NCBI GenBank assembly: GCA_965116475.1
Contig: OZ220691.1
Coordinates: 864,001-928,000 of the forward strand
Direction: 5' to 3'
Source: Gemmatimonadota bacterium
GTDB taxonomy: Bacteria; Gemmatimonadota; Gemmatimonadetes; Palauibacterales; Palauibacteraceae
DNA: 64,000 nt
The number at the start of each line of letters is the position of its first letter. Positions within the stretch are counted from its first letter, which is position 1. The notes below the pieces were generated by a model. That model saw only the letters and a program-made list of their open reading frames with translations, searched no databases and had not been told where the DNA came from. Positions 1 through 64,000 of this stretch are shown one piece after another. The translations under genes and the position numbers were made by a program.

Positions 1-1
1 C

Positions 2-1426
2 ACCGACTGGAGCGGGGATACCTTGCGCGCAGCGCTCGGGCGCGCGGCGGAATGGACCGTCGACTACCGGAAGCGCGTCGAGGAACGACCGGTCCTCCCC
101 GCCATCGCCCCCGGCGATGTGCGCCGCGCGCTCGCGAAGGGGCCGCCGCGCGCCCCGGAACCCTTCGAGCGCGTGCTGGCCGACTTCGACGAGCACATCG
201 TTTCCGGTCTCACCCATTGGAATCATCCGGGCTTCCTCGCCTATTTTTCGAGTTCGACGCGGGCGCCGAGCATCGCGGCGGAGCTCCTCGTCGCCGCCGT
301 CGGCGTGAACGCAATGTTGTGGCGAACCTCGCCCGCCGCGACCGAAGTCGAGCGCATCGCGGTGGACTGGCTGCGGCAGGCCACAGGCCTCCCGGAAGCC
401 TACTCCGGGCTGATCTTCGATACGGCGTCGACCTCCACCTTCACGGCCCTTCTCGCGGCGCGCGAGCGGGCGGGCGCCGGAGTGCGCGACGACGGGCTCC
501 CGGGGGGACCTGCCCTCGCGGTGTACACCTCCGAGCAGTCCCACTCCTCGGTGGAGAAATCCGCCATCGCGGCCGGACTCGGCCGGCGCTCGGTCCGGCG
601 CATCGAGACCGACGCCGCGTTCCGGATGCGCCCGGAGGCGCTCGAAGCGGCCCTCGCCGACGACCTCGAGAGGGGGATTCGGCCGGCCATGGTGTGCGCG
701 ACGGTCGGCACGACGTCCACGGCGAGCGTCGACCCCGTCCCCGCCATCGCCGCCATCGCCGAACGGTACGGCGTCTGGCTCCACGTCGACGCCGCCTACG
801 CGGGGCCGGCGGCCATGATCTCCGAACGGCGGCCCCTCTTCCGCGGCTGGGAGGCGGCGGACTCCATCGTCCTCAATCCCCACAAGTGGATGGGGACCTC
901 GCTCGACTGTTCGGTGCTCCTGTACCGGGATGCGGACCCCTTCCGGGCCTCGCTCGCGCTGACGCCGACCTACCTCGAATCGGAGGACGACGAGACGAAC
1001 CTCATGGACATCGGTCTCGCCCTCGGCCGCCGCTTCCGGGGGCTCAAGCTGTGGGTGCTGTTCCGCTGCGTGGGGACGGAGGGCCTCGCCGAGACCATGC
1101 GCCGGCACATCGCGATGGCCGAGAACGCCGCGGCCCGGCTCGTCGAGGGCGGGGTGTTCGAACTCGCGGCGCCGGTCTCCTTCAGCACCGTCTGCTTCCG
1201 TGCCGCGCGAGAAGGCGATCCAGCGGGCGAAGAGCGGTGGAACCGCGACATCGTCGCCCGCGTTAACGCCGGTGGACGCTCGTTTCTCTCGCACACCGAA
1301 CTCGACGGGCGTTATACTGCGAGGTTGTCCGTCGGGAGCGTTCACACGGAGGAGCGCCACGTGGACGACGCGCTCGAGGCGCTCCATCGGGCCGCCGCCG
1401 ACCTTTCACCGGGAGAACCGGGTTGA
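2..1426 (+). CDS. Group II PLP-dependent amino-acid decarboxylase (aromatic L-amino acid decarboxylase family); 5' end may lie outside the window
   Basis: THWNHPGFLAYF, HSSVEK, VGTTST, WLHVDAAYAG, NPHKW (PLP lysine), LGRRFRGLKLW. The frame is open to the left edge; the track starts at TTG 23. Confidence 0.9.
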   Translation, partial: TDWSGDTLRAALGRAAEWTVDYRKRVEERPVLPAIAPGDVRRALAKGPPRAPEPFERVLADFDEHIVSGLTHWNHPGFLAYFSSSTRAPSIAAELLVAAVGVNAMLWRTSPAATEVERIAVDWLRQATGLPEAYSGLIFDTASTSTFTALLAARERAGAGVRDDGLPGGPALAVYTSEQSHSSVEKSAIAAGLGRRSVRRIETDAAFRMRPEALEAALADDLERGIRPAMVCATVGTTSTASVDPVPAIAAIAERYGVWLHVDAAYAGPAAMISERRPLFRGWEAADSIVLNPHKWMGTSLDCSVLLYRDADPFRASLALTPTYLESEDDETNLMDIGLALGRRFRGLKLWVLFRCVGTEGLAETMRRHIAMAENAAARLVEGGVFELAAPVSFSTVCFRAAREGDPAGEERWNRDIVARVNAGGRSFLSHTELDGRYTARLSVGSVHTEERHVDDALEALHRAAADLSPGEPG

Positions 1427-2121
1427 ACGCCAGATTCCGTTTCGGACCCTTCGTAGCCGTCGCCGGCATCGTCTCCGGCATCGTCCTCACGGCCGGCTGC
1501 GCCGCGGAGGCCGGGAGCACGCAGGAGCGCTCCATCGTCCCACCCGATGCCCAGCTGGCGCGCGAGCGGGCGGACCGCAGCCGCATCAAGGGCGAGGAAG
1601 GCGCGCCCGTGAGGGTGGTGGAGATCTCCGACTTCCAGTGCCCCTACTGCCGTCAGTTCCACGAGCAGACGCTGACGAAGATCGACAGCGCCTACATCTC
1701 CAAGGGCAAGGTCAGCTACCTGTGGATCGCCTACGCGAATCCCGGGCATCCGGAGGCCTTCGTGTCCACCGAGGCGGCCTACTGCGCCGGAGCCACGGGC
1801 AAGTTCTGGCCCATGCACGACATCCTGTTCGAGCGCCAGGACGAGTGGAGCGGCGCCGCAGACCCCTATGCGCTCTTCGTCGGATACGCGGAGGAGATCG
1901 ACATCGACCCCGAGTCGTTCGGCTCCTGCGTGCGGAACAGCACGCTCGCCCCGCTCGTGCTCCGCGACTACACCAGCGTCACCCAGGCCGGGATCTCGAG
2001 TACGCCCTATTTCATCCTGGGCGACAGCGTGGCCCTTCGGGGCGCGGCCGACTTCGGCACCTTCTCCTCGGCGATCGACACCCTGCTCGTGCTGAAGGGC
2101 GGCGACACCCCGTCGCAGTGA
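1423..2121 (+). CDS. DsbA-family thioredoxin-fold lipoprotein
   Basis: Lipobox LTAGC, EISDFQCPYC active site, GISSTPYF cis-Pro loop; TTGA overlap with the upstream stop. Confidence 0.88.
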   Translation: MNARFRFGPFVAVAGIVSGIVLTAGCAAEAGSTQERSIVPPDAQLARERADRSRIKGEEGAPVRVVEISDFQCPYCRQFHEQTLTKIDSAYISKGKVSYLWIAYANPGHPEAFVSTEAAYCAGATGKFWPMHDILFERQDEWSGAADPYALFVGYAEEIDIDPESFGSCVRNSTLAPLVLRDYTSVTQAGISSTPYFILGDSVALRGAADFGTFSSAIDTLLVLKGGDTPSQ

Positions 2122-2138
2122 CCGGGTCGCGCCCCGGG

Positions 2139-4457
2139 TCACGGACCGCCGAGGCGGATTCGGGGCCTTTCGAGCGCTTCGGCGATGCCGGTTCCCTCGC
2201 CGATGCGGTAGGCGCGGTCAAGCGCGAGGCCGGTGAGCCGGTCAACGGTGCCTGAACCCGGCCAGCGGATCTCGATGGACTCGATCCGGCTCGCCCGGCC
2301 CAGCCCGATCTCCTGGCGGAGCGGGTTCGAGCCGAAGCTCCCGCCCGTGCCGACCCGGCGATGGATCCGTCTCATCCCGTCCGGACCCTCGACCGTCACC
2401 GCGATGCGGGCGCCGATCCCGGGCCGGTTCGCCCGCTCGCCCACCAGCGTGAGCGCGATCCAACGATGGTCGAACCCCGGGTTCTCGTACAGGGCGTTCG
2501 GCGAGAGGTCGCCCTCCATGGCGCCGCCGAGCTGGATGTGGACGTCGGTGTCTCCGTCGTTGTCGATGTCCACGAAGGAGACGTCATGTCCCTTGTGCAG
2601 ACTCCCGAATCCGCCCGCGCCGGTGATCTCCTCGAAGCGGTCGCCGAGGTTGCGGAACATCCGGTTCGGCATCAGTTGCCGGAGGTCGGGGTCGCCGGTC
2701 CCGACGAGGAAGTCGAGCCAGCCGTCGCCGTCGAGATCGCCGTAGTTCGATCCCATCGCATACATGATCCGGTCGAGGCCCTGCGCGGCCGTGACATCGG
2801 CGAAGGTGCCGTCCCCCAGGTTCCGGTACAGGCGCGGGAGGGCGGCGGAGTGCGGTTCGCCGGTCATCTCGCGCACGAGGTCCGCGGTCTGCGCGGCGTA
2901 GCCCGCGACGTAGATGTCGAGCCAGCCGTCGTTGTCGAAATCCCAGAACCAGGTCGGGAAGCTGGCCGGCGGCTCGCCCACGCCGGCCCGGTCGGTCGCA
3001 TCCTCGAAGGCCCAGCCGCCGTCTTCGGTCGGACCCAGGTTCCGATACAGGCGATTGGAGGCATGGAGGATCGAGAGATAGAGGTCCGGACGGCCGTCGT
3101 TGTCGTAGTCCCCCCACGCGACGCCCTTCACGAAATCCGTCACGCGGAGGCCGACGGTCGCACCGACCTCCTCGAACGTGCCATCGCCCCGATTCCGGTA
3201 GAGTTCGCTGCGGTGGGCCAGACTGTCTCTCGATTCGTTCCCGATGAAGAGGTCGAGCCAGCCGTCGCCGTCGAAGTCCGCCCACGCGCCGGTCTGCGTC
3301 GGGTGCTCGGAATAGAGGCCGGCCTCGCGCGTCACGTCGGAGAAGACGCCGCCGTCGTTGCGCAGGAGCGAGTTGGGGAGCGGCTGGACGAGCCACCCGC
3401 CGCGGAGCACGAAGACATCCGCGTCGCCGTCGTTGTCGTAGTCCGCGTGGACGAGGTTGAGGCCGCCCAGGAGGCCCTGGAGCCCCGCCTCGGCCGTGCG
3501 GTCGACGAAGCGGCCCGCGCCGTCGCTCTCGAAGTAGCGGAGTTGGTGGAGCAGTCCGCGGGAAGACGTCATCACGTCCGGCAGGCCGTCGCCGTTGAGG
3601 TCGTCGACGATGGCGCCGCCGGAGAGGGAGACGGCATCCAGGCCGGCCCGCGCGGCCACGTCCTCGAACCGGGGGAAATCCCCTGCCCCGCCCACGGCCG
3701 CCGCCTCGATCCGGTACTCGGGCGGCACGCTGTCGGGCCACGTGCCGGCGGTCATGGCAGCGAGGTTCAGGACCCAGCGCGCCCGCAGGTCGTCGGGGCG
3801 CAACTGCAGGAGCGAGCGGTGCCAGCCGATCGCCGCGTTGAGGGCCGCGCGCGCCGAATCCGAGACCGGGCCGGGGGCGGTCGACGGGATCGCGGGCCAG
3901 CAGGGGGAGCGCGCGAGGGCCGGCTCGACGGTGCCCGCGGCGGGCCCCGCGGTGGGGCATGCGACCTCGGCGCCGAGGCGCAGGAAGGCGATCCCGATGA
4001 GTTCCTCGATGGAGCGGCGGAAGCCGGGGAAGGGCTCGGCCGGAGTGCCCTCCAGCGTCTGGTCGACGAAGATGAGCTGTTCGAGCGCGGGCTGGGTGTG
4101 CCCCGCGTTGAGGAGTTCGCGCGCGGCGTTCGCGACGCGGACGAGCATCTCCGCGCCGTCGGGCGACGGCGGCAGGTTCGTGAGGTAGCGGAGGCGCGCC
4201 GTGTTGAGTTGCTCATCGAGCAGGGGGTCGGCCGAATCGGCCAGGGCGAGCAGGCGGGCTGCCATCTCGCGCGTCCCGTCCGAGGGACCGGGACGGGCAC
4301 CGGGGGGACCGTCGGCCGGCTCTCCGCAGCCGATGGGCAGCACCACGGCGACCAGCGCCACAGGGAGCAGCGCCGCCGCCGTCCGCCGTCGATCCGGCGA
4401 ACTGCGGACCCGTGCAACGGCGCCCCGCGCGCCGGCAGCGGCGTTGGCGGCATTCAT
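2139..4457 (-). CDS. CRTAC1-like FG-GAP repeat / ASPIC-UnbV lipoprotein
   Basis: Repeated DxDxDGxxD motifs, C-terminal GTGGSFGSN...IGLG...IRWPGS, lipobox LPIGC. Start set at ATG 4457 (ATGA overlap with the upstream stop). Confidence 0.85.
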   Translation of the reverse strand: MNAANAAAGARGAVARVRSSPDRRRTAAALLPVALVAVVLPIGCGEPADGPPGARPGPSDGTREMAARLLALADSADPLLDEQLNTARLRYLTNLPPSPDGAEMLVRVANAARELLNAGHTQPALEQLIFVDQTLEGTPAEPFPGFRRSIEELIGIAFLRLGAEVACPTAGPAAGTVEPALARSPCWPAIPSTAPGPVSDSARAALNAAIGWHRSLLQLRPDDLRARWVLNLAAMTAGTWPDSVPPEYRIEAAAVGGAGDFPRFEDVAARAGLDAVSLSGGAIVDDLNGDGLPDVMTSSRGLLHQLRYFESDGAGRFVDRTAEAGLQGLLGGLNLVHADYDNDGDADVFVLRGGWLVQPLPNSLLRNDGGVFSDVTREAGLYSEHPTQTGAWADFDGDGWLDLFIGNESRDSLAHRSELYRNRGDGTFEEVGATVGLRVTDFVKGVAWGDYDNDGRPDLYLSILHASNRLYRNLGPTEDGGWAFEDATDRAGVGEPPASFPTWFWDFDNDGWLDIYVAGYAAQTADLVREMTGEPHSAALPRLYRNLGDGTFADVTAAQGLDRIMYAMGSNYGDLDGDGWLDFLVGTGDPDLRQLMPNRMFRNLGDRFEEITGAGGFGSLHKGHDVSFVDIDNDGDTDVHIQLGGAMEGDLSPNALYENPGFDHRWIALTLVGERANRPGIGARIAVTVEGPDGMRRIHRRVGTGGSFGSNPLRQEIGLGRASRIESIEIRWPGSGTVDRLTGLALDRAYRIGEGTGIAEALERPRIRLGGP

Positions 4458-7400
4458 GAGCCTTCGCCTCTTCTCAGCGTAACCTCCGGTGCTCCGGACC
4501 CCGGCGTACCAGCCTCTACCACTCCGCCCTCCACCACCCCGGCCTCCACCGGGAACGTTTCCTCGATGCCGTCCGGCCAGCGGACCGTGAGGGCGCGGAT
4601 GTCCGCCGCGCGCCCCAGCACCTGCACGAACCCGTGGAAAGACCAATACCCGCTCCCCAACTGGATCTCCCGCGCGGGACCGCTGCTTCCATCGGCGTAT
4701 CGGGGGCGCAGCCTGGCGCCGGCGATGCCGGGAGACGCCCCGTCCGCGGACGCACCGCCTGCGGACGCGCCGCCCGGAAACGCCCCACCCATGGACAGCC
4801 GAACGCGCAGCCCGGGGGCTCCGCCCTGCCCCCGGAAGATGAGGGTCTCGGCGCCGTTCTGCCCGACGGCCAGGTCCCAGCGCCCATCGGCATCGAAGTC
4901 GGCCACGGCGGCCGCGCGGGCGTCCCCGTACACCTCGATTCCGCTCCGCGCCGCGTCGAGGACCGTGAACCCGCCCGCTCCGTCGCCGAGCAGCACGGCC
5001 CCGCGACCCGCGTCATGGCGTCCGAGACCGCGCGGCGTCGCGAAGTAGTTCTGCGCCAGAAAGAGATCCTCGCGACCGTCGCGGTCGAAGTCCGCCACGG
5101 CGACGCCGAAGGCGGGGGCGAGTTGGGCGGCCGCCGGCAGCGGGCGCGGCTCGAATCGACCGCCGACGTTGAGAAAGACGGTGTGGAGCAGCGTGACGGC
5201 GCTCGTCCGGTAGAGTCCCGTGCGCCCCGTTCCGAGGAGGTCGTCGACGGAACTCCGGGCGAAGGCTTCGAACGTGGGGGCCTCGCGCCGCAGGAAGGGG
5301 AGCGTCGTCCCGAGTGCGAGCAAGTCGCGCACGGGCCGGCGGACGCCGTCGGCCCCGGTCTCGAACTCGATGAGGTCGACGAGCCCGTTCCCGTCGAAAT
5401 CTGACGCGACCACGCCGACCGGCCGCTCGGGGCTCGCGAAGCGCCCGGTGTTCGCTCCCCATGCCGTCACCGCCAGGTCCGGACGGCCATCGCCGTTGAA
5501 GTCCCCGGTCGCGATGCCGTTCCAGCGGCCGGTGTCCGCGCCCAGACCCCAGGCGTCCGTCGCGTCGCGGAAACGCCCTCCGTCGTTCTCCAGCAGCCGC
5601 ACGGCCCCCCACTCCAGGGCGAGGAGAAGGTCGGGATCGCCGTCATCGTCGACATCGGAGAACACGGCGCCGGAGACAAGGCCGACCTGCCGCAGGGTCT
5701 CGGAGGCGTCCGCGTCGACAACCCAGTCGCCGCCCTCGGCCAGAAGCAGTCTCGAGTCGGCGGGCAGGGGGTAGGCGCCGGGGGTCGCGCGGGCGCCGGC
5801 GAAGAGGTCGAGGTCGCCGTCTCCGTCGACATCGGCGGCCGCCAGAGGCCCCGTCGCGTGGCGGCTTGGCGGGACGGCCGGCGCGGGGCCCGCATCGAGG
5901 CGGGCGAGGGGCGGAATCGCGTCGAGGTCGGCGGGCGAGAGGGCTTCCCAGGAGCTGACGCCCGCGATGATGACCGGGCGACCGGCCGTGGGGAGCGCGA
6001 TGATGGATGTGTGGTCGCCGACGGCGGGGGCGCCGATGGGCACGGGGTCCATCAGCCGCCCGGCTTCGTTGACGGCGAGCTGGGCGCGCCCCCCCGCCCC
6101 CGCCCCGACGAGCAGATCGGGATCGCCGTCCGCATCGGCATCGATCCACGCCGCGCCCGGGCCGCCCCGGGACAGCTCGAGTGGCACGAGCGGCTGCCGG
6201 GCCAGCTCGTCGAAGGCCGATTCGCCATGCCGCCCGACCGCCTCCGAGCCCGCAAAAAGCGCCGCGCCGCTCCCCGGGCCGATGTCGGGGCCCGGGCCGC
6301 CATCCGCGGGCGGCCTCACCTCGTAGGCGTGGTTCGCGAGCACCCGGACCGTCCGGCTCCGTCCCGACGGCCAGGTGATCGTCGCTTCCGCCGCCTCGCC
6401 ATCGCCGATCGCGAAGGTGAGCCCGGGATCCGAACCGGAGAGGTACATGCCGCCCGACGTCACCTGCCGCGTCTGGTCCGGCCTGACCGATCCCGCCGCG
6501 GCCGTACCCGCGAGCACGACGCGCGCCCCGATCGCCTGCGTGTTGCGGCCCTCCCCGAGTACGCGCAGGGCGACCCGCGCCCGGCCGGCGTCGTTGCGCA
6601 GCATGAGAGGCGGTTCGTCCAATCGCGTGATCACCACGTCGCGGTCGCCGTCGCGGTCGAAGTCCGCCGCCGCGATGCCGTGGCTCACGTCGGGCTCCGT
6701 GCCGTATCCCCACTCCCGGGTCATGGGGACGAAGGCGCCGTCGCCGAGATTGCGGAAGGCGAGGTTCCGCAGCCGGAGTGGCGGGAACACTCCGAGTTCC
6801 TCGCGCCAGTCGACCTGGATGCGGCGGGTCCGCAGCGCCTCCTGCGTGTCCCCGTCGAGCGGGTCCCATCCGTGTCCGTTCGTGATCAGCAGGTCCTCGT
6901 AACCGTCGAGGTCGACGTCGAGGAACATCGCCCCCCAGGTCCATTCCGAGGCGTCGAGCCCGGCGGCCCGCGCCGTCTCGGCCCACGTCCCGTCGCCGCG
7001 GTTGAGCTGCAGGGTGTTCCGGTCGGCCGACACCCGCGCCGCGTGGCCGCCGGGGGGCGTCCATGCGGCCGCGCCGAGGGCGACCTGCTCCCGTCTCCTC
7101 ACGGAATCCAGCGAAAGCATTTCGGTGGTCACGAAGTCCGTGTCGCCGTCGCCATCGATGTCGGAGAAGTCGACCCCCATCGAGGAGGTGCTCTCGGTGC
7201 GGAAGGAGAGCCCCGACGCGGCCGTGAAGATGCCCCCATCGTTCAGCCAGAACCCGTCCCGGCTGCCCAGGTCGTTGGCGACGAAGAGGTCGGAATCCCC
7301 GTCGTCGTCCGCGTCGAAGAAGCGCGCGACGAGTCCCCACTCTCTCGGCACGTCCGTGACCGGCTCGCCGTCCGCATCCCGGAACGTGCCGCCTCCGGGG

Positions 7401-8236
7401 TCGACGGGCTCGAAGCGGCCCGACCCATCGTTGAGGTAGAATTCGTCCGGATCCGCGAGTTCGAAGCGCAGCACGCCTTCGCCCTCGCGCACGAGCCGGT
7501 AGTGCTCGTCGAACGGGGGGTGGATCACGAACCCATCGCCGACGGGTTCGGCGATCTCGCGCGGCCTTCGTTCCGCGGGGCTGAAGAGGTCGTCCCCCTG
7601 GACCGTCTTGTAGTTGGCGAAGTACGCGTCGAGGTCTTCATCCCCGTCGATGTCGGCGAGGGCGAGCGTGCTGCTCCCCCATTCCCCCTCGAACCCCGGC
7701 GCCGCTTCCTCGAAGACGCCGCTCCCGTCGTTCAGGAGGAGGGCGTTCGTCCCTCCGTGCACGGCTACGAAGAGGTCCAGGTCGCCGTCGCCGTCCGCAT
7801 CGGCGAGGACGGCGCCCCGCGACAGCCGGTCGCCGAGCCCGGCCCCGGAACGCTCCGTCACGTCCTCGAAGCGCCAGCCCCCCAGATTGCGGTAGAGGAC
7901 GTTGGGCCGGTCCAGCATGCAGAGGTAGAGGTCGACCCAGCCGTCACCGTCCACATCTCCGAGCGCCACGCCGACGCCGTGGATGAGCGTACGATTCGCC
8001 AGCCGGGCCGCGCGCGACACGGTGGGGACCGCCTCGATGCCCGTTCTCCGCGGCGCCAGCGAGGTGAAGCCGCCTCCGGACTCACCCTCGAACGACAGGA
8101 GGCGCGCGCGCGTTCCGTCCTCCTCGACCCAGTCGATCGAGATGGACGGGACAGAGGCATCGCAGGCGGCGAAGAGGCCGGCGGCGCAGGCTGCGGCGGA
8201 AAAAACGCGGAAGCGGGTTTTGCCGCGGGCGGCTAT
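4454..8236 (-). CDS. Large FG-GAP repeat lipoprotein with two ASPIC-UnbV-like modules
   Basis: Lipobox LFAAC, many DxDGDGxxD repeats, internal SGGMYLSGS...ITWPSG and C-terminal LGSGYWS...VRWPDG. Start is uncertain (ATA 8236 or GTG 8410). Confidence 0.82.
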   Translation of the reverse strand: MAARGKTRFRVFSAAACAAGLFAACDASVPSISIDWVEEDGTRARLLSFEGESGGGFTSLAPRRTGIEAVPTVSRAARLANRTLIHGVGVALGDVDGDGWVDLYLCMLDRPNVLYRNLGGWRFEDVTERSGAGLGDRLSRGAVLADADGDGDLDLFVAVHGGTNALLLNDGSGVFEEAAPGFEGEWGSSTLALADIDGDEDLDAYFANYKTVQGDDLFSPAERRPREIAEPVGDGFVIHPPFDEHYRLVREGEGVLRFELADPDEFYLNDGSGRFEPVDPGGGTFRDADGEPVTDVPREWGLVARFFDADDDGDSDLFVANDLGSRDGFWLNDGGIFTAASGLSFRTESTSSMGVDFSDIDGDGDTDFVTTEMLSLDSVRRREQVALGAAAWTPPGGHAARVSADRNTLQLNRGDGTWAETARAAGLDASEWTWGAMFLDVDLDGYEDLLITNGHGWDPLDGDTQEALRTRRIQVDWREELGVFPPLRLRNLAFRNLGDGAFVPMTREWGYGTEPDVSHGIAAADFDRDGDRDVVITRLDEPPLMLRNDAGRARVALRVLGEGRNTQAIGARVVLAGTAAAGSVRPDQTRQVTSGGMYLSGSDPGLTFAIGDGEAAEATITWPSGRSRTVRVLANHAYEVRPPADGGPGPDIGPGSGAALFAGSEAVGRHGESAFDELARQPLVPLELSRGGPGAAWIDADADGDPDLLVGAGAGGRAQLAVNEAGRLMDPVPIGAPAVGDHTSIIALPTAGRPVIIAGVSSWEALSPADLDAIPPLARLDAGPAPAVPPSRHATGPLAAADVDGDGDLDLFAGARATPGAYPLPADSRLLLAEGGDWVVDADASETLRQVGLVSGAVFSDVDDDGDPDLLLALEWGAVRLLENDGGRFRDATDAWGLGADTGRWNGIATGDFNGDGRPDLAVTAWGANTGRFASPERPVGVVASDFDGNGLVDLIEFETGADGVRRPVRDLLALGTTLPFLRREAPTFEAFARSSVDDLLGTGRTGLYRTSAVTLLHTVFLNVGGRFEPRPLPAAAQLAPAFGVAVADFDRDGREDLFLAQNYFATPRGLGRHDAGRGAVLLGDGAGGFTVLDAARSGIEVYGDARAAAVADFDADGRWDLAVGQNGAETLIFRGQGGAPGLRVRLSMGGAFPGGASAGGASADGASPGIAGARLRPRYADGSSGPAREIQLGSGYWSFHGFVQVLGRAADIRALTVRWPDGIEETFPVEAGVVEGGVVEAGTPGSGAPEVTLRRGEGS

Positions 8237-8916
8237 TCGCCGTCTCCGCGGAAGACGGACCGCATCCCCTCCACCGCGTCTCGGGCCCCTTCCGCCGCGC
8301 GCGCGAAGACCGCGGCGAGTTCCCGTTTCCCGGTGCCGACGAGCGGGATGTCGAAGGTGAAGTGGACGGCCACGCCGGCGGGGCGAACGTTCTCCTTCGG
8401 ATCGGTCCACCCGCCGTCAGGGTCGAGGGCGCCCTCGATGTGCACCTCGACGGTGTCCGAGACCGCCCCCACCTCCTGCGCCACCTTGGAGAGCCGGGTG
8501 GCGAGCGCGTCGTTCCGTGAGGGGTTCGACTCCCGCTCGTCGAGCCAGAGGGCGGGGGGGGCGACATCGATGTGGACGTAACCCAGCATGACCTCGCCAT
8601 CGAGTTGGAGCGCGTCGTGGCCCGGCACGTCCGACTCGGGCGAAGCCAGGTAGGTACCGAGCCCCTCGGTGCCGATGTTGGCGAGGCCGAGCGACATCTC
8701 ATCAATGACGAGTTCGACCATGGCGGAGGGCGCGTGGAGCGTGTCCAGGGCGCCGGACTCCAGGATGTCGAGTTCCGACTGGTCGTAGGCGACGGCGCGG
8801 AAGAACCAGGAGAGCGGTTCCTGACGGCCCTCGAAGAGGTCCCGCGCCCCCAGTCCCCGGTCGCGGAGGGCGCTGAGGAGTAGTGCGCTCAACTGGTGTC
8901 GCGTGATTTCGGCCAC
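8233..8916 (-). CDS. Hypothetical acidic protein
   Basis: 227 aa with genome-typical codon use and globular composition; no motif recognised. Confidence 0.7.
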   Translation of the reverse strand: MAEITRHQLSALLLSALRDRGLGARDLFEGRQEPLSWFFRAVAYDQSELDILESGALDTLHAPSAMVELVIDEMSLGLANIGTEGLGTYLASPESDVPGHDALQLDGEVMLGYVHIDVAPPALWLDERESNPSRNDALATRLSKVAQEVGAVSDTVEVHIEGALDPDGGWTDPKENVRPAGVAVHFTFDIPLVGTGKRELAAVFARAAEGARDAVEGMRSVFRGDGE

Positions 8917-8950
8917 GGTTCGTCCGACGCTTCCGGGTTCGCCTGATCGC

Positions 8951-9526
8951 CTAGGGGGTGATCATGACGTGGGCGTTCGCCGTGCCCGCCGCCATCAGCC
9001 AGGCGCCCCTCGTCGCCCGCGTGGGGAGGCCGAGGTCTTCGGCCGTCGCGAAGGGCGTGTAGATCACCGTCTGGTGCCGCTGCACCGCGTCCATGTCTCC
9101 GGACCAGCCCTCGGCCGCGTAGATCGCGTGCAGGAAGGCGTAACCCGGCATCTCCAGCGTGCCCGCCTCGATCTCGGCCATCCGCTGCTCGACGTTGGGG
9201 CGGCCGGTGGTCCCCTGCGCAGTGAGTTCGCGGCCGCGCGCCATGTAGGGCTCCAGCGACTCGTGGTAGCAGGCGGTGTGAAATCCGTCGGCGCCCGGGT
9301 CATCCGCGATGCAGATGAACGGTCCGGCGCCCTCGCGCAGCGTCACCCACTCGTCCCCCTGCTTCTGGATGACCTTCGCGGTCGCCTGCTCCGTCTCGGT
9401 GGGGATGGGCGCAACGGCGAGCGCGGTCGCGTCCTGCGCGGCCAGATTCGCGGGAACGACCGACAGCGCGGCAACCGACAGCGCGACGAGGGCCACGGCG
9501 AGGGCGGTGAACGAGCGACGAAACAT
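8951..9526 (-). CDS. Hypothetical secreted protein
   Basis: AGGAGG before ATG 9526, signal peptide ending LAA-Q, cysteine pair (FICIAD, TACYH), GAWLMAAGTANAHVM C-terminus. Confidence 0.75.
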   Translation of the reverse strand: MFRRSFTALAVALVALSVAALSVVPANLAAQDATALAVAPIPTETEQATAKVIQKQGDEWVTLREGAGPFICIADDPGADGFHTACYHESLEPYMARGRELTAQGTTGRPNVEQRMAEIEAGTLEMPGYAFLHAIYAAEGWSGDMDAVQRHQTVIYTPFATAEDLGLPTRATRGAWLMAAGTANAHVMITP

Positions 9527-9694
9527 GCGGTCCTCCTGGGGCTGGGACTTTCGGAGAATAGGCACTCGGCAGCGCCGCCGCGCAATCGAGAGCCCGCGCT
9601 GCGTTGCGCGCGGCCGTCACGCGGTCAAGATTCGCGGCGCCGCCGCACACGCGGCCGGACCGTGGACCAACACCGTGGATAATGGGAGTCGCCC

Positions 9695-10837
9695 TTGAGC
9701 GTTCGAATCTGTGTCCCGCGGGAGACCGCCGCCGGGGAGTCGCGGGTCGCCCTCACGCCGGACGGGGCCAGGCGCCTGCGCTCGGATGAGATTTCGATCG
9801 CCATCGAGGCGGGGGCGGGACGGGCGGCCGGCTTCCCCGACGCGGACTACGAGGAAGCGGGCGTGGAGATCGTGCCCGATGCCGGCCGGCTCCTGGGCGA
9901 GGCCGACATCGTATTCAAGGTCGCTCCTCCCTCGGAGACCGAGGCGGACGGACTCAGGGAGGGCGCGGTCCTCGCGTGCCTCCTGCGCCCGCACGAGAAC
10001 GCGGCGCTGATCGAGCGGCTCGCCGGGGGCGGAGTCACGGCGCTCGCGCTGGAACTCGTGCCGAGAATCACGCGCGCGCAGTCGATGGACGCCCTCTCTT
10101 CGCAGAGCAACCTGGCGGGCTACAAGGCCGTCCTCCTCGGCGCGAACTCGCTCGGACGGATCTTCCCTCTCCTCATGACGGCGGCGGGGACGCTCTCCCC
10201 GGCGCGCGTGCTCGTGCTGGGGGCCGGGGTCGCAGGCTTGCAGGCGATCGCGACGGCGCGCCGGCTCGGCGCCGACACCTGGGGTTACGACATCCGGGCC
10301 GCCGTGCGCGAGGAGGTCGAGAGCCTCGGCGCGAAGTTCGTGGACCTCGACGAGGGCGCCGACGAAGCCAGTGCGGGCACGCCGGAGGACGCGGAGACCG
10401 AAGGCGGTTACGCGAAGGAGATCGAGGAGGCGGAGCAGGCCCGGCAGCGCGAACTGCTCGCGCAGCACGTCGCGCGAGCGGACGTCGTCATCACGACGGC
10501 CCTGGTGCCGGGGCGCCGCGCGCCCGTGCTGATCACCGACGAGATGGTGGACCGGATGAAGCCGGGCTCGGTGGTCGTCGACCTGGCCGGCGAGGCCGGC
10601 GGCAACTGCTCGCTGTCGGCGCCCGGGGAGACGGTCGTGGAGCGCGGCGTGACGATCCACGCACCGCTCAACGTGCCCGGTTCGCTGCCTTACCACGCCA
10701 GCCAGTTGCTCGGACGCAACCTCTCCGCGCTCGTGAAGCCGATGATCGGGGAGGAGGGCGTGTCGGTGGACCTGGAGGACGATGTGATCGGGCCCTGCTG
10801 CGTGACCCACGCGGGAGAGATCCGGTTCGGCGCGTGA
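9695..10837 (+). CDS. pntA: NAD(P) transhydrogenase alpha subunit, part 1 (NAD(H)-binding domain I)
   Basis: GESRVALTP, PRITRAQSMDALSSQ, LMTAAGT, GAGVAGLQAIATARRLG, GGYAK, DLAGEAGGNC. Confidence 0.96.
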   Translation: MSVRICVPRETAAGESRVALTPDGARRLRSDEISIAIEAGAGRAAGFPDADYEEAGVEIVPDAGRLLGEADIVFKVAPPSETEADGLREGAVLACLLRPHENAALIERLAGGGVTALALELVPRITRAQSMDALSSQSNLAGYKAVLLGANSLGRIFPLLMTAAGTLSPARVLVLGAGVAGLQAIATARRLGADTWGYDIRAAVREEVESLGAKFVDLDEGADEASAGTPEDAETEGGYAKEIEEAEQARQRELLAQHVARADVVITTALVPGRRAPVLITDEMVDRMKPGSVVVDLAGEAGGNCSLSAPGETVVERGVTIHAPLNVPGSLPYHASQLLGRNLSALVKPMIGEEGVSVDLEDDVIGPCCVTHAGEIRFGA

Positions 10838-10921
10838 CGAAGCGCGTGCCGCGCGCATGACGACGGAGCCCGGAGCCGCGGCCGCGCGCCCCGGGCAACA
10901 CTCAACGACGAGGCCTGGCCG

Positions 10922-11215
10922 ATGGAAGGAACGCTCCTGATCGGACTGTATGTGTTCGTGCTCGCGATGTTCGTGGGCTTCGAACTCATCACGAAGGTGC
11001 CGCCCACGCTGCATACGCCGCTCATGTCGGGGTCCAACGCCATTTCCGGGATCTCGATCGTGGGCGCGCTGCTCGTGATCGGACGCGCCGGCGATGCGCT
11101 TCTCATGCGGTGGATCGGGCTGGCGGCGCTGATCCTCGCCACGATCAACGTCGTCGGCGGCTTTCTCGTCACCGACCGCATGCTCCAGATGTTCAAGAGC
11201 AAGGACGCGAGCTGA
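10922..11215 (+). CDS. pntA: NAD(P) transhydrogenase alpha subunit, part 2 (membrane)
   Basis: VPPTLHTPLMSGSNAISG and INVVGGFLVTDRMLQMF. Confidence 0.96.
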   Translation: MEGTLLIGLYVFVLAMFVGFELITKVPPTLHTPLMSGSNAISGISIVGALLVIGRAGDALLMRWIGLAALILATINVVGGFLVTDRMLQMFKSKDAS

Positions 11216-11218
11216 GCG

Positions 11219-12625
11219 ATGGAAATGTCAGGATTCTCGACGGCCATCCCGCTCGCCTACCTGGCGTCCGCGGTTCTCTTCATCCTCGGGATCAAGCGGC
11301 TCAGCCACCCGGACACGGCGGCGGGCGGCAACAGGCTCGCCGCCATCGGCATGCTGCTCGCGGTAATCGCGACGCTGCTCGAGAGCGGCCTGGAGTACAC
11401 CTGGATCATCGCCGGCGTCGCTATCGGGGGGCTGATCGGCGCCGTCATGGCCCGCACCGTGAAGATGACCGCCATGCCGGAGATGGTGGCGGTGTTCAAC
11501 GGGTTCGGCGGGGCCGCCTCCGGGCTCGTCGCGGTCGGGGAGTACCTGCGCGTCGCCGGTGGTGCGGGCGGCGCGGAGACGCTCGCCATCGACTCCGGCG
11601 TGTCGATCATGGCGGGGACGCTGATCGGCGCCGTCACCTTCTCCGGCAGCATGATCGCGTTCGGGAAGCTGCAGGGGTTCGTGACGGGCAACGCGATCTC
11701 GAATCCGCTCGTGAAGTTCTCCGCCGGCCTCCTGCTGGGCTTCGCGGTGGTCCTGGCGGTCTACCTGGTCGGCTTCGAGTCGAACCTCGTCTTCTACTGG
11801 TGCCTGATCGCGGCCGCGCTCATCCTCGGCGTCCTGTTCGTGATCCCGATCGGGGGCGCGGACATGCCCGTGGTGGTGGCGCTGCTCAACTCCTATTCGG
11901 GGCTCGCGGCGGCGTCGGCCGGGTTCGTGCTCGGGAACAACGCGCTCATCATCTCGGGCGCGCTGGTGGGCGCCTCGGGGCTCATCCTCACCGGCATCAT
12001 GTGCCGCGCGATGAACCGCTCGCTGGCGAACGTCCTGTTCAGCGCCTTCGGCACGGGATCGGCGGCGGCCGGGCGCGCGGCGGACGGTGACCGGGTGGCG
12101 ACGCCGATCGAGGCCGAGGATTCCGCCATGGTCCTCGGCTACGCGTCGCAGGTCATCTTCGTCCCCGGCTACGGGCTCGCGGTGGCGCAGGCGCAGCACC
12201 GGGTGCGCGAACTCGCCGACCTGCTCACCGAGCGCGGCGTCTCCGTGCGCTACTGCGTGCACCCGGTGGCGGGGCGGATGCCCGGCCACATGAACGTCCT
12301 CCTCGCCGAGGCGAACGTGCCCTACGAGCAGCTCTGCGAGCCCGAGGACGTGAACCCGGACATGGAGAACATCGACGTCGCCGTGGTCGTGGGGGCGAAC
12401 GACGTCGTGAACCCGCTCGCGCGCGACGACCCCTCGAGCCCCATCGGCGGCATGCCGATCATCGAGACGGACCGCGCGAAGACGTGCATCGTCATCAAGC
12501 GCTCGCTCTCCGTGGGCTACGCCGGCATCGACAACCCGCTCTTCTACCTGCGGAACAACCGCATGTTCTTCGGGGACGCCTCGGACGCCCTCGCCCGCAT
12601 CACGGAGGAAGTGAAGCAACTCTGA
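11219..12625 (+). CDS. pntB: NAD(P) transhydrogenase beta subunit
   Basis: MTAMPEMVAVFNGFGG, IGGADMPVVVALLNSYSG, VPGYGLAVAQAQH, HPVAGRMPGHMNVLLAEA, GANDVVNP. Confidence 0.97.
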   Translation: MEMSGFSTAIPLAYLASAVLFILGIKRLSHPDTAAGGNRLAAIGMLLAVIATLLESGLEYTWIIAGVAIGGLIGAVMARTVKMTAMPEMVAVFNGFGGAASGLVAVGEYLRVAGGAGGAETLAIDSGVSIMAGTLIGAVTFSGSMIAFGKLQGFVTGNAISNPLVKFSAGLLLGFAVVLAVYLVGFESNLVFYWCLIAAALILGVLFVIPIGGADMPVVVALLNSYSGLAAASAGFVLGNNALIISGALVGASGLILTGIMCRAMNRSLANVLFSAFGTGSAAAGRAADGDRVATPIEAEDSAMVLGYASQVIFVPGYGLAVAQAQHRVRELADLLTERGVSVRYCVHPVAGRMPGHMNVLLAEANVPYEQLCEPEDVNPDMENIDVAVVVGANDVVNPLARDDPSSPIGGMPIIETDRAKTCIVIKRSLSVGYAGIDNPLFYLRNNRMFFGDASDALARITEEVKQL

Positions 12626-12874
12626 AGGCTGGCGGGGTGAGTTGCGCAACCTCAAGCGCCCTGGCGTTGCTCGATATCCGCACGAAGCCCGATTCCGTGA
12701 CAGGGCAGGTGGCCCGGGATAGCGACCCGCCCCGCCGTGATTGTCGCGGCACCCGTGGATAATCTAGGTTGGCGGGCCGCGGTCCGACCGGGCATGGCGT
12801 CCGGGAGATCCGCCGAAAACCGCAGCGAATCAAAAGCGAATCAAGTGTGCCGCCGTAACAGGAGCGAACGCCCC

Positions 12875-15800
12875 ATGCGCAAGCTGGCCATCATCACGCC
12901 GACCACGCTCACCCTCGCCGCAGCGGTCTTCGTCGCGGCGAACCTTGCCGTCGCGCCCTCGGCGCTCGCCGCCCAGGAGGCGGTGGTGTTCGACTCCGCG
13001 GACGTCGCGGGTCTCAGCTTCCGGTCGATCGGGCCGCCCCGTGGCGGCCGCAGCACCGCCGTGGCCGGGATCACCGAGCAGCCGCTCACCTACTTCATGG
13101 GCGCGACCGGAGGCGGCGTGTGGCGCACGGACGACGCCGGCCTCAACTGGCGCAACATCTCCGATGGCTACATCGAGACCGGCTCGATCGGGGCGATCGA
13201 CGTGGCGGACAGCGACGCGAACGTCATCTACGTGGGCACCGGCTCGGCCCCCATCCGCGGAAACGTGTCGAAGGGGATCGGCGTCTACCGCAGCACCGAC
13301 GGCGGCGACTCGTGGACCCACATCGGGCTCCCGAACGCGGGGCAGATCGGCCGCATCGAGGTCCACCCGCACGATGCCGATGTCGCCTTCGTGGCCGCGC
13401 TCGGCGACCCGTTCGGGCCCAACCCGGAGCGCGGTGTCTTCCGCACGGCGGACGGCGGGGAGACGTGGGACCACGTGCTCGCGATCTCCGACTCCACCGG
13501 CGCGGTGGACCTCGCGATCAACCCGGTGAATCCGCGCATCATCTTCGCCACCGCGTGGCGGGGCGAGCGCAAGCCGTGGACCGCCATCTCCGGTTCGGAA
13601 GAGTCCGGCGTGTTCCGGTCGACCGATGGCGGAGACACGTGGAACCGGCTCGAGGGCGGACTCCCCACCGGACTCGTCGGCAAGGCGGCGGTCACCGTTT
13701 CCCGGGCCAACCCCGACCGGGTGTGGGTGCTCATGGAGGCGCCCAACGACCGGGGCGGCGTCTACCGCTCCGAAGACGGGGGCGACAGCTGGCGGCGGGT
13801 GAACGACGACCGCGGGCTGCAGCAGCGTGCCTGGTACTACACCCACATCTACGCGGATCCGGTGGACGAAAACACGGTGTACGCCCTCAACGTCGGCTAC
13901 AACAAGTCCATCGACGGTGGCGCGACGTGGCAGGGGTACGGCGTGCCGCACGGGGATGTGCACGACCTGTGGATCAACTACGAGAACCCCGACTTCCAGG
14001 TCGTGGCGAACGATGGCGGCGGGCAGGTGACGACGACCGGGGCCGAGAGCTGGTCCACCTACTACAACCAGGTCACGGCCGAGATGTACCGCGTGTTCGT
14101 CGACAACCAGTTCCCCTACCGCGTGTACGGCTCGCAGCAGGACAACTCGACGATCATGGTGCCGAGCCGCGGCATGCCGGCGGTGCAGCAGGCGCAGCAC
14201 TGGGCCGCGGTCGGGGGCTGCGAGAGCGGCCACATCGCGATCGACCCACGGAACCCCAACGTGACGTATGCGGGCTGCTACGGCGGCAGCATCAACCGGG
14301 TGGACCGGGGGACCGGCGACGTGAGGCAGATGCTCCTCTATCCGCAGCTCCAACTGGGACAGGCGCCGAAGACGATGCGGCACCGCTTCCAGTGGAACGC
14401 GCCCATCCGGATCTCCCCGCACGATCCCGACGTCATCTACCACACCTCGCAGTACGTGAACCGGACCTCGGACGCGGGATATTCGTGGGAGACGATCAGC
14501 CCCGACCTCACGCGGAACGACACGACGAAGATGGAGCACGCGGGCGGGCGCATCACCTGGGACAACACCGGGGTGGAGATGTACGGGACGATCTTCGCCT
14601 TCGAGGAATCGCCGCACGAGGCGGGCGTGCTGTGGGCGGGCTCCGACGACGGCCTCATCCACATCTCGCGGGATGACGGCGCGAGCTGGACGGACGTGAC
14701 GCCCGGCGACCTGCCCGAGTTCTCGACCGTCAACGTGATCGACCTCTCGGCGCACGGCCCGGGGAGGGCGCACGTCGCCGTGTACCGCTACCGGATGCAG
14801 GACAATACGCCCTACATGTGGCGCACGGATGACTACGGGGAGAGCTGGACCCGCCTCTCGGCGGACGGGATCGAGCCCGGCCACTTCGTGCGCGTCGTGC
14901 GCGAAGACCCCGTGCGGGAGGGCCTCCTCTACGCGGGCACCGAGTTCGGCCTCTATGTGAGCTTCGACGGCGGCGCCAGCTGGCAGCGGTTCCAGCAGAA
15001 CCTGCCGATCACGCCGATCACGGACATGCTCGTGCACGAGGGCGACCTTGTCATCGGCACGCAGGGCCGCTCGTTCTGGATCCTCGACGACGTGACGCCG
15101 CTCCGGACGATGTCCCCGGCCACGCTGGCGGCCGACGTCCACCTCTACGCGCCGCGCGATGCGGTGCGCGCGCAGGGCGTCTTCCCCAACGGGGCGTCGA
15201 TTCACTTCGCGCTCGCCGAGGGGATGGAGGAGACGATCGACCTCGAGATCGTGGATGACGGTGGCGAGGTCGTGCGGGTCTACTCCTCGAACCCCGGTTC
15301 GTGGGACGATGAGGCGAAGGCGGCGATCGGCCGCGCTCCGAACTGGTCGCCGGACCGACTGCAGACGAGCACGGGTATGAACCGGATGATGTGGAACCTC
15401 CAGGGAGAAGGGCCCGACCTGGTCCAGGGCGCCCGCATCTGGGGTTTCACGGGCCGCGTGCCCGCCGTGCCCGGACGCTACGAGGTGCGGCTGACCGCGG
15501 GGGATGTGACGCAGACGCAGCCGCTGGCGGTCCACATCGACCCGCGGGTGGCCGACCAGGTCACGGTCGCCGACCTGCGGCAGCAGCACGACCTGATGGT
15601 CCGAGTGCGCGGTCTTCTCCAGCAGTCGCACGACGCGGTGCGCGAGGTGCGGTCGATCCGGTCGCAGATGAGCGAAATCGCGACGTCGGTGGAGGAAGCC
15701 GGCTACGGCGACGACTTCACGGAAATGGCGGACGCGGCGGGCGAGAAGCTCACGGATGTCGAGGAGGAGCTTTTTCAGACGCAGAACCGCTCGGGGCAGG

Positions 15801-16048
15801 ACATGCTCAACTTCCCGCCCATGCTCGACAACGAGATCGCGAACCTGTACGGCTACATCGCGTCGACCTACGACCGTCCCAACGCGGTGGCGGCCGTTCG
15901 CGCCAACGAACTCGAAGCCGAACTCGGCGGGTGGCTGACCACGCTCCAGCAGATCATCGACACGGACGTCGCGGAGTTCAACAACCGCCTGCGCGAGGCC
16001 GGCGTCCCCGGCGTCATCGTGCGCACCCCGCCCCGCGCCACGAGCTGA
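12875..16048 (+). CDS. Secreted VPS10/sortilin-like BNR (Asp-box) beta-propeller protein with helical C-terminus
   Basis: AGGAG RBS before ATG 12875, signal peptide, FRSIGPPRGGR, many SxDGGxxW Asp-boxes, GTQGRSFWILDD. Confidence 0.85.
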   Translation: MRKLAIITPTTLTLAAAVFVAANLAVAPSALAAQEAVVFDSADVAGLSFRSIGPPRGGRSTAVAGITEQPLTYFMGATGGGVWRTDDAGLNWRNISDGYIETGSIGAIDVADSDANVIYVGTGSAPIRGNVSKGIGVYRSTDGGDSWTHIGLPNAGQIGRIEVHPHDADVAFVAALGDPFGPNPERGVFRTADGGETWDHVLAISDSTGAVDLAINPVNPRIIFATAWRGERKPWTAISGSEESGVFRSTDGGDTWNRLEGGLPTGLVGKAAVTVSRANPDRVWVLMEAPNDRGGVYRSEDGGDSWRRVNDDRGLQQRAWYYTHIYADPVDENTVYALNVGYNKSIDGGATWQGYGVPHGDVHDLWINYENPDFQVVANDGGGQVTTTGAESWSTYYNQVTAEMYRVFVDNQFPYRVYGSQQDNSTIMVPSRGMPAVQQAQHWAAVGGCESGHIAIDPRNPNVTYAGCYGGSINRVDRGTGDVRQMLLYPQLQLGQAPKTMRHRFQWNAPIRISPHDPDVIYHTSQYVNRTSDAGYSWETISPDLTRNDTTKMEHAGGRITWDNTGVEMYGTIFAFEESPHEAGVLWAGSDDGLIHISRDDGASWTDVTPGDLPEFSTVNVIDLSAHGPGRAHVAVYRYRMQDNTPYMWRTDDYGESWTRLSADGIEPGHFVRVVREDPVREGLLYAGTEFGLYVSFDGGASWQRFQQNLPITPITDMLVHEGDLVIGTQGRSFWILDDVTPLRTMSPATLAADVHLYAPRDAVRAQGVFPNGASIHFALAEGMEETIDLEIVDDGGEVVRVYSSNPGSWDDEAKAAIGRAPNWSPDRLQTSTGMNRMMWNLQGEGPDLVQGARIWGFTGRVPAVPGRYEVRLTAGDVTQTQPLAVHIDPRVADQVTVADLRQQHDLMVRVRGLLQQSHDAVREVRSIRSQMSEIATSVEEAGYGDDFTEMADAAGEKLTDVEEELFQTQNRSGQDMLNFPPMLDNEIANLYGYIASTYDRPNAVAAVRANELEAELGGWLTTLQQIIDTDVAEFNNRLREAGVPGVIVRTPPRATS

Positions 16049-16084
16049 CTATGCCGGCGCCAACATGACAGGAGGCGGCATCCC

Positions 16085-17050
16085 TTGAGTGCCTCCGACG
16101 TCTCGATCGACGCCCTAGCTCGCCGTTGCTTCGAGCAGGAGGCGCGGGAGACGGTACGCCGCCTCGAGGCGGACGCGGTGGTCCGTGCGCGGACAAAGGC
16201 CGAAGAAGCAAAGTCGATCGCGAGTTGGGTCGTCCCACTTGTCATCGTGGGGTCGTGCTATGCGGGCGTTGTCAGCGGCGGGCCGGCGATGTTCTTCGTT
16301 CTTGGCGTCGCGGCCCTGGTTTGGGTGCTGAACGAACTCGGCAAAGCTCGTCCCTTCCGACAGAAGCGATCCGCCATTCGGAAGGCAGCCGAAGACGGGA
16401 TCGCCGCTTATGGGGGCGGGGAACCCTGGGCCGTGCTTCGGGTTCATGAGTTTGCGGTAACCGAGTTCCGGGAGCGGATCCAGGCGCATCGCGACCGGAC
16501 GCTTGGGAGGAGTTCGGAGTGGGGACGAGCCCGGTCGGAACTCGTCGGGGCGGCGGACGAGGCTCAGCGCTCGGCGGCGTACTGGCGCGAGCGCCTCCGA
16601 AGCGAACCCGACAGCGACCTTGCGGGCACGCAGGGCCGGATCGCGGACCGCTTGGAGGCGAAGCTCGCGGAAGCCCTCGAGAAGCTCGACCGTCGCGCGG
16701 CGGCTCTCCGCAAGTTCTACAACGATTGCGACGCGAGGCTGGCGGTCATGGACCGCTGCAACCGGGACCTTGAGGAGTCGCGGCGCCTCGAGGAGTTGTC
16801 GGGGCGGGCGGATGTCGTGATCGCGCGGGCGGAGGGGATGATCCAGACCATCGCGCAACAGTTCGTGGCCGAGGCCTGTACGATCGCGGAAGCGCTCGGA
16901 GGGGTCGCCACGGTGGGGATCAAGTCGCTGGCCGGGGAGGCGCCGGTGGACAACATCGAGTACTTCGCGGATCGCATCATCGAGAACTCCGACAGGGAGC
17001 GCTCTGCGATCGAGGATCTGGAGCGGCAGTTGTCGCACGTCGTGAGGTGA
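16085..17050 (+). CDS. Hypothetical membrane-anchored coiled-coil protein
   Basis: AGGAGG before the TTG start, two hydrophobic segments near residues 48-82, long E/R/A/L-rich helical remainder. Confidence 0.7.
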   Translation: MSASDVSIDALARRCFEQEARETVRRLEADAVVRARTKAEEAKSIASWVVPLVIVGSCYAGVVSGGPAMFFVLGVAALVWVLNELGKARPFRQKRSAIRKAAEDGIAAYGGGEPWAVLRVHEFAVTEFRERIQAHRDRTLGRSSEWGRARSELVGAADEAQRSAAYWRERLRSEPDSDLAGTQGRIADRLEAKLAEALEKLDRRAAALRKFYNDCDARLAVMDRCNRDLEESRRLEELSGRADVVIARAEGMIQTIAQQFVAEACTIAEALGGVATVGIKSLAGEAPVDNIEYFADRIIENSDRERSAIEDLERQLSHVVR

Positions 17051-19650
17051 GCCGGCGGGGGAGAGGCTCGCCGACCGCGCCGGCGGGGCTGCTGGCGCTC
17101 GTCATCGTCGCGGCGGCGGCGTGCGGCGACGAGGCCACGGCGCCATCCACGGCCTCGCCAAACCGCCGGCCGACGCCGACGAGCACGATCCCGCCGCAGG
17201 AACTGGCGGCCGGGGACACGCTGACGGTGGACGCGTCGGCCTACTTCACGGATCCGGACGGGGACGCGCTCACGTTCTCGGTCGAGACATCCGACGCCGG
17301 CGTCGCTTCCGCCTCGCTGTCCGGCACCGCGGTCACGGTCGTCGCGGTCGCTCCGGGCGAGGCGCGGGTTACGATCCGGGCCCGCGATCCCCGCGCGCTG
17401 CAGGCCCGGCTGGACTTCACCGTCCTCGTACCCGAGCCCGTGACGGCGGACCACGTCGTACTCCAGGCGCTCTACGAGGCGACCGGCGGCGAGGGCTGGA
17501 CGCACAACGACAACTGGCTGACCGGCCGCCCGCTCGACACGTGGTACGGCGTGCGCGTGGACGACGACGGACGGGTGACGGACCTCGGCCTCGACTTCAA
17601 CGGGCTCCGCGGCCATCTCCCCCCCGAACTCGGCGACCTCGACCGCCTCGAGTCGCTCGTGCTGTCGCGAAACGAACTCGAGGGGAGCGTCCCGGCGGAG
17701 CTGGGCCGCCTGCCGATCCTCGTGCGACTGGATCTCGGCGACAATCGCTTCGACGGCGAGATTCCGCCGCTGATCGGCGACTTCGACTACCTGGACCAAC
17801 TGGATCTCGGCGGCAACGAATTCGAGGGGCCGATCCCGGCCGCGCTGGGGGACCTCGGCGGGCTGCGCCGGCTGGACCTGAGCGACAACGATCTGGCGGG
17901 CCCCATCCCGCCTGAACTCGGGGACCTCGGCCGGCTCGAGACGCTGCTGCTCATGCGAAATGACCTCGAAGGGCCGGTGCCCGCGGCGTTCGGGCGCCTG
18001 GCGGCTCTCCGCGCCCTGAACCTGTCGGACAACGCGGGGCTGGCCGGCCCCCTGCCCGCCGAGTTGACGTCGATCCGGGGGCTGTCCCAGCTCCACCTGG
18101 GAGGCTCTGCGCTCTGCGCGCCGGATGAGCCGACCTTCCGGGGCTGGCTGGAGCGGCTGTACAGGTACCGGGTCGCCACCTGCGGCCAGGACGCGTCGGT
18201 CGTGCTCACGCAGGCCGTGCAGTCGTCACGGTTTCCCGTGCCGCTGGTCGCCGGCGATTCCGCGCTCCTGCGCGTGTTCCTGACGGCCCCGGAGGGTGCG
18301 TCCGTCAACTATCCGGTCGTCCGGGCCCGGTTCTACCTGGAGGGCGCGGAAACCCACGTCGTCGACATTCCCGCGCAGGCGAACCCCGTGCCGGCGGCGA
18401 TCGAGGAAGGCGATCTCGCCGCATCGGCGAACGCCGTGATTCCCGGACGGGTCGTGCAGCCCGGGCTCGAAATCGTCGTCGAGACGGACCCCGACGGCAC
18501 GCTCGACCCGGCCCTGGGGCTCACGCGGCGGATCCCCGACAGCGGCCGGCGCACGGTCGACGTCCGGAGGATGCCCACGTTCAAGCTCACGGTGATCCCG
18601 TTCGTGCTCGCGTCCGAACCGGACGCCTCGATCGTGAGCTACGTGAACAATCTGACCCCGGACCACGAACTCTTCTGGGACACGCACACGCTGCTTCCGA
18701 TCGGCGCCATGACGGTCCGCGCGCACGAGGCCGTGATGGTATCCACCAACAGCCAGGGCGCGCTGTTGAGCCAGACGGCGGCCATCCGCGCCGCGGAGGG
18801 GAGCACCGGACACTACATGGGCACGATGACGAACAGCGACGGCGGGGGCCTGGCCTTTCTCGGCGGGTTCGCCAGCTTCTCCAGCCACGACCGGGCGGAC
18901 ATCGTCGCGCACGAATTCGGACACAACATGAGCCTCAGCCACGCCCCGTGCAGCGCGACCGGCCCCGATCCGTGGTATCCCGGGGGGACGGGGCTCATCG
19001 GCGCGTGGGGATACGATTTTCGCGATGGCGGGCAACTCGTGCCGCCGGACCGGCCCGACATCATGGGATACTGCGATCCGCACTGGATCGGAGACTATCA
19101 CTTCTACAACGCGATGCGTTTCCGCCTCCGGACCGAGCCGCTCGATTCGGCCGCGAGCGGGGCCGGCGGCGGCGATGCCCGCACGCTGCTGCTCTGGGGC
19201 GGCGTGAGCGAAGAAGGCGTTCCCTACCTGGAGCCCGCGTTCGTCCTCGACGTGCCGCCGTCCCTTCCCGAGCGCGGCGGCGCCTATCGTATCCGCGGGC
19301 GGAATGCGTCCGGTGAAGAACTGTTCGCGCTGCGCTTCGACATGTGGCGCATCGATCATGGGAACGGGAGCCGGGGGTTCGCCTTCGCCGTGCCCGTCCG
19401 GCCCGGGTGGGCGACCGCGCTGGCGAGTCTCACGCTCTCGGGGCCCGGCGGATCCTTCACGCTGGACGGGGAGAGCCGCCTCCCCACCGCCATCGTGCGC
19501 GATCCCGCGACCCGCCAGGTGCGCGCCATCCTGCGGGATTCACTGCCGGCCGGACTCGCCGGGGCCGTGGCGGAGGCGCTGGCCCTGGATCCCGCCCTGG
19601 AGGCGATGGTCAGCCGCGGAATCCCCGACCCCGCGGACTGGGAGCGCTAG
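17047..19650 (+). CDS. Lipoprotein with Ig/cadherin-like domain, leucine-rich repeats and metzincin (M66-like) metallopeptidase domain
   Basis: Lipobox AAAC, YFTDPDGDALTF, 24-aa LxxLxLxxNxLxGxIPxxLG repeats, HEFGHNMSLSH zinc motif, DIMGYC Met-turn. Confidence 0.85.
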   Translation: MSRRGRGSPTAPAGLLALVIVAAAACGDEATAPSTASPNRRPTPTSTIPPQELAAGDTLTVDASAYFTDPDGDALTFSVETSDAGVASASLSGTAVTVVAVAPGEARVTIRARDPRALQARLDFTVLVPEPVTADHVVLQALYEATGGEGWTHNDNWLTGRPLDTWYGVRVDDDGRVTDLGLDFNGLRGHLPPELGDLDRLESLVLSRNELEGSVPAELGRLPILVRLDLGDNRFDGEIPPLIGDFDYLDQLDLGGNEFEGPIPAALGDLGGLRRLDLSDNDLAGPIPPELGDLGRLETLLLMRNDLEGPVPAAFGRLAALRALNLSDNAGLAGPLPAELTSIRGLSQLHLGGSALCAPDEPTFRGWLERLYRYRVATCGQDASVVLTQAVQSSRFPVPLVAGDSALLRVFLTAPEGASVNYPVVRARFYLEGAETHVVDIPAQANPVPAAIEEGDLAASANAVIPGRVVQPGLEIVVETDPDGTLDPALGLTRRIPDSGRRTVDVRRMPTFKLTVIPFVLASEPDASIVSYVNNLTPDHELFWDTHTLLPIGAMTVRAHEAVMVSTNSQGALLSQTAAIRAAEGSTGHYMGTMTNSDGGGLAFLGGFASFSSHDRADIVAHEFGHNMSLSHAPCSATGPDPWYPGGTGLIGAWGYDFRDGGQLVPPDRPDIMGYCDPHWIGDYHFYNAMRFRLRTEPLDSAASGAGGGDARTLLLWGGVSEEGVPYLEPAFVLDVPPSLPERGGAYRIRGRNASGEELFALRFDMWRIDHGNGSRGFAFAVPVRPGWATALASLTLSGPGGSFTLDGESRLPTAIVRDPATRQVRAILRDSLPAGLAGAVAEALALDPALEAMVSRGIPDPADWER

Positions 19651-19684
19651 GGTAGCGTCGCGCCGGGACCGCTGAACGGTCGGG

Positions 19685-20407
19685 CTACCCGCCTTCGCGG
19701 TCGCGCAGGTCGGCGAGCGCGTCGGTGTCGATCGCGTCCCGAAGCGCGTGGAGTTCGTCGATCGTCAGGTTCCGCCCCTCCAGCGCGACGACGAAGCGAT
19801 CCTCGATGAACCAGGTGAACTCCGCGCGGCCGCGGTCGCCCCGCGTGCGGCGGAACTCCTCGATGGCCGGATAGCCCTCGTAGTCGATCGTGCGCTCCCA
19901 CCCCCGGTCGCTCTCCTGGTCGACCGAGAGATCGAGCCACTCCACGAAGCCCTCTGCGCCGATCAGCGGAATCGCGCCGATATCGGCGATGGAGACTTCG
20001 ACTTCGGCCCCGCTTCTCCCCTCGTACTCGGCTTCGGCCACGGACAGGTGGAACCCCAGGACTCCGCCCGTCGTGCCCTCGCGCGAGACCCGTCGCAGGT
20101 CCCCCGCCCGTTCGGGGAGAAGATCGTAGAAGTCGCGGAAGGAGATCGGTCGATCGACCAGCGTCTCCGCATCCAGGTCCACGGCGAGGTCGGACAGGTG
20201 CTCGCCGATCTCCTCCACCGCGTCGCTGATGCCGGCGGCGATGTCGTCGGCGGCATCGCGCAGATCTTCCCGCACTTCCTCCGCCTCGTCCCGAGACTCG
20301 TTGTCGCCGACGAAGATGCAGCCCGCCGGCACGAGACCGCAGAACAGGACGCCCGCGAGGGCGATCCGCCCCGAAGGACGGCCGAGAGAGCGATGATTCC
20401 AGTACAT
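19685..20407 (-). CDS. Hypothetical lipoprotein
   Basis: GGAGGAAAGAG before ATG, lipobox PAGC, acidic helix followed by an alpha/beta region. Confidence 0.72.
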   Translation of the reverse strand: MYWNHRSLGRPSGRIALAGVLFCGLVPAGCIFVGDNESRDEAEEVREDLRDAADDIAAGISDAVEEIGEHLSDLAVDLDAETLVDRPISFRDFYDLLPERAGDLRRVSREGTTGGVLGFHLSVAEAEYEGRSGAEVEVSIADIGAIPLIGAEGFVEWLDLSVDQESDRGWERTIDYEGYPAIEEFRRTRGDRGRAEFTWFIEDRFVVALEGRNLTIDELHALRDAIDTDALADLRDREGG

Positions 20408-20568
20408 CTCTTTCCTCCAGACGCTGAACGCAGGGTGTTACGGTGCCTGTGCGCGCTTTACGCGCCGCGCCGTGGGGAAGTGTCAGGCGGTGGACTGGCG
20501 ACCCCGCGCGTCGGCGCCGGCCCCCCCGGGCCGTTGACCGGCGACCCGGGCGGTTCGATGGTGTTGCC

Positions 20569-22785
20569 ATGAACCGCCGCCCGTCCCGTTCCGCCGTTTC
20601 GCCGAAGGCTCGCATCGCGGCGCTGGCTCGCGATGACAAGTGGTTCCTGGGCGGGTTGGACGGCGTCGTATGGGCGCCGCCGTTCCCGCGGTGGCTCCAC
20701 CGGCCGGGGTTCTGGGATCCGGCTCACCTGCTGCAGCATGAAGTCGGCCCCGGGTTCTCGGTGGCCCTCGTAGCCTCGGACGGGCGAGAGAGCCCGCTCC
20801 GTCGAGCGGCGCCCGGTCGGGGCGGTGACGGGCCGGCGCCGGACAGGTGGCGGCCCGGACGGCTGGTCGCCATGTGGGCCGATGAGCGAGGCGTCCTCGC
20901 CGAAGAGCGCCGCCAGGTGCTGCCGGGCGGCATCCTGGAATCGGCCTGGCACCTCCCCCGCGACTTCGAGGGACACCTCGTCGGCTTCACCGCGCAACCG
21001 GCGGATGCGACGGACGGGGTGGCGTTCACGGCGGACGGCGTGGGCTGGACGCGGACCGTCTCGGACCGGCGCGGGCAGGAACTCGTCCTGCGCGTGGAAC
21101 TCACGGGTTCCGTCCCGCCGGCGTGGCGGCGCATCGCACCGTCCGAGGGTCGCGTCGCGCCCGCATGGGTCCAGTCGCCCTTCGCGGAGGGTGTCGGAGG
21201 GGGTGCGGAGGACGCCGCGCGCCGTTCCGGGTGGATCTGGATCGCCGTCGCGCTTCCGATGCCGTCGATCAACGGCGGCTCAGCGGCGTTCCGGCTGACT
21301 CTCCGCCTTCCGGGCGCGGAACCCCGACGCCCGGATCCGGCGGCCTCGGCCTGGGAGTCCTTCTTCGGCGGTTTCCCGCATTTCGAGTGCGGCGACCTTT
21401 ATCTCGACCGCACGTTCGACTACCGCATCTACGGGCTCGGCCTGAACCGCATCGAAGGTCCATGGGGCCCGGTGCGGCGCCCCGCCATCGCCGAGGGTCC
21501 GGAGTACTTTCACGTCCCGGTCGCCTACAGCGCGCAGTGCCACATGATGGAAATGCGCTGGCGGGAGGGCGGGCGCGAAGCCTGGGGCTCGCTCCTGAAT
21601 TTCGTAGACAACCAGAAGCCCGACGGCTCCTTCCACGGGCGCCTCTACCCCGAGCGCCTCGAGGGAACCGACTTCTACCACGCCAACTGGGGCGACGCGC
21701 TGCTCGCGGTCGACGACGTGCATCCGGATCCGGCGGCGCTGGCCCGCTGCTACGAGGGGCTGTCGCGCTACGCCCGCTGGCTGACGGCGGAGCGCGACCC
21801 CGAGGCGTCGGGGATGTTCACCGTCACGAACCACTTCGAGACGGGACAGGAGTACATGTCGCGCTACATGGCCGTGGACGGGGAGGCGGACGTGGCGGGG
21901 TGGCGTCCGCGGCTCCGCCTCAAGGGGATCGACGTCACGGTGTACGCGCACCAGCTGTTCCGCGCCCTCGCCTCCGTGGCGCGCCGCCTCGAGCGCCCCG
22001 GCGACGAGGTCGAATGGCGCGGGCTCGAGGATCGCTGCAGGAGGGCGATCGACGAGCGCATGTGGTCGCCGGAGGCCCGGCTGTTCACGGACGTGGACGG
22101 GCGCACCGGCGAGCGGACCGGCGTGAAGGCGGCGGTGGGATTCTACCCGCTGCTCACCGGAGGGGTAGAGGGCGCGCGGCTCGATGCCCTGCTCGATCAC
22201 CTCGAGGATCCGGGGACCTTCGGCACGCGCTTCCCCCTGCCTTCGTCCAGCGTAGACGATCCGCGATTCTCGGCGGAGGGCATCTGGCGCGGGAAGCGCC
22301 GTAACTGCCCGTGGAACGGACGCGCCTGGCCGATGACGACGAGCCACGTGATCGAAGGGCTCCTGCGCTGCTGGCGCGGCGGGAACGCGCGGGGGAACGC
22401 GCGGGCCGGCGCGCTGGCGGCCGACATGCTCCACCGCTTCGCGCGCATGCTGTTCACCGATGGCGATCCCTCGCGCCCCAACTGCTTCGAGCACTACAAC
22501 CCGCACACGGGGCGGGCGTGCCACTACCGGGGGATTGACGACTACCAGCACTCGTGGATCCTCGACCTGCTGGCGCGCGGATTCGGCGGGCTTCACGTAG
22601 ACGCGTCGGGCGTCGAAGTGCGGCCGCTGCCGAACGGTCCCGCGCGCGTGTCGCTGGGACCGGTGATCGCGCGGGGGCGCACCGTGTCCATCGAGGTGGC
22701 GCCCGAACGGGTGCGCGTCGAGGTGGACGGCGAGCGGCTCGACGGGCCGCGCGCCGAAGGCTTGCGGGTGCCGTGGGACTCGTGA
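20569..22785 (+). CDS. MGH1/GH63-like (alpha/alpha)6 glycoside hydrolase
   Basis: ETGQEY, GFYPLL, WNGRAWP, CFEHYNP. Start set at ATG 20569. Confidence 0.72.
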   Translation: MNRRPSRSAVSPKARIAALARDDKWFLGGLDGVVWAPPFPRWLHRPGFWDPAHLLQHEVGPGFSVALVASDGRESPLRRAAPGRGGDGPAPDRWRPGRLVAMWADERGVLAEERRQVLPGGILESAWHLPRDFEGHLVGFTAQPADATDGVAFTADGVGWTRTVSDRRGQELVLRVELTGSVPPAWRRIAPSEGRVAPAWVQSPFAEGVGGGAEDAARRSGWIWIAVALPMPSINGGSAAFRLTLRLPGAEPRRPDPAASAWESFFGGFPHFECGDLYLDRTFDYRIYGLGLNRIEGPWGPVRRPAIAEGPEYFHVPVAYSAQCHMMEMRWREGGREAWGSLLNFVDNQKPDGSFHGRLYPERLEGTDFYHANWGDALLAVDDVHPDPAALARCYEGLSRYARWLTAERDPEASGMFTVTNHFETGQEYMSRYMAVDGEADVAGWRPRLRLKGIDVTVYAHQLFRALASVARRLERPGDEVEWRGLEDRCRRAIDERMWSPEARLFTDVDGRTGERTGVKAAVGFYPLLTGGVEGARLDALLDHLEDPGTFGTRFPLPSSSVDDPRFSAEGIWRGKRRNCPWNGRAWPMTTSHVIEGLLRCWRGGNARGNARAGALAADMLHRFARMLFTDGDPSRPNCFEHYNPHTGRACHYRGIDDYQHSWILDLLARGFGGLHVDASGVEVRPLPNGPARVSLGPVIARGRTVSIEVAPERVRVEVDGERLDGPRAEGLRVPWDS

Positions 22786-23915
22786 CGCGCGCGCCGCAGG
22801 GCGTGGAGCTGCGCGGCGTCGAGAAGCGATACGGCGAGATCGCGGCCGTCCGGGCGCTGGATCTGGAGGTCCGGCCGGGAGAGCTGGCGGTGCTGGTGGG
22901 GCCCTCGGGGTGCGGGAAGAGCACGCTGCTGCGCCTTATCGCCGGGCTCGTCGAACCCACCTCGGGAGAGGTGTGGATCGGGGGACGGCGCGTGGACGAT
23001 GTCGAGCCGGGCGCTCGCGACGTGGCCATGGTGTTCCAGAGCTACGCGCTCTACCCGCATATGACCGTGGCCGCGAATCTGGGCTTCGGCCTGCGTGTGC
23101 GGGGCACGCCGCGCGACGAGCTCGAGCGGCGGGTGGAGGAGACCGCCGCCACGCTCGGCCTCTCCGACCTGCTGTCGCGGAGGCCGGGCGAGCTGTCCGG
23201 CGGACAGCGTCAGCGGGTGGCCCTGGGACGCGCCATGGTGCGCGATCCCGGCGTATTCCTCTTCGACGAACCGCTCTCGAACCTGGACGCGGAGCTGCGG
23301 CTGCGGACGCGCGACGAGATCGCGGCTCTGCACCGGCGCCTCGGCACGACGATGATCTTCGTGACGCACGACCAGGTGGAAGCGCTGTCCCTCGGCCAGC
23401 GGGTCGCGGTGATGGACCGTGGCCGACTCCAGCAGGTGGGTACGCCGGATGAGGTCTACCGCCGACCCGCCAACCTGTTTGTGGCGGGCTTCGTGGGGTC
23501 GCCGCCCATCAACCGCATCCCTCTGTCGCGCGACGAACGAGGGTGCCTCGCGGGCGGTCCGTTCACCCTGCGCGCGCCGTCGTACCTCGACCGGGCGACG
23601 CTGGGCGTGCGGCCGGAGGACCTCGCCATAGTCCCCGCGGGGGCGCAGGATTCAAGCGAGGCGGGCGACGCCACCGAAGCGGGCGACTTCCGGGCCGTCG
23701 TGCTCCGCGTGGAGGCGCTGGGCAGCGAGCAGCGCCTGCACCTGGACGGCCCCGGCGACGCGGCCTGGGTGGCGCGCGCGGGCCCCGTCCTTCGGATCGC
23801 CCCCGGGGACCGGGTGAACGCGTCGGTCGCGTGGGAGCGCAGCCACCTGTTCGGTCCGGATGGCCGCCGCGAGGAGGCCGCGCCGCGACCGATGGACCGG
23901 GCGGGCCCCCGATGA
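22782..23915 (+). CDS. Carbohydrate ABC transporter ATP-binding protein (MalK/UgpC family)
   Basis: GPSGCGKST, MVFQSYALYPHMTV, LSGGQRQR, FLFDEPLSNLD, VTHDQVEA; GTGA overlap. Confidence 0.95.
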   Translation: MTRAPQGVELRGVEKRYGEIAAVRALDLEVRPGELAVLVGPSGCGKSTLLRLIAGLVEPTSGEVWIGGRRVDDVEPGARDVAMVFQSYALYPHMTVAANLGFGLRVRGTPRDELERRVEETAATLGLSDLLSRRPGELSGGQRQRVALGRAMVRDPGVFLFDEPLSNLDAELRLRTRDEIAALHRRLGTTMIFVTHDQVEALSLGQRVAVMDRGRLQQVGTPDEVYRRPANLFVAGFVGSPPINRIPLSRDERGCLAGGPFTLRAPSYLDRATLGVRPEDLAIVPAGAQDSSEAGDATEAGDFRAVVLRVEALGSEQRLHLDGPGDAAWVARAGPVLRIAPGDRVNASVAWERSHLFGPDGRREEAAPRPMDRAGPR

Positions 23916-25231
23916 CGCGCCCCCGGCCGGGCACCCGCAGATCCCTGCCGGCCACCACCGCTCGCGGCGTGGTCTGCGCCGCCCTCATCCTTGGGGCGGT
24001 CGGCTGCGCGCCCAGCGAATCGGACATCGTGCTGCGCGTGGCCCTTTGGGCCGGGGGGCACGAACTCGAGATCGAGCGGCAGGTGGCCGACCGCTACGAG
24101 GCGCAGCACCCCGGCGTCCGCATCGCGCTCGAATCAGCCCCCAACGGATACGAGGAGCGCCTGCTGACCTCGATCGCGGCGGGGCGTCCGCCGGACGTCT
24201 ACCTCATGGACTCGCCGGACATCCCGACCTTCGTGGAGCGCGGGCTGGCGCTGGACCTCGCGCCGTACGAGGAGGCGCTCGGCTGGCGGCCGGACAGCGT
24301 GTTCAGGCAGGTGGCGGACGCGTTTCGCCGGGGCGCGTCGATGTTCGCGCTGCCGAAGGACTTTACGCCGATGGTCCTGTACGCGAACCGGACCGTGCTC
24401 GCCGCCGCCGGCGTCGAAGACCTTCTGCCCGCGGCGAACTGGACCTGGACGGACTTCCGGCAGGCCGCGGAGGCGGTCGTCGCGGACGCCGACGGCGACG
24501 GCCGCGACGACGTGTTCGGGTTCGACTTCCCGCGCAACCTGTACCAGTGGGTTCCATTCGTGTGGTCGGCGGGCGGCGACATCCTCGCGCCCGGCGGCGG
24601 CACGGCGGCAGGCTACCTGGACGGGCCGGAAGCGCTGCAGGCCTACCGCTTCCTCACGGCTCTGGCGGAGGACGGCCTCACGCCGGGCGCGCAGTTCGTG
24701 CAGCAGGGAGACCCCGCGCGGGAGGCGCGCTTCGCATCGGGCGGACAGGCGTTCCTGCTCTCGGGCCACTGGACGCTCCCCGTGTTCCGCGACCTGGTGG
24801 AAACGGGCGACCTGGACCTGGCCATCGTCCCCATCCCGCACCATCCCTCGCGGACAGCAGCGACCAGCGTGCTGTACGCGTCCGGGTGGGCCGTGCCGCC
24901 GAACGCGACGCACCTGCGCCGGGCCATCGACCTGGCCGGCTTCCTCGCCTCGCCCGACGCGCAGCGCATCCGGGCGCGGTCGGGACTCGCCATTCCGTCG
25001 CGGATGGATGTGGCGGCCGAGATCGCGGCGGCGGACGGCACGGGAGTGGAGCGTGCGTTCGTCGAGTTGGTCGAGGGCGCGCGGATGACGTGGGGCGCCC
25101 GCGTGCGCGACTTCTCCCGCATCGAGGCGCTGGCGGTGGAGATCATGGACCGCCGCCTGATTCGGGGAGAGCCCCTCGCAGCGAGCGCCGCGGACGTGGC
25201 CCGCCGCATCGACGCGGAGCTGGGGCGGTGA
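23912..25231 (+). CDS. Sugar ABC transporter substrate-binding lipoprotein (family 1)
   Basis: Lipobox AVGC, IAAGRPPDVY, ALPKDFTPMVLYAN, WTWTDF; ATGA overlap. Confidence 0.88.
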   Translation: MTRPRPGTRRSLPATTARGVVCAALILGAVGCAPSESDIVLRVALWAGGHELEIERQVADRYEAQHPGVRIALESAPNGYEERLLTSIAAGRPPDVYLMDSPDIPTFVERGLALDLAPYEEALGWRPDSVFRQVADAFRRGASMFALPKDFTPMVLYANRTVLAAAGVEDLLPAANWTWTDFRQAAEAVVADADGDGRDDVFGFDFPRNLYQWVPFVWSAGGDILAPGGGTAAGYLDGPEALQAYRFLTALAEDGLTPGAQFVQQGDPAREARFASGGQAFLLSGHWTLPVFRDLVETGDLDLAIVPIPHHPSRTAATSVLYASGWAVPPNATHLRRAIDLAGFLASPDAQRIRARSGLAIPSRMDVAAEIAAADGTGVERAFVELVEGARMTWGARVRDFSRIEALAVEIMDRRLIRGEPLAASAADVARRIDAELGR

Positions 25232-27009
25232 GCCGCGCGCGGCAACCGGCCCTCGCCGCCCTTGCCGCCGTCGTCCTGGCCGCCGGGCTGGCGCTGGTGC
25301 TGGCCGTCGGCGCCGGCCGCGGGCACAGCGTCCGCGTGGATTCGGCCGAAGCCGAAGCGCGCATGGCGGCCGCGCTGTGGGAGGAGGCGGGCGGCGCCCG
25401 GGCGGTCACCGCACTGCTCGGTGAACGAGCGACGATCCTCGGCGCGGGCGCCGGAGGCGACGGGGCGGGGGCATACGCGTACGAGGCCGGCACCCTCGAG
25501 CCCGCCGCCTGGATCGCGGTCGCGCCGCGCCGCGCGTACGGCCCGCTGGGGGCCCTCCCCGGCGCGGCCGGCGCCATCGCGCTGGCGGGCGCCGCGCTCA
25601 TCGCCGGCTGGGCCGCGGGCCGGCGCCGCGGGCCGGCCCGTTCTCGCTACCCGGGGGGCATCGCGCTCCTCTCCATCGGCTGCGTCGCCCTGGCGGCGGC
25701 CGTCACCGGGCGGTGGGCGGACCGCGAACTCCGATCGCTGAGCGCCGCCACGGTGGCCCAGGGGGCACAAGCGGTCGAGCGGGCCCTGGCGAGCGGCGCG
25801 GAGCCGGCCCGCGCCGCCCGGGTCGCCCACCTCCCCTGGGCCGAGGACCACTCGCTGGAGGCCACCGGCGAGCAATGGACCATGCCGCCTGAAGTCGCGG
25901 CGGCCATCGCCGCCTCGCCCGACCGAGCCACGCAGCCCGCCGGCACGCCCGCGGGGACGCCGTACACGGTGGAAGCGGGCGGCGCCACGTGGCACGCGGC
26001 CCGCGCCGCCGACATCCACGTCGCGTTCCTCGGCTACGAGCGTACCGCCTCGCCCGCCCTCGCGCTGGCCGCCGCGGCCGCGCTCGCCACCCTGCTGGTC
26101 GCGCTGGCGCTCCACCTCGTGCAACTCGCGGCCCGTCCCCGCGTCCTGCGCCGAACCCTCGCGGCGTGGGGCCTCCTCGCGCCGGCCGCGGCCCTCATCC
26201 TCGCGTTCACGCTCGGGCCGCTCCTCTTCTCCCTCTGGATCTCGCTGCACGAGTGGCGCCTCATCGATCCCGCGCCGCTCTTCCTCGGATTCGACAACTA
26301 CGCGGCGCTGCTCGGCGACGGCGAGTGGTGGTCGGCGATCGGGAACACGGCGCTGTTCACGCTGCACGTGCCCGCCGCGATGGCCGTCGCCCTCGCCCTC
26401 GCGCTCCTCACCCGGGGGTCGCGCCGCGCCGCGCGCTGGGCCCGGCTCGCCCTCTTCCTCCCCGGCATCACGAGCGTGGCGGCGATCGCCGTGGTGTGGA
26501 AGTGGCTGCTCAGCGACCGGTACGGGCTGCTGAACCGGGGCCTGGAGCGCATCGGGCTCGAGTCCGTCCCGTGGCTCAGCTCGCCCGACACCGCGCTGAT
26601 CAGCCTGATGCTGATCGGCATCTGGATGGTGGTGGGCTACCAGATGGTCGTCTTCCAGGCGGGCCTCGCCGCGATCCCGCGCGACTGGTACGACGCGGCC
26701 CGGGTCGACGGCGCGGGGCCGTGGCAGCGCCTCCGCCACGTCACCCTGCCCGGCCTGCGCCACACGCTGTTCTTCGTGCTCGTCACGTCCGTCATCGGGT
26801 CCTTCCAGGTGTTCGGACTCGTCTACGTGATGACCGAGGGCGGCCCGCTGGGCGCCACTGACGTCGCCGTATATCACATCTACCGCGAGGCGTGGGAGTT
26901 CCTGCAGTTCGGCAACGCGGCGGCGATGAGCTGGATGCTGTTCGCCGTCGTGTTCGCCGCCACGTGGCTGCACTTCCGCTTCCTCGATACGCGGCGCGCC
27001 CATGGCTGA
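25228..27009 (+). CDS. Carbohydrate ABC permease with a long N-terminal extension
   Basis: C-terminal MalF/UgpA-type permease (FLGFDNY, IPRDWYDAARVDGAGPWQ, IGSFQVF); GTGA overlap. Confidence 0.85.
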   Translation: MSRARQPALAALAAVVLAAGLALVLAVGAGRGHSVRVDSAEAEARMAAALWEEAGGARAVTALLGERATILGAGAGGDGAGAYAYEAGTLEPAAWIAVAPRRAYGPLGALPGAAGAIALAGAALIAGWAAGRRRGPARSRYPGGIALLSIGCVALAAAVTGRWADRELRSLSAATVAQGAQAVERALASGAEPARAARVAHLPWAEDHSLEATGEQWTMPPEVAAAIAASPDRATQPAGTPAGTPYTVEAGGATWHAARAADIHVAFLGYERTASPALALAAAAALATLLVALALHLVQLAARPRVLRRTLAAWGLLAPAAALILAFTLGPLLFSLWISLHEWRLIDPAPLFLGFDNYAALLGDGEWWSAIGNTALFTLHVPAAMAVALALALLTRGSRRAARWARLALFLPGITSVAAIAVVWKWLLSDRYGLLNRGLERIGLESVPWLSSPDTALISLMLIGIWMVVGYQMVVFQAGLAAIPRDWYDAARVDGAGPWQRLRHVTLPGLRHTLFFVLVTSVIGSFQVFGLVYVMTEGGPLGATDVAVYHIYREAWEFLQFGNAAAMSWMLFAVVFAATWLHFRFLDTRRAHG

Positions 27010-27823
27010 CCGCGCGGTCGCGCCCCGGACGGCGCGGGGGCTCCTGCTCGCCGCGGCCTGCCTCGTCATGGCCGCGCCCTTCGCGTGGATGGCGCTCACG
27101 AGCCTCATGGGACAGCTCGAGGTGTTCGCCGGCGGGAGCCTCCTGCCGCGGCCGCCGCGGTGGTCCAACTATCCGGAGGCGCTGACGGTCCAGCCCTTCG
27201 GGCGCTACTTCCTGAATTCGGCCCTGTTCGCGACCGCGGTGGCGGCGGGCCAGGTCGCGACCTCGGCCACGGCCGGGTACGCCTTCGCCCGCCTCGACTT
27301 CCCGGGACGGGACGGGCTCTTCATGCTCTTCCTGTCGACGATGATGGTGCCCGCGGTCGTCGTCCTCATCCCCCGTTTCCTCGTCATCGAGGCCCTCGGC
27401 TGGATCGACACCTACCAGGGACTCATCTCCACGGAACTCGTCTCGGTGTGGGGCATATTTCTCATGCGCCAGTACTTCCGGACGGTGCCGCGCGAGCTGG
27501 AAGACGCCGCGCGCGTGGACGGCGCCGGGCGGGTGCGCATCTTCTGGAGCGTCGCCCTGCCGCTCGCGAAGCCCGCCGTGGCCACGCTCGCCCTGTTCGC
27601 GTTCGTCGACGCGTGGAAGAACCTGCTGTGGCCGCTCCTCGTGACCCGCTCCACGGAGATGCGGGTCGTCGAGGTGGGGATCGCCGCCTTCCATTCGACC
27701 TACGAGATCAACTGGCCCTACCAGATGGCGGCCGGCGTCGCCGCCGTGCTGCCCATCGCCCTCCTCTTCCTCTTCACCCAGCGGTACTTCGTGCGCGGCA
27801 TCCAACTGGAAGGCATCCGCTAG
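27002..27823 (+). CDS. Carbohydrate ABC permease (MalG/UgpE family)
   Basis: AGYAFARLDFPG, PRELEDAARVDGA EAA loop, FTQRYFVRGI. Confidence 0.94.
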   Translation: MADRAVAPRTARGLLLAAACLVMAAPFAWMALTSLMGQLEVFAGGSLLPRPPRWSNYPEALTVQPFGRYFLNSALFATAVAAGQVATSATAGYAFARLDFPGRDGLFMLFLSTMMVPAVVVLIPRFLVIEALGWIDTYQGLISTELVSVWGIFLMRQYFRTVPRELEDAARVDGAGRVRIFWSVALPLAKPAVATLALFAFVDAWKNLLWPLLVTRSTEMRVVEVGIAAFHSTYEINWPYQMAAGVAAVLPIALLFLFTQRYFVRGIQLEGIR

Positions 27824-27824
27824 C

Positions 27825-29675
27825 GTGATGCGGGTCGGGGCGCTCGAGGCGCGGCGCTGGGCCGGGCTCGTGTTTGCGGCCGGGCACGGCGAGGGGATCG
27901 GCCTCCGCCTCGTCTTCACCACACCTGACGGCGAGCGGCGGGAGTTGGAGGACTGGTACTGGATGGTCTCCCGTGTCGGTCCCCACGCGCCGGATGGATC
28001 CTACGCGCGCATGGAGTTCGACCTCGCCGCCGAGACGTCGGCGGACTCCCGCCCTGCGCGGAGCACGCTCATACTGGAGTGGTCGCGGCGCGAGAATGCC
28101 GTGGCATTGCGGGCGGTGGCGCGAGCGCCGGGCCGTGTGGCGTTGGTGGGGGACGATCCGTGGGGGTGGAAGACGACGTGGGAGAAAGCGTCCGAAGGCT
28201 GGCGGGCCGCGCTGGAAGGCATGGAGATCGCCGCCGCCTTCGCGCCTCGGGCGGGGGAACGCGCGGCCACGGTGGTCGCATGGGAGCCGCGAGGGGCGCC
28301 GTCCGGATCCACGGCCGCTCTGGACCGCGCCCAGCGCCTTCTCCCGGAGGTGGACCGCTGGATCGACGACGCGCGCGCCGACTGGGACCGTCGCCGTCCA
28401 CGTGGGTCGGGGGCCGCGGAAGGACTCGTCGAAGCCGTTGCTGACCACGCGGTGTGGAATGTCCTCCTCCAGCCGGAAACCGGACGCCTGTACGCGCCGG
28501 CGGGTCGTCGCTGGATCTTCCCGAAGCCCCGGCGCGCTGTACGGGAAGAGCCGCCCGGGCCCGACGACTGGACGGTGTTCGGGTGGGATTCCTTCTTCAA
28601 CGCGCTCGCGCTCGCCACCGCGTCGGGGCGGTTGGCGTGGGAGGTGCTCCTCGCCGGGCTCGAGTCGCGCTATCCGAACGGGAACGTGCCCAACTGGAGG
28701 AGCCGGCGCGGGGGCACGCCCGACCGCTCCCAGCCCCCGATCGGGTCGTTCGCCGCCTTGAAGCTGCACCTCACCTGCCCTGACGAGGACGCACTGGCGG
28801 CGGCCTGGACAGGGCTTCGCGCGTGGAACGACTGGTGGGTGGCGGACAAGGGCGGACGCCCGCGCCGCGAGGGCCTCACCCCGGGACTGCTGGCGTGGGG
28901 CTCGGATGCGGCGCTGATTCCGCCATGCAAACAGCTTCCGGAGTGGGAGGTGGGCGCCGGCGGCCACCAGCGCGCGGCGTGGGAGTCGGGCCAGGACGAC
29001 CTGCCGCTGTGGGAGGAGGCGGAATGGGATCCGGAGCGGGAAGTCCTCGCCATGTCCGCCGTCGATCTGTGCAGCTACCGCGCGCTGGACCTCGAATGCC
29101 TGGCGCGGATCGCCGCCATCCTGGGCGACTCGGCGGAGGCGGAGCGGCTGGAGGCCGAGCGCCGCCGGCTGGTCGCGACGATGAACCGGGTGCTGTGGTC
29201 CGAAGCCGCCGGGCTCTACCTGGACGAGCTGCCTGCCGGTCGCTCTCCTCGTGTGGCGGCGTCGAACTTCCTTCCCCTGATCGCCGGCGTGCCGTCAACG
29301 CGGCGGGCGCGGCGCATGATCGGCGTGCTGCGCGACCCCGCGCGCTTCCGGGGACAGTGGATGCTGCCCACCATCTCGCGCGACGACCCGGCGTTCGAGG
29401 ACCAGCAGTACTGGCGCGGCTCCATCTGGCCGCCCATGAATTACCTCGTGCTGCAGGGACTGCGGCGGTACAGGTTCGACGAACTCGCAAACGAACTGGC
29501 ATGGAAGGGGGCGCTCATGTTCCTCGCCGACCTCCGGCGCACGGGGTTCTGCCGCGAGAACTTCGACGCGCGCAGCGGTCGGGGGCGGGGGCACCGCTTC
29601 CAGAGCTGGGGACCGCTGTTCGCGCTCGGCGCGATCGAGGAGACCGTCAACGGCTGTCCATGGCGCGGACGGTAG
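27825..29675 (+). CDS. MGH1/GH63-like glycoside hydrolase
   Basis: VFGWDSFF, RSQPP, WESGQDD, YWRGSIWPPMNY, CRENFD. Confidence 0.82.
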   Translation: MMRVGALEARRWAGLVFAAGHGEGIGLRLVFTTPDGERRELEDWYWMVSRVGPHAPDGSYARMEFDLAAETSADSRPARSTLILEWSRRENAVALRAVARAPGRVALVGDDPWGWKTTWEKASEGWRAALEGMEIAAAFAPRAGERAATVVAWEPRGAPSGSTAALDRAQRLLPEVDRWIDDARADWDRRRPRGSGAAEGLVEAVADHAVWNVLLQPETGRLYAPAGRRWIFPKPRRAVREEPPGPDDWTVFGWDSFFNALALATASGRLAWEVLLAGLESRYPNGNVPNWRSRRGGTPDRSQPPIGSFAALKLHLTCPDEDALAAAWTGLRAWNDWWVADKGGRPRREGLTPGLLAWGSDAALIPPCKQLPEWEVGAGGHQRAAWESGQDDLPLWEEAEWDPEREVLAMSAVDLCSYRALDLECLARIAAILGDSAEAERLEAERRRLVATMNRVLWSEAAGLYLDELPAGRSPRVAASNFLPLIAGVPSTRRARRMIGVLRDPARFRGQWMLPTISRDDPAFEDQQYWRGSIWPPMNYLVLQGLRRYRFDELANELAWKGALMFLADLRRTGFCRENFDARSGRGRGHRFQSWGPLFALGAIEETVNGCPWRGR

Positions 29676-29685
29676 GGTCGTCCCG

Positions 29686-31899
29686 ATGAGGCGTGTGGAG
29701 TCGGCCGACCGGTCGGAGCGGGCGACGCTGGTCATCCTCGCCGCTGGGCGATCCACGCGGTTCGGTCGCGCCAAGCAGCTCGAACCGATGGGGCCGGGCG
29801 GCGCGTCGCTGCTCGAGTACGCGGTGTACGACGCCCTGCGCGCGGGCTTCGAGCGTTTCGTGCTCGTGGTGCGCGAGAGCCAGCGCGACGAGTTCGAGGC
29901 GCGTCTGGCTCCACTGCGCGCGGCGGGGGTCTCTCTCTCCTTCGCTTGCCAGCGCCTGGTCCACCCCGACCTCGTCCCCCTCGCCCCACCCGGGCGCGTC
30001 CGGCCCTGGGGCACGGGATTCGCCGTGTTGGCCGCGGCGACGGCCCTGACCCATCGCGGCGCGTTTGCCGTCTGTAACGCGGACGACTTCTACGGGCGGG
30101 TCGCGTACGAGCGCCTGGCGCACGCGCTCGCGACGCCTCCCTCGGGTATCCGCGCCTTCGCGGTGACCTCCCCCTTGACCCACACCCTGTCGGCCTTTGG
30201 AGGCGTGTCGCGCGGCCTTTGCGAAGCGGGGCCCGACGGCACACTCCTCCGGATGACGGAAGGCCTGGATCTGCGCCTCGACGGCGACGCGCCCGGGGAC
30301 GCTGCGCGGACGGGCGAAGGAGCCGAGCCCTCGGCCGGCCGCCCCTGCGTCGTCGGGCACACTCCCGCCGGCGCAGCGGTCCGGGTGGACGCGGACAGCC
30401 AGGTGTGCATGGGTCTGTGGGGATTCTTCCCCGACATCCTGCCCCTGCTGGAGGAACGCTTCCGGGATTTCGTCGCTGCCTCCCCGGGGACCGAGGACGA
30501 GTTCTACCTGTCGGAGACCATCGGCGATCTTGCGGCCGCCGAACGGACGCGCTGCGGCCTGGTGCCCGCGGGCCCGGGATGGATGGGCGTCACTTTCCCC
30601 GGAGACCGCGAGGGCGTCGCCGTGTCGCTTCGGCAACTGACCGAGGCCGGCGCCTATCCCGTCGATCTCTGGACGCCGCACGTTCACGCGAAGCCGGTCC
30701 GCGCGGCTCAGGCGTCGCTCTTCAGTCCGCCGCAGGCGCCGCCGAGTGGGGTGGCGACCGCTCCAGGGCGCATCAACCTGATCGGCGAGCACATCGACTA
30801 CAACGGCCTGCCGGTGCTGCCGATGGCTCTCGACCGACACGTCCGGCTGGATTTCGAGGCGCTGCGGTACTCGACGGTCGAACTCGAAGGCGATTCCGCC
30901 CACGGTTCGTTCGCCTTCCGGCTGGACCGCACCACAGAATCCGCACCCCGGGGCCACTGGTCGAACTACGTGAGGGCCGCGGCCAGGGGATTGCTCGACC
31001 ACGGCGTGGAACTGAAGCGAGGCATCAGGGGAACGGTCACGGGCACCGTGCCGGTGGCGGAGGGGCTGTCGTCCTCTTCCGCCCTTGTAGTGGCGTCCGC
31101 GCTGGCCCTGTTACACGCGAACGAAGCGGACGTAGAGGCCCTGGAACTGGCGGCGCTTCTCGCCCGGGCCGAGCGTTATGTCGGCGTGCAGGGCGGCGGG
31201 ATGGACCAGGCCGCGTCGCTCTGCGGAAAGGAAGGGCACGCGCTGCGGATCGACTTCGGACCGCTGCGCGTGACACCCGTGCCGGTGCCGGAGGGGTGGC
31301 GCTGGGTCGTCGCCTCGTCGTTGACGCGCGCCGAGAAGGCGGGAGCGGTCCGCGAGTTGTACAACGAGCGGCGGGCCCAGTGCGCGGAGGCCCTCGAACG
31401 GGTGGGTCAGGCTTCCTGGCTGGAGGTCGTGGAAGCCGGCCGGGCCGAGTTCGAATCCATCCTGGCCGGGGCACAGAGGTCGCTGCCGCTCACGTTGTGG
31501 AGGCGCTTTCGCCACGTGGCCACCGAGGGTCGCCGGGTGATCGAGGCCGAGCGCGCGCTTCGCGACGGCAACATGGCGGCCTTCGGCCGGCTGATGAACG
31601 CATCGCACGCCAGCCTGCGCGATGACTTCGGCGTGAGCACGCAGGCGCTGGACGAGATCGTGGGCGTGGCCCTCGAGGCGGGGGCGGCCGGCGCGCGGCT
31701 CACGGGCGCGGGATTCGGCGGCTGCGTGGTCGCGCTCTGCCCCGCGAACGAGGCGAAGGGCGTGATCGAAGCCCTGCTCGATCGCTTCTACGCCCCCCGA
31801 GGAGGGGTCGACCGCCGTGCCCTCTTCGTCGCCGACGCCGCCGACGGCGCCACCGTAACGAGCGGTGGGCCGTTGGCCGTCTCGACAGGCGATAGCTAG
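29686..31899 (+). CDS. Fusion of sugar-phosphate nucleotidyltransferase (N-terminal) and galactokinase-family GHMP kinase (C-terminal)
   Basis: LVILAAGRSTRFGRAKQLE, PWGTG, NADDFYG, EFYL, WMGVT; then PGRINLIGEHIDY, PVAEGLSSSSA, GGGMDQ, GARLTGAGFGG in one frame. Confidence 0.9.
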   Translation: MRRVESADRSERATLVILAAGRSTRFGRAKQLEPMGPGGASLLEYAVYDALRAGFERFVLVVRESQRDEFEARLAPLRAAGVSLSFACQRLVHPDLVPLAPPGRVRPWGTGFAVLAAATALTHRGAFAVCNADDFYGRVAYERLAHALATPPSGIRAFAVTSPLTHTLSAFGGVSRGLCEAGPDGTLLRMTEGLDLRLDGDAPGDAARTGEGAEPSAGRPCVVGHTPAGAAVRVDADSQVCMGLWGFFPDILPLLEERFRDFVAASPGTEDEFYLSETIGDLAAAERTRCGLVPAGPGWMGVTFPGDREGVAVSLRQLTEAGAYPVDLWTPHVHAKPVRAAQASLFSPPQAPPSGVATAPGRINLIGEHIDYNGLPVLPMALDRHVRLDFEALRYSTVELEGDSAHGSFAFRLDRTTESAPRGHWSNYVRAAARGLLDHGVELKRGIRGTVTGTVPVAEGLSSSSALVVASALALLHANEADVEALELAALLARAERYVGVQGGGMDQAASLCGKEGHALRIDFGPLRVTPVPVPEGWRWVVASSLTRAEKAGAVRELYNERRAQCAEALERVGQASWLEVVEAGRAEFESILAGAQRSLPLTLWRRFRHVATEGRRVIEAERALRDGNMAAFGRLMNASHASLRDDFGVSTQALDEIVGVALEAGAAGARLTGAGFGGCVVALCPANEAKGVIEALLDRFYAPRGGVDRRALFVADAADGATVTSGGPLAVSTGDS

Positions 31900-31933
31900 A
31901 ATGGCGGGGATGGATCAGGACAGGATTCTGCCG

Positions 31934-32143
31934 ATGCAAACCTACACTGCCGTCGTGGAGCGCTGCCCCGACACGGGCCTGTATGTGGGCTATGTGCCCG
32001 GTTTCCAAGGTGCGCACAGCCAAGGCGAGACCCTTGAGGAACTCAACCGGAATCTCAAGGAAGTGATCGCCATGCTTCTCGAGGAGGGGACGCCCGCACT
32101 CGTTGGCGAGTACGTCGGGACCCAGACCGTCGTCCTGGCCTAG
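31934..32143 (+). CDS. hicB: HicB-family antitoxin (short form)
   Basis: YVGYVPGFQGAHSQGETLEELNRNLKEVI. An alternative in-frame ATG lies at 31910. Confidence 0.88.
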   Translation: MQTYTAVVERCPDTGLYVGYVPGFQGAHSQGETLEELNRNLKEVIAMLLEEGTPALVGEYVGTQTVVLA

Positions 32144-32149
32144 GCTCGG

Positions 32150-32377
32150 GTGCCGCCGGTCCCCGTCCTCAAGCCGCGCGAGGTCGTTTCAATCCTCCGT
32201 CGGCTCGGTTTCAAGGAAGTGCGACAGCGGGGGTCCCATAAGCGGTTCCGCCATCCTGATGGTCGCGCAACGACCGTACCCGTCCACGGCGGCCGGGACG
32301 TGTCACCCATACTGCTCCGAAGGATCGCCCGCGAAATCGGCCTGACGATTCACGAGTTCGTTGAGCAGCGGCGATAG
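32150..32377 (+). CDS. hicA: HicA-family toxin (mRNA interferase)
   Basis: [31 protein letters not shown]. Confidence 0.92.
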
Positions 32378-32384
32378 GGAAACC

Positions 32385-35300
32385 ATGAAGCACACCGGTA
32401 GCGGCGTAACCACGATGCAGGGCTCTGGGTCAAGCTGGAAGTCGGGAAACCAGCAACACCGTCTTCCATACGCGGCCATCCTGTGCGCCGCCTTGGCGGT
32501 AGTCTCGTGCGATGGCCCGGGGCCCCGCGCTCGGATCTCGGAGGAGGTGCGGGTGCTGGACACCTACCCGTTTTCGGATCCGAATCCCGTGCCGGTACTG
32601 GCCACCGACCGGCGGCTGTACCCCTACCATACGTTCGAGGGATACGCGGCGACGTCGGAGCCCCGGGAGTGGAAGGTCGTGACGATGGAGAACGACCTCA
32701 TCGAGGTCTTCGTCCTCCCCGAGGTGGGCGGCAAGGTGTGGGGGGCCGTGGTGAAGGCGACCGGCCACGAGTTCATCTATCGGAACGAAGTGATGAAGTT
32801 CCGGGACATCGCGCTGCGCGGTCCGTGGACCTCGGGCGGTCTCGAGTTCAACTTCGGCGTCATCGGGCACACGCCGGCCACCGCCACGCCCGTCGACTAC
32901 CTCCTGCGCGAGAACGCGGACGGCAGCGTGAGCACGATCGTCGGCGCCACCGACCTCCCATCGCGGACGCCGTGGCGGGTCGAAATCCGGCTTCCGCCGG
33001 ACCGGGCCGCCTTCGAGACGCGCGTCCTGTGGTACAACCCGACCCCGCTGGAGCAGCCTTACTACAACTGGATGACGGCCGCGGCCTTCGCGCAGGACGA
33101 CCTTGAACTGTTCGTGCCCGGCAACGCCTACCTGGAGCACTCCGGCCGGGCGCGCCCCTGGCCCGAGGACGAGGAGGGGCGCTTCCTCCCCCTCTACCGC
33201 AACAACGCGTTCGGGGGACACAAGTCCTACCACGTCGTCGGGGCCCTGAACGACTTCTTCGGCGGCTACTACCACGACGAGGACTACGGCTGGGGGCACT
33301 GGGCTCCGCACGAGGAGATGCCCGGGCGCAAGATGTGGCTGTGGGCGCTCTCCCGCGCCGGCGGCATCTGGGAGGATCTGCTCACCGACACGGACGGCCA
33401 GTACGTCGAGTTCCAGGCGGGGCGGCTGCATGCGCAGTACGCGCCCGGGGCGGACAGGAATCCGATCTCGCAGGCGGGGTTCGATCCGCTCTCGGCGAGC
33501 CGCTGGACGGAGTGGTGGTTCCCGCTGGAGGGAACGGGCGGCCTCACGGACGCCTCCCCGCACGGCGCCATGCACGTCGAGCGGGTGAGCGACGGCCTGC
33601 GGGTCGTGGTCCAGGCGTTCGGATCCGGGGTCGACACCGTGGCGGTATGGTCGGACGGTGAACAGATCGCCGCCCGGGCGGTGGCCTTCGAGGCCCTGGA
33701 TCCGCTGACGGTCGAGTTCGACGTCGCGCCCGGGCGTCCGTGGCGTGTCTCGCTCCCGGGGCTCCGCCTGGAAGCCTGCTCGAGACCGGGCGCAACCGGT
33801 CTCGCCGGGGTGTGCGGATTCGGCGGAGAGCCCTCGGTGTCCCGACCGTTCGGGACGAACGCCGAGGCATGGGAGGCACTACCGGAAACGGACCGCCTGG
33901 TGTTCGAGGCGAGGGAGTTGGTGCGGGGCCGGCGCCATGCCGACGCGCGGACGCGGTACGACCGCGCGCTCGCCGCCGAGCCGTGGAACCGGGAGGCGCT
34001 GCTCGGTCTCGGCGCGCTGGCGTTGAGGTCGGCTCGCTACGAGGAGGGCCTCGCCCACGCCCGGCGGGCGCTCCAGCTCGACACCTACGATCCGGAAGCC
34101 AACTTCCTCGCCGGCAACCTGTATCTCGCCCTGGGGCGCCGGGCGGATGCGCTCGACTCGTTCGGCTGGGCCGCCCGGTCAGTGGAGTTCCGGGCCGCGG
34201 CGCGCACTCGGCTGGCGGAATTGGCGCTGGAGGCGGGGGACATGGCCGAAACACGCCGCCACGCCGCTCTGGCACTCGACCACGACCGCGTGAGTATTCC
34301 GGCCCGCGAGGCGCTGGCGATCGCGGCGCGGCTCGAGGGAGACGAAGCGGGTGCGGCGCGCGTGCAGGCGGAACTGCTGGAACTGGATCCGCTGAACCAT
34401 TTCGTGCTGGCCGAGCGCTATCTCGCGGCGCGGGCCGCAGGATCCGTCAGCGCGGAGGCGGCGGACGGAGCCGAAGCAGCGCGCCTCACCGCCTCGATGC
34501 GGAGCGAGTATCCGGGACAGACGCTGCTGGAACTCGCCGTGGGGTACGCGAACCGCGGGCTGGACGCCGATGCCGCGCGCTTGCTGGAGTTGGCGGACGA
34601 GGTGGGCGGCGGCCCCGTCGCCGCGGCGTGGCTCGCCTTTCTGACGCAGGATCCGGACCTGCTGCGCGCGGGGGCCGATCCCGCCTTCGCCTTCCCCTAC
34701 CGCCCCGAAACGCTGCCGGTCCTGCGCTGGGCGGCCGCCGAAGACGCGCACTGGGGCTGGCGTTACCTGCTGGGCCTGAACCTGTGGGCGCTCGATCGCG
34801 ACGCCGAGGCGGCCGAGGTGCTGGGGACCCTGGGCGACGAACCCGACTACGGCCCCGCCTATGCGGCGCGCGCACACCTGACTGAAGCCATGGGCGGCGA
34901 CCCGAGTCCCGATTTCCTGCGCGCCGTCGCGGTGGATCCCGGGAGCCGCCTCCTCCACATCTCCCTCATCCGGCATCTGCAGGAAACGGGACGGTGGGCG
35001 CAGGCGCGCGAGGCGTCCGGCCGGGGAACGGGACTCTTCCCGGACGACTTCAACCTCGCCCTCCTCCACGTGCGAGGGCTCATCCAGGCGGGCGAGTACC
35101 GCGAAGCCAACGGGATCCTTGCCGGCACCCGCGTACTACCCTCGGAGAACTCCGGCGAGGCCCACCGGCTGTACGAGTTCGCGCACGTCGGCGCCGCGCT
35201 GGACGAACTGGAGGCCGGGAACCGCCCGGCCGCCCGCCGTCACCTGGAGGCCGCGCTGCTGTGGCCGGAATCGCTCGGCCAGGGCCGTCCCTTCGACCCT

Positions 35301-35498
35301 GACGACCGGCTGGTGCGGTTCCTGTTCGACGCGGCGGCGGAAAACCCCGATGGCGTACCCCGGGCCTTCGAGACCGTCACCATCGCCTCGCTGCGCGCCC
35401 GCATCGATTCGCTCGGCGCCGCCCCGTCCCCGATCGCGACGATCGAGCAAGACCTCCTGCGCCGGGCCCTCTCCGCCGCCGCCCGCCTGGAACGCTAG
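32385..35498 (+). CDS. DUF5107-like domain plus TPR-repeat lipoprotein
   Basis: Lipobox LAVVSC, MENDLIEVFVLPEVGGK, RGPWTSGGLEFNF, GRKMWLW, YVEFQAGR, TPR-like helical C-terminal half. Confidence 0.78.
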   Translation: MKHTGSGVTTMQGSGSSWKSGNQQHRLPYAAILCAALAVVSCDGPGPRARISEEVRVLDTYPFSDPNPVPVLATDRRLYPYHTFEGYAATSEPREWKVVTMENDLIEVFVLPEVGGKVWGAVVKATGHEFIYRNEVMKFRDIALRGPWTSGGLEFNFGVIGHTPATATPVDYLLRENADGSVSTIVGATDLPSRTPWRVEIRLPPDRAAFETRVLWYNPTPLEQPYYNWMTAAAFAQDDLELFVPGNAYLEHSGRARPWPEDEEGRFLPLYRNNAFGGHKSYHVVGALNDFFGGYYHDEDYGWGHWAPHEEMPGRKMWLWALSRAGGIWEDLLTDTDGQYVEFQAGRLHAQYAPGADRNPISQAGFDPLSASRWTEWWFPLEGTGGLTDASPHGAMHVERVSDGLRVVVQAFGSGVDTVAVWSDGEQIAARAVAFEALDPLTVEFDVAPGRPWRVSLPGLRLEACSRPGATGLAGVCGFGGEPSVSRPFGTNAEAWEALPETDRLVFEARELVRGRRHADARTRYDRALAAEPWNREALLGLGALALRSARYEEGLAHARRALQLDTYDPEANFLAGNLYLALGRRADALDSFGWAARSVEFRAAARTRLAELALEAGDMAETRRHAALALDHDRVSIPAREALAIAARLEGDEAGAARVQAELLELDPLNHFVLAERYLAARAAGSVSAEAADGAEAARLTASMRSEYPGQTLLELAVGYANRGLDADAARLLELADEVGGGPVAAAWLAFLTQDPDLLRAGADPAFAFPYRPETLPVLRWAAAEDAHWGWRYLLGLNLWALDRDAEAAEVLGTLGDEPDYGPAYAARAHLTEAMGGDPSPDFLRAVAVDPGSRLLHISLIRHLQETGRWAQAREASGRGTGLFPDDFNLALLHVRGLIQAGEYREANGILAGTRVLPSENSGEAHRLYEFAHVGAALDELEAGNRPAARRHLEAALLWPESLGQGRPFDPDDRLVRFLFDAAAENPDGVPRAFETVTIASLRARIDSLGAAPSPIATIEQDLLRRALSAAARLER

Positions 35499-36808
35499 CA
35501 GCCCGCAGGCGCTCCGTCGCGGCCGGCGGTCCCCTCCTCCGCCGCGAGCGCCACGCCCTCTTCCTCGTCCACCCGCAGCAGGAGCAGGAACCCCGCCGCG
35601 AGAAACACGAGGATGGAGGCGATGGCCCAGCGGTGGCTGCCCGTGGCGCCCAGGATGAGCCCGTAGGAGAGCGGCCCGGCCGCGGCGGACAGGCGGCCGG
35701 AGAAGGCGTAGAAGCCGAACAGTTCGCCCTGCTTGCTCTCGGGCACGAACGACCCGAGGAGGGCGCGGCTGCCCGCCTGGTTCGGGCCCACCATGAGCCC
35801 GAGGAGTATGGCCGCGGCCCAGAACATCGGGAGATCCCGCGCGGACCATGCCATGACGATCGCCACCATCAGCAGCACGAGGGTGATGGCGATGGTTCGC
35901 TTCCCGCCGATCCGGTCCTGGACGAAGCCGAAGCCGATCGCGCTCGCGCCGGCCGTCAGATTCACGACGATGCCGAGGATGAGGAGGTCGGCCGTCTCCA
36001 TCCCGAACTCGACCCCCGCGAAGATCGCCGCCATGGCGAAGGCGGTCGCGAGCCCGTCGTTGTAAACGAGACGCGCCACGAGGAGGCGGACGGCCTGGCG
36101 ATAGCGCCGCAGGTCCCGGGCCGTGTTCGCGATGCGCCCGAAGCCCATCCGCACGCAGGTGCCGAGCGGCGCGCGGCGGCGAGGCTGCCGCTCCCGAAGG
36201 AAGAGAAAGACCGGAATCGAGAACACGAGGAGCCAGCCGGCGGCGAGGAGGTTCGTGGACCGCACGTTCAGTCCCCCGTCCTCCGGCAGCCAGCCGCTGA
36301 CCATGCCCAGCGCCAGCACGAGGCAGAGAAGGCCGCCGAAGTACCCGAGACCCCAGCCCAGCCCGGATATCCGTCCCATGTTCTCTCGCGTCGAGATCTC
36401 GGGCAGGAACGCGTTGGCGAGCGACTGCATCGACTCGTAGGCGACGCTGGCCCCGATGAAAACGAGGGCGGCGATCCACGCATCGCCCGGCCCCATGCCG
36501 AAGAGGCCCGCGGTGAGGGCGCCGCAGACCACAGTGGCGATGAGCAGGAACCGCTTCTTGAGGCCACCGTAATCCCCCATGGCGCCCACCACCGGCATGA
36601 TGAGCGCGGTCGTGACCGCGGATACCGTGACCGCGCGCGTCCACCAGACGCCCCCCAGCACCTCGTCGGGAGCGATCGAGCGCGCGAACCAGGCGGAGAA
36701 GATGAACGTCACGACGATCGTCCCGAAGGCCGAGTGGGCGAAGTCGTACATCGCCCAGGAGACGATCTCCCGGCGCGCGACGGGCGGGGCTTGAGGGGTA
36801 GAGTTCAC
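35495..36808 (-). CDS. MFS transporter (UMF1/ATG22-like)
   Basis: SWAMYDFAHSAF, ISGLGWGLGYFGG, YNDGL, ELFGFYAFSGR; about 12 hydrophobic segments. Confidence 0.88.
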   Translation of the reverse strand: MNSTPQAPPVARREIVSWAMYDFAHSAFGTIVVTFIFSAWFARSIAPDEVLGGVWWTRAVTVSAVTTALIMPVVGAMGDYGGLKKRFLLIATVVCGALTAGLFGMGPGDAWIAALVFIGASVAYESMQSLANAFLPEISTRENMGRISGLGWGLGYFGGLLCLVLALGMVSGWLPEDGGLNVRSTNLLAAGWLLVFSIPVFLFLRERQPRRRAPLGTCVRMGFGRIANTARDLRRYRQAVRLLVARLVYNDGLATAFAMAAIFAGVEFGMETADLLILGIVVNLTAGASAIGFGFVQDRIGGKRTIAITLVLLMVAIVMAWSARDLPMFWAAAILLGLMVGPNQAGSRALLGSFVPESKQGELFGFYAFSGRLSAAAGPLSYGLILGATGSHRWAIASILVFLAAGFLLLLRVDEEEGVALAAEEGTAGRDGAPAGC

Positions 36809-37043
36809 TCGCGACGGCCTTTCGAGTCCGGCGGGGCGCGTTTCGAGGGCTCAAGCGTATCACCGATACTCCGCGTGACGCGACCCGTCCGGCTGAGCGC
36901 GCCCGCCCCTACCGGCGGCCGGCACGCGACGCCGCCGGTTTGTCGCGAACGCATGGCGCGGGGTAGGTTTGCGGGAGGGTCGCCATCGAAACCGGCGTTC
37001 CCGGCGACGTTCCCATATGAAGCACACGAGACGGAAGATCCAC

Positions 37044-39044
37044 ATGTCTGAACATACTGCTGCGAACGCGGGATCCCACGTCAGCGAGGCCGAGGCGCGG
37101 AAGGTCGCCGAGGCCGCGCGCGAGACGGACTGGACGGGACGAACCTTCGTCCGGAACCTCTTCCTCGGGAAGCTCCGGCTCGACGCGATCCACCCCTATC
37201 CCGACCCGGACGACTTCATCTCCGACCGGGCCCGCGCGTGGACCGAGGAGCTGCGCATCTTCCTGCGCGACGAGGTGGATTCGGACGGCATCGACCGGGA
37301 CGGCAAGATCCCGTCCGAGGTCGTCCGGGCGCTCGCCGAGCGCGGCGCCTTCGGCATCAAGGTGCCGGAGAAGTACGGCGGGCTCGGGTTCAACCAGACG
37401 GAGTACGCGAACGCGATGCGCGTCGTGGGTTCGATCGACGGCAACGTCGTCGCCCTGCTCTCCGCGCATCAGTCGATCGGCGTGGGGCAGCCGCTCAAGA
37501 TGTTCGGCACCGAGGCGCAGAAGGAGGCCTACTTCCCCCGGCTCGCGAAGGGGGCCGTCAGCGCCTTCGCGCTCACCGAGAACGACGTGGGGTCGGATCC
37601 CGCCCGGCTCACGACGTCCGCCGAGCGCACGGAGGACGGGTCCGCCTTCATCCTGAACGGCGAGAAGCTGTGGTGCACGAACGGCACCCTGGCCGAACTC
37701 TACGTCGTCATGGCGCGCCACCCCGACACGGGCCGCATTTCCGCCTTCATCGTCGAGCGCGACTGGCCGGGCGTCGAAGTCGTGCGGCGCTGCCATTTCA
37801 TGGGACTCAAGGCGCTCGAGAACGGGATCATCCGCTTCACCGATGTCCGCGTGCCGGCCGAGAACCTCCTCTGGAAGGAAGGGAGCGGACTCAAGCTCGC
37901 GCTCATGACGCTGAACACGGGCCGCCTGACGATTCCGGCCTCGTCGGTGGGCGGGGCGCAGGCCGCGCTCGAGGCGTGCCGGCGCTGGTGCGCGGAGCGC
38001 ATCCAGTGGGGCGTGCCGGTCGGCAGGCACGAGACGATCGCGCACTACCTGACGTCGATCGCCTCCCGGACGTACGCCATGTCGGCGATCGCCGACCTCA
38101 CGCAGTCGATGGCGGACCGGGGCGGCTACGACATCCGGCTCGAGGCCGCGATGGCGAAGCTCTGGAACACGGAAACGGGCTGGCAGCTCGTCGATGACGC
38201 CCTGCAGGTGCGGGGCGGGCGCGGCTACGAGACGGCGGACTCGCTCACGGCGCGCGGCGAGGAACCCGTCGCCGTCGAGCGCTGGCTGCGCGACTTCCGG
38301 ATCAACCGGATCTTCGAGGGATCGAGCGAGATCCTGCGCCTGTTCATGGCCCGCGAGGCCGTCGACCGGCACCTCCAGATCGCGGGCGACCTCGTCGACC
38401 CCCGGCTCGGCCTCGGCGCGAAGCTCAAGGCCCTGCCGAAGGCCGCCTGGTTCTATGCGACCTGGTACCCGACGACATGGATCGGCTGGAGCCTGCCGCC
38501 ACGCTTCGCGAGCCACGGGCGGCTGGCGAAGCACCTGCGCTACGTCGAGCGGAACAGCCGCAAGCTGGCGCGCACGATCTTCCACCTCATGCTGCGCCAC
38601 GGGCCGAAGCTCGAGCGGCGCCAGGGTCTGCTCTTCCGCTGCATCGACATCGGCGCGGAGCTGTTCGCGATCGCGGCCGCCGTTACGAGGGCCGACATGC
38701 TGCGCCGCCGGGCAGGGGACGAGGCGCGCGACGAGGCCCGCGAGGCCGTCCGCCTCGCCGATTCGTTCGCGGCCGGGTCACGCCAGCGCATCGGCGAACT
38801 CTTCCGCCGCATCCGCTCGAACCACGACGTGGCGGACTACCGCATCGCCCAGGACATCATGGCCGGCAACTTCGAGTGGATGGAGCGCGACATCGTCGGC
38901 CTCCAGAAAGCCGCGCTCGAGGCTTGGCGGGGCGGTGCGGCGGACCTGCCGTCGGAGCATGGATCCGACGGGACTCCACCCGAACCCTTCGAGGAGCCCC
39001 GCTCGGATCTCCGTCCCGCGAGCGCCGGCGCCGAGGCCGTCTAG
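37044..39044 (+). CDS. Acyl-CoA dehydrogenase (long VLCAD/ACAD9-like form)
   Basis: [51 protein letters not shown]. Confidence 0.92.
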
Positions 39045-39098
39045 CGTCGCCCGGCCGGATCCAGAGTCGATCGGCCGGGACCGGTCAGCCGGTGTCGG

Positions 39099-39701
39099 TC
39101 AGCCGGACGGGTCGGTTACGCCCTCCACATCGAGGCGGGTCTCGTGGCCGCATAGCGTGCCGGCCAGGACGGCGGCCACGGACGGTTCCGTGCCGGAGGG
39201 GTCCAACCCCCCGCTCAGCGCCAAGTCGATGCTGCAGGATCCGGACCGCCCATCGGACTGCCAGTCCAGCGCTCCGGCCACCGAACCCTCCAGGGTGAAC
39301 GCCTCGAACAAACCAATGAAGCTGGTGGTGGTCCGTTCGCGAACGCCGGGGCTGCCGTCCACGGTGAACCGCATCCCGCCGTTCGACACCTCGCAGCCGC
39401 TCGGTGAGGCCGTAAAATCGGTCGTCAGCCTCACCGTGTCGGCCACCGACTCGTCCATGATCGAGCTCGTGATGGTGATCTGTCCCCCCAGGGGGCACGC
39501 GACCACGAAGCTGTTCTCGGAGCCGCCGATGATCGTGGCGGCGGTGTCGCTCTGAATCGCCCGCATCGCCTCGAACAGCGCCACGGACTCGGCCGCGGAG
39601 AGCGGCTCTCCCGTGGTGGGCGGTTCCGTCGTTCCTTCGCTGCAGCCGGACACGAGGGCGCCGGCGAGGAGCACGGCGATCACGTTTCGTCGGTCGAACA
39701 T
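39099..39701 (-). CDS. Hypothetical lipoprotein
   Basis: GAGGAAGGG before ATG 39701, lipobox LVSGC, beta-rich sequence with four further cysteines. Confidence 0.7.
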   Translation of the reverse strand: MFDRRNVIAVLLAGALVSGCSEGTTEPPTTGEPLSAAESVALFEAMRAIQSDTAATIIGGSENSFVVACPLGGQITITSSIMDESVADTVRLTTDFTASPSGCEVSNGGMRFTVDGSPGVRERTTTSFIGLFEAFTLEGSVAGALDWQSDGRSGSCSIDLALSGGLDPSGTEPSVAAVLAGTLCGHETRLDVEGVTDPSG

Positions 39702-39822
39702 CCCTTCCTCCCTTCCTCCCTGGCCGGATTCCGGCTTGCGCGGAGCCATGTCGGTTCCCCGGCGGCCCGGCACGTCATCCCGCTTGGAATATATGCAGGC
39801 GGGCCACGCGGCGCCGAGCGGA

Positions 39823-41656
<1,834 letters not shown>

Positions 41657-41672
41657 GCCGGGAAGATAGGGG

Positions 41673-42794
41673 TCACGCGTCCGTCGCGCCCGCCGCGCCC
41701 GCCGCACGCAGGGCTCCGACGATCAATTCGCCCATCCGCGCCGTCGACACCGGCGGCCGGTCCCCGTCGGCGTGGAGATCCGCCGTGCCGTATCCGTCGT
41801 CGAGCACGCGGTTCACGGCGGCCCGCACGGCGTCCGCCTCCTCTGGCAGCGCGAACGCGAGTTCGAGCATCATGGCCACGGAGAGGATCGCGCCGATGGG
41901 GTTCGCGACCCCCCGCCCCGCGATGTCCGGCGCCGCGCCGTGAACGGGCTCGAAGAGGCCGATGTCGCCCCCCACGCTCGCCGACGGCAGCATGCCCAGG
42001 CTCCCGGCGAGCACCGCCGCCTCGTCGCTCAGAATGTCGCCGAACAGGTTGCTGGTCAGGAGGACGTCGAACTGGCGCGGATTGTGGATCAACTGCATCG
42101 CGCAGTTGTCCACGAGCATGCTGGAGAACTCGATGTCCGGATAGTCGCGGGATACTTCTTCGGCGATGCGGCGCCAGAAGATCGACGACTCCAGGACGTT
42201 CGCCTTGTCTATCGACGTCACCTTCCGCCGCCGCGCACGCGCGAGTTCGAACGCCGACACGGAGATCCGCCGGATTTCCTCCTCCGTATAGATCTCGGTA
42301 TCGAATGCGACGCCGTCCCCGATTCCGCGCGGATGTCCGTAGTAGATGCCCCCGAGCAGTTCGCGGACGACGACGAGGTCCACGCCGCGGACGCACTCGG
42401 GACGCAGCGGAGATCGGTCCACGAGCGCCTCGGGCACGGAGACGGGCCGGATGTTCGCATGGTTTTCAAGCAGGCGCCGCAGATCCAGCAGCCCCCGGGA
42501 GGCGTCGACCCGCGCCCCGTCCACGGAGCGCACCGAGAGGCCGACCGCTCCCACGAGCACGGCGTCGACCTCCACGGCAAGCGCCCGCGTTTCCTCCGGC
42601 AGAGGATCTCCGAACCGCTCGAGCGCGCCATCACCGATGGTGGCCTCAACGATGTCGAACCGGTGGCCGTGGATCTCGCCGACGGCCTCCAGCACGCGTC
42701 GCGCCTCGAGGAGGACCTCGGGGCCGATGCCGTCGCCGGGCAGAAAGAGGACGCGCCCGCCCACGGAGCGTCTACTTCCGCTCGCGTCTTGCAA
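41673..42794 (-). CDS. leuB: 3-isopropylmalate dehydrogenase-like beta-decarboxylating dehydrogenase
   Basis: LPGDGIGPEV, ANIRPV, RELLGGIYYG, DKANVL, NLFGDILSDEA, GSLGMLPSAS, EPVHGAAPDIAG. Start is uncertain. Confidence 0.85.
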   Translation of the reverse strand: MQDASGSRRSVGGRVLFLPGDGIGPEVLLEARRVLEAVGEIHGHRFDIVEATIGDGALERFGDPLPEETRALAVEVDAVLVGAVGLSVRSVDGARVDASRGLLDLRRLLENHANIRPVSVPEALVDRSPLRPECVRGVDLVVVRELLGGIYYGHPRGIGDGVAFDTEIYTEEEIRRISVSAFELARARRRKVTSIDKANVLESSIFWRRIAEEVSRDYPDIEFSSMLVDNCAMQLIHNPRQFDVLLTSNLFGDILSDEAAVLAGSLGMLPSASVGGDIGLFEPVHGAAPDIAGRGVANPIGAILSVAMMLELAFALPEEADAVRAAVNRVLDDGYGTADLHADGDRPPVSTARMGELIVGALRAAGAAGATDA

Positions 42795-43197
42795 GGTCGC
42801 GGGGAGTCAGGACGTGAGTACCCTCGGGAGGGTTGTCGACGAGAAGGCGGTCGCCTGTAACGAGCCGGCTGCCTGCACGGCTGGCAAGCAGGGCCCAGAG
42901 GTGGTTGTCGCGGGCGTCCGGCGCCCCGCCGCCGGCCGCGGGTTCGCACCATATCGCGTTTGCGGTCAGTTCGGTGAGGAGTCCGTCAATCTCCTGCTCA
43001 TTCAAGCCGTGCAGCCTCACGAGCGCGGGGCGGCGCAACACGGTCGCGTACTCCGCGATCAGATCCTCGGACATGAGATACAGGAGACCTCCATCGAGCA
43101 TGGCGTCCAGGATCTCCGCGGTGGGACTCGTCGCATCCGACGTGATCAGCGCCGAGACGACCACGTTGGTGTCCACAACGAATACAGCCGGGGTCAC
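42772..43197 (-). CDS. PIN-domain toxin (PIN_3 / VapC-like)
   Basis: FVVDTNVVVSAL, PDARDNHL, LVTGDRLL; GTG start at 43197. Confidence 0.85.
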   Translation of the reverse strand: MTPAVFVVDTNVVVSALITSDATSPTAEILDAMLDGGLLYLMSEDLIAEYATVLRRPALVRLHGLNEQEIDGLLTELTANAIWCEPAAGGGAPDARDNHLWALLASRAGSRLVTGDRLLVDNPPEGTHVLTPRDLARRERK

Positions 43198-43216
43198 GGC
43201 TCGAACCCGGCGCCCG

Positions 43217-43456
43217 CTACCGCCCCTCGCGGTGCAGCCCTGTCTCGCGGACCGCAACGGCCATGGCTTCGTCCGCTGCCAGTGCGGCGCGTCCACGGGC
43301 CTTGGCCACAATCTCCCTGGCCGTGTTGATCGGTCGGACGCCTCTCAACTCCAGGCTCTCCTCGATGATCGCACCCATCGAGCGACCCTGCCGAGCCGAC
43401 GCTTCCTTCAGGGCGCGATGCGTGCGGGCGCTCAGGCTGATGGTGAGTCGGGGCAT
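43217..43456 (-). CDS. Ribbon-helix-helix (CopG-like) putative antitoxin
   Basis: MPRLTISLSARTHRALKEASARQGRSMGAIIEESL, GAGGA RBS, position upstream of the PIN gene. Confidence 0.8.
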   Translation of the reverse strand: MPRLTISLSARTHRALKEASARQGRSMGAIIEESLELRGVRPINTAREIVAKARGRAALAADEAMAVAVRETGLHREGR

Positions 43457-43501
43457 GTCGTGCGTCCTCGCGCTGTCGGGCTCTCCAGGTGGCCGGATGT
43501 C

Positions 43502-43510
43502 ACCATAGCA
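43502..43510 (-). promoter_or_regulatory. Putative extended -10 promoter of the RHH-PIN operon
   Basis: Minus strand TGCTATGGT (TGn plus TAnnnT) about 45 nt upstream of the ATG. Confidence 0.4.
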
Positions 43511-43563
43511 CCAAAGCACCAGAAAGGGCAATGAGGCCGAGCGAGTGGCGCCGGGCCGACACG

Positions 43564-44352
43564 CTAGCCGAAGCCACCGCCGAATCGCTCCACGAACGTG
43601 CGCTCGCGGTCGGTGAGGGCGGACCACCCCGCGGCCCTGAGCTTGTCAGCGATGCGCTCGTATTCGGCCCGGTTCACGGGATGAAGGGTGCTCGGCTCGA
43701 TGCGGCCCCACTTCACGTTCAACTCCCGCTCTCCCATGCGGGCGCCGGGACTCTCGGCCTTCCTGCGGAACTGCGCCGCGGCGGAGCGCGTGGCCCGCCA
43801 CCTCAGGTAGAGCCAGCCGCCGAGAAACCCGCCCAGGTGCGCGAAGTGCGCCACGCCCCCGCCGACGCCGCCCAGGCCCAGCCACAGGGAGAGCAGGGTG
43901 AAAAAGATGACGAGGAAGCGGACCTGCACCGGGATGACGAACCAGATCATCACCCGATCGCGCGGCCAGTAGCGCGCGTAGCCGAAGAGCACGCCGTACA
44001 CGGCCGCCGAAGCGCCGACCATCGGCACGTAGAGGCTGCCCTGCGACATCGTGAGGACGGTCCAGAGGATGTGGACGAGGGCTCCCACGAGCCCGGCCAG
44101 CAGGTACATCCTGAGGAAACTCTTCGACCCGAGCAGCGCTTCGAGCTTCGGCCCGAAGAAGAAGAGCGCGAGCATGTTGAAGAAGATGTGGGACACGCCG
44201 CCGTGCAGGAACTGGTAGGTGAGGAGCGTCCACGGCCGCGTCAGGACCTGGGCCGGGACGAGCCACAACTCCGACATCATGGCCGGATTCATGCGCGTGA
44301 ACACGTAGGCGACGACGTTGATCAGGAGGAGCTGGCCGACGACGCGGGTCAT
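43564..44352 (-). CDS. Rhomboid-family intramembrane serine protease with DUF6576-like tail
   Basis: PWTLLTYQFLH, HIFFNML, GASAA (catalytic Ser), AHFAHLGG (His); ATGA overlap. Confidence 0.9.
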   Translation of the reverse strand: MTRVVGQLLLINVVAYVFTRMNPAMMSELWLVPAQVLTRPWTLLTYQFLHGGVSHIFFNMLALFFFGPKLEALLGSKSFLRMYLLAGLVGALVHILWTVLTMSQGSLYVPMVGASAAVYGVLFGYARYWPRDRVMIWFVIPVQVRFLVIFFTLLSLWLGLGGVGGGVAHFAHLGGFLGGWLYLRWRATRSAAAQFRRKAESPGARMGERELNVKWGRIEPSTLHPVNRAEYERIADKLRAAGWSALTDRERTFVERFGGGFG

Positions 44353-45050
44353 GCCGTCATCATCTCCGTGAACTGTCCGGCCAGCGCGGGTCCGACGCCG
44401 GCGTCTTCGTGCTTGAAGAAGGCGTAGACCCGGTCCCACCCCGACGCGCGCAGCCGCGCGGCCCAGGCCTCCAGCTCCTCCGTGGAGTACGCGCTGCGGC
44501 GCAGCCGGAGGTAACTCCAGTCCGCCGTCTCGACGAGGGGCGCATCGTCTCCGTCGTCCGTCTCCGCGAGGCAGAGGGCGGAGTTCCGGGCGCGGAGGAT
44601 GTCGAACACCGCCTCGTCGAACCACGAGGCGTGCCGAAACTCGAAGGCCGAGGTGCCGGGGTTCGGAAGCTGGTCCACGAAACGCGCGAGCCGTTCATCG
44701 TCCCGTTTGAAGTTCGGTGGAAGCTGGTACAGGATGACGCCGGCGCGATCCGCCATCACCGACGCCGTCTGCACAAGATACTCCGTCTCCTCCTCCGCGT
44801 TCTGCAACCGCTTGAAGTGCGTGATGCGGCGCGACGCCTTGAGCGCGAAGCGGAAGCCGTCGGGCACGGCCCCGGCCCAGTTCTCGAGCACGCTCTCGCG
44901 CGGCATGCGGTAGAAGGTGTTGTTGATCTCGACGGCGCGAAGCCGGCTGCCGTAGAAGGACAACATCTCCCTGTTGGGGAGATCCTCCGGATAGAAGCTG
45001 CCTTTCCACGCGGGATAGCTGTAGCCGCTCGTGCCGATCCAGACCTGCAT
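44349..45050 (-). CDS. DUF72 (YecE-like) protein
   Basis: IGTSGYSYPAWKGSFYP, VEINNTFY, KASRRITH, QLPPNF, EFRHASW, YLRLR. Confidence 0.92.
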   Translation of the reverse strand: MQVWIGTSGYSYPAWKGSFYPEDLPNREMLSFYGSRLRAVEINNTFYRMPRESVLENWAGAVPDGFRFALKASRRITHFKRLQNAEEETEYLVQTASVMADRAGVILYQLPPNFKRDDERLARFVDQLPNPGTSAFEFRHASWFDEAVFDILRARNSALCLAETDDGDDAPLVETADWSYLRLRRSAYSTEELEAWAARLRASGWDRVYAFFKHEDAGVGPALAGQFTEMMTA

Positions 45051-45127
45051 GGCCGGGATGATACGGTCCCGCGGCCGGTGGGCCAACGCACCGCGGTGGC
45101 GCCCGCGTTGTACATTGGCCGCCGGCG

Positions 45128-45190
45128 ACTTCGGTTGCGAAGCGACGGATTCCGATCGTGAAGCGACGTACTTCGGCCGCGAAGCGGCCT
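45128..45190. repeat. Three imperfect tandem 21-bp repeats; units 1 and 3 contain CTTCG-N4-CGAAG palindromes
   Basis: ACTTCGGTTGCGAAGCGACGG / ATTCCGATCGTGAAGCGACGT / ACTTCGGCCGCGAAGCGGCCT. Confidence 0.8.
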
Positions 45191-45212
45191 GCGAGAAACG
45201 AGGGGACGGATC

Positions 45213-46364
45213 GTGGCGAGTGGAGATGGGACGCACGGGGGCGGCACGCTCCTGCTGGGCACGACGAAAGGCGCCTTCCTGGCGCGGCCGCGCGGCGGGG
45301 GCGGAGCGGTCGACGGCGGTGGAAACGGCGACGGGGACGGCGGGGGGTGGGAGCTGGACGGCCCCCACTTCCCGGGGGAAGAGGTCTACGCGATGGCGTA
45401 CGACGACCGGGCCGGCCGGTCGCGCCTGTGGGCGGCGCCGCACAGTCCCTTCTGGGGGACGACGCTGCGCTTCTCGGACGACTTCGGGGCAAGCTGGTCC
45501 GGGAAGGCGGAGCGTCCGGTGCGGTTTCCCGAGGATTCCGGCCTGTCCCTCAAGCGCATCTGGCAGATCCAGCCGGGGTCGGCCCGCGAACCGGATGTGA
45601 TCCGGCTGGGCGTGGAGCCCGCCTGCCTGTTCATCTCGCACGACGCGGGGGAGAAGTGGGAGGCGGTGGACGGGCTGCTGAACCACCCGCACCGCGAGCG
45701 GTGGCAGCCGGGGGCCGGCGGGCTCTGCCTGCATACCATCGTCACGGACGGCGAGCCGGGCGGGCGCGCGACGATCGCCATCTCCGCCGCGGGGGCGTAC
45801 CGCAGCGACGATGGCGGGGCGAGCTGGGCGGCGCGCAACAAGGGGGTGCGCGCGGAGTTCCTGCCGGACAAGCACCCGGAGTTCGGCCAGTGCGTGCACA
45901 AGATCGTGCACCACCCGTCGAACCCGGACCGGCTCTTCCTGCAGAACCACTGGGGACTGTACCGCAGCGACGACTGGGGCGATTCGTGGACGGACATCGC
46001 CAACGGCGTCCCGTCCGACTTCGGCTTCGCGATGGCGATGCACCCGGCCGACGCCGACACGGTCTACATCGTCCCGCTCGAATCGGACGGCTTCCGTTGT
46101 ACGCCCGAGGCGAAGCTGCGCGTCTACCGGACCCGGGACGGCGGCGCGAGCTGGGAGGCGCTGACCGAAGGACTTCCGCAGCGGAACGCGTACGAAACCG
46201 TGCTGCGCGACGCGCTCGCCACGCTGGCCCCCGGGCAGGTGTTCTTCGGCACCCGCAGCGGCAAGGTGTACGCCTCCCGCGACGACGGGACGACGTGGGG
46301 GCTGGTGTGCGAGGGCCTCCCGCCGGTGGTCTGCGTGAAGGCCTGCGCCCCCCGGCCCGCCTGA
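45213..46364 (+). CDS. Cytoplasmic BNR/Asp-box beta-propeller protein (sialidase-like fold)
   Basis: LLLGTTKGAF, repeated SDDxGxSW, QNHWGLYRSDD, PSDFGF; no signal peptide. Confidence 0.85.
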   Translation: MASGDGTHGGGTLLLGTTKGAFLARPRGGGGAVDGGGNGDGDGGGWELDGPHFPGEEVYAMAYDDRAGRSRLWAAPHSPFWGTTLRFSDDFGASWSGKAERPVRFPEDSGLSLKRIWQIQPGSAREPDVIRLGVEPACLFISHDAGEKWEAVDGLLNHPHRERWQPGAGGLCLHTIVTDGEPGGRATIAISAAGAYRSDDGGASWAARNKGVRAEFLPDKHPEFGQCVHKIVHHPSNPDRLFLQNHWGLYRSDDWGDSWTDIANGVPSDFGFAMAMHPADADTVYIVPLESDGFRCTPEAKLRVYRTRDGGASWEALTEGLPQRNAYETVLRDALATLAPGQVFFGTRSGKVYASRDDGTTWGLVCEGLPPVVCVKACAPRPA

Positions 46365-46669
46365 TGCCCGCCGGGACGGCTGCCACCGGCCTGGTGCGCG
46401 TGACGCTGCCGGCCGCGCTGACGGAGTTCACGGGCGGGCGGTCCTCGGTCGACGTCCCCGGCGCACCCGCCCCGGTCGGCGACATCCTGGCCGCACTCGG
46501 GGCCGCCCACCCCGGCGTCCGCGACCGCCTGATCACGGAGCGGGGCCGCCTGCGGCCTCACGTGAACATCTTCGTGGACGGCGAGAACATCCGCTTCCTC
46601 AGCGGCCTCGACACCCCCGCCAAGGACGGCGCCGAAGTCGTCGTCCTCCCCGCCATAAGCGGCGGCTGA
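46364..46669 (+). CDS. MoaD/ThiS-family ubiquitin-like protein
   Basis: VRVTLPAAL, LRPHVNIFVDGENIR, C-terminal LPAISGG; TGATG overlap. Confidence 0.92.
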   Translation: MPAGTAATGLVRVTLPAALTEFTGGRSSVDVPGAPAPVGDILAALGAAHPGVRDRLITERGRLRPHVNIFVDGENIRFLSGLDTPAKDGAEVVVLPAISGG

Positions 46670-46687
46670 CTACCGGCCGCGCCGAGC

Positions 46688-46933
46688 TTACCGATCGGCG
46701 TCGAACAGGGACTCGATCTCCCTCGCACCCATGCGGTCGAAGTCCGGCGGGACGGAGATTTGGCTGACCATGAATCCGGTCCGGCGAGCTGCGGCGGGTT
46801 CTGGCGTGTCAATCGACACCACCTCGACCAATGGCTCGCCGTCCCGCGTGATGACGAACGGGTCGCCGTCCACCGCCTCCTGAACGAGGCGGGAGAGGTG
46901 CTTCCGGGCTTCATGGATTTCGACCGTGCGCAT
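46688..46933 (-). CDS. Phd/YefM-family antitoxin (no adjacent toxin)
   Basis: MRTVEIHEARKHLSRLVQEAVDGDPFVITRDGEPLVEV; GGAGGGG RBS. Confidence 0.85.
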   Translation of the reverse strand: MRTVEIHEARKHLSRLVQEAVDGDPFVITRDGEPLVEVVSIDTPEPAAARRTGFMVSQISVPPDFDRMGAREIESLFDADR

Positions 46934-47111
46934 CGATCCCCTCCGGGCTTGCCTGATACCGAATCATACAGAGGCGTGCGGACCGGACCAAACGGCATCG
47001 TCAGGGTGAGCGGCAACGTCCCGAAGGACTTAGTTTCGAGCAAACCGAGGGGAACACCCCCCTAAACCGATCACGGCCCCGCTCGACACCCGTCGATGAG
47101 GTGGAGATCTC

Positions 47112-47315
47112 ATGAAACTCAAGATCGTCGTTCACCAGGCGGAGGAGGGCGGCTACTGGGCGGAAGTACCCGCCATCGCCGGATGCGTATCCCAGGGCGA
47201 GTCGTTCGACGAGTTGCTGCGAAACGTCCGCGAGGCGATTGAGGGTTGCCTGTCCGTAGACTTACTCGACATCCCCGTCTCGGACACAGACAGGGTTGTC
47301 GAGATTGCCGTGTGA
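47112..47315 (+). CDS. hicB: HicB-family antitoxin (short form)
   Basis: EEGGYWAEVPAIAGCVSQGESFDELLRNVREAIEG. Confidence 0.9.
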   Translation: MKLKIVVHQAEEGGYWAEVPAIAGCVSQGESFDELLRNVREAIEGCLSVDLLDIPVSDTDRVVEIAV

Positions 47316-47518
47316 AGACCCTCAGCGGTAAGGACTTTTGCAGACTGCTCGAGGCTCACGGATGGCGGCTGAGGCGGGTCAGGGGCAGTCATCACATCTA
47401 CACGAAGGAGGGCGTTGCCGCCCGAGTCTCAGTCCCCGTCCACGGCAACGCCGACCTCAAGCGAGGGTTGCAAAGACACCTAATGAAGATCGCCGAAATC
47501 GATGAGTCGAATCGATAG
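47312..47518 (+). CDS. hicA: HicA-family toxin
   Basis: LEAHGWRLRRVRGSHHIY...SVPVHGNADLKRG; GTGA overlap. Confidence 0.92.
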   Translation: MKTLSGKDFCRLLEAHGWRLRRVRGSHHIYTKEGVAARVSVPVHGNADLKRGLQRHLMKIAEIDESNR

Positions 47519-47547
47519 GCGCGGATGGTAGCCAAGCCTTCGTTGCG

Positions 47548-48555
47548 TCACTTCCCGGTGTCGAGGAGGACTTTGCCGAAGGAACGGTTGGACTCGACGT
47601 AGCGGTGGGCTTCGGCGGCTTCGGCGAGGGGGAAGACGCGATCGATGACCGGGCGCAGGTGGGACGGGTCGGCGGCCTGGGCCGTGAAGCCGGGGAGGAA
47701 GCGGGTCGCGAACATCTCCGTGAGGTGCGCCTTTTCCGCTTTCGAGCGCGCGCGGAGGACGGTGCCGACGACGGTCGCGCGCTTCCCCATGAGGGTGCGC
47801 AGGTTGGCCTCGACCTTCATGCCGCCCATGACGCCGACGATGACGAGGCGGCCGAGGGTCGCGAGGCTGGCCATGTTCGCCTCCCAGTACGGGGCGCCGA
47901 CGGTGTCGAGGATGACGTCGGCGCCGGCCCCGGCGGTGTGCTCTGCGACCGCGTCGGCGAAGGAGCCGGCCCGGCGGTCGACGGCGAGGTCGTGCGGCAG
48001 TCCGGCTTCGCGGATGCGGTCGAGCTTGGCCGCCGACGCCGTAGCGATGATCGCGCCCGCCCCGCTCGCGCGCGCCAGTTGCAGGGCGGCGGTCCCGACG
48101 CCGCCGCCGGCCGTGTGTACGAGCACGGTCTCGCCGGGGCGCAGACGGCCGCGCTCGATGAGGGCGTCCGCCGCGGTGAGGAAGACCTCGGGGATCGCTC
48201 CGGCCTCGGTCCAGTTAAGCGTCGGCGGGACGGGCAGGAGTTGCCCGGCCGGGACCGTTACCCGCTCGGCGTATCCGCCGCCGCCCAGGATGCCCATCGC
48301 GCGGTCGCCCTCGGACCAGCCCGTGACGCCGGGCCCGACTGCCTCGATTTCGCCGGCGAACTCGAGCCCCGGGATGTCCGGCGGGGCGTCCGCCGGCGCC
48401 GGATAGCGCCCCAGCCGCTGCAGGAGATCGGCCCGGTTGATCCCCGCGCAGCGTACGCGCACCCGGACCTCGCCGGCCCCGGCGGCCGGGTCGTCCCGCT
48501 CGACGAGTTCGAGGACGTCCGGGCCGCCGGGCTCCCGGATGCGGACCGCCTTCAT
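47548..48555 (-). CDS. NAD(P)H-quinone oxidoreductase (PIG3/zeta-crystallin family)
   Basis: GINRADLLQRLG, IPGLEFAG, GGGYAE, HTAGGGVGTAA, GTVLRAR, FGKVLL. Confidence 0.92.
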   Translation of the reverse strand: MKAVRIREPGGPDVLELVERDDPAAGAGEVRVRVRCAGINRADLLQRLGRYPAPADAPPDIPGLEFAGEIEAVGPGVTGWSEGDRAMGILGGGGYAERVTVPAGQLLPVPPTLNWTEAGAIPEVFLTAADALIERGRLRPGETVLVHTAGGGVGTAALQLARASGAGAIIATASAAKLDRIREAGLPHDLAVDRRAGSFADAVAEHTAGAGADVILDTVGAPYWEANMASLATLGRLVIVGVMGGMKVEANLRTLMGKRATVVGTVLRARSKAEKAHLTEMFATRFLPGFTAQAADPSHLRPVIDRVFPLAEAAEAHRYVESNRSFGKVLLDTGK

Positions 48556-49307
48556 GCGCCGACCGCCCCGAAGGCGCGCCGTGCGGCCTCGAGCCGCTCG
48601 GGCGTCCCGATGTCGTACCACGCCGCGCCCGTCGCGTCGAACACCCCGACGTGCTCCCCGTCCCCGATCCAGTCCATGTACGAATCCATGATCGAAAAGA
48701 CGCCTCCTTCCGCGTAGCGTTCGAACACGCGCGGCGAGATCGCGTGGATGCCGCAGAAGCCGTATTCCCCGGCCTCGTCCGCGCTCGCCGGCTCGCGCGC
48801 GACGACTTCCCAGCCCTCCGTCCGGTTCGCGCGCCCGTACACGCCCCGGCCATCCACGAGGAGGGGCCGCGACGTCTCCCGCTCGGCGATCGCGAGCGTG
48901 GCCAGCCGCCCGTCCCGCGCCTCCCCCTCCAGGTGCGCGCGATACAGCGCGGCGAGGTCGACCTCGGTCACGACATCGCAGTTGTGGAGCAGGAAGGGTT
49001 CCCGCGCCTCGAACAGCGACCGCGCGTGGAAGAGCCCGCCGCTCGTGTCCAGGGGAGCCGGCGACTCCTCGTCTTCCCGCGACACGACCACCGGCACGCC
49101 CGGCGACGACGCTTCGGCCCACGCCGCCACCTGCCCGGCGAGATAGTGCGCGTTCACGATCAGGCGGTGCGCGCCCGCCGCGACGAGGTTCGCGGCGACG
49201 CGCTCCAGGAGCGGGACGCCGCCGAAGTCGACGAGCGCCTTGGGGGTCGCATCGGTCAGCGGCCGCAGGCGGCGTCCCCGGCCCGCCGCAAAGATCATCG
49301 CCTCCAC
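48552..49307 (-). CDS. MurU-like sugar-1-phosphate nucleotidyltransferase
   Basis: AMIFAAGRGRRLRPLTDATPKAL, VNAHYL, LDTSGG, HNCD, WYDIGTPERL. Confidence 0.85.
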   Translation of the reverse strand: MEAMIFAAGRGRRLRPLTDATPKALVDFGGVPLLERVAANLVAAGAHRLIVNAHYLAGQVAAWAEASSPGVPVVVSREDEESPAPLDTSGGLFHARSLFEAREPFLLHNCDVVTEVDLAALYRAHLEGEARDGRLATLAIAERETSRPLLVDGRGVYGRANRTEGWEVVAREPASADEAGEYGFCGIHAISPRVFERYAEGGVFSIMDSYMDWIGDGEHVGVFDATGAAWYDIGTPERLEAARRAFGAVGA

Positions 49308-49352
49308 GCGTCCGTCCCCGCCCTCCGGTTCAACTCGTCCGTGGCCACGGGC

Positions 49353-50834
49353 TCAGACCCGCGCGGGACGGCGCGGCCAGTCCGCCGACTCCCGGTGCGT
49401 GAGCTCCACGCGCACGTCGGGGAAGCGCACGCTCAGGTGCCGGCACAGCCGCTCCGCCATGTACACCGAGCGGTGCTGTCCTCCCGTACACCCGAAACTC
49501 ACGCTCAGGCTGTTGAATCCTCGCTCCACGTAGTTCGCGATGTGCGCGTCCACGATCCCCCGCACCCGTTCCCAGAACTCCTGCGCCTCCGGCCGGGACG
49601 CGATGAAGGCGATCGTCTCCTCGTCGAGACCCGTGAGGTCGCGGTACGCCTCCTCCCGGCCCGGATTCGGGAGCCCGCGACAGTCGAACACGTATCCTCC
49701 GCCGTGACCCGACGTGTCCGCCGGGTATCCGCCCGGATAGCGAAAGCTCGAGACCGTCACTTCCAGCCCCCCCTCGACCGCCGACGGCGCCGCCCCGCGA
49801 CTCCAGCGCTCGACGATCGCGCGCAGCGCCCCCTCGAGTTCGGGGATGTCCACGGGCAGGCCCGCCTCGAGCAACCCCCGCAGGTTCTCCGCCGCGTAGG
49901 GCACGCTCTGCAGAAAGCGCGGTTTCCGCTCGAAGAACCCCCGGTATCCGTAGGCCCCCAGCGCCTGCAGCAGGCGCACGAGGACGTACCCGGGCCAGAG
50001 TTCGAGGAATTCGCCGCGCCGCGCGACGCCGTGCGATTCGATGACGCCGATGTAGTGATCGAGCAGCGCCTCCCGGTGCCGGCGCGCGAGATTCGCCTTC
50101 GAGTCGTAGAGCAGCGACGCCACGTCGTACTGCAGCGCCCCGCGCCGTCCGCCCTGGTAGTCGATGAACCAGGGCTCCGGACCCTCCGGTCCCCGCCGCA
50201 CCATTACGTTGCGGGACTGGAGGTCGCGGTACAGGAACCGCGACCGGTCGCCGGCGAGCAGGTGCCGCGCGAGCCGCGAGAAGTCGCGCTCCAGGTCCGC
50301 CTCGTTGAACGGGATGTGCGCGAGCTTCAGGAAGTGGTACTTGAAGTAGTTCAGGTCCCAGAGGATGGACTGCCGGTCGAACGCCGCCCGGGGATAGGCC
50401 CGGCCGAAGTCGATCCGCTTCCCTCCCTCGACCTGGAAGCGCGGCAGGATGTCGAGCACCCGCCGGTAGAGGGGGAGGACGGCGTCGGGGAAGGCGTCCG
50501 ACCCCGGGTCGCACGCTTCCTTGATCGCATCGAAGAGGGTCGTGTCGCCGAGATCCTCGAGGAGCCACACGCCGGACTCCTCGTCCGCTCCGTACACCTC
50601 CGGCACGGGCAATCCGAGTTCGCGCAGCGTGCGGGAGTAGGAGAGGAAGGCCCGGTTCTCCATCGGGTCGGGCCCGTGGGCGCCGACCGCGGACACCCCA
50701 TCCCCCGCCGTGAGGCGCCAGTAGCTGCGGGCGGAGCCGTCCGCGGCGACGGGCCGGATGTCCCGCGGCGGTTCGCCGTGCCACTCGACGAAGAGCGCCG
50801 ACGCGAGGTCGACCAGGCCCTTGCCGGGACTCAT
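49353..50834 (-). CDS. AmgK-like (APH-family) sugar phosphotransferase fused to a RapZ C-terminal domain
   Basis: DGSARSYWR, LEDLGD, YRDLQSRNVM, IDYQGGRRG, YDVASLL; then SFRY...VFDCRGLPNP...TGLD...GCTGGQHRSV. Confidence 0.85.
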   Translation of the reverse strand: MSPGKGLVDLASALFVEWHGEPPRDIRPVAADGSARSYWRLTAGDGVSAVGAHGPDPMENRAFLSYSRTLRELGLPVPEVYGADEESGVWLLEDLGDTTLFDAIKEACDPGSDAFPDAVLPLYRRVLDILPRFQVEGGKRIDFGRAYPRAAFDRQSILWDLNYFKYHFLKLAHIPFNEADLERDFSRLARHLLAGDRSRFLYRDLQSRNVMVRRGPEGPEPWFIDYQGGRRGALQYDVASLLYDSKANLARRHREALLDHYIGVIESHGVARRGEFLELWPGYVLVRLLQALGAYGYRGFFERKPRFLQSVPYAAENLRGLLEAGLPVDIPELEGALRAIVERWSRGAAPSAVEGGLEVTVSSFRYPGGYPADTSGHGGGYVFDCRGLPNPGREEAYRDLTGLDEETIAFIASRPEAQEFWERVRGIVDAHIANYVERGFNSLSVSFGCTGGQHRSVYMAERLCRHLSVRFPDVRVELTHRESADWPRRPARV

Positions 50835-51799
50835 CAGCCGGCCGGAATCGCGGGGCCGGCGGCGGGGCGGGTCTTGAGCGCGCCCACGAGGTCCTCGAGG
50901 CGCGCGACGCCGGTCGCCTCCAGGTATTCCGAGATCCCGGCGTGGACGTCCACCGCCGCGCCCGGATCGACGAACGAAGCCGTCCCGACCTGCACGAGAC
51001 AGGCGCCGGCGAGGATGTACTGCAGCGCGTCCTCGGCGTTGCGGATGCCTCCGATGCCCATGATCGGCAGCCCGCACGTCTGCCGCGCCCGCCACGTCGC
51101 GTAGACGCCCATGGGGAGGATCGCGGGCCCGCTCACGCCCCCGGACCGGTTGCCGATCAGCGGTTCGCGGCGCCCGATGTCGACAACCATCCCGGGGAAG
51201 GTGTTGATCGCGCTCAGACCGTCGGCCCCCGCCTCCTCGCAGATGCGGGCGAAGTCGCCCACGTCGGGGACGTTGGGCGTGAGCTTGATCACGAGCGGCC
51301 GTTCCGTGCAGCCGCGGAGCCGCGCCACGAGGTCGGCCAGCGCCCGCTCGTCGGTGCCGAACATCGTGCCGCCCTTCACGTTCGGACAGGAGACGTTGAT
51401 CTCGTACCCGAGGAAGCCGTCCTCCCCGTCGAGTCCGCGCACGACGGCGGCGAAGTCCTCCGCCGAGTGCCCGACCACGTTCACGAACACCTGCGCGCGG
51501 CGGAGGTGCTCCCGCAGCCAGGGGAGTTTCTCCGCGATGAAGCCCCGCAGCCCCGGGTTCTCGAGTCCGATCGCGTTGATCATCCCGCCGGGCGTCTCCG
51601 CGACGCGGTGGGGCGGGTTCCCGGGGCGGGGCTCGAGGCTCACCGCCTTCGTGACCAGCCCTCCGATCTCGTCGAGGGGGATGAGATCCGCGTATTCCTG
51701 CCCGTAGCCGCACGTGCCCGAGGCCAGGAGCACGGGACTCGGAAATTCCGCCCCGAACACGCGCTGGACGAGGCCCGGGGACGCCGCTGCCGAGGTCAG
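50834..51799 (-). CDS. pyrD: Dihydroorotate dehydrogenase B, catalytic subunit
   Basis: PVLLASGTCGYG, GNPPHRVAET, NAIGLENPG, EINVSCPNV, KLTPNV, AINT, GGVSGPAI. Start is uncertain (CTG 51799). Confidence 0.95.
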   Translation of the reverse strand: MTSAAASPGLVQRVFGAEFPSPVLLASGTCGYGQEYADLIPLDEIGGLVTKAVSLEPRPGNPPHRVAETPGGMINAIGLENPGLRGFIAEKLPWLREHLRRAQVFVNVVGHSAEDFAAVVRGLDGEDGFLGYEINVSCPNVKGGTMFGTDERALADLVARLRGCTERPLVIKLTPNVPDVGDFARICEEAGADGLSAINTFPGMVVDIGRREPLIGNRSGGVSGPAILPMGVYATWRARQTCGLPIMGIGGIRNAEDALQYILAGACLVQVGTASFVDPGAAVDVHAGISEYLEATGVARLEDLVGALKTRPAAGPAIPAG

Positions 51800-52587
51800 A
51801 TCGCCCCCCAGTCGAGTTCCTCCGCGGGGAAGACGGAGCCCTCGATGCATGACTTCACCCAGCGTCCGTCCGCTCCGCGCACGACGCACCCCTGGCAGGT
51901 GCCGATCCCGCACCCCATGTGCTCCTCCACCGAGACCTGGAGCCGGCGGCCGTGTTCCCGCGCGAAGGCCGCGAGCGCCCGCAGGAGGGGCGTCGGGCCG
52001 CAGCCGAGCAGGAGCGCGCGCGACGCCGGATCGAGGCCGGCCGTCACGAGGCCCTTCCGGCCAGCGCTCCCGTCTTCCGTGAACAACTCCGGATCGTGAT
52101 CCGTGAGCTGGGCGATGAGCGCCGGGTCGAAGACGGCGCCCGCATCCCGCTCTCCATAGATGAGCCGCACGCGCCGTCCCGCGGCCGCCTCGCGCGCCGC
52201 GAGGAAGATGAACGGGGCGAGCCCGACGCCGCCCGCAACGCACTCGACGTCCGCGCCCTCCGTGTCGAATGGGCGGCCCAGCGGGCCGAGCAGGAGGGCG
52301 GTCTGCCCGGTCTCCAGCGTGGCGAGCGCCTTGGTGCCCTGTCCGTAGGCGCGCAGCAGGATGCCCACCTCGCCGTCGGGGCCCGTCCAGCCGACGCTGA
52401 ACGGACGCGGGAGGAGCCACGCCCCCGGCGCGTCGAGCCCGACGCCGAGCATGACGAACTGCCCGGGGAGCGCGGCGGCCGCGATGTCCGGGCAGTCGAA
52501 CTCCTGCCACCACGTATCGCGGGCCACGAGGCGCGTCGAGAGCAGCGCCGCCCGCCGGCTCACGGGCGCCGCGCGCTCCACGGCCAC
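51796..52587 (-). CDS. pyrK: Dihydroorotate dehydrogenase electron transfer subunit
   Basis: PGQFVM, PRPFS, GPLG, AGGVGLAP, CGP, MGCGIGTCQGC...C (2Fe-2S ligands). Confidence 0.93.
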   Translation of the reverse strand: MAVERAAPVSRRAALLSTRLVARDTWWQEFDCPDIAAAALPGQFVMLGVGLDAPGAWLLPRPFSVGWTGPDGEVGILLRAYGQGTKALATLETGQTALLLGPLGRPFDTEGADVECVAGGVGLAPFIFLAAREAAAGRRVRLIYGERDAGAVFDPALIAQLTDHDPELFTEDGSAGRKGLVTAGLDPASRALLLGCGPTPLLRALAAFAREHGRRLQVSVEEHMGCGIGTCQGCVVRGADGRWVKSCIEGSVFPAEELDWGAI

Positions 52588-52601
52588 ACCGCCGGGGGCG
52601 C

Positions 52602-53855
52602 TCAGCAGCCCGGCTCCGGCGTCGGAGCGTACCGGCGCAACAGGTCTTCACGGTACGCCACGATCGCGTCCGCGATCGCCCGCGCGATCGCTTCCTGACC
52701 TTCCGCCCCGTTCAGGTAGCGCTCCTCTTCATCGTTCGAGAGAAAACCGACTTCGACGATCACCGACGGCATGCGCACGAGCGCCCCGAGGAGGACCCAC
52801 CACGGACCCTGTATGACGCCGCGATCGGGGGACCCGCCGCGCCGGACCCTCCGGATCGAGTTCTGTACGAACCCGGCGAAGAGCCGCGACTCCTGAAGAT
52901 TCTCCGTGCGGTCCAGCCCCGCGAGGATGAACTGGACATCGGACGGCGAACCCGCCGCGTCGTCCACTTCGGGACCCCGGTTCTCCCGCAGCGCGACCTC
53001 GCGCGCCTCCTCCGAGCGGGCCTGCCCGAGGAAGATGGTCTCGAACCCGCGCGCGCGCTCGTCTCCGGCGGCGTTGGCGTGGATCGAGACGAAGAGGTCT
53101 CCGGCCCGGTCCACCGCGAACTGGGAACGCTGGTCGAGGTCCACGTAGACGTCCGCCTCCCGGGTCAGGTGGGGCTCGAACATCTCGCACCCTTCGAGCT
53201 CGCCGTACAGCCGTCTCGCGATCGCGAGCACGATGTCCTTCTCGTAGCTCGCGTTGCCCAGCGTTCCCGGGTCCCGGCCTCCGTGGCCCGGGTCGATGAT
53301 CACGCGCCACGGCGCCGTCGGGTCGACGCGGGCCGGCAGCGGGTCCGGCGGCGGCGGGGAGGACGGGGGCTCCGCGGATGACGCGGGCGCCTGCGACTCT
53401 ACGGACGCGGCCGGCGCCGGCGGGGGTCCCTCCGACACCCATCGGGTGACGAACTCGGCCGGAAGCCAGAAGGCGCCGCCTTCCTCGTAGGGGGGATTCG
53501 CGAGCTGCACCACGCGCCCCCCGTGTCGGAGGAACGGAGATCCCGCCTCGAACGCAACCTCGTCGCCGCGGAGGCGGGCGCGAAGGAAGACCCCGTTCCG
53601 CGTGACGTCCTCGATGACGCTCTCCAGCGCGAGCGCGAGATCCGCCGCGTCCACGGCGGGGTAGGCCCGGTGCCGCGCGACGGGAAGGCTCACGGTGCGG
53701 CCCGAGACCTGCGCCTGAACCGTCTCGGGGGGCGCCTGCGCGGCGATGCCCGTCGTGGTCCCGGAGAGCACGGCCTGCGCGACGACGACGGCGGCTACCA
53801 CGATCCGCCCTCCCCCGCCGACCCGGCCGCGATCGCCGCCCCGGTCACCCGCCAC
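52602..53855 (-). CDS. N-acetylmuramoyl-L-alanine amidase (Amidase_3)
   Basis: IIDPGHGGRDPG, EKDIVL, FVSIHANA, SVIVEVGFLSN; signal peptide and Pro-rich linker. Confidence 0.92.
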   Translation of the reverse strand: MAGDRGGDRGRVGGGGRIVVAAVVVAQAVLSGTTTGIAAQAPPETVQAQVSGRTVSLPVARHRAYPAVDAADLALALESVIEDVTRNGVFLRARLRGDEVAFEAGSPFLRHGGRVVQLANPPYEEGGAFWLPAEFVTRWVSEGPPPAPAASVESQAPASSAEPPSSPPPPDPLPARVDPTAPWRVIIDPGHGGRDPGTLGNASYEKDIVLAIARRLYGELEGCEMFEPHLTREADVYVDLDQRSQFAVDRAGDLFVSIHANAAGDERARGFETIFLGQARSEEAREVALRENRGPEVDDAAGSPSDVQFILAGLDRTENLQESRLFAGFVQNSIRRVRRGGSPDRGVIQGPWWVLLGALVRMPSVIVEVGFLSNDEEERYLNGAEGQEAIARAIADAIVAYREDLLRRYAPTPEPGC

Positions 53856-54318
53856 GCGCCGCCTCCCTCTTCGCCCGCTCGGCCTCCCGCTGCATCGTCT
53901 TCCTCTTCAGATCCTCGCGCCGGTCCCGGTGCTTCTTCCCCCGTGCCAACCCCAGCGTGACCTTGGCGAAGCCGCGCCGAAAATGGAGGTCCAGCGGCAC
54001 GAGCGTCAGTCCGCCCTCCCGCGTCTTCGAGCGCAAGCGGTCGATCTCCCGTCGCTTGAGCAGGAGCTTTCGCCGACGCACCGGGTCGGGCGCGTCGAGG
54101 GTCGCCTTGTCGTACGGAGGAATGTGGAGATTATGGAGCCACGCCTCCCCATCGTCGATCCGCCCGTACGAGTCCGTGAAACTCGCCTTCCCGTCCCGGA
54201 GCGATTTCACCTCCGCGCCCCGCAGCACAAGTCCCGCCTCGAACTGCTCGAGCACCTCGTAGTCGTGGCGAGCCTTCCTGTTGCGGGCGATGACCCGGAC
54301 CCCGTCGCGATCGCCCAC
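53845..54318 (-). CDS. smpB: SsrA-binding protein SmpB
   Basis: NRKARHDY, EAGLVLRGAEVKSLR, RKLLL, LARGKKHRDRRE. Confidence 0.97.
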   Translation of the reverse strand: MGDRDGVRVIARNRKARHDYEVLEQFEAGLVLRGAEVKSLRDGKASFTDSYGRIDDGEAWLHNLHIPPYDKATLDAPDPVRRRKLLLKRREIDRLRSKTREGGLTLVPLDLHFRRGFAKVTLGLARGKKHRDRREDLKRKTMQREAERAKREAARGG

Positions 54319-54321
54319 GGC

Positions 54322-54870
54322 TCACTCCCGGGACGCCCCGCCGTCCGCGTCTCCGGCGCTCTCATCGGCCTCGGGCGCGGCGCCCGTTTCGTCTCCGGCT
54401 CCGTCTCCGGCTCCGGCTCCCGATCCGTCCCCGGATCCGTCCTCCGCCTGGTCCTCCGGGGCCTCGCCCTCCGCCAGCGCCGCGCGGTAGGTCTCCTTGG
54501 ATTCGGCGACGCGCGCCTCGAGGTCGGAGCGGGCCTGCCGGGCCGCGTCCTTTCCCGCCTTGATCGCCTCTCCCGCCTTCTTCTGTTGGTCGGCGACGTT
54601 CTTGCGGAAAGCCCCCACGCGCGTGCCCACCTCGTCGCGCGTGCGGTCGTAGCGGTCTCCGAGCGTTTCCCGGAGGTCCGTGAGCCGCTCCCCCGTCCCC
54701 TCCTTCAACCGGCGAGCCCCTTCGCGCAGGTCGGCCTGCGTCTCCCGCCCGGACTTCGGCGCGAGGAGCAGCGCGACGCCCGCACCCACCAGGGCCCCGC
54801 AGAGGAATGCGACGACCCCGGACGCCCGGCGTTCCACGACCACGTACGGCTGTTGATCCTGCTCCGACAT
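54322..54870 (-). CDS. YtxH-domain protein
   Basis: FLCGALVGAGVALLLAPKSGRETQ, coiled coil, acidic G/A/D tail; AGGAG before ATG 54870. Confidence 0.88.
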   Translation of the reverse strand: MSEQDQQPYVVVERRASGVVAFLCGALVGAGVALLLAPKSGRETQADLREGARRLKEGTGERLTDLRETLGDRYDRTRDEVGTRVGAFRKNVADQQKKAGEAIKAGKDAARQARSDLEARVAESKETYRAALAEGEAPEDQAEDGSGDGSGAGAGDGAGDETGAAPEADESAGDADGGASRE

Positions 54871-54871
54871 G

Positions 54872-56371
54872 TCACTCACTCTCCTGCTCGCGTCCCGGCG
54901 AGCCCTGCGGACCCGGCGAACCCTGGCGCCCGCCGCCCTCTACAACCCGCCGGTATGCGGCCGGATCCCATTCGGGCCGTTCGTCGGCGTCGGCGATCCG
55001 CTGCCCCAGATGAAAGATGAGCCGCGTGATGCGCGCCGTCTTGTCGTACAGAATCCGGTCCGGTTCGTCGTTGGGACCGTGATAGTCTTCGTGCGTGCCC
55101 GTGAAGAAGAAGAGAATGGGTACGCCCTTCCTGGCAAAACTGTAGTGGTCCGAGCGGAAATAGAAATTCTCCTCCGGCCACGGGTCGTCGATCATCTCGA
55201 GCCCGAGTTCCGGGTGCGCCCGCAGCGTCTGCCGAAGCGCCGTGCCGAGCGTCGACTCGTCGGCGCCGATCGCCACGACGGTGTCGCGCCAGTTCCGGCC
55301 GATCATGTCGATGTTCAGATTGGCGACCGTCGCCCCAAGGGGGAACAGCGGGTTCTCCGCATACCAGCCGGAGCCGAGGAGCCCACGTTCCTCCCCGCTC
55401 ACGGTCATGAATACGAGCGAGCGGCGCGGCGGCGTTTCCAGCGACGCGAACGCCTGGGCGAGTTCCATGATCGCGGCGGTTCCCGAGGCGTCGTCGTCGG
55501 CGCCGTTGTAGATGGAGTCGCCGTCGACCGGCCGCCCCACGCCCACGTGATCCATGTGGGCCGTGAAGACGACGAACTCGCCGCGGAGGTCGGGGTCGGA
55601 GCCTTCGATCCAGCCGATCGTGTTGTACGCCCTCTCCTCGCGGAAGTCGGAGTGCGTGCGCACCCTCGCCTCGTAGGCGGTCGTGCCCGCCCCGGAAGCG
55701 AGGGCCGCGCGCAGCGCTTCGGGGAGCGCGCGCGTCCGGACGAGCGCCACCGGGGCGCCGAGTTCCTCCGGCACGCCGACGGACAACCGCTCCCGCTCGT
55801 AGAAGCGCCGGATGCCGGCGAAGTAGTCGTCCGGCGCGTCGACCGCGAGCAGAACGGCGACCGCGCCGCCATCGAGGACGCCGCGGACGGCTTCGAGACC
55901 TCGCCGCGTTTCCTCGGCCGTGACCGGCATGACGGCGACGGCGCCGGCGGGCGGGTCCGCGCCGCCGGGCATCACGACCGCGAGCGGACCCGCGGCCTCG
56001 CCGCGGCCTCCCGGAACGGAGAGGACGTCGGACGCGTCGATCGTCCCGCCGCCCGGACCGTCGATCTCAAGCGACTGCCGGCCGGGGGCGCCGGCTCGCG
56101 AAGCGGTCAGCGGATACTCCTGGAGATAGCTGTCGCCGTCGGCCGGCTGGAGGCCGAACTCTTCGAAACGACCGGCGATGTGCCGCGCCGCCTTGTCCAG
56201 TTCCGGACTGGGCGTCGCTCGGCCGCGCATCGAGTCGTGCGCCAGGGCGCCGATGCGGAGACGCAGGTCGTCCACGGTGATGGTCGCCGCCCCGACCGCG
56301 GCTTCGCCCTGCGCGGAGGCGCTCGCGGGGGAGGCCGCAAGGATCAGCACGGGCACCCATATCTTTTTCAT
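54872..56371 (-). CDS. Secreted M28-family metallopeptidase
   Basis: Signal peptide, TAHMDH, NGADDDASG, GEERGLLGS, NIDMIGR, RSDHYSF, DYHGPND. Confidence 0.92.
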   Translation of the reverse strand: MKKIWVPVLILAASPASASAQGEAAVGAATITVDDLRLRIGALAHDSMRGRATPSPELDKAARHIAGRFEEFGLQPADGDSYLQEYPLTASRAGAPGRQSLEIDGPGGGTIDASDVLSVPGGRGEAAGPLAVVMPGGADPPAGAVAVMPVTAEETRRGLEAVRGVLDGGAVAVLLAVDAPDDYFAGIRRFYERERLSVGVPEELGAPVALVRTRALPEALRAALASGAGTTAYEARVRTHSDFREERAYNTIGWIEGSDPDLRGEFVVFTAHMDHVGVGRPVDGDSIYNGADDDASGTAAIMELAQAFASLETPPRRSLVFMTVSGEERGLLGSGWYAENPLFPLGATVANLNIDMIGRNWRDTVVAIGADESTLGTALRQTLRAHPELGLEMIDDPWPEENFYFRSDHYSFARKGVPILFFFTGTHEDYHGPNDEPDRILYDKTARITRLIFHLGQRIADADERPEWDPAAYRRVVEGGGRQGSPGPQGSPGREQESE

Positions 56372-56456
56372 TCGCTTCCTTCCCGGAGGGACGTTCGACC
56401 GAAGGCGAGTCCGCGACGTGTGGCGGGGCTCCGCCACACGGAGCTAGTCTTTTCCG

Positions 56457-57398
56457 ATGAACGAAGGCACCGCAACTCTCACCCCCGCTCTCGAAGCCTC
56501 CCGGCAGCGTCTGGACCTCGCGAGTCCGCGCGAGATTGTGGGCCTTTCGCACCTCGAACTCGTGGCGCGCCACATCGTCGAGGGGTTTCTCATCGGGCTT
56601 CACGACTCGCCGAAGCGCGGCTTCTCCGCCGAGTTCGCCGAGGACCGCCCCTACAATCGCGGCGACGACATCAGGTACCTCGACTGGAAGGCCTACGCCA
56701 AGACGGATCGCCTCTTCATCAAGCAATACGAGGAGGAGACGAACCTGCGGGCCTACCTGCTCGTCGACGTGAGCGGCTCGATGGGCTGGGTGTCGGACGA
56801 GGAGCGCTTTCCGACCAAGCTCGCCTACGCGCGGCTGCTCGCGGCCTCGCTTTCGCTGCTCCTCGTACAGCAGGGAGACGCGACGGGACTCATCGCCTTC
56901 GATGACGCGCTGCGGGCGCACATCGCGCCGCGCACCACGCGCCGCCACTGGCGCCGGCTGCTGGGCGAACTCACGCGCCTCTCCGCCGATGGCCGGACCG
57001 ATGCGGGTTCCGCGCTCAAGGAGATCGCCGGCCGGCTGCAGCGGCGGGGTCTCGTCGTGCTCATCTCGGACCTGCTGGTGGACCCGGATACGACGCGGAT
57101 GTCCCTGCGCTATCTGCGGCACCGCGGCCACGAGGTGATCCTGTTCCACATCATGGACCCCGGCGAGCGGGAGCTGCCCGCCGAGGGGGAGGCGATCTTC
57201 TTCGACCCCGAGACCGGCGAGGAACTCGGCGCCAACTCCGCGGCGCTCCGCAGGCAGTACCGGGAGGCGGTCGAGGCGGCGGTCGACGGCTGGCGCAAGG
57301 AAGCGCTGCGCTGGGGGGCCGACTACGCGCTCCTCACGACGGACACTCCCCTCGGGCTCGCGCTGAGGCAGTTCATGCGCAGGCGGGCCGGCGGGTGA
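56457..57398 (+). CDS. DUF58 (vWA-like) protein
   Basis: GLHDSPKRGFSAEFAE, GDDIRYLDWK, IKQYEEET, VDVSGSM, LISD. Confidence 0.92.
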   Translation: MNEGTATLTPALEASRQRLDLASPREIVGLSHLELVARHIVEGFLIGLHDSPKRGFSAEFAEDRPYNRGDDIRYLDWKAYAKTDRLFIKQYEEETNLRAYLLVDVSGSMGWVSDEERFPTKLAYARLLAASLSLLLVQQGDATGLIAFDDALRAHIAPRTTRRHWRRLLGELTRLSADGRTDAGSALKEIAGRLQRRGLVVLISDLLVDPDTTRMSLRYLRHRGHEVILFHIMDPGERELPAEGEAIFFDPETGEELGANSAALRRQYREAVEAAVDGWRKEALRWGADYALLTTDTPLGLALRQFMRRRAGG

Positions 57399-57414
57399 CG
57401 GGAGCCGGGGTGGC

Positions 57415-59403
57415 TTGAGCTTCCTCTATCTGTCGGCGCTGGCCCTCGGGCTGAGCGTTGTCGTGCCGCTCATCCTCCACCTGCGGCGGCGCCAGACCGA
57501 CCGGCGCGTGTCCTTTCCGGCGCTCCGCTACCTGAGCCGCGCGGAGGATGCGCGCTCGAGGTCGCTCGCGGCCTCGGACCTGCTGCTGCTCGCCGTGCGG
57601 CTCGGGCTCCTGATCGCACTCGCGCTCGCGGCGGCGGGTCCGCTCATCGGACGCGGCGGCGCCCGCGACCACGAGCCGACGGACCTCGCGCTCATCGTGG
57701 ACAACTCGGCGAGCGTCGGGCGGCTGGACGAGAACCGCGTCCTGTTCGAGTCGCTCGTGGAGCTTGCCCGGTCGGCGCTCGCCGCGGCCCGCCCCGAGGA
57801 CCGCGTGTGGCTCTTCCCCACCGTGGGGGAACCGCTCGCGACCGGCGTCTCCGCGGGCCGGGCCGCGCCGGCACTTGGGCAGTTCCGGCGAACCGACGGC
57901 GCGGCAGACCTGGCCGCCGTCGTGGCGCGGGCGGCCGCGGCGCTCCCCGCCGACGGCGAGCGGCGGCGCGAAATCCAGTTGCTGTCGGACCTCCAGGCGT
58001 CCGCGCTGCGGGCCGCCCCGGCGGCCGCAAGCGACGCCGCCCCCCTCGTGGCCTACGCGCCCCGGCCGCCGGCCGAGCCGAACGGCGCCCTCGTCGATAT
58101 CGAACTCACGGGCGGGACGACCGTGCCCTCGGGCACCGGGCACGGCGTCATCGTGCGGAGCGCGCGCACCGGGCCGGCCGCCACGCCGGACCCACCGGCT
58201 TCCGCCGCGGCGGAAGCCGACATCAGGCTTGAACTCGACGGACGGCTCGCCGGCGCGGCCCGGGCTCCGTGGGGCGCGAGCGCCATCCTCGGCCTCCCCG
58301 AACTCGGGCCGGGGCTGCACGAGGGGCGAGTGGAAGTGGACCCCGCCGGCGCGCGAGCGGATGACCTGCGCTACTTCGCGATCCGGGTCGTACCTCCCCC
58401 CGCGGTCCGCCTCCACGGCGACGCGAACGGCTTCGTCGGGCTCGGGATCGAGACGCTCCGCGACGGAGGACGGCTGAGAGCGGGAGGAAACGGGGGCGTC
58501 GCGGTCGTGGATGGGGATGTGAGCGTAGGCGCGCCGTGGGAGGACGCCGAGACCGTGATCTTCGTTCCGCCCGCGGACCCGGTGGATCTGGCGGCGTTCA
58601 ATCAGGGGCTGGCTTCGGTCGGGATCGCCTGGCAGGCAAGCGTCGATGCGGGATCGGGAGACCTCGGACTCGCGGAGCCCGAGGCCGCGTTCTCGCTCTC
58701 GGGGGTGCGGGTCCGGCAGCGCTATCTCCTTCGCGCGACCGGCGGCGGCTCGACCGCCGACACGGCGCTGCTGCGCACGGAAGACGGAGAACCGTGGCTC
58801 ATCCGCACGGATTCGGACGGCCGCATGGCACTGGTCCTCGCCTCGCCGCTCAGCGCCACGGCCAGCGACCTCCCCGCGCATCCCGCCATGGTCCCCTTCC
58901 TCGAAGCGCTCCTCGTGCACTGGTCGCACCTGGCCACCTGGCCCTTCGCCGACTTCGGCGCCGGGCGGCCGCTGACCCTCCCGGAGTGGGCGAGCGAGGT
59001 CGAATCCCCCGACGGGACGGTGCGTGCCGTGGAGGGCGGAGCGCGGTTCACGCCGCTCAGGGCGGGGGTGTATGCGGTTCGAGGTACCGGCGGCGACGGG
59101 GCCGGCGCGGAAACGCACTTCGCGGCGAACGTGCCCGAGGAGGAGGCCGACCCGACGCCGATGGGGCGGCGCGAACTGGAGGAACTGTTCGCCGGCCGGC
59201 CGGTATTTACGGCGGGCCCCGACCCGAGCGCCTGGGCAGACGGTATCTTTCGCGCGCGGCGGGGCCGGGACATGGCCCCCTGGTTGATCGCGATCGCGCT
59301 CGTGCTGATCGGGATCGAACTGTACCTGGCGACGCCTGGCCGGTCGCGCCGCCCGAGCGCGGATGGTGAAGGGAGCGAGGCGACATCGGGCGCGTCGAAC
59401 TGA
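57415..59403 (+). CDS. BatA-like N-terminal double-TM / vWA domain membrane protein
   Basis: MSFLY...PLILHL...FPALRYL, IVDNSAS (MIDAS-like), LLSDLQ, C-terminal TM helix. Confidence 0.82.
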   Translation: MSFLYLSALALGLSVVVPLILHLRRRQTDRRVSFPALRYLSRAEDARSRSLAASDLLLLAVRLGLLIALALAAAGPLIGRGGARDHEPTDLALIVDNSASVGRLDENRVLFESLVELARSALAAARPEDRVWLFPTVGEPLATGVSAGRAAPALGQFRRTDGAADLAAVVARAAAALPADGERRREIQLLSDLQASALRAAPAAASDAAPLVAYAPRPPAEPNGALVDIELTGGTTVPSGTGHGVIVRSARTGPAATPDPPASAAAEADIRLELDGRLAGAARAPWGASAILGLPELGPGLHEGRVEVDPAGARADDLRYFAIRVVPPPAVRLHGDANGFVGLGIETLRDGGRLRAGGNGGVAVVDGDVSVGAPWEDAETVIFVPPADPVDLAAFNQGLASVGIAWQASVDAGSGDLGLAEPEAAFSLSGVRVRQRYLLRATGGGSTADTALLRTEDGEPWLIRTDSDGRMALVLASPLSATASDLPAHPAMVPFLEALLVHWSHLATWPFADFGAGRPLTLPEWASEVESPDGTVRAVEGGARFTPLRAGVYAVRGTGGDGAGAETHFAANVPEEEADPTPMGRRELEELFAGRPVFTAGPDPSAWADGIFRARRGRDMAPWLIAIALVLIGIELYLATPGRSRRPSADGEGSEATSGASN

Positions 59404-59426
59404 TTCGAACGTCGTTCCTCCAAACC

Positions 59427-62400
59427 GTGCGAGCCGCCGGAATCCCGGAGGCGCTCTCGCGGCGTGGCGCCCGTGCGTTCGTTCACCCGCTCCCGGGCGC
59501 GGGATCCGCCGCGCTTGCGCTCGCGCTCGACGACCTGGCCGCCGGCACGCCCATCGTCCTCGTGGCCGACACGCCCGAACGGGCCGAGGCGCTCCACGAG
59601 GATCTCCGCACGCTCGGGGCCGGCGGCGCCCGCTGCTATCCGCAGCGAGAGGCCCTCCCGTACGAGGATGCGGACCCTCACATCGAGATCGAGGCCCAGC
59701 GCGTGGACGCGATGGGGGCGCTGCTCGGCGGACGCTGCCGCATCCTCACGACGACGGCCCGGGCGCTCGCCGAGCGGGCGCCGATCCCGGTCGGCCCCGG
59801 CTCGAGCCTCGCCCTCACAATCCGCCGCGGGGCCGAGCACCCACTGGCCGAACTCGGCCGACGCCTCGAGGAGATGGGATTCGACCGCACCCACACGGTG
59901 CGCGAAGTCGGGGACTACGCGATCCGCGGCGGGATCGTGGACCTGTTCCCGTTCGGACATCCGGCGCCGCTGCGGATCGAACTCTGGGGCGACGAGGTGG
60001 AGTCGGTCCGCCGATTCGACGCGCTCACCCAGCGTTCGACCGAAACCCTGGAGAGCGTGGAAGTCCTTCCGGTCGCGCTGCGGGACTCGGCAGGGCCGGG
60101 CGACGTGGAGCGGCGGGCCCTGCTCGAGACGCTGCCTCCGACGGCGCTCGCGCTGATCCTCGACCCGGACGGGGGCGTCCGGGCCCGCGCGCGCCTGTGG
60201 GACGAGGTCCGGGACGCGAGGAAGCGCGTCGGCGCCGGCGCGGAGCCGGCCGAGTCTCTCGTTCTCCCGCCCCCCGAGGCCAAACGACGGCTCGACGTCT
60301 TCCGCCGCCTGGAGGTCACGGCGCCGGACGAGGCCCCGCCGGCCGCGATTCGGCTGCCCGTCGAGCCTCCGCCCTCGATAGACCGCGACATGAAGCGGCT
60401 CGTGGCGGAGATCGGCACGGCGCGGGACCGGGGCGAGCGACTCATCGTCTTCTGCGACAACGACGGCCAGGTCGAGCGGCTGGAGGAGATCCTCACCGAA
60501 CGCGGGAGCGCGGCGCTCGCCCGCGAAGTCGCCCTCGCCATCGGGTCGCTCAGCGGCGGGTTCAGGGTCGGGGTCCCGGGCACCCTGCTCGTCCTCACGG
60601 ATCACGAGGTGTTCCGGCGCCGGTATCGCCGCCACCGCGTCCGGTTGCGCGGCGCCGCCACCATCGAATCCATCGCGGCCATCGAACCCGGCGACTACGT
60701 GGTTCACATGGAGCACGGGATCGGCCGCTACATGGGCCTCGAGCGGGTCGAAGTGCGCGGCGAGACGGTCGAGACGATGGAGATCCGCTACGCCGACGGC
60801 GAGATCCTGAGACTCCCGCACTATCGGCTGGACCTCATCGAGCGGTGGAGCGCCGCCGGCTCCGACGCCCGGCCGCCCGCGGTCCACAAGCTCGGCCGGC
60901 GGAAGTGGAAACAGCTCCGGAACCGGACCGTCGCCGCGATCGAGGCCACGGCGGTCGAACTCCTCCAACTCTATGCGCGACGCAAGATGTCGCCCGGCCG
61001 CGCCTTCCCCGCCGAGACCGCCTGGCAGCGCGAGATGGAATCCGCCTTCCTCTACGATGAGACGCCGGATCAGCTCAGCGCCTGGGACGCCGTCCGGCGC
61101 GATCTCGAGGCGCCGGTCCCGATGGACCGCCTCGTGTGCGGGGACGTCGGCTTCGGAAAGACGGAGGTCGCGATCCGCGCGGCGTTCAAGGCGGTGCAGG
61201 ACGGCGCGCAGGTGGCCGTCCTCGCCCCGACCACCATCCTCGCGGACCAGCACCTCGCCACCTTCCGGGAGCGCCTCGCGGGCTTCCCCGTGAATGTGGA
61301 CGGGTTGTCCCGCTTCCGCACTCCCCGCGAGCAGCGCGAGGTCATCGCAGGGCTCGCCGCCGGGACCATCGACATCGTCATCGGCACGCACCGGCTCCTC
61401 TCGCCCGACGTCGGATTCCGCGACCTGGGCCTCCTCATCGTGGACGAGGAACAGCGGTTCGGCGTCCGCCAGAAGGAGCGGCTGAAGGAGTACCGCGAGA
61501 CGGTGGATGTCCTCACGCTCACGGCGACGCCCATCCCCCGGACCCTGCACCTGGCGCTCGGCGGGCTGCGCGACCTCTCCACGATCCGCACGCCGCCGCG
61601 CAACCGCATGCCGATCATCACGCACGTGCTGTCCTGGGATGACGGGATCCTGGAGGAGGCCCTGCGGCGCGAGTTCGACCGCGGCGGCCAGGTGTTCTTC
61701 GTCCACGACCGCGTCGAGACGATCCACGTCGCCGCGAGCCGGGTCGAAAGGCTGATGCCCGAAGCGCGGGCCGCCATCGCGCACGGCCAGATGCCGGAGC
61801 GCGAACTCGAGGACGTCATGCACCGCTTCGTCGCCGGCGAGATCGACCTCCTCATCTGCACGTCCATCATCGAAAACGGACTCGACGTCCCGTCCGCAAA
61901 CACGATGGTCGTCCACCGGGCCCACAACTTCGGCCTCGCCCAGCTCTACCAGTTGCGGGGACGGGTCGGCCGCTCTCACCGCCGCGCCTACTGCTATCTC
62001 GTCGTCCCCTCCGATGTCGCCCCGGATGCGGCCGAGCGGCTGCGCGTGCTCGAGCACCACACGGAGCTGGGCTCGGGGTACGAGGTCGCACTCAAGGACC
62101 TCGAGTTGCGCGGGGCGGGCAACCTCATGGGCGGAGAGCAGAGCGGCTTCGCCACCGCGGTCGGGATCGAAACGTGGCAGCGGCTTGTCGAGAGCACCCT
62201 CCGGCGGTTGAAGGGAGAATCCTCGGACCCCGCGCCCCGTGCCCGGGTCTCCGTGGACGGAGAGTCCTACCTTCCCGATGCCTACGTCGCCGGGTCTCCG
62301 GTGAAGATGCATCTCTATCGCCGTCTCTCGCGTCTCACGAAATGGGAAGAGGTGAAGGCGTTCCGCGCGGAACTCGAGGATCGCTTCGGCCGCCTTCCGC

Positions 62401-62738
62401 CCCCCGCGGCGCGACTCATCGCGGCGGCGGAACTCCGGATACTCGGGGCGGCGATCGGCGCGGACTGGATCCGGGCCTCCGACGACGACGCCCGAATCTC
62501 GTTCGAGGCGACGGCCTCGCCGCGGCTCAGGCTGCTCACGAACGCGCTCGCGGACCGCCAGTTGCACGTTGAAGTACGGCGGCTGGAACCGTTATCGTTG
62601 GTCCTGCGACGGGCGGGAACCGAGGCCCTCCTGCCGATGCTGGTGGAAGCCCTGGGGATCCTGGCGGCGCCGGGACGCACGGAGGCCAACACGGAGGCGA
62701 AGGACACGAGAGTTCCGGCGGCCGCCGGAGGAGTCTAG
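59427..62738 (+). CDS. mfd: Transcription-repair coupling factor Mfd
   Basis: RGGIVDLFP, GDYVVHMEHGIG, CGDVGFGKTEVA, DEEQRFGV, LTATPIPRTL, QLRGRVGRS, DLELRGAGN. Confidence 0.97.
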   Translation: MRAAGIPEALSRRGARAFVHPLPGAGSAALALALDDLAAGTPIVLVADTPERAEALHEDLRTLGAGGARCYPQREALPYEDADPHIEIEAQRVDAMGALLGGRCRILTTTARALAERAPIPVGPGSSLALTIRRGAEHPLAELGRRLEEMGFDRTHTVREVGDYAIRGGIVDLFPFGHPAPLRIELWGDEVESVRRFDALTQRSTETLESVEVLPVALRDSAGPGDVERRALLETLPPTALALILDPDGGVRARARLWDEVRDARKRVGAGAEPAESLVLPPPEAKRRLDVFRRLEVTAPDEAPPAAIRLPVEPPPSIDRDMKRLVAEIGTARDRGERLIVFCDNDGQVERLEEILTERGSAALAREVALAIGSLSGGFRVGVPGTLLVLTDHEVFRRRYRRHRVRLRGAATIESIAAIEPGDYVVHMEHGIGRYMGLERVEVRGETVETMEIRYADGEILRLPHYRLDLIERWSAAGSDARPPAVHKLGRRKWKQLRNRTVAAIEATAVELLQLYARRKMSPGRAFPAETAWQREMESAFLYDETPDQLSAWDAVRRDLEAPVPMDRLVCGDVGFGKTEVAIRAAFKAVQDGAQVAVLAPTTILADQHLATFRERLAGFPVNVDGLSRFRTPREQREVIAGLAAGTIDIVIGTHRLLSPDVGFRDLGLLIVDEEQRFGVRQKERLKEYRETVDVLTLTATPIPRTLHLALGGLRDLSTIRTPPRNRMPIITHVLSWDDGILEEALRREFDRGGQVFFVHDRVETIHVAASRVERLMPEARAAIAHGQMPERELEDVMHRFVAGEIDLLICTSIIENGLDVPSANTMVVHRAHNFGLAQLYQLRGRVGRSHRRAYCYLVVPSDVAPDAAERLRVLEHHTELGSGYEVALKDLELRGAGNLMGGEQSGFATAVGIETWQRLVESTLRRLKGESSDPAPRARVSVDGESYLPDAYVAGSPVKMHLYRRLSRLTKWEEVKAFRAELEDRFGRLPPPAARLIAAAELRILGAAIGADWIRASDDDARISFEATASPRLRLLTNALADRQLHVEVRRLEPLSLVLRRAGTEALLPMLVEALGILAAPGRTEANTEAKDTRVPAAAGGV

Positions 62739-62739
62739 C

Positions 62740-64000
62740 GTGATCGATATCAATCGTGGAATGAAGGCGTTTCGAGCCGGGGCCTGTCTGCTCGCAGCGG
62801 CGCTCGCCCTCGGCACGCCGCTTTCCGGACTGCAGGCGAACGAACCCGCGGCGCCCGACACCGTGGAGGCCACGGGGTTCCCCGCCGGCGTGGAGTCGCT
62901 GGACCGGATCGTGGCCGTGGTCGGCGACACGGCAATCCTGATCTCCGATATCCAGATTACGCTCTACCAGCTGCAGGCCCGCGGCGCGCGCGTTCCGCCC
63001 GAAGGGACCGAGCGATGGGAGGCGTTCGCCCGCGAAGTGCTCGACGCGATGATCGACGACCTCATCTTCCTTCAGCAGGCGAGGAACGCCGGTGTCACGG
63101 TGCCCGAGGGCCGCGTGACCGAGATGGCCGACGCCTACTTCGCGGAAACGCGGGCCAACTTCTCCTCCGACGAGGAGATGATGCTGGCGGTGGAAGAGAC
63201 GGGCATGAACATGCTCCAGTTCCGCCAGATGCAGCGCTCGCAGGCGCAGGCCGAGGGAATGCGGCAGGCCTACCGGATCGAACTCGAGCAGCGCTCCGAC
63301 CTGCCGCCGGTCATCGTCAGCGAGGAGGAGGTCGAAGCCGCCTTTGACGAGTTCGCGCAGAACCAGCCGCCCCGCCCCGCGCTCGTCTCGTTCAACCGGC
63401 TCGTGGTCACGCCGAATCCGAGCGGGGCGGCCCGGGACACCGTCCTCGCGCGCACGATCCGCGTCCAGAACGATTTCGCGAACGAGGAGGAGTTTTCGGT
63501 CCTCGCCCGCCGCCATTCCGACGACGACGGGACGAGGGAGCAGGGCGGCGAGTTGGGCTGGATGAACCGCGACCTGCTCGTGAAGCCGTTCGGCGACGCC
63601 GCCTGGGGGGCACGCCCCGGCCAGACCGTGGGTCCGGTGCAGACCCAGTTCGGGCTCCACTTCATCAAGATCGAGCGCCAACGGGGGGCGGAGCGCTTTC
63701 TGCGTCACATCCTCCTGCGCCCCGAGATCTCGGAAGAGGACATCGAGGAGGCCCGGACGCTCGCGGTCCAGATCGCGGACAGTCTGCGGGCGGGCGCCGA
63801 CCCGGAACGGCTCGTGGCCGTGTTCCGCGGGCAGGTGGCTGACGAGGCGATCCGTTTCGACGACGTCGCGCTCGGGAGTCTGCTCAGCCAGTTCACGGGC
63901 GGGGGCGCCGAATCCGGACTCACCGCTCCGACGCCCGGCACGGTGTACGGGCCGCTGCCGATGCAGCGCGGCGGTCCCACCGAGTTCGGGCTCGTGCACG
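62740..64000 (+). CDS. SurA-like peptidyl-prolyl isomerase/chaperone, truncated by the window end
   Basis: Absent from the ORF track because it has no stop. My translation gives LDRIVAVVGDTAILISD, FSVLARRHSDD...GGELGW, GPVQTQFGLHFIK, RHILL. GGAGGAG precedes GTG 62740 (alternative ATG 62761). Confidence 0.88.
   Translation, partial: MIDINRGMKAFRAGACLLAAALALGTPLSGLQANEPAAPDTVEATGFPAGVESLDRIVAVVGDTAILISDIQITLYQLQARGARVPPEGTERWEAFAREVLDAMIDDLIFLQQARNAGVTVPEGRVTEMADAYFAETRANFSSDEEMMLAVEETGMNMLQFRQMQRSQAQAEGMRQAYRIELEQRSDLPPVIVSEEEVEAAFDEFAQNQPPRPALVSFNRLVVTPNPSGAARDTVLARTIRVQNDFANEEEFSVLARRHSDDDGTREQGGELGWMNRDLLVKPFGDAAWGARPGQTVGPVQTQFGLHFIKIERQRGAERFLRHILLRPEISEEDIEEARTLAVQIADSLRAGADPERLVAVFRGQVADEAIRFDDVALGSLLSQFTGGGAESGLTAPTPGTVYGPLPMQRGGPTEFGLVH

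Follow-up and report, generated by a model that had tools for sequence, protein, structure and literature searches.

A natural fusion of a 3pnn-type nucleotidyltransferase and a galactokinase-type kinase in a sponge-associated bacterium of the Gemmatimonadota

The window analysed here is a 64,000-nt stretch of the genome of a sponge-associated bacterium in which a sugar-phosphate nucleotidyltransferase (NTase) and a galactokinase-type kinase form one polypeptide. Names on close homologues point to the genus Ca. Palauibacter. The fusion gene lies in a same-strand cluster with an ABC sugar transporter and two GH63-like hydrolases (Table 1). True starts of the ABC genes are uncertain because the ORFs are long and high in GC. 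GH63a, whose PDB matches include TTHA0978 (2z07, 1.9e-16) and YgjK (8e-12), lies upstream of the fusion at all 11 other fusion loci. GH63b is 40% identical over its full length (~755 aa) to a GH63-like gene that adjoins the canonical GalK of the sister family. A gene for a DUF5107 and TPR protein lies downstream of the fusion at 9 of the 11 loci, and a 58%-identical DUF5107 copy adjoins the divergent fusion of genome G021. The small HicB/UPF0150-like ORF differs by strain (4 of the 11 other loci) and is probably outside the pathway.

Table 1. Features of the fusion locus, in window coordinates
Feature	Position	Strand	Details
GH63b, GH63/MGH1-like hydrolase, head of the same-strand cluster	20443..22785	+	Pfam 4.4e-44
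ABC sugar transporter: ATPase (ABC_tran and TOBE_2), solute-binding protein (SBP_bac_8/1), two permeases	22554..27823	+	Profile matches
GH63a, GH63/MGH1-like glycoside hydrolase	27825..29675	+	Pfam MGH1-like_GH 1.2e-44; ends 10 nt before the fusion
Whole fusion ORF	29686..31899	+	737 aa, ATG start, stop codon counted in; ORF list, Pfam and NCBIfam
N-terminal sugar-1-phosphate NTase domain, 3pnn-type	29719..30675	+	Residues ~12-330
Gly/Ala/Pro-rich low-complexity insertion within the NTase domain	30280..30390	+	Residues ~199-235
Inter-domain linker, Pro/Ala-rich, ~20 residues	30676..30741	+	Residues ~331-352
C-terminal GHMP galactokinase-type domain	30742..31860	+	Residues ~353-725
Small HicB/UPF0150-like ORF	31865..32143	+	Pfam UPF0150 1.7e-7; overlaps the 3' end of the fusion
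DUF5107 and TPR protein, 1045 aa	32361..35498	+	Pfam DUF5107 6.4e-124; PDB 5cd6 3.7e-25

The first-pass annotation described one 737-aa frame with both domains intact and a border at about 30670/30750. The ORF list, the Pfam and NCBIfam matches and the invariance of the motifs all agree with that description: the NTase ends in YPVDLW (residues 324-329), with the start of the kinase near residue 353 (nt 30742). Pfam matches are NTP_transf_3 (16-79, E 1.5e-9) and NTP_transferase (16-176, 6.2e-5) in the NTase half, and GalKase_gal_bdg (PF10509, 353-386, 2.6e-16), GHMP_kinases_N (427-515) and GHMP_kinases_C (623-702) in the kinase half. The catalytic motifs of both halves are unchanged in 32 fusion proteins, down to 55% identity. 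The linker differs in length and sequence from fusion to fusion, and its residues 331-351 have pLDDT <50 in the whole-protein model. That model (pTM 0.47) has no fixed domain interface, and substrate channelling is therefore unsupported.

Is the junction genuine? Long spurious ORFs arise from high-GC DNA, and the two genes are separate in related genomes, as would fit an error of assembly or sequencing, or two neighbouring genes recently run together into a pseudo-fusion. However, four runs each have a gapless contig over the junction: the probable source run (30202-31211, no differences), two independent sponge metagenomes (30543-30864 with 3 differences; 30547-31225 with 34) and a sponge metatranscriptome (30415-30777, 30 differences). 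The indels listed are an in-frame 12-nt deletion at 30293/30294, within the low-complexity insertion, in the second of these metagenomes and the metatranscriptome, and, at 30046/30050, a -1/+1 pair that restores the frame; both lie outside the linker. Moreover, 16 of the 25 genomes available for the genus have a clean, full-length fusion, 15 of them other than the genome under study and with 76-90% identity, in addition to the divergent one in G021, and both domain sets occur in 35 of the 120 protein clusters listed. We regard an artefact or a pseudo-fusion as barely credible.

The NTase half contains LAAGRSTRFGRAKQ (residues 18-31), Q89, PWGTGFA (107-113), CNADDFYG (130-137), GVSRG (173-177) and VCMGLWGF (240-247). 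A sequence search matches it to chain A of PDB 3pnn (E 9.8e-52), an uncharacterised protein from Porphyromonas gingivalis W83 titled a glycosyltransferase. The AF2 model of the domain (pLDDT 90, pTM 0.89; pLDDT 59-70 in the low-complexity insertion) has a predicted RmlA/GalU/GlmU fold; its top Foldseek match is again 3pnn (E 4.7e-29, TM 0.88 on target), followed by RmlA, UGPase, IPCT, GlmU and AGPase (E ~1e-11 to 1e-12, TM 0.51-0.60 on query). The G-x-G-x-R-x(n)-K loop, which is LAAGRSTRFGRAKQ, is invariant in both family alignments, A1 and A2, as is NADD (131-134), which aligns with the LADD of GalU. At all 27 invariant columns of A1, including Q89, PWGT, NADD and R176, the fusion shares the residue of 3pnn and the family. 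Q89 closes strand 83-89 and may correspond to RmlA Q83, the Gln that in this fold specifies uridine or thymidine as the base; a ~17-residue insertion precedes PWGT, and HMMER placed the Gln of GalU elsewhere. The low-complexity insertion is a gap in A1 and is missing from most family members.

The 3pnn-type family comprises 872 clusters at E<=1e-30, almost all of stand-alone proteins, from many phyla including Bacteroidota, Verrucomicrobiota and Acidobacteriota. Our literature search found no relevant paper naming 3pnn, no function for its family, and no activity for 3pnn or any relative. Whereas the family has the near-invariant motifs GTG-H/Q-A and V-S-M-N-x-W-G-F (typically GTGHA and VSMNxWGF), in fused forms these read GTGFA and V[C/G]xGLWGF. 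Among 80 loci of other phyla, position 112 is His in 69 and Gln in 11, position 241 is Ser in all 80, and position 243 is Asn in 79. N243G, H112F and S241C/G are confined to fused NTases, and F112, C130 and G243 are themselves invariant among the fusions. In these alignments, the fused NTases are a derived subgroup of the 3pnn-type family.

In the kinase half we find GRINLIGEHIDYNG (361-374, including GEHIDY), GLSSSSA (460-466), GGGMDQ (503-508), YNERR (559-563) and TGAGFGGC (673-680). GHMP motif II, PVAEGLSSSSA (456-466), and motif III, TGAGFGGC, are invariant in the 32 fusions. R362 and D507 align with the corresponding residues of 2a2c and 1pie, the Arg/Asp pair with catalytic roles in galactokinases. 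The protein scores 256.5 bits on the galactokinase equivalog TIGR00131 (NCBIfam), a small margin over the cut-off of 226.65; for comparison, the sister family's canonical GalK reaches 336 bits. As the first-pass annotation had claimed, the fusion has the GEHIDY and GGGMDQ of GALK2/Gal1-like enzymes: both also occur in human GalNAc kinase (2a2c), its best PDB match (196 bits, versus 163 for Lactococcus lactis GalK). L. lactis GalK has GEHTDY and SGILDQ, and in the sister family's canonical GalKs the motifs read GEHVDY and NCGIMDQ. Hence, in sequence comparisons, the kinase resembles eukaryotic enzymes of the GALK2/Gal1 type more than it does canonical bacterial GalK. Nonetheless, GEHIDY/GGGMDQ is common to all GALK2-like kinases of the phylum in any gene context, and yeast Gal1 and other true galactokinases have it too; it is therefore not diagnostic of GalNAc. 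At the Tyr of the L. lactis motif YNER, the fusion has Tyr559 and GALK2 has Phe. The only galactokinase-family match in the fusion's own genome is the fusion itself.

Elsewhere in the Gemmatimonadota, the partner of the NTase is a GALK2-like kinase encoded by a separate gene. In family f6, NTase (47-63% identity) and kinase (53-68%) genes share a strand and lie no more than 10 kb apart in 10 of the 12 genomes having both, and the order is NTase-SSF-kinase in 5 of 5 loci examined; in family f3, GALK2-like kinase genes lie 0-6 kb from the NTase in 8 of 9 genomes. Canonical-type GalKs (<=41% identity) have no such linkage. Fused N-domains and operon NTases form one clade in a quick tree (SH-aLRT 100). 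The unfused operon also has a divergent UDP-hexose 4-epimerase, which matches PDB entries named UDP-glucose 4-epimerase (E 3.5e-76), and the best solved relatives of its symporter are named sodium/glucose cotransporter (2xq2, 4e-32), presumably the galactose symporter vSGLT. The fusion probably arose inside one Gemmatimonadota genus, when an ancestral operon of NTase, Na+/sugar symporter and kinase lost the transporter gene between the two enzyme genes; the fused gene is now part of an operon with the ABC importer and two GH63-like hydrolases.

The neighbours of the NTase family are different in other phyla. A NahK-like N-acetylhexosamine 1-kinase is the commonest (24-25 of 80 loci); it matches PDB 4ocu (E 3.5e-80) and abuts the NTase in 24, with a median gap of 15 nt. 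GH20 recurs in 5 of the 80, and GalK lies within 10 kb in just one, so the family overall is not a GalK partner. The usual NahK-like partner points to HexNAc rather than Gal.

What does the fusion do? We think it probable, from sequence, that it is a natural bifunctional salvage enzyme converting a sugar to its 1-phosphate and then to a UDP-sugar. The C-terminal kinase would use ATP to phosphorylate the anomeric hydroxyl of a galacto-configured monosaccharide, with R362 and D507 as the predicted catalytic pair. The N-terminal RmlA/GalU-fold NTase would then convert the sugar-1-phosphate and an NTP to UDP-sugar and pyrophosphate, and a separate UDP-hexose 4-epimerase may interconvert the product with UDP-Glc or UDP-GlcNAc. 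We infer both activities, the nucleotide and the sugar; two things suggest UTP as the most likely nucleotide, namely the co-located UDP-hexose 4-epimerase and the fold. The gene contexts support a salvage route from kinase to NTase to UDP-sugar. The first-pass annotation had proposed one-protein salvage of Gal or GalNAc; the operon and its epimerase support the route, but the motifs do not settle which of the two sugars is used.

D-galactose appears the likeliest main substrate, at a little below an even chance, which would give a GalT-independent route to UDP-Gal; GalNAc ranks second, distinctly behind, and the remaining probability falls to some other sugar or to broad specificity. Galactose is favoured because a search with PF01087 detects GalT in none of the 25 genomes of the genus but in 14 of 16 of the sister family, because the fusion is its genome's sole galactokinase-family match, because GH63b is homologous to the hydrolase adjoining the sister family's canonical GalK, and because fused NTases alone carry N243G, H112F and S241C/G. 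The operon epimerase and the relatives of the symporter favour UDP and a galacto-configured sugar. The fusion's own genome (one contig, 96.3% complete) has no match to PF01087 (controls ring in 6 of 14), so the classical Leloir pathway, with GalT alongside GalK, was not found there; nor was a match to the PF01263 mutarotase. On the other hand, there is no 4-epimerase in the window, and the best GalE-like match in the genome, ~43 kb away, scores 165.6 bits, below the cut-off of 262.3. Akkermansia has GalK and an NTase of this family, yet its galactose toxicity is reported to be relieved by galK mutations (PMC13313206), which suggests that ancestral-type NTases do not clear Gal-1-P.

The same two-step chemistry might instead act on GalNAc, or HexNAc generally, which would make the fusion a bacterial counterpart of human GALK2 and AGX1, supplying UDP-GalNAc or UDP-GlcNAc to envelope glycans rather than to catabolism. 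Besides the human GalNAc kinase match and the NahK-like and GH20 neighbours, GH109-type genes lie beside orthologous or paralogous (System A) kinases in split-form genomes and in families f2 and f3; both the match and these genes would argue against Gal. In addition, the fusion's own genome retains a GFO-SSF-GH109 cluster without a kinase of its own, and NagA gave nothing above the cut-off there, which would leave salvage as the fate of free HexNAc. A separate canonical GalK and GalT in the sister family imply another role for its GALK2-like kinase. However, the GH109-linked System A and the fused lineage, System B, are distinct paralogues, the fused NTase lost the Asn243, Ser241 and His112 kept by NahK-partnered enzymes, the present operon has GH63-like hydrolases rather than GH109 or GH20, and the GALK2/Gal1-type signature also occurs in true galactokinases. 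We consider a HexNAc substrate a real but unlikely reading. A different sugar (L-arabinose, D-xylose, galacturonate, galactosamine) or nucleotide (dTTP, GTP, CTP) is improbable. In its favour, the characterised enzymes nearest to the N-domain in structure are thymidylyltransferases (RmlA), the GH63-like and DUF5107 neighbours do not fix the sugar released, and promiscuity is common among GHMP anomeric kinases and short NTases; Solitalea canadensis GalK and uridyltransferase, for example, accept xylose (PMC11267548). Set against this, the ancestral operon's epimerase is near UDP-glucose 4-epimerases, the kinase exceeds the galactokinase equivalog cut-off, and the transporter's best solved relatives are sodium/sugar cotransporters.

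The substitutions at near-invariant positions could equally have impaired the NTase, leaving the kinase as the sole catalyst and the N-domain as a non-catalytic module for regulation, sugar-phosphate binding or oligomerisation. The low-complexity insertion would fit such a module, as would the bare name "galactokinase" that sources give the protein; the pyrophosphorylase half of zebrafish and Xenopus GKUP likewise showed no activity in vitro (PMC3938481). Nonetheless, the domain retains every one of the 27 positions that are invariant in the family, the G-x-G-x-R...K loop among them, and these do not vary across 32 fusions with identities as low as 55%. Identities of the N-half and of the whole protein are close (73% and 73% for P0022, for example), which speaks for purifying selection on the domain, and the invariance of the derived F112, C130 and G243 among fusions looks like retuning rather than decay. 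We judge an inert NTase slightly less probable still than a different sugar or nucleotide. Returning to the bifunctional enzyme, we propose, speculatively, that 3pnn-type NTases are UDP-sugar pyrophosphorylases that complete salvage by anomeric kinases (NahK-type outside and GALK2-type inside the Gemmatimonadota), and that N243G, H112F and S241C retuned the fused form from HexNAc-1-P to Gal-1-P.

The Bifidobacterium LNB/GNB pathway of NahK, GalT2 and GalE2 also combines an anomeric kinase, nucleotidyl transfer and 4-epimerisation of a Gal/GalNAc-type sugar. That pathway uses a kinase of the APH fold and, for its second step, a GalT-type transferase, whereas the fusion has a GHMP kinase and a pyrophosphorylase, joined in one chain. 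Human GALK2 with AGX1/UAP1 pairs a GEHIDY/GGGMDQ anomeric kinase with a subsequent pyrophosphorylase in place of GalT, and plant and Leishmania galactokinase with UDP-sugar pyrophosphorylase (Isselbacher-type) work in the same order (PMC9306886, PMC4722067). Those, however, are separate proteins with large UDPGP-type pyrophosphorylases; the fusion's NTase is of the short RmlA/GalU fold, and no UDPGP domain (eukaryotic USP/UGP/AGX1 type) was matched in Pfam at E<=0.01. Bacteroides Fkp, which the first-pass annotation cited as a precedent, has an analogous architecture, in which a pyrophosphorylase precedes a GHMP anomeric kinase in one chain and the two turn free sugar into NDP-sugar (PMC11982464, PMC9875253). 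It is an analogue and not a relative: the fusion has no Fucokinase-family Pfam match at E<=0.01, its N-domain is a 3pnn-type short NTase, its kinase is galactokinase-type, and its nucleotide is probably UTP rather than GTP. In GKUP, a glucuronokinase and putative UDP-glucuronate pyrophosphorylase found in zebrafish and other lower animals, the domains follow the same order, a ~30 kDa bacterial-type NTase at the N-terminus and a GHMP sugar-1-kinase at the C-terminus. GKUP, however, is eukaryotic and has a kinase specific for glucuronate, and pyrophosphorylase activity of the zebrafish protein could not be demonstrated in vitro (PMC3938481). The ScGalK-ScGPUT chimeras of S. canadensis also place galactokinase and uridyltransferase in one chain that turns sugar into UDP-sugar, but they are man-made, with Gly/Ser linkers (PMC11267548). 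As natural examples, that paper names only FKP and glucuronokinase/pyrophosphorylase, and the literature searched yielded no account of a natural fusion of the GalK type. The architecture is of the Fkp and glucuronokinase-pyrophosphorylase kind, with a new kinase-NTase combination.

What is the significance of the fusion? As donors in glycan synthesis, UDP-Gal and UDP-GalNAc are expensive, and current one-pot schemes use a kinase and a separate pyrophosphorylase (PMC9875253); a natural fusion is a ready-made biocatalysis candidate with many sequence variants. Engineered chimeras work, generally better with the pyrophosphorylase N-terminal (PMC11267548), and this is the orientation conserved across the genus. 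Public annotation calls the fusion "galactokinase" only, and its N-domain belongs to a family with a solved structure for which we found no function. The gene context gives that family a testable role beside a NahK- or GalK-like kinase, a sugar symporter and a 4-epimerase. Bacteria with GalK but without GalT have been reported (PMC13313206, PMC5507952); the genus is a further such case, with the fusion as an obvious candidate for the missing step. The locus also captures a transition from operon to fusion, with loss of an intervening transporter gene and lineage-specific changes in the active site. If our tentative proposal for the NTase family is correct, the fusion would be a Rosetta stone for a very large uncharacterised family, one protein would replace GalK and GalT in a genus that lost the Leloir transferase, and a GALK2-type kinase non-homologous to NahK would have taken its place inside the Gemmatimonadota.

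The first-pass annotation was right that the fusion ORF is genuine. It had described one 737-aa frame, two domains and a border between them, and the ORF listing and Pfam bear out all three: an ATG-initiated ORF, surrounded by sequence of 71% G+C, encodes a nucleotidyltransferase (NTase) in its N-terminal half and a GHMP kinase in its C-terminal half (see the table of features). Read support across the linker comes from contigs of four public sequencing runs (X1, X2, X3 and X5), aligned to window positions 29500-32100, each of which has a piece that passes over the junction (~30676-30741) without a gap. Since an RNA library can contain DNA, the metatranscriptome contig is no proof that the fusion is transcribed. 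The indels listed include a compensating pair and an in-frame deletion polymorphism; the latter sits in a stretch of low complexity inserted into the NTase domain. Both halves keep their catalytic motifs without variation across 32 aligned fusions, with roles of individual residues that we presume from the RmlA, GlmU and GalK literature.

Features of the fusion gene, its junction and its surroundings
Feature	Position	Strand	Remarks
BNR/Sortilin-Vps10 repeat protein	12737-16048	+	1103 aa; upstream of sugar cluster
Leucine-rich-repeat protein with M66-like metallopeptidase region	17047-19650	+	867 aa; upstream of sugar cluster
GH63b (GH63/MGH1-like hydrolase)	20443-22785	+	same-strand cluster
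Long ORF over ABC transporter genes	23860-27009	+	1049 aa
Long ORF over ABC transporter genes	24643-27168	-	841 aa
GH63a (GH63/MGH1-like hydrolase)	27825-29675	+	same-strand cluster
NTase-kinase fusion	29686-31899	+	737 aa
NTP_transf_3	residues 16-79		N-terminal half; Pfam
NTP_transferase	residues 16-176		N-terminal half; Pfam
GalKase_gal_bdg	residues 353-386		C-terminal half; Pfam
GEHIDY motif	within residues 361-374		kinase
GHMP_kinases_N	residues 427-515		C-terminal half; Pfam
GGGMDQ motif	residues 503-508		kinase
GHMP_kinases_C	residues 623-702		C-terminal half; Pfam
Compensating -1/+1 pair	30046/30050		within NTase domain
In-frame 12-nt deletion polymorphism	30293/30294 (30293-30305)		X3 and X5 contigs
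X1 contig, probable source run	30202-31211		0 differences
X2 contig, independent sponge metagenome	30543-30864		3 differences
X3 contig, independent sponge metagenome	30547-31225		34 differences
X5 contig, sponge metatranscriptome	30415-30777		30 differences
HicB/UPF0150-like ORF	31865-32143	+	92 aa; overlaps final 35 nt of fusion ORF
DUF5107-TPR protein	32361-35498	+	1045 aa; same-strand cluster

The kinase half scores 256.5 bits on the TIGR00131 galactokinase equivalog (NCBIfam; cut-off 226.65). Both motifs that had been read as GALK2-like are present, and the kinase is indeed nearer to the GALK2 type than to bacterial GalK: its top solved relative is human GalNAc kinase (2a2c, 196 bits), which has both motifs, ahead of Lactococcus lactis GalK (163 bits), human GALK1 (~161) and yeast Gal1 (~150). 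At the corresponding places in the printed alignment, L. lactis GalK has GEHTDY and SGILDQ.

The fusion is not confined to one genome. It is full-length in 16 of the 25 genomes of the genus, including the window's own, at 76-100% identity, and one more (G021) has a divergent 812-aa fusion with 45% identity. Five genomes carry the halves as separate genes, one has the kinase without the NTase, and two have neither. A domain-architecture search, as the first-pass annotation had proposed, found both domain sets in 35 of the 120 protein clusters listed; where the source gives names for these, they are "galactokinase", from Gemmatimonadota or Ca. Palauibacter.

What is the N-terminal domain? Its sole strong solved relative is 3pnn, an uncharacterized Porphyromonas gingivalis protein (E 9.8e-52), for which a literature search found no relevant paper. 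A confident model of the domain built from 46 family sequences (pLDDT 90, pTM 0.89) also returned 3pnn first in Foldseek (E 4.7e-29), followed by glucose-1-phosphate thymidylyltransferases, UDP-glucose pyrophosphorylase, inositol-1-phosphate cytidylyltransferase, GlmU and ADP-glucose pyrophosphorylase. Because of these neighbors, the domain is predicted by fold to be a sugar-1-phosphate nucleotidyltransferase. It agrees with the family at each of the 27 invariant alignment columns, including the G-x-G-x-R...K loop (18-31), Q89, PWGT (107-110), NADD (131-134) and R176. The family is large: at E<=1e-3 it has 5271 representative clusters, of which 872 remain at E<=1e-30, and nearly all of the 150 clusters listed are stand-alone proteins of ~300 aa. 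Other architectures are a 796-aa protein joining the NTP_transferase to an SSF symporter domain (P0126), a 555-aa protein with the NTase at its C-terminus (P0262; 251-552), and NTases with extensions (P0123, 481 aa; P0226, 430 aa). Protein-atlas names for the N-terminal half are generic: "nucleotidyltransferase family protein", "UTP-glucose-1-phosphate uridylyltransferase family protein" and "dTDP-glucose pyrophosphorylase".

A pattern scan with one genome per species gave 596 relatives, and we examined the best 80 loci, which span many phyla, including Bacteroidota, Verrucomicrobiota (with Akkermansia), Acidobacteriota, Chloroflexota, Spirochaetota, Bacillota and Thermotogota. All ORFs on either side were clustered in an unbiased way and searched with Pfam, which gave as recurrent neighbors an APH-fold phosphotransferase in at least 24 of the 80 loci (median gap 15 nt), an SSF symporter in at least 12, an NAD-dependent epimerase and a 224-aa protein with no assignment in at least 7 each, an MFS transporter in at least 6, and GH20 in at least 5; these counts are lower bounds because many loci are short contigs. 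The phosphotransferase is closely related to the Bifidobacterium N-acetylhexosamine 1-kinase NahK (4ocu, E 3.5e-80), and for one of the epimerases the GalE equivalog score is 472 bits. Hence, an anomeric sugar kinase, a 4-epimerase and a transporter typically accompany the NTase family. Only 1 of the 80 loci has a galactokinase no more than 10 kb from the NTase, which counts against a simple GalK partnership for the family. We also considered the family as a general stand-in for the GalT missing from Bacteroidota and Akkermansia. That idea is weakened by the same count and by Akkermansia, which carries a family member and is nonetheless galactose-sensitive in a GalK-dependent manner, according to one report (PMC13313206). 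This sensitivity is an argument against the handling of Gal-1-P by ancestral-type NTases.

In Gemmatimonadota, the partner of the NTase is a GALK2-like GHMP kinase rather than a NahK-like one, and there are two paralogous arrangements. System A consists of GH109, a type I phosphodiesterase and the kinase, in that order, convergent with the NTase followed by SSF; family f3 has it, as do those genomes of the genus that carry the halves as separate genes. In the sister family, f2, its genes are scattered across a larger locus for glycan degradation (L028-L030, L034, L036), where GH109, the type I phosphodiesterase, the GALK2-like kinase, SSF and the stand-alone NTase are found together with GH92, GH125, a phosphodiester glycosidase of NAGPA type, a GH5-like 1064-aa protein and a BNR/Sortilin protein. 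This locus may target phosphodiester-linked HexNAc on host-type glycans. System B runs NTase, SSF, kinase on one strand in all five fetched loci of family f6 and in G003b, with a divergent epimerase in two of the five and in G003b. The epimerase matches PDB entries named UDP-glucose 4-epimerase (E 3.5e-76), and the top solved relatives of the SSF protein are chains named sodium/glucose cotransporter (2xq2/3dh4, 4e-32), which we take to be the Vibrio galactose symporter. Across a sample of 151 genomes of the phylum, 10 of the 12 f6 genomes with both genes have the NTase and kinase no more than 10 kb apart (one pair is 12 kb apart, one on different contigs), and in 8 of 9 f3 genomes the distance from a GALK2-like kinase to an NTase is at most 6 kb; canonical-type GalKs (<=41% identity) showed no linkage to the NTase. 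In several of the separate-gene loci L022-L025, the GC3-based gene caller skipped the kinase and NTase genes while calling their neighbors, and we added them by hand from the coordinates of the survey of the genus; the skipped genes may have lower third-position G+C and a foreign origin. A conserved protein of ~545-594 aa, with no Pfam match, adjoins the NTase in these loci.

The fusion appears to derive from System B. In a quick maximum-likelihood search (IQ-TREE) with 110 NTase sequences, a single clade (SH-aLRT 100) unites the 13 fused N-domains with the six System B NTases and is separate from System A, the f2 NTases and 79 of the 80 NTases from other phyla, including every NahK-adjacent one. 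The lone exception, L085, comes from Gemmatimonadota itself and falls in the clade of that phylum. The kinase halves point the same way: identity of the fused kinase is 53-68% with the kinases of System B and 46-53% with those of System A. The simplest history would be loss of the intervening transporter gene from an NTase-SSF-kinase operon. The uniting clade splits into a trichotomy of operon NTases and the fusions of types 1 and 2, and this tree is compatible with a single fusion event as well as with two. Motif changes are layered between the NTases of other phyla, unfused System B and the fusions (see the following table). F112, C130 and G243 are invariant among 32 fusions, a pattern that looks more like retuning than decay.

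Residues at four NTase positions
Position	Other phyla (n=80)	System B, unfused	Fusions
112	His 69, Gln 11	Phe 3/6	Phe 13/13
130	I 70, V 7, L 2, A 1	Cys 6/6	Cys 13/13
241	Ser 80/80	Cys 6/6	Cys 12, Gly 1 (P0025)
243	Asn 79/80	Asn 6/6	Gly 13/13

The fusion now lies in a same-strand cluster that runs GH63b, ABC ATPase, binding protein, two permeases, GH63a, fusion, DUF5107-TPR. Each of the 11 other fusion loci has GH63a upstream of the fusion, and 9 of them have DUF5107 downstream. The divergent G021 fusion is accompanied by a 58%-identical DUF5107 protein (L026:12007-16014 (-)), making this protein a conserved neighbor of both fusion types. Judged by eye, it has a lipoprotein-like signal at its N-terminus; its sole solved relative is 5cd6, a "TPR-domain containing protein" (3.7e-25), and a literature search on DUF5107 found no relevant paper. 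Of the 11 other loci, 4 have the HicB/UPF0150-like ORF and the others lack it, so that it resembles an insert, variable between strains, that separates the fusion gene from the DUF5107 gene. For the most part, the two long overlapping ORFs that cover the ABC transporter genes are high-GC shadow frames, with a permease-domain match only in the C-terminal ~200 residues of the 1049-aa ORF. A relative of the BNR/Sortilin protein upstream also flanks the stand-alone NTase in f2.

Which sugar does the fusion act on? We put galactose slightly below an even chance. GalT is present in 14 of 16 genomes of the sister family and in none of the 25 of the genus, and in its own genome the fusion is the only galactokinase-family match. 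Furthermore, the sister family has its own canonical GalK (TIGR00131, 336 bits), a separate gene that adjoins a GH63-like gene of which GH63b is a homologue (40% identity over ~755 aa). Hence, the fused kinase holds a context that is occupied elsewhere by canonical GalK. As background, YgjK acts on Glc-alpha-1,2-Gal. We consider GalNAc credible but less likely. It is favored by GALK2 being the top solved relative of the kinase, by the NahK-like kinase usually found beside the NTase family, by the association of GH109 with System A, and by the lack of a NagA above cut-off in the own genome (best 33.6; cut-off 225.65). Another sugar, or a broad range, takes up the rest of our estimate. The same genome has no match to aldose 1-epimerase (PF01263), and its best scores for GalU (47 bits; cut-off 326.8) and GalE (165.6; cut-off 262.3) are below threshold. 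At 1.043-1.048 Mb it carries a GFO-type oxidoreductase (82% identity), SSF (74%) and GH109 (45%) with neither kinase nor NTase; these are surviving companions of the old System A/B. UTP as the nucleotide is suggested by context only.

Natural kinase-pyrophosphorylase fusions are described for fucose (Fkp/FKGP) and for glucuronate (zebrafish GKUP, PMC3938481). Fkp had been named as the precedent in the first-pass annotation. This holds for domain order, which the present fusion shares with both Fkp and GKUP. However, the fusion has no Pfam match to the Fucokinase domain and hence is not an Fkp-family member, and its kinase is of another specificity class. In reviews and an engineering paper, GalK and pyrophosphorylase are handled as two enzymes or as man-made chimeras (PMC9875253, PMC11267548). 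Neither a natural GalK-type fusion nor a description of a NahK-adjacent NTase was found in the literature searched, with most subscription journals outside its scope. A whole-protein AF2 model from 32 close homologues is poor (pLDDT 69, pTM 0.47, linker <50) and is uninformative on a domain interface or channelling. The pyrophosphorylase-type domain of GKUP reportedly showed no activity in vitro (PMC3938481), a warning that an NTase domain of this kind can resist such a demonstration. We propose that the fusion is a predicted addition to the natural kinase-pyrophosphorylase fusions, one with a galactokinase-type kinase.
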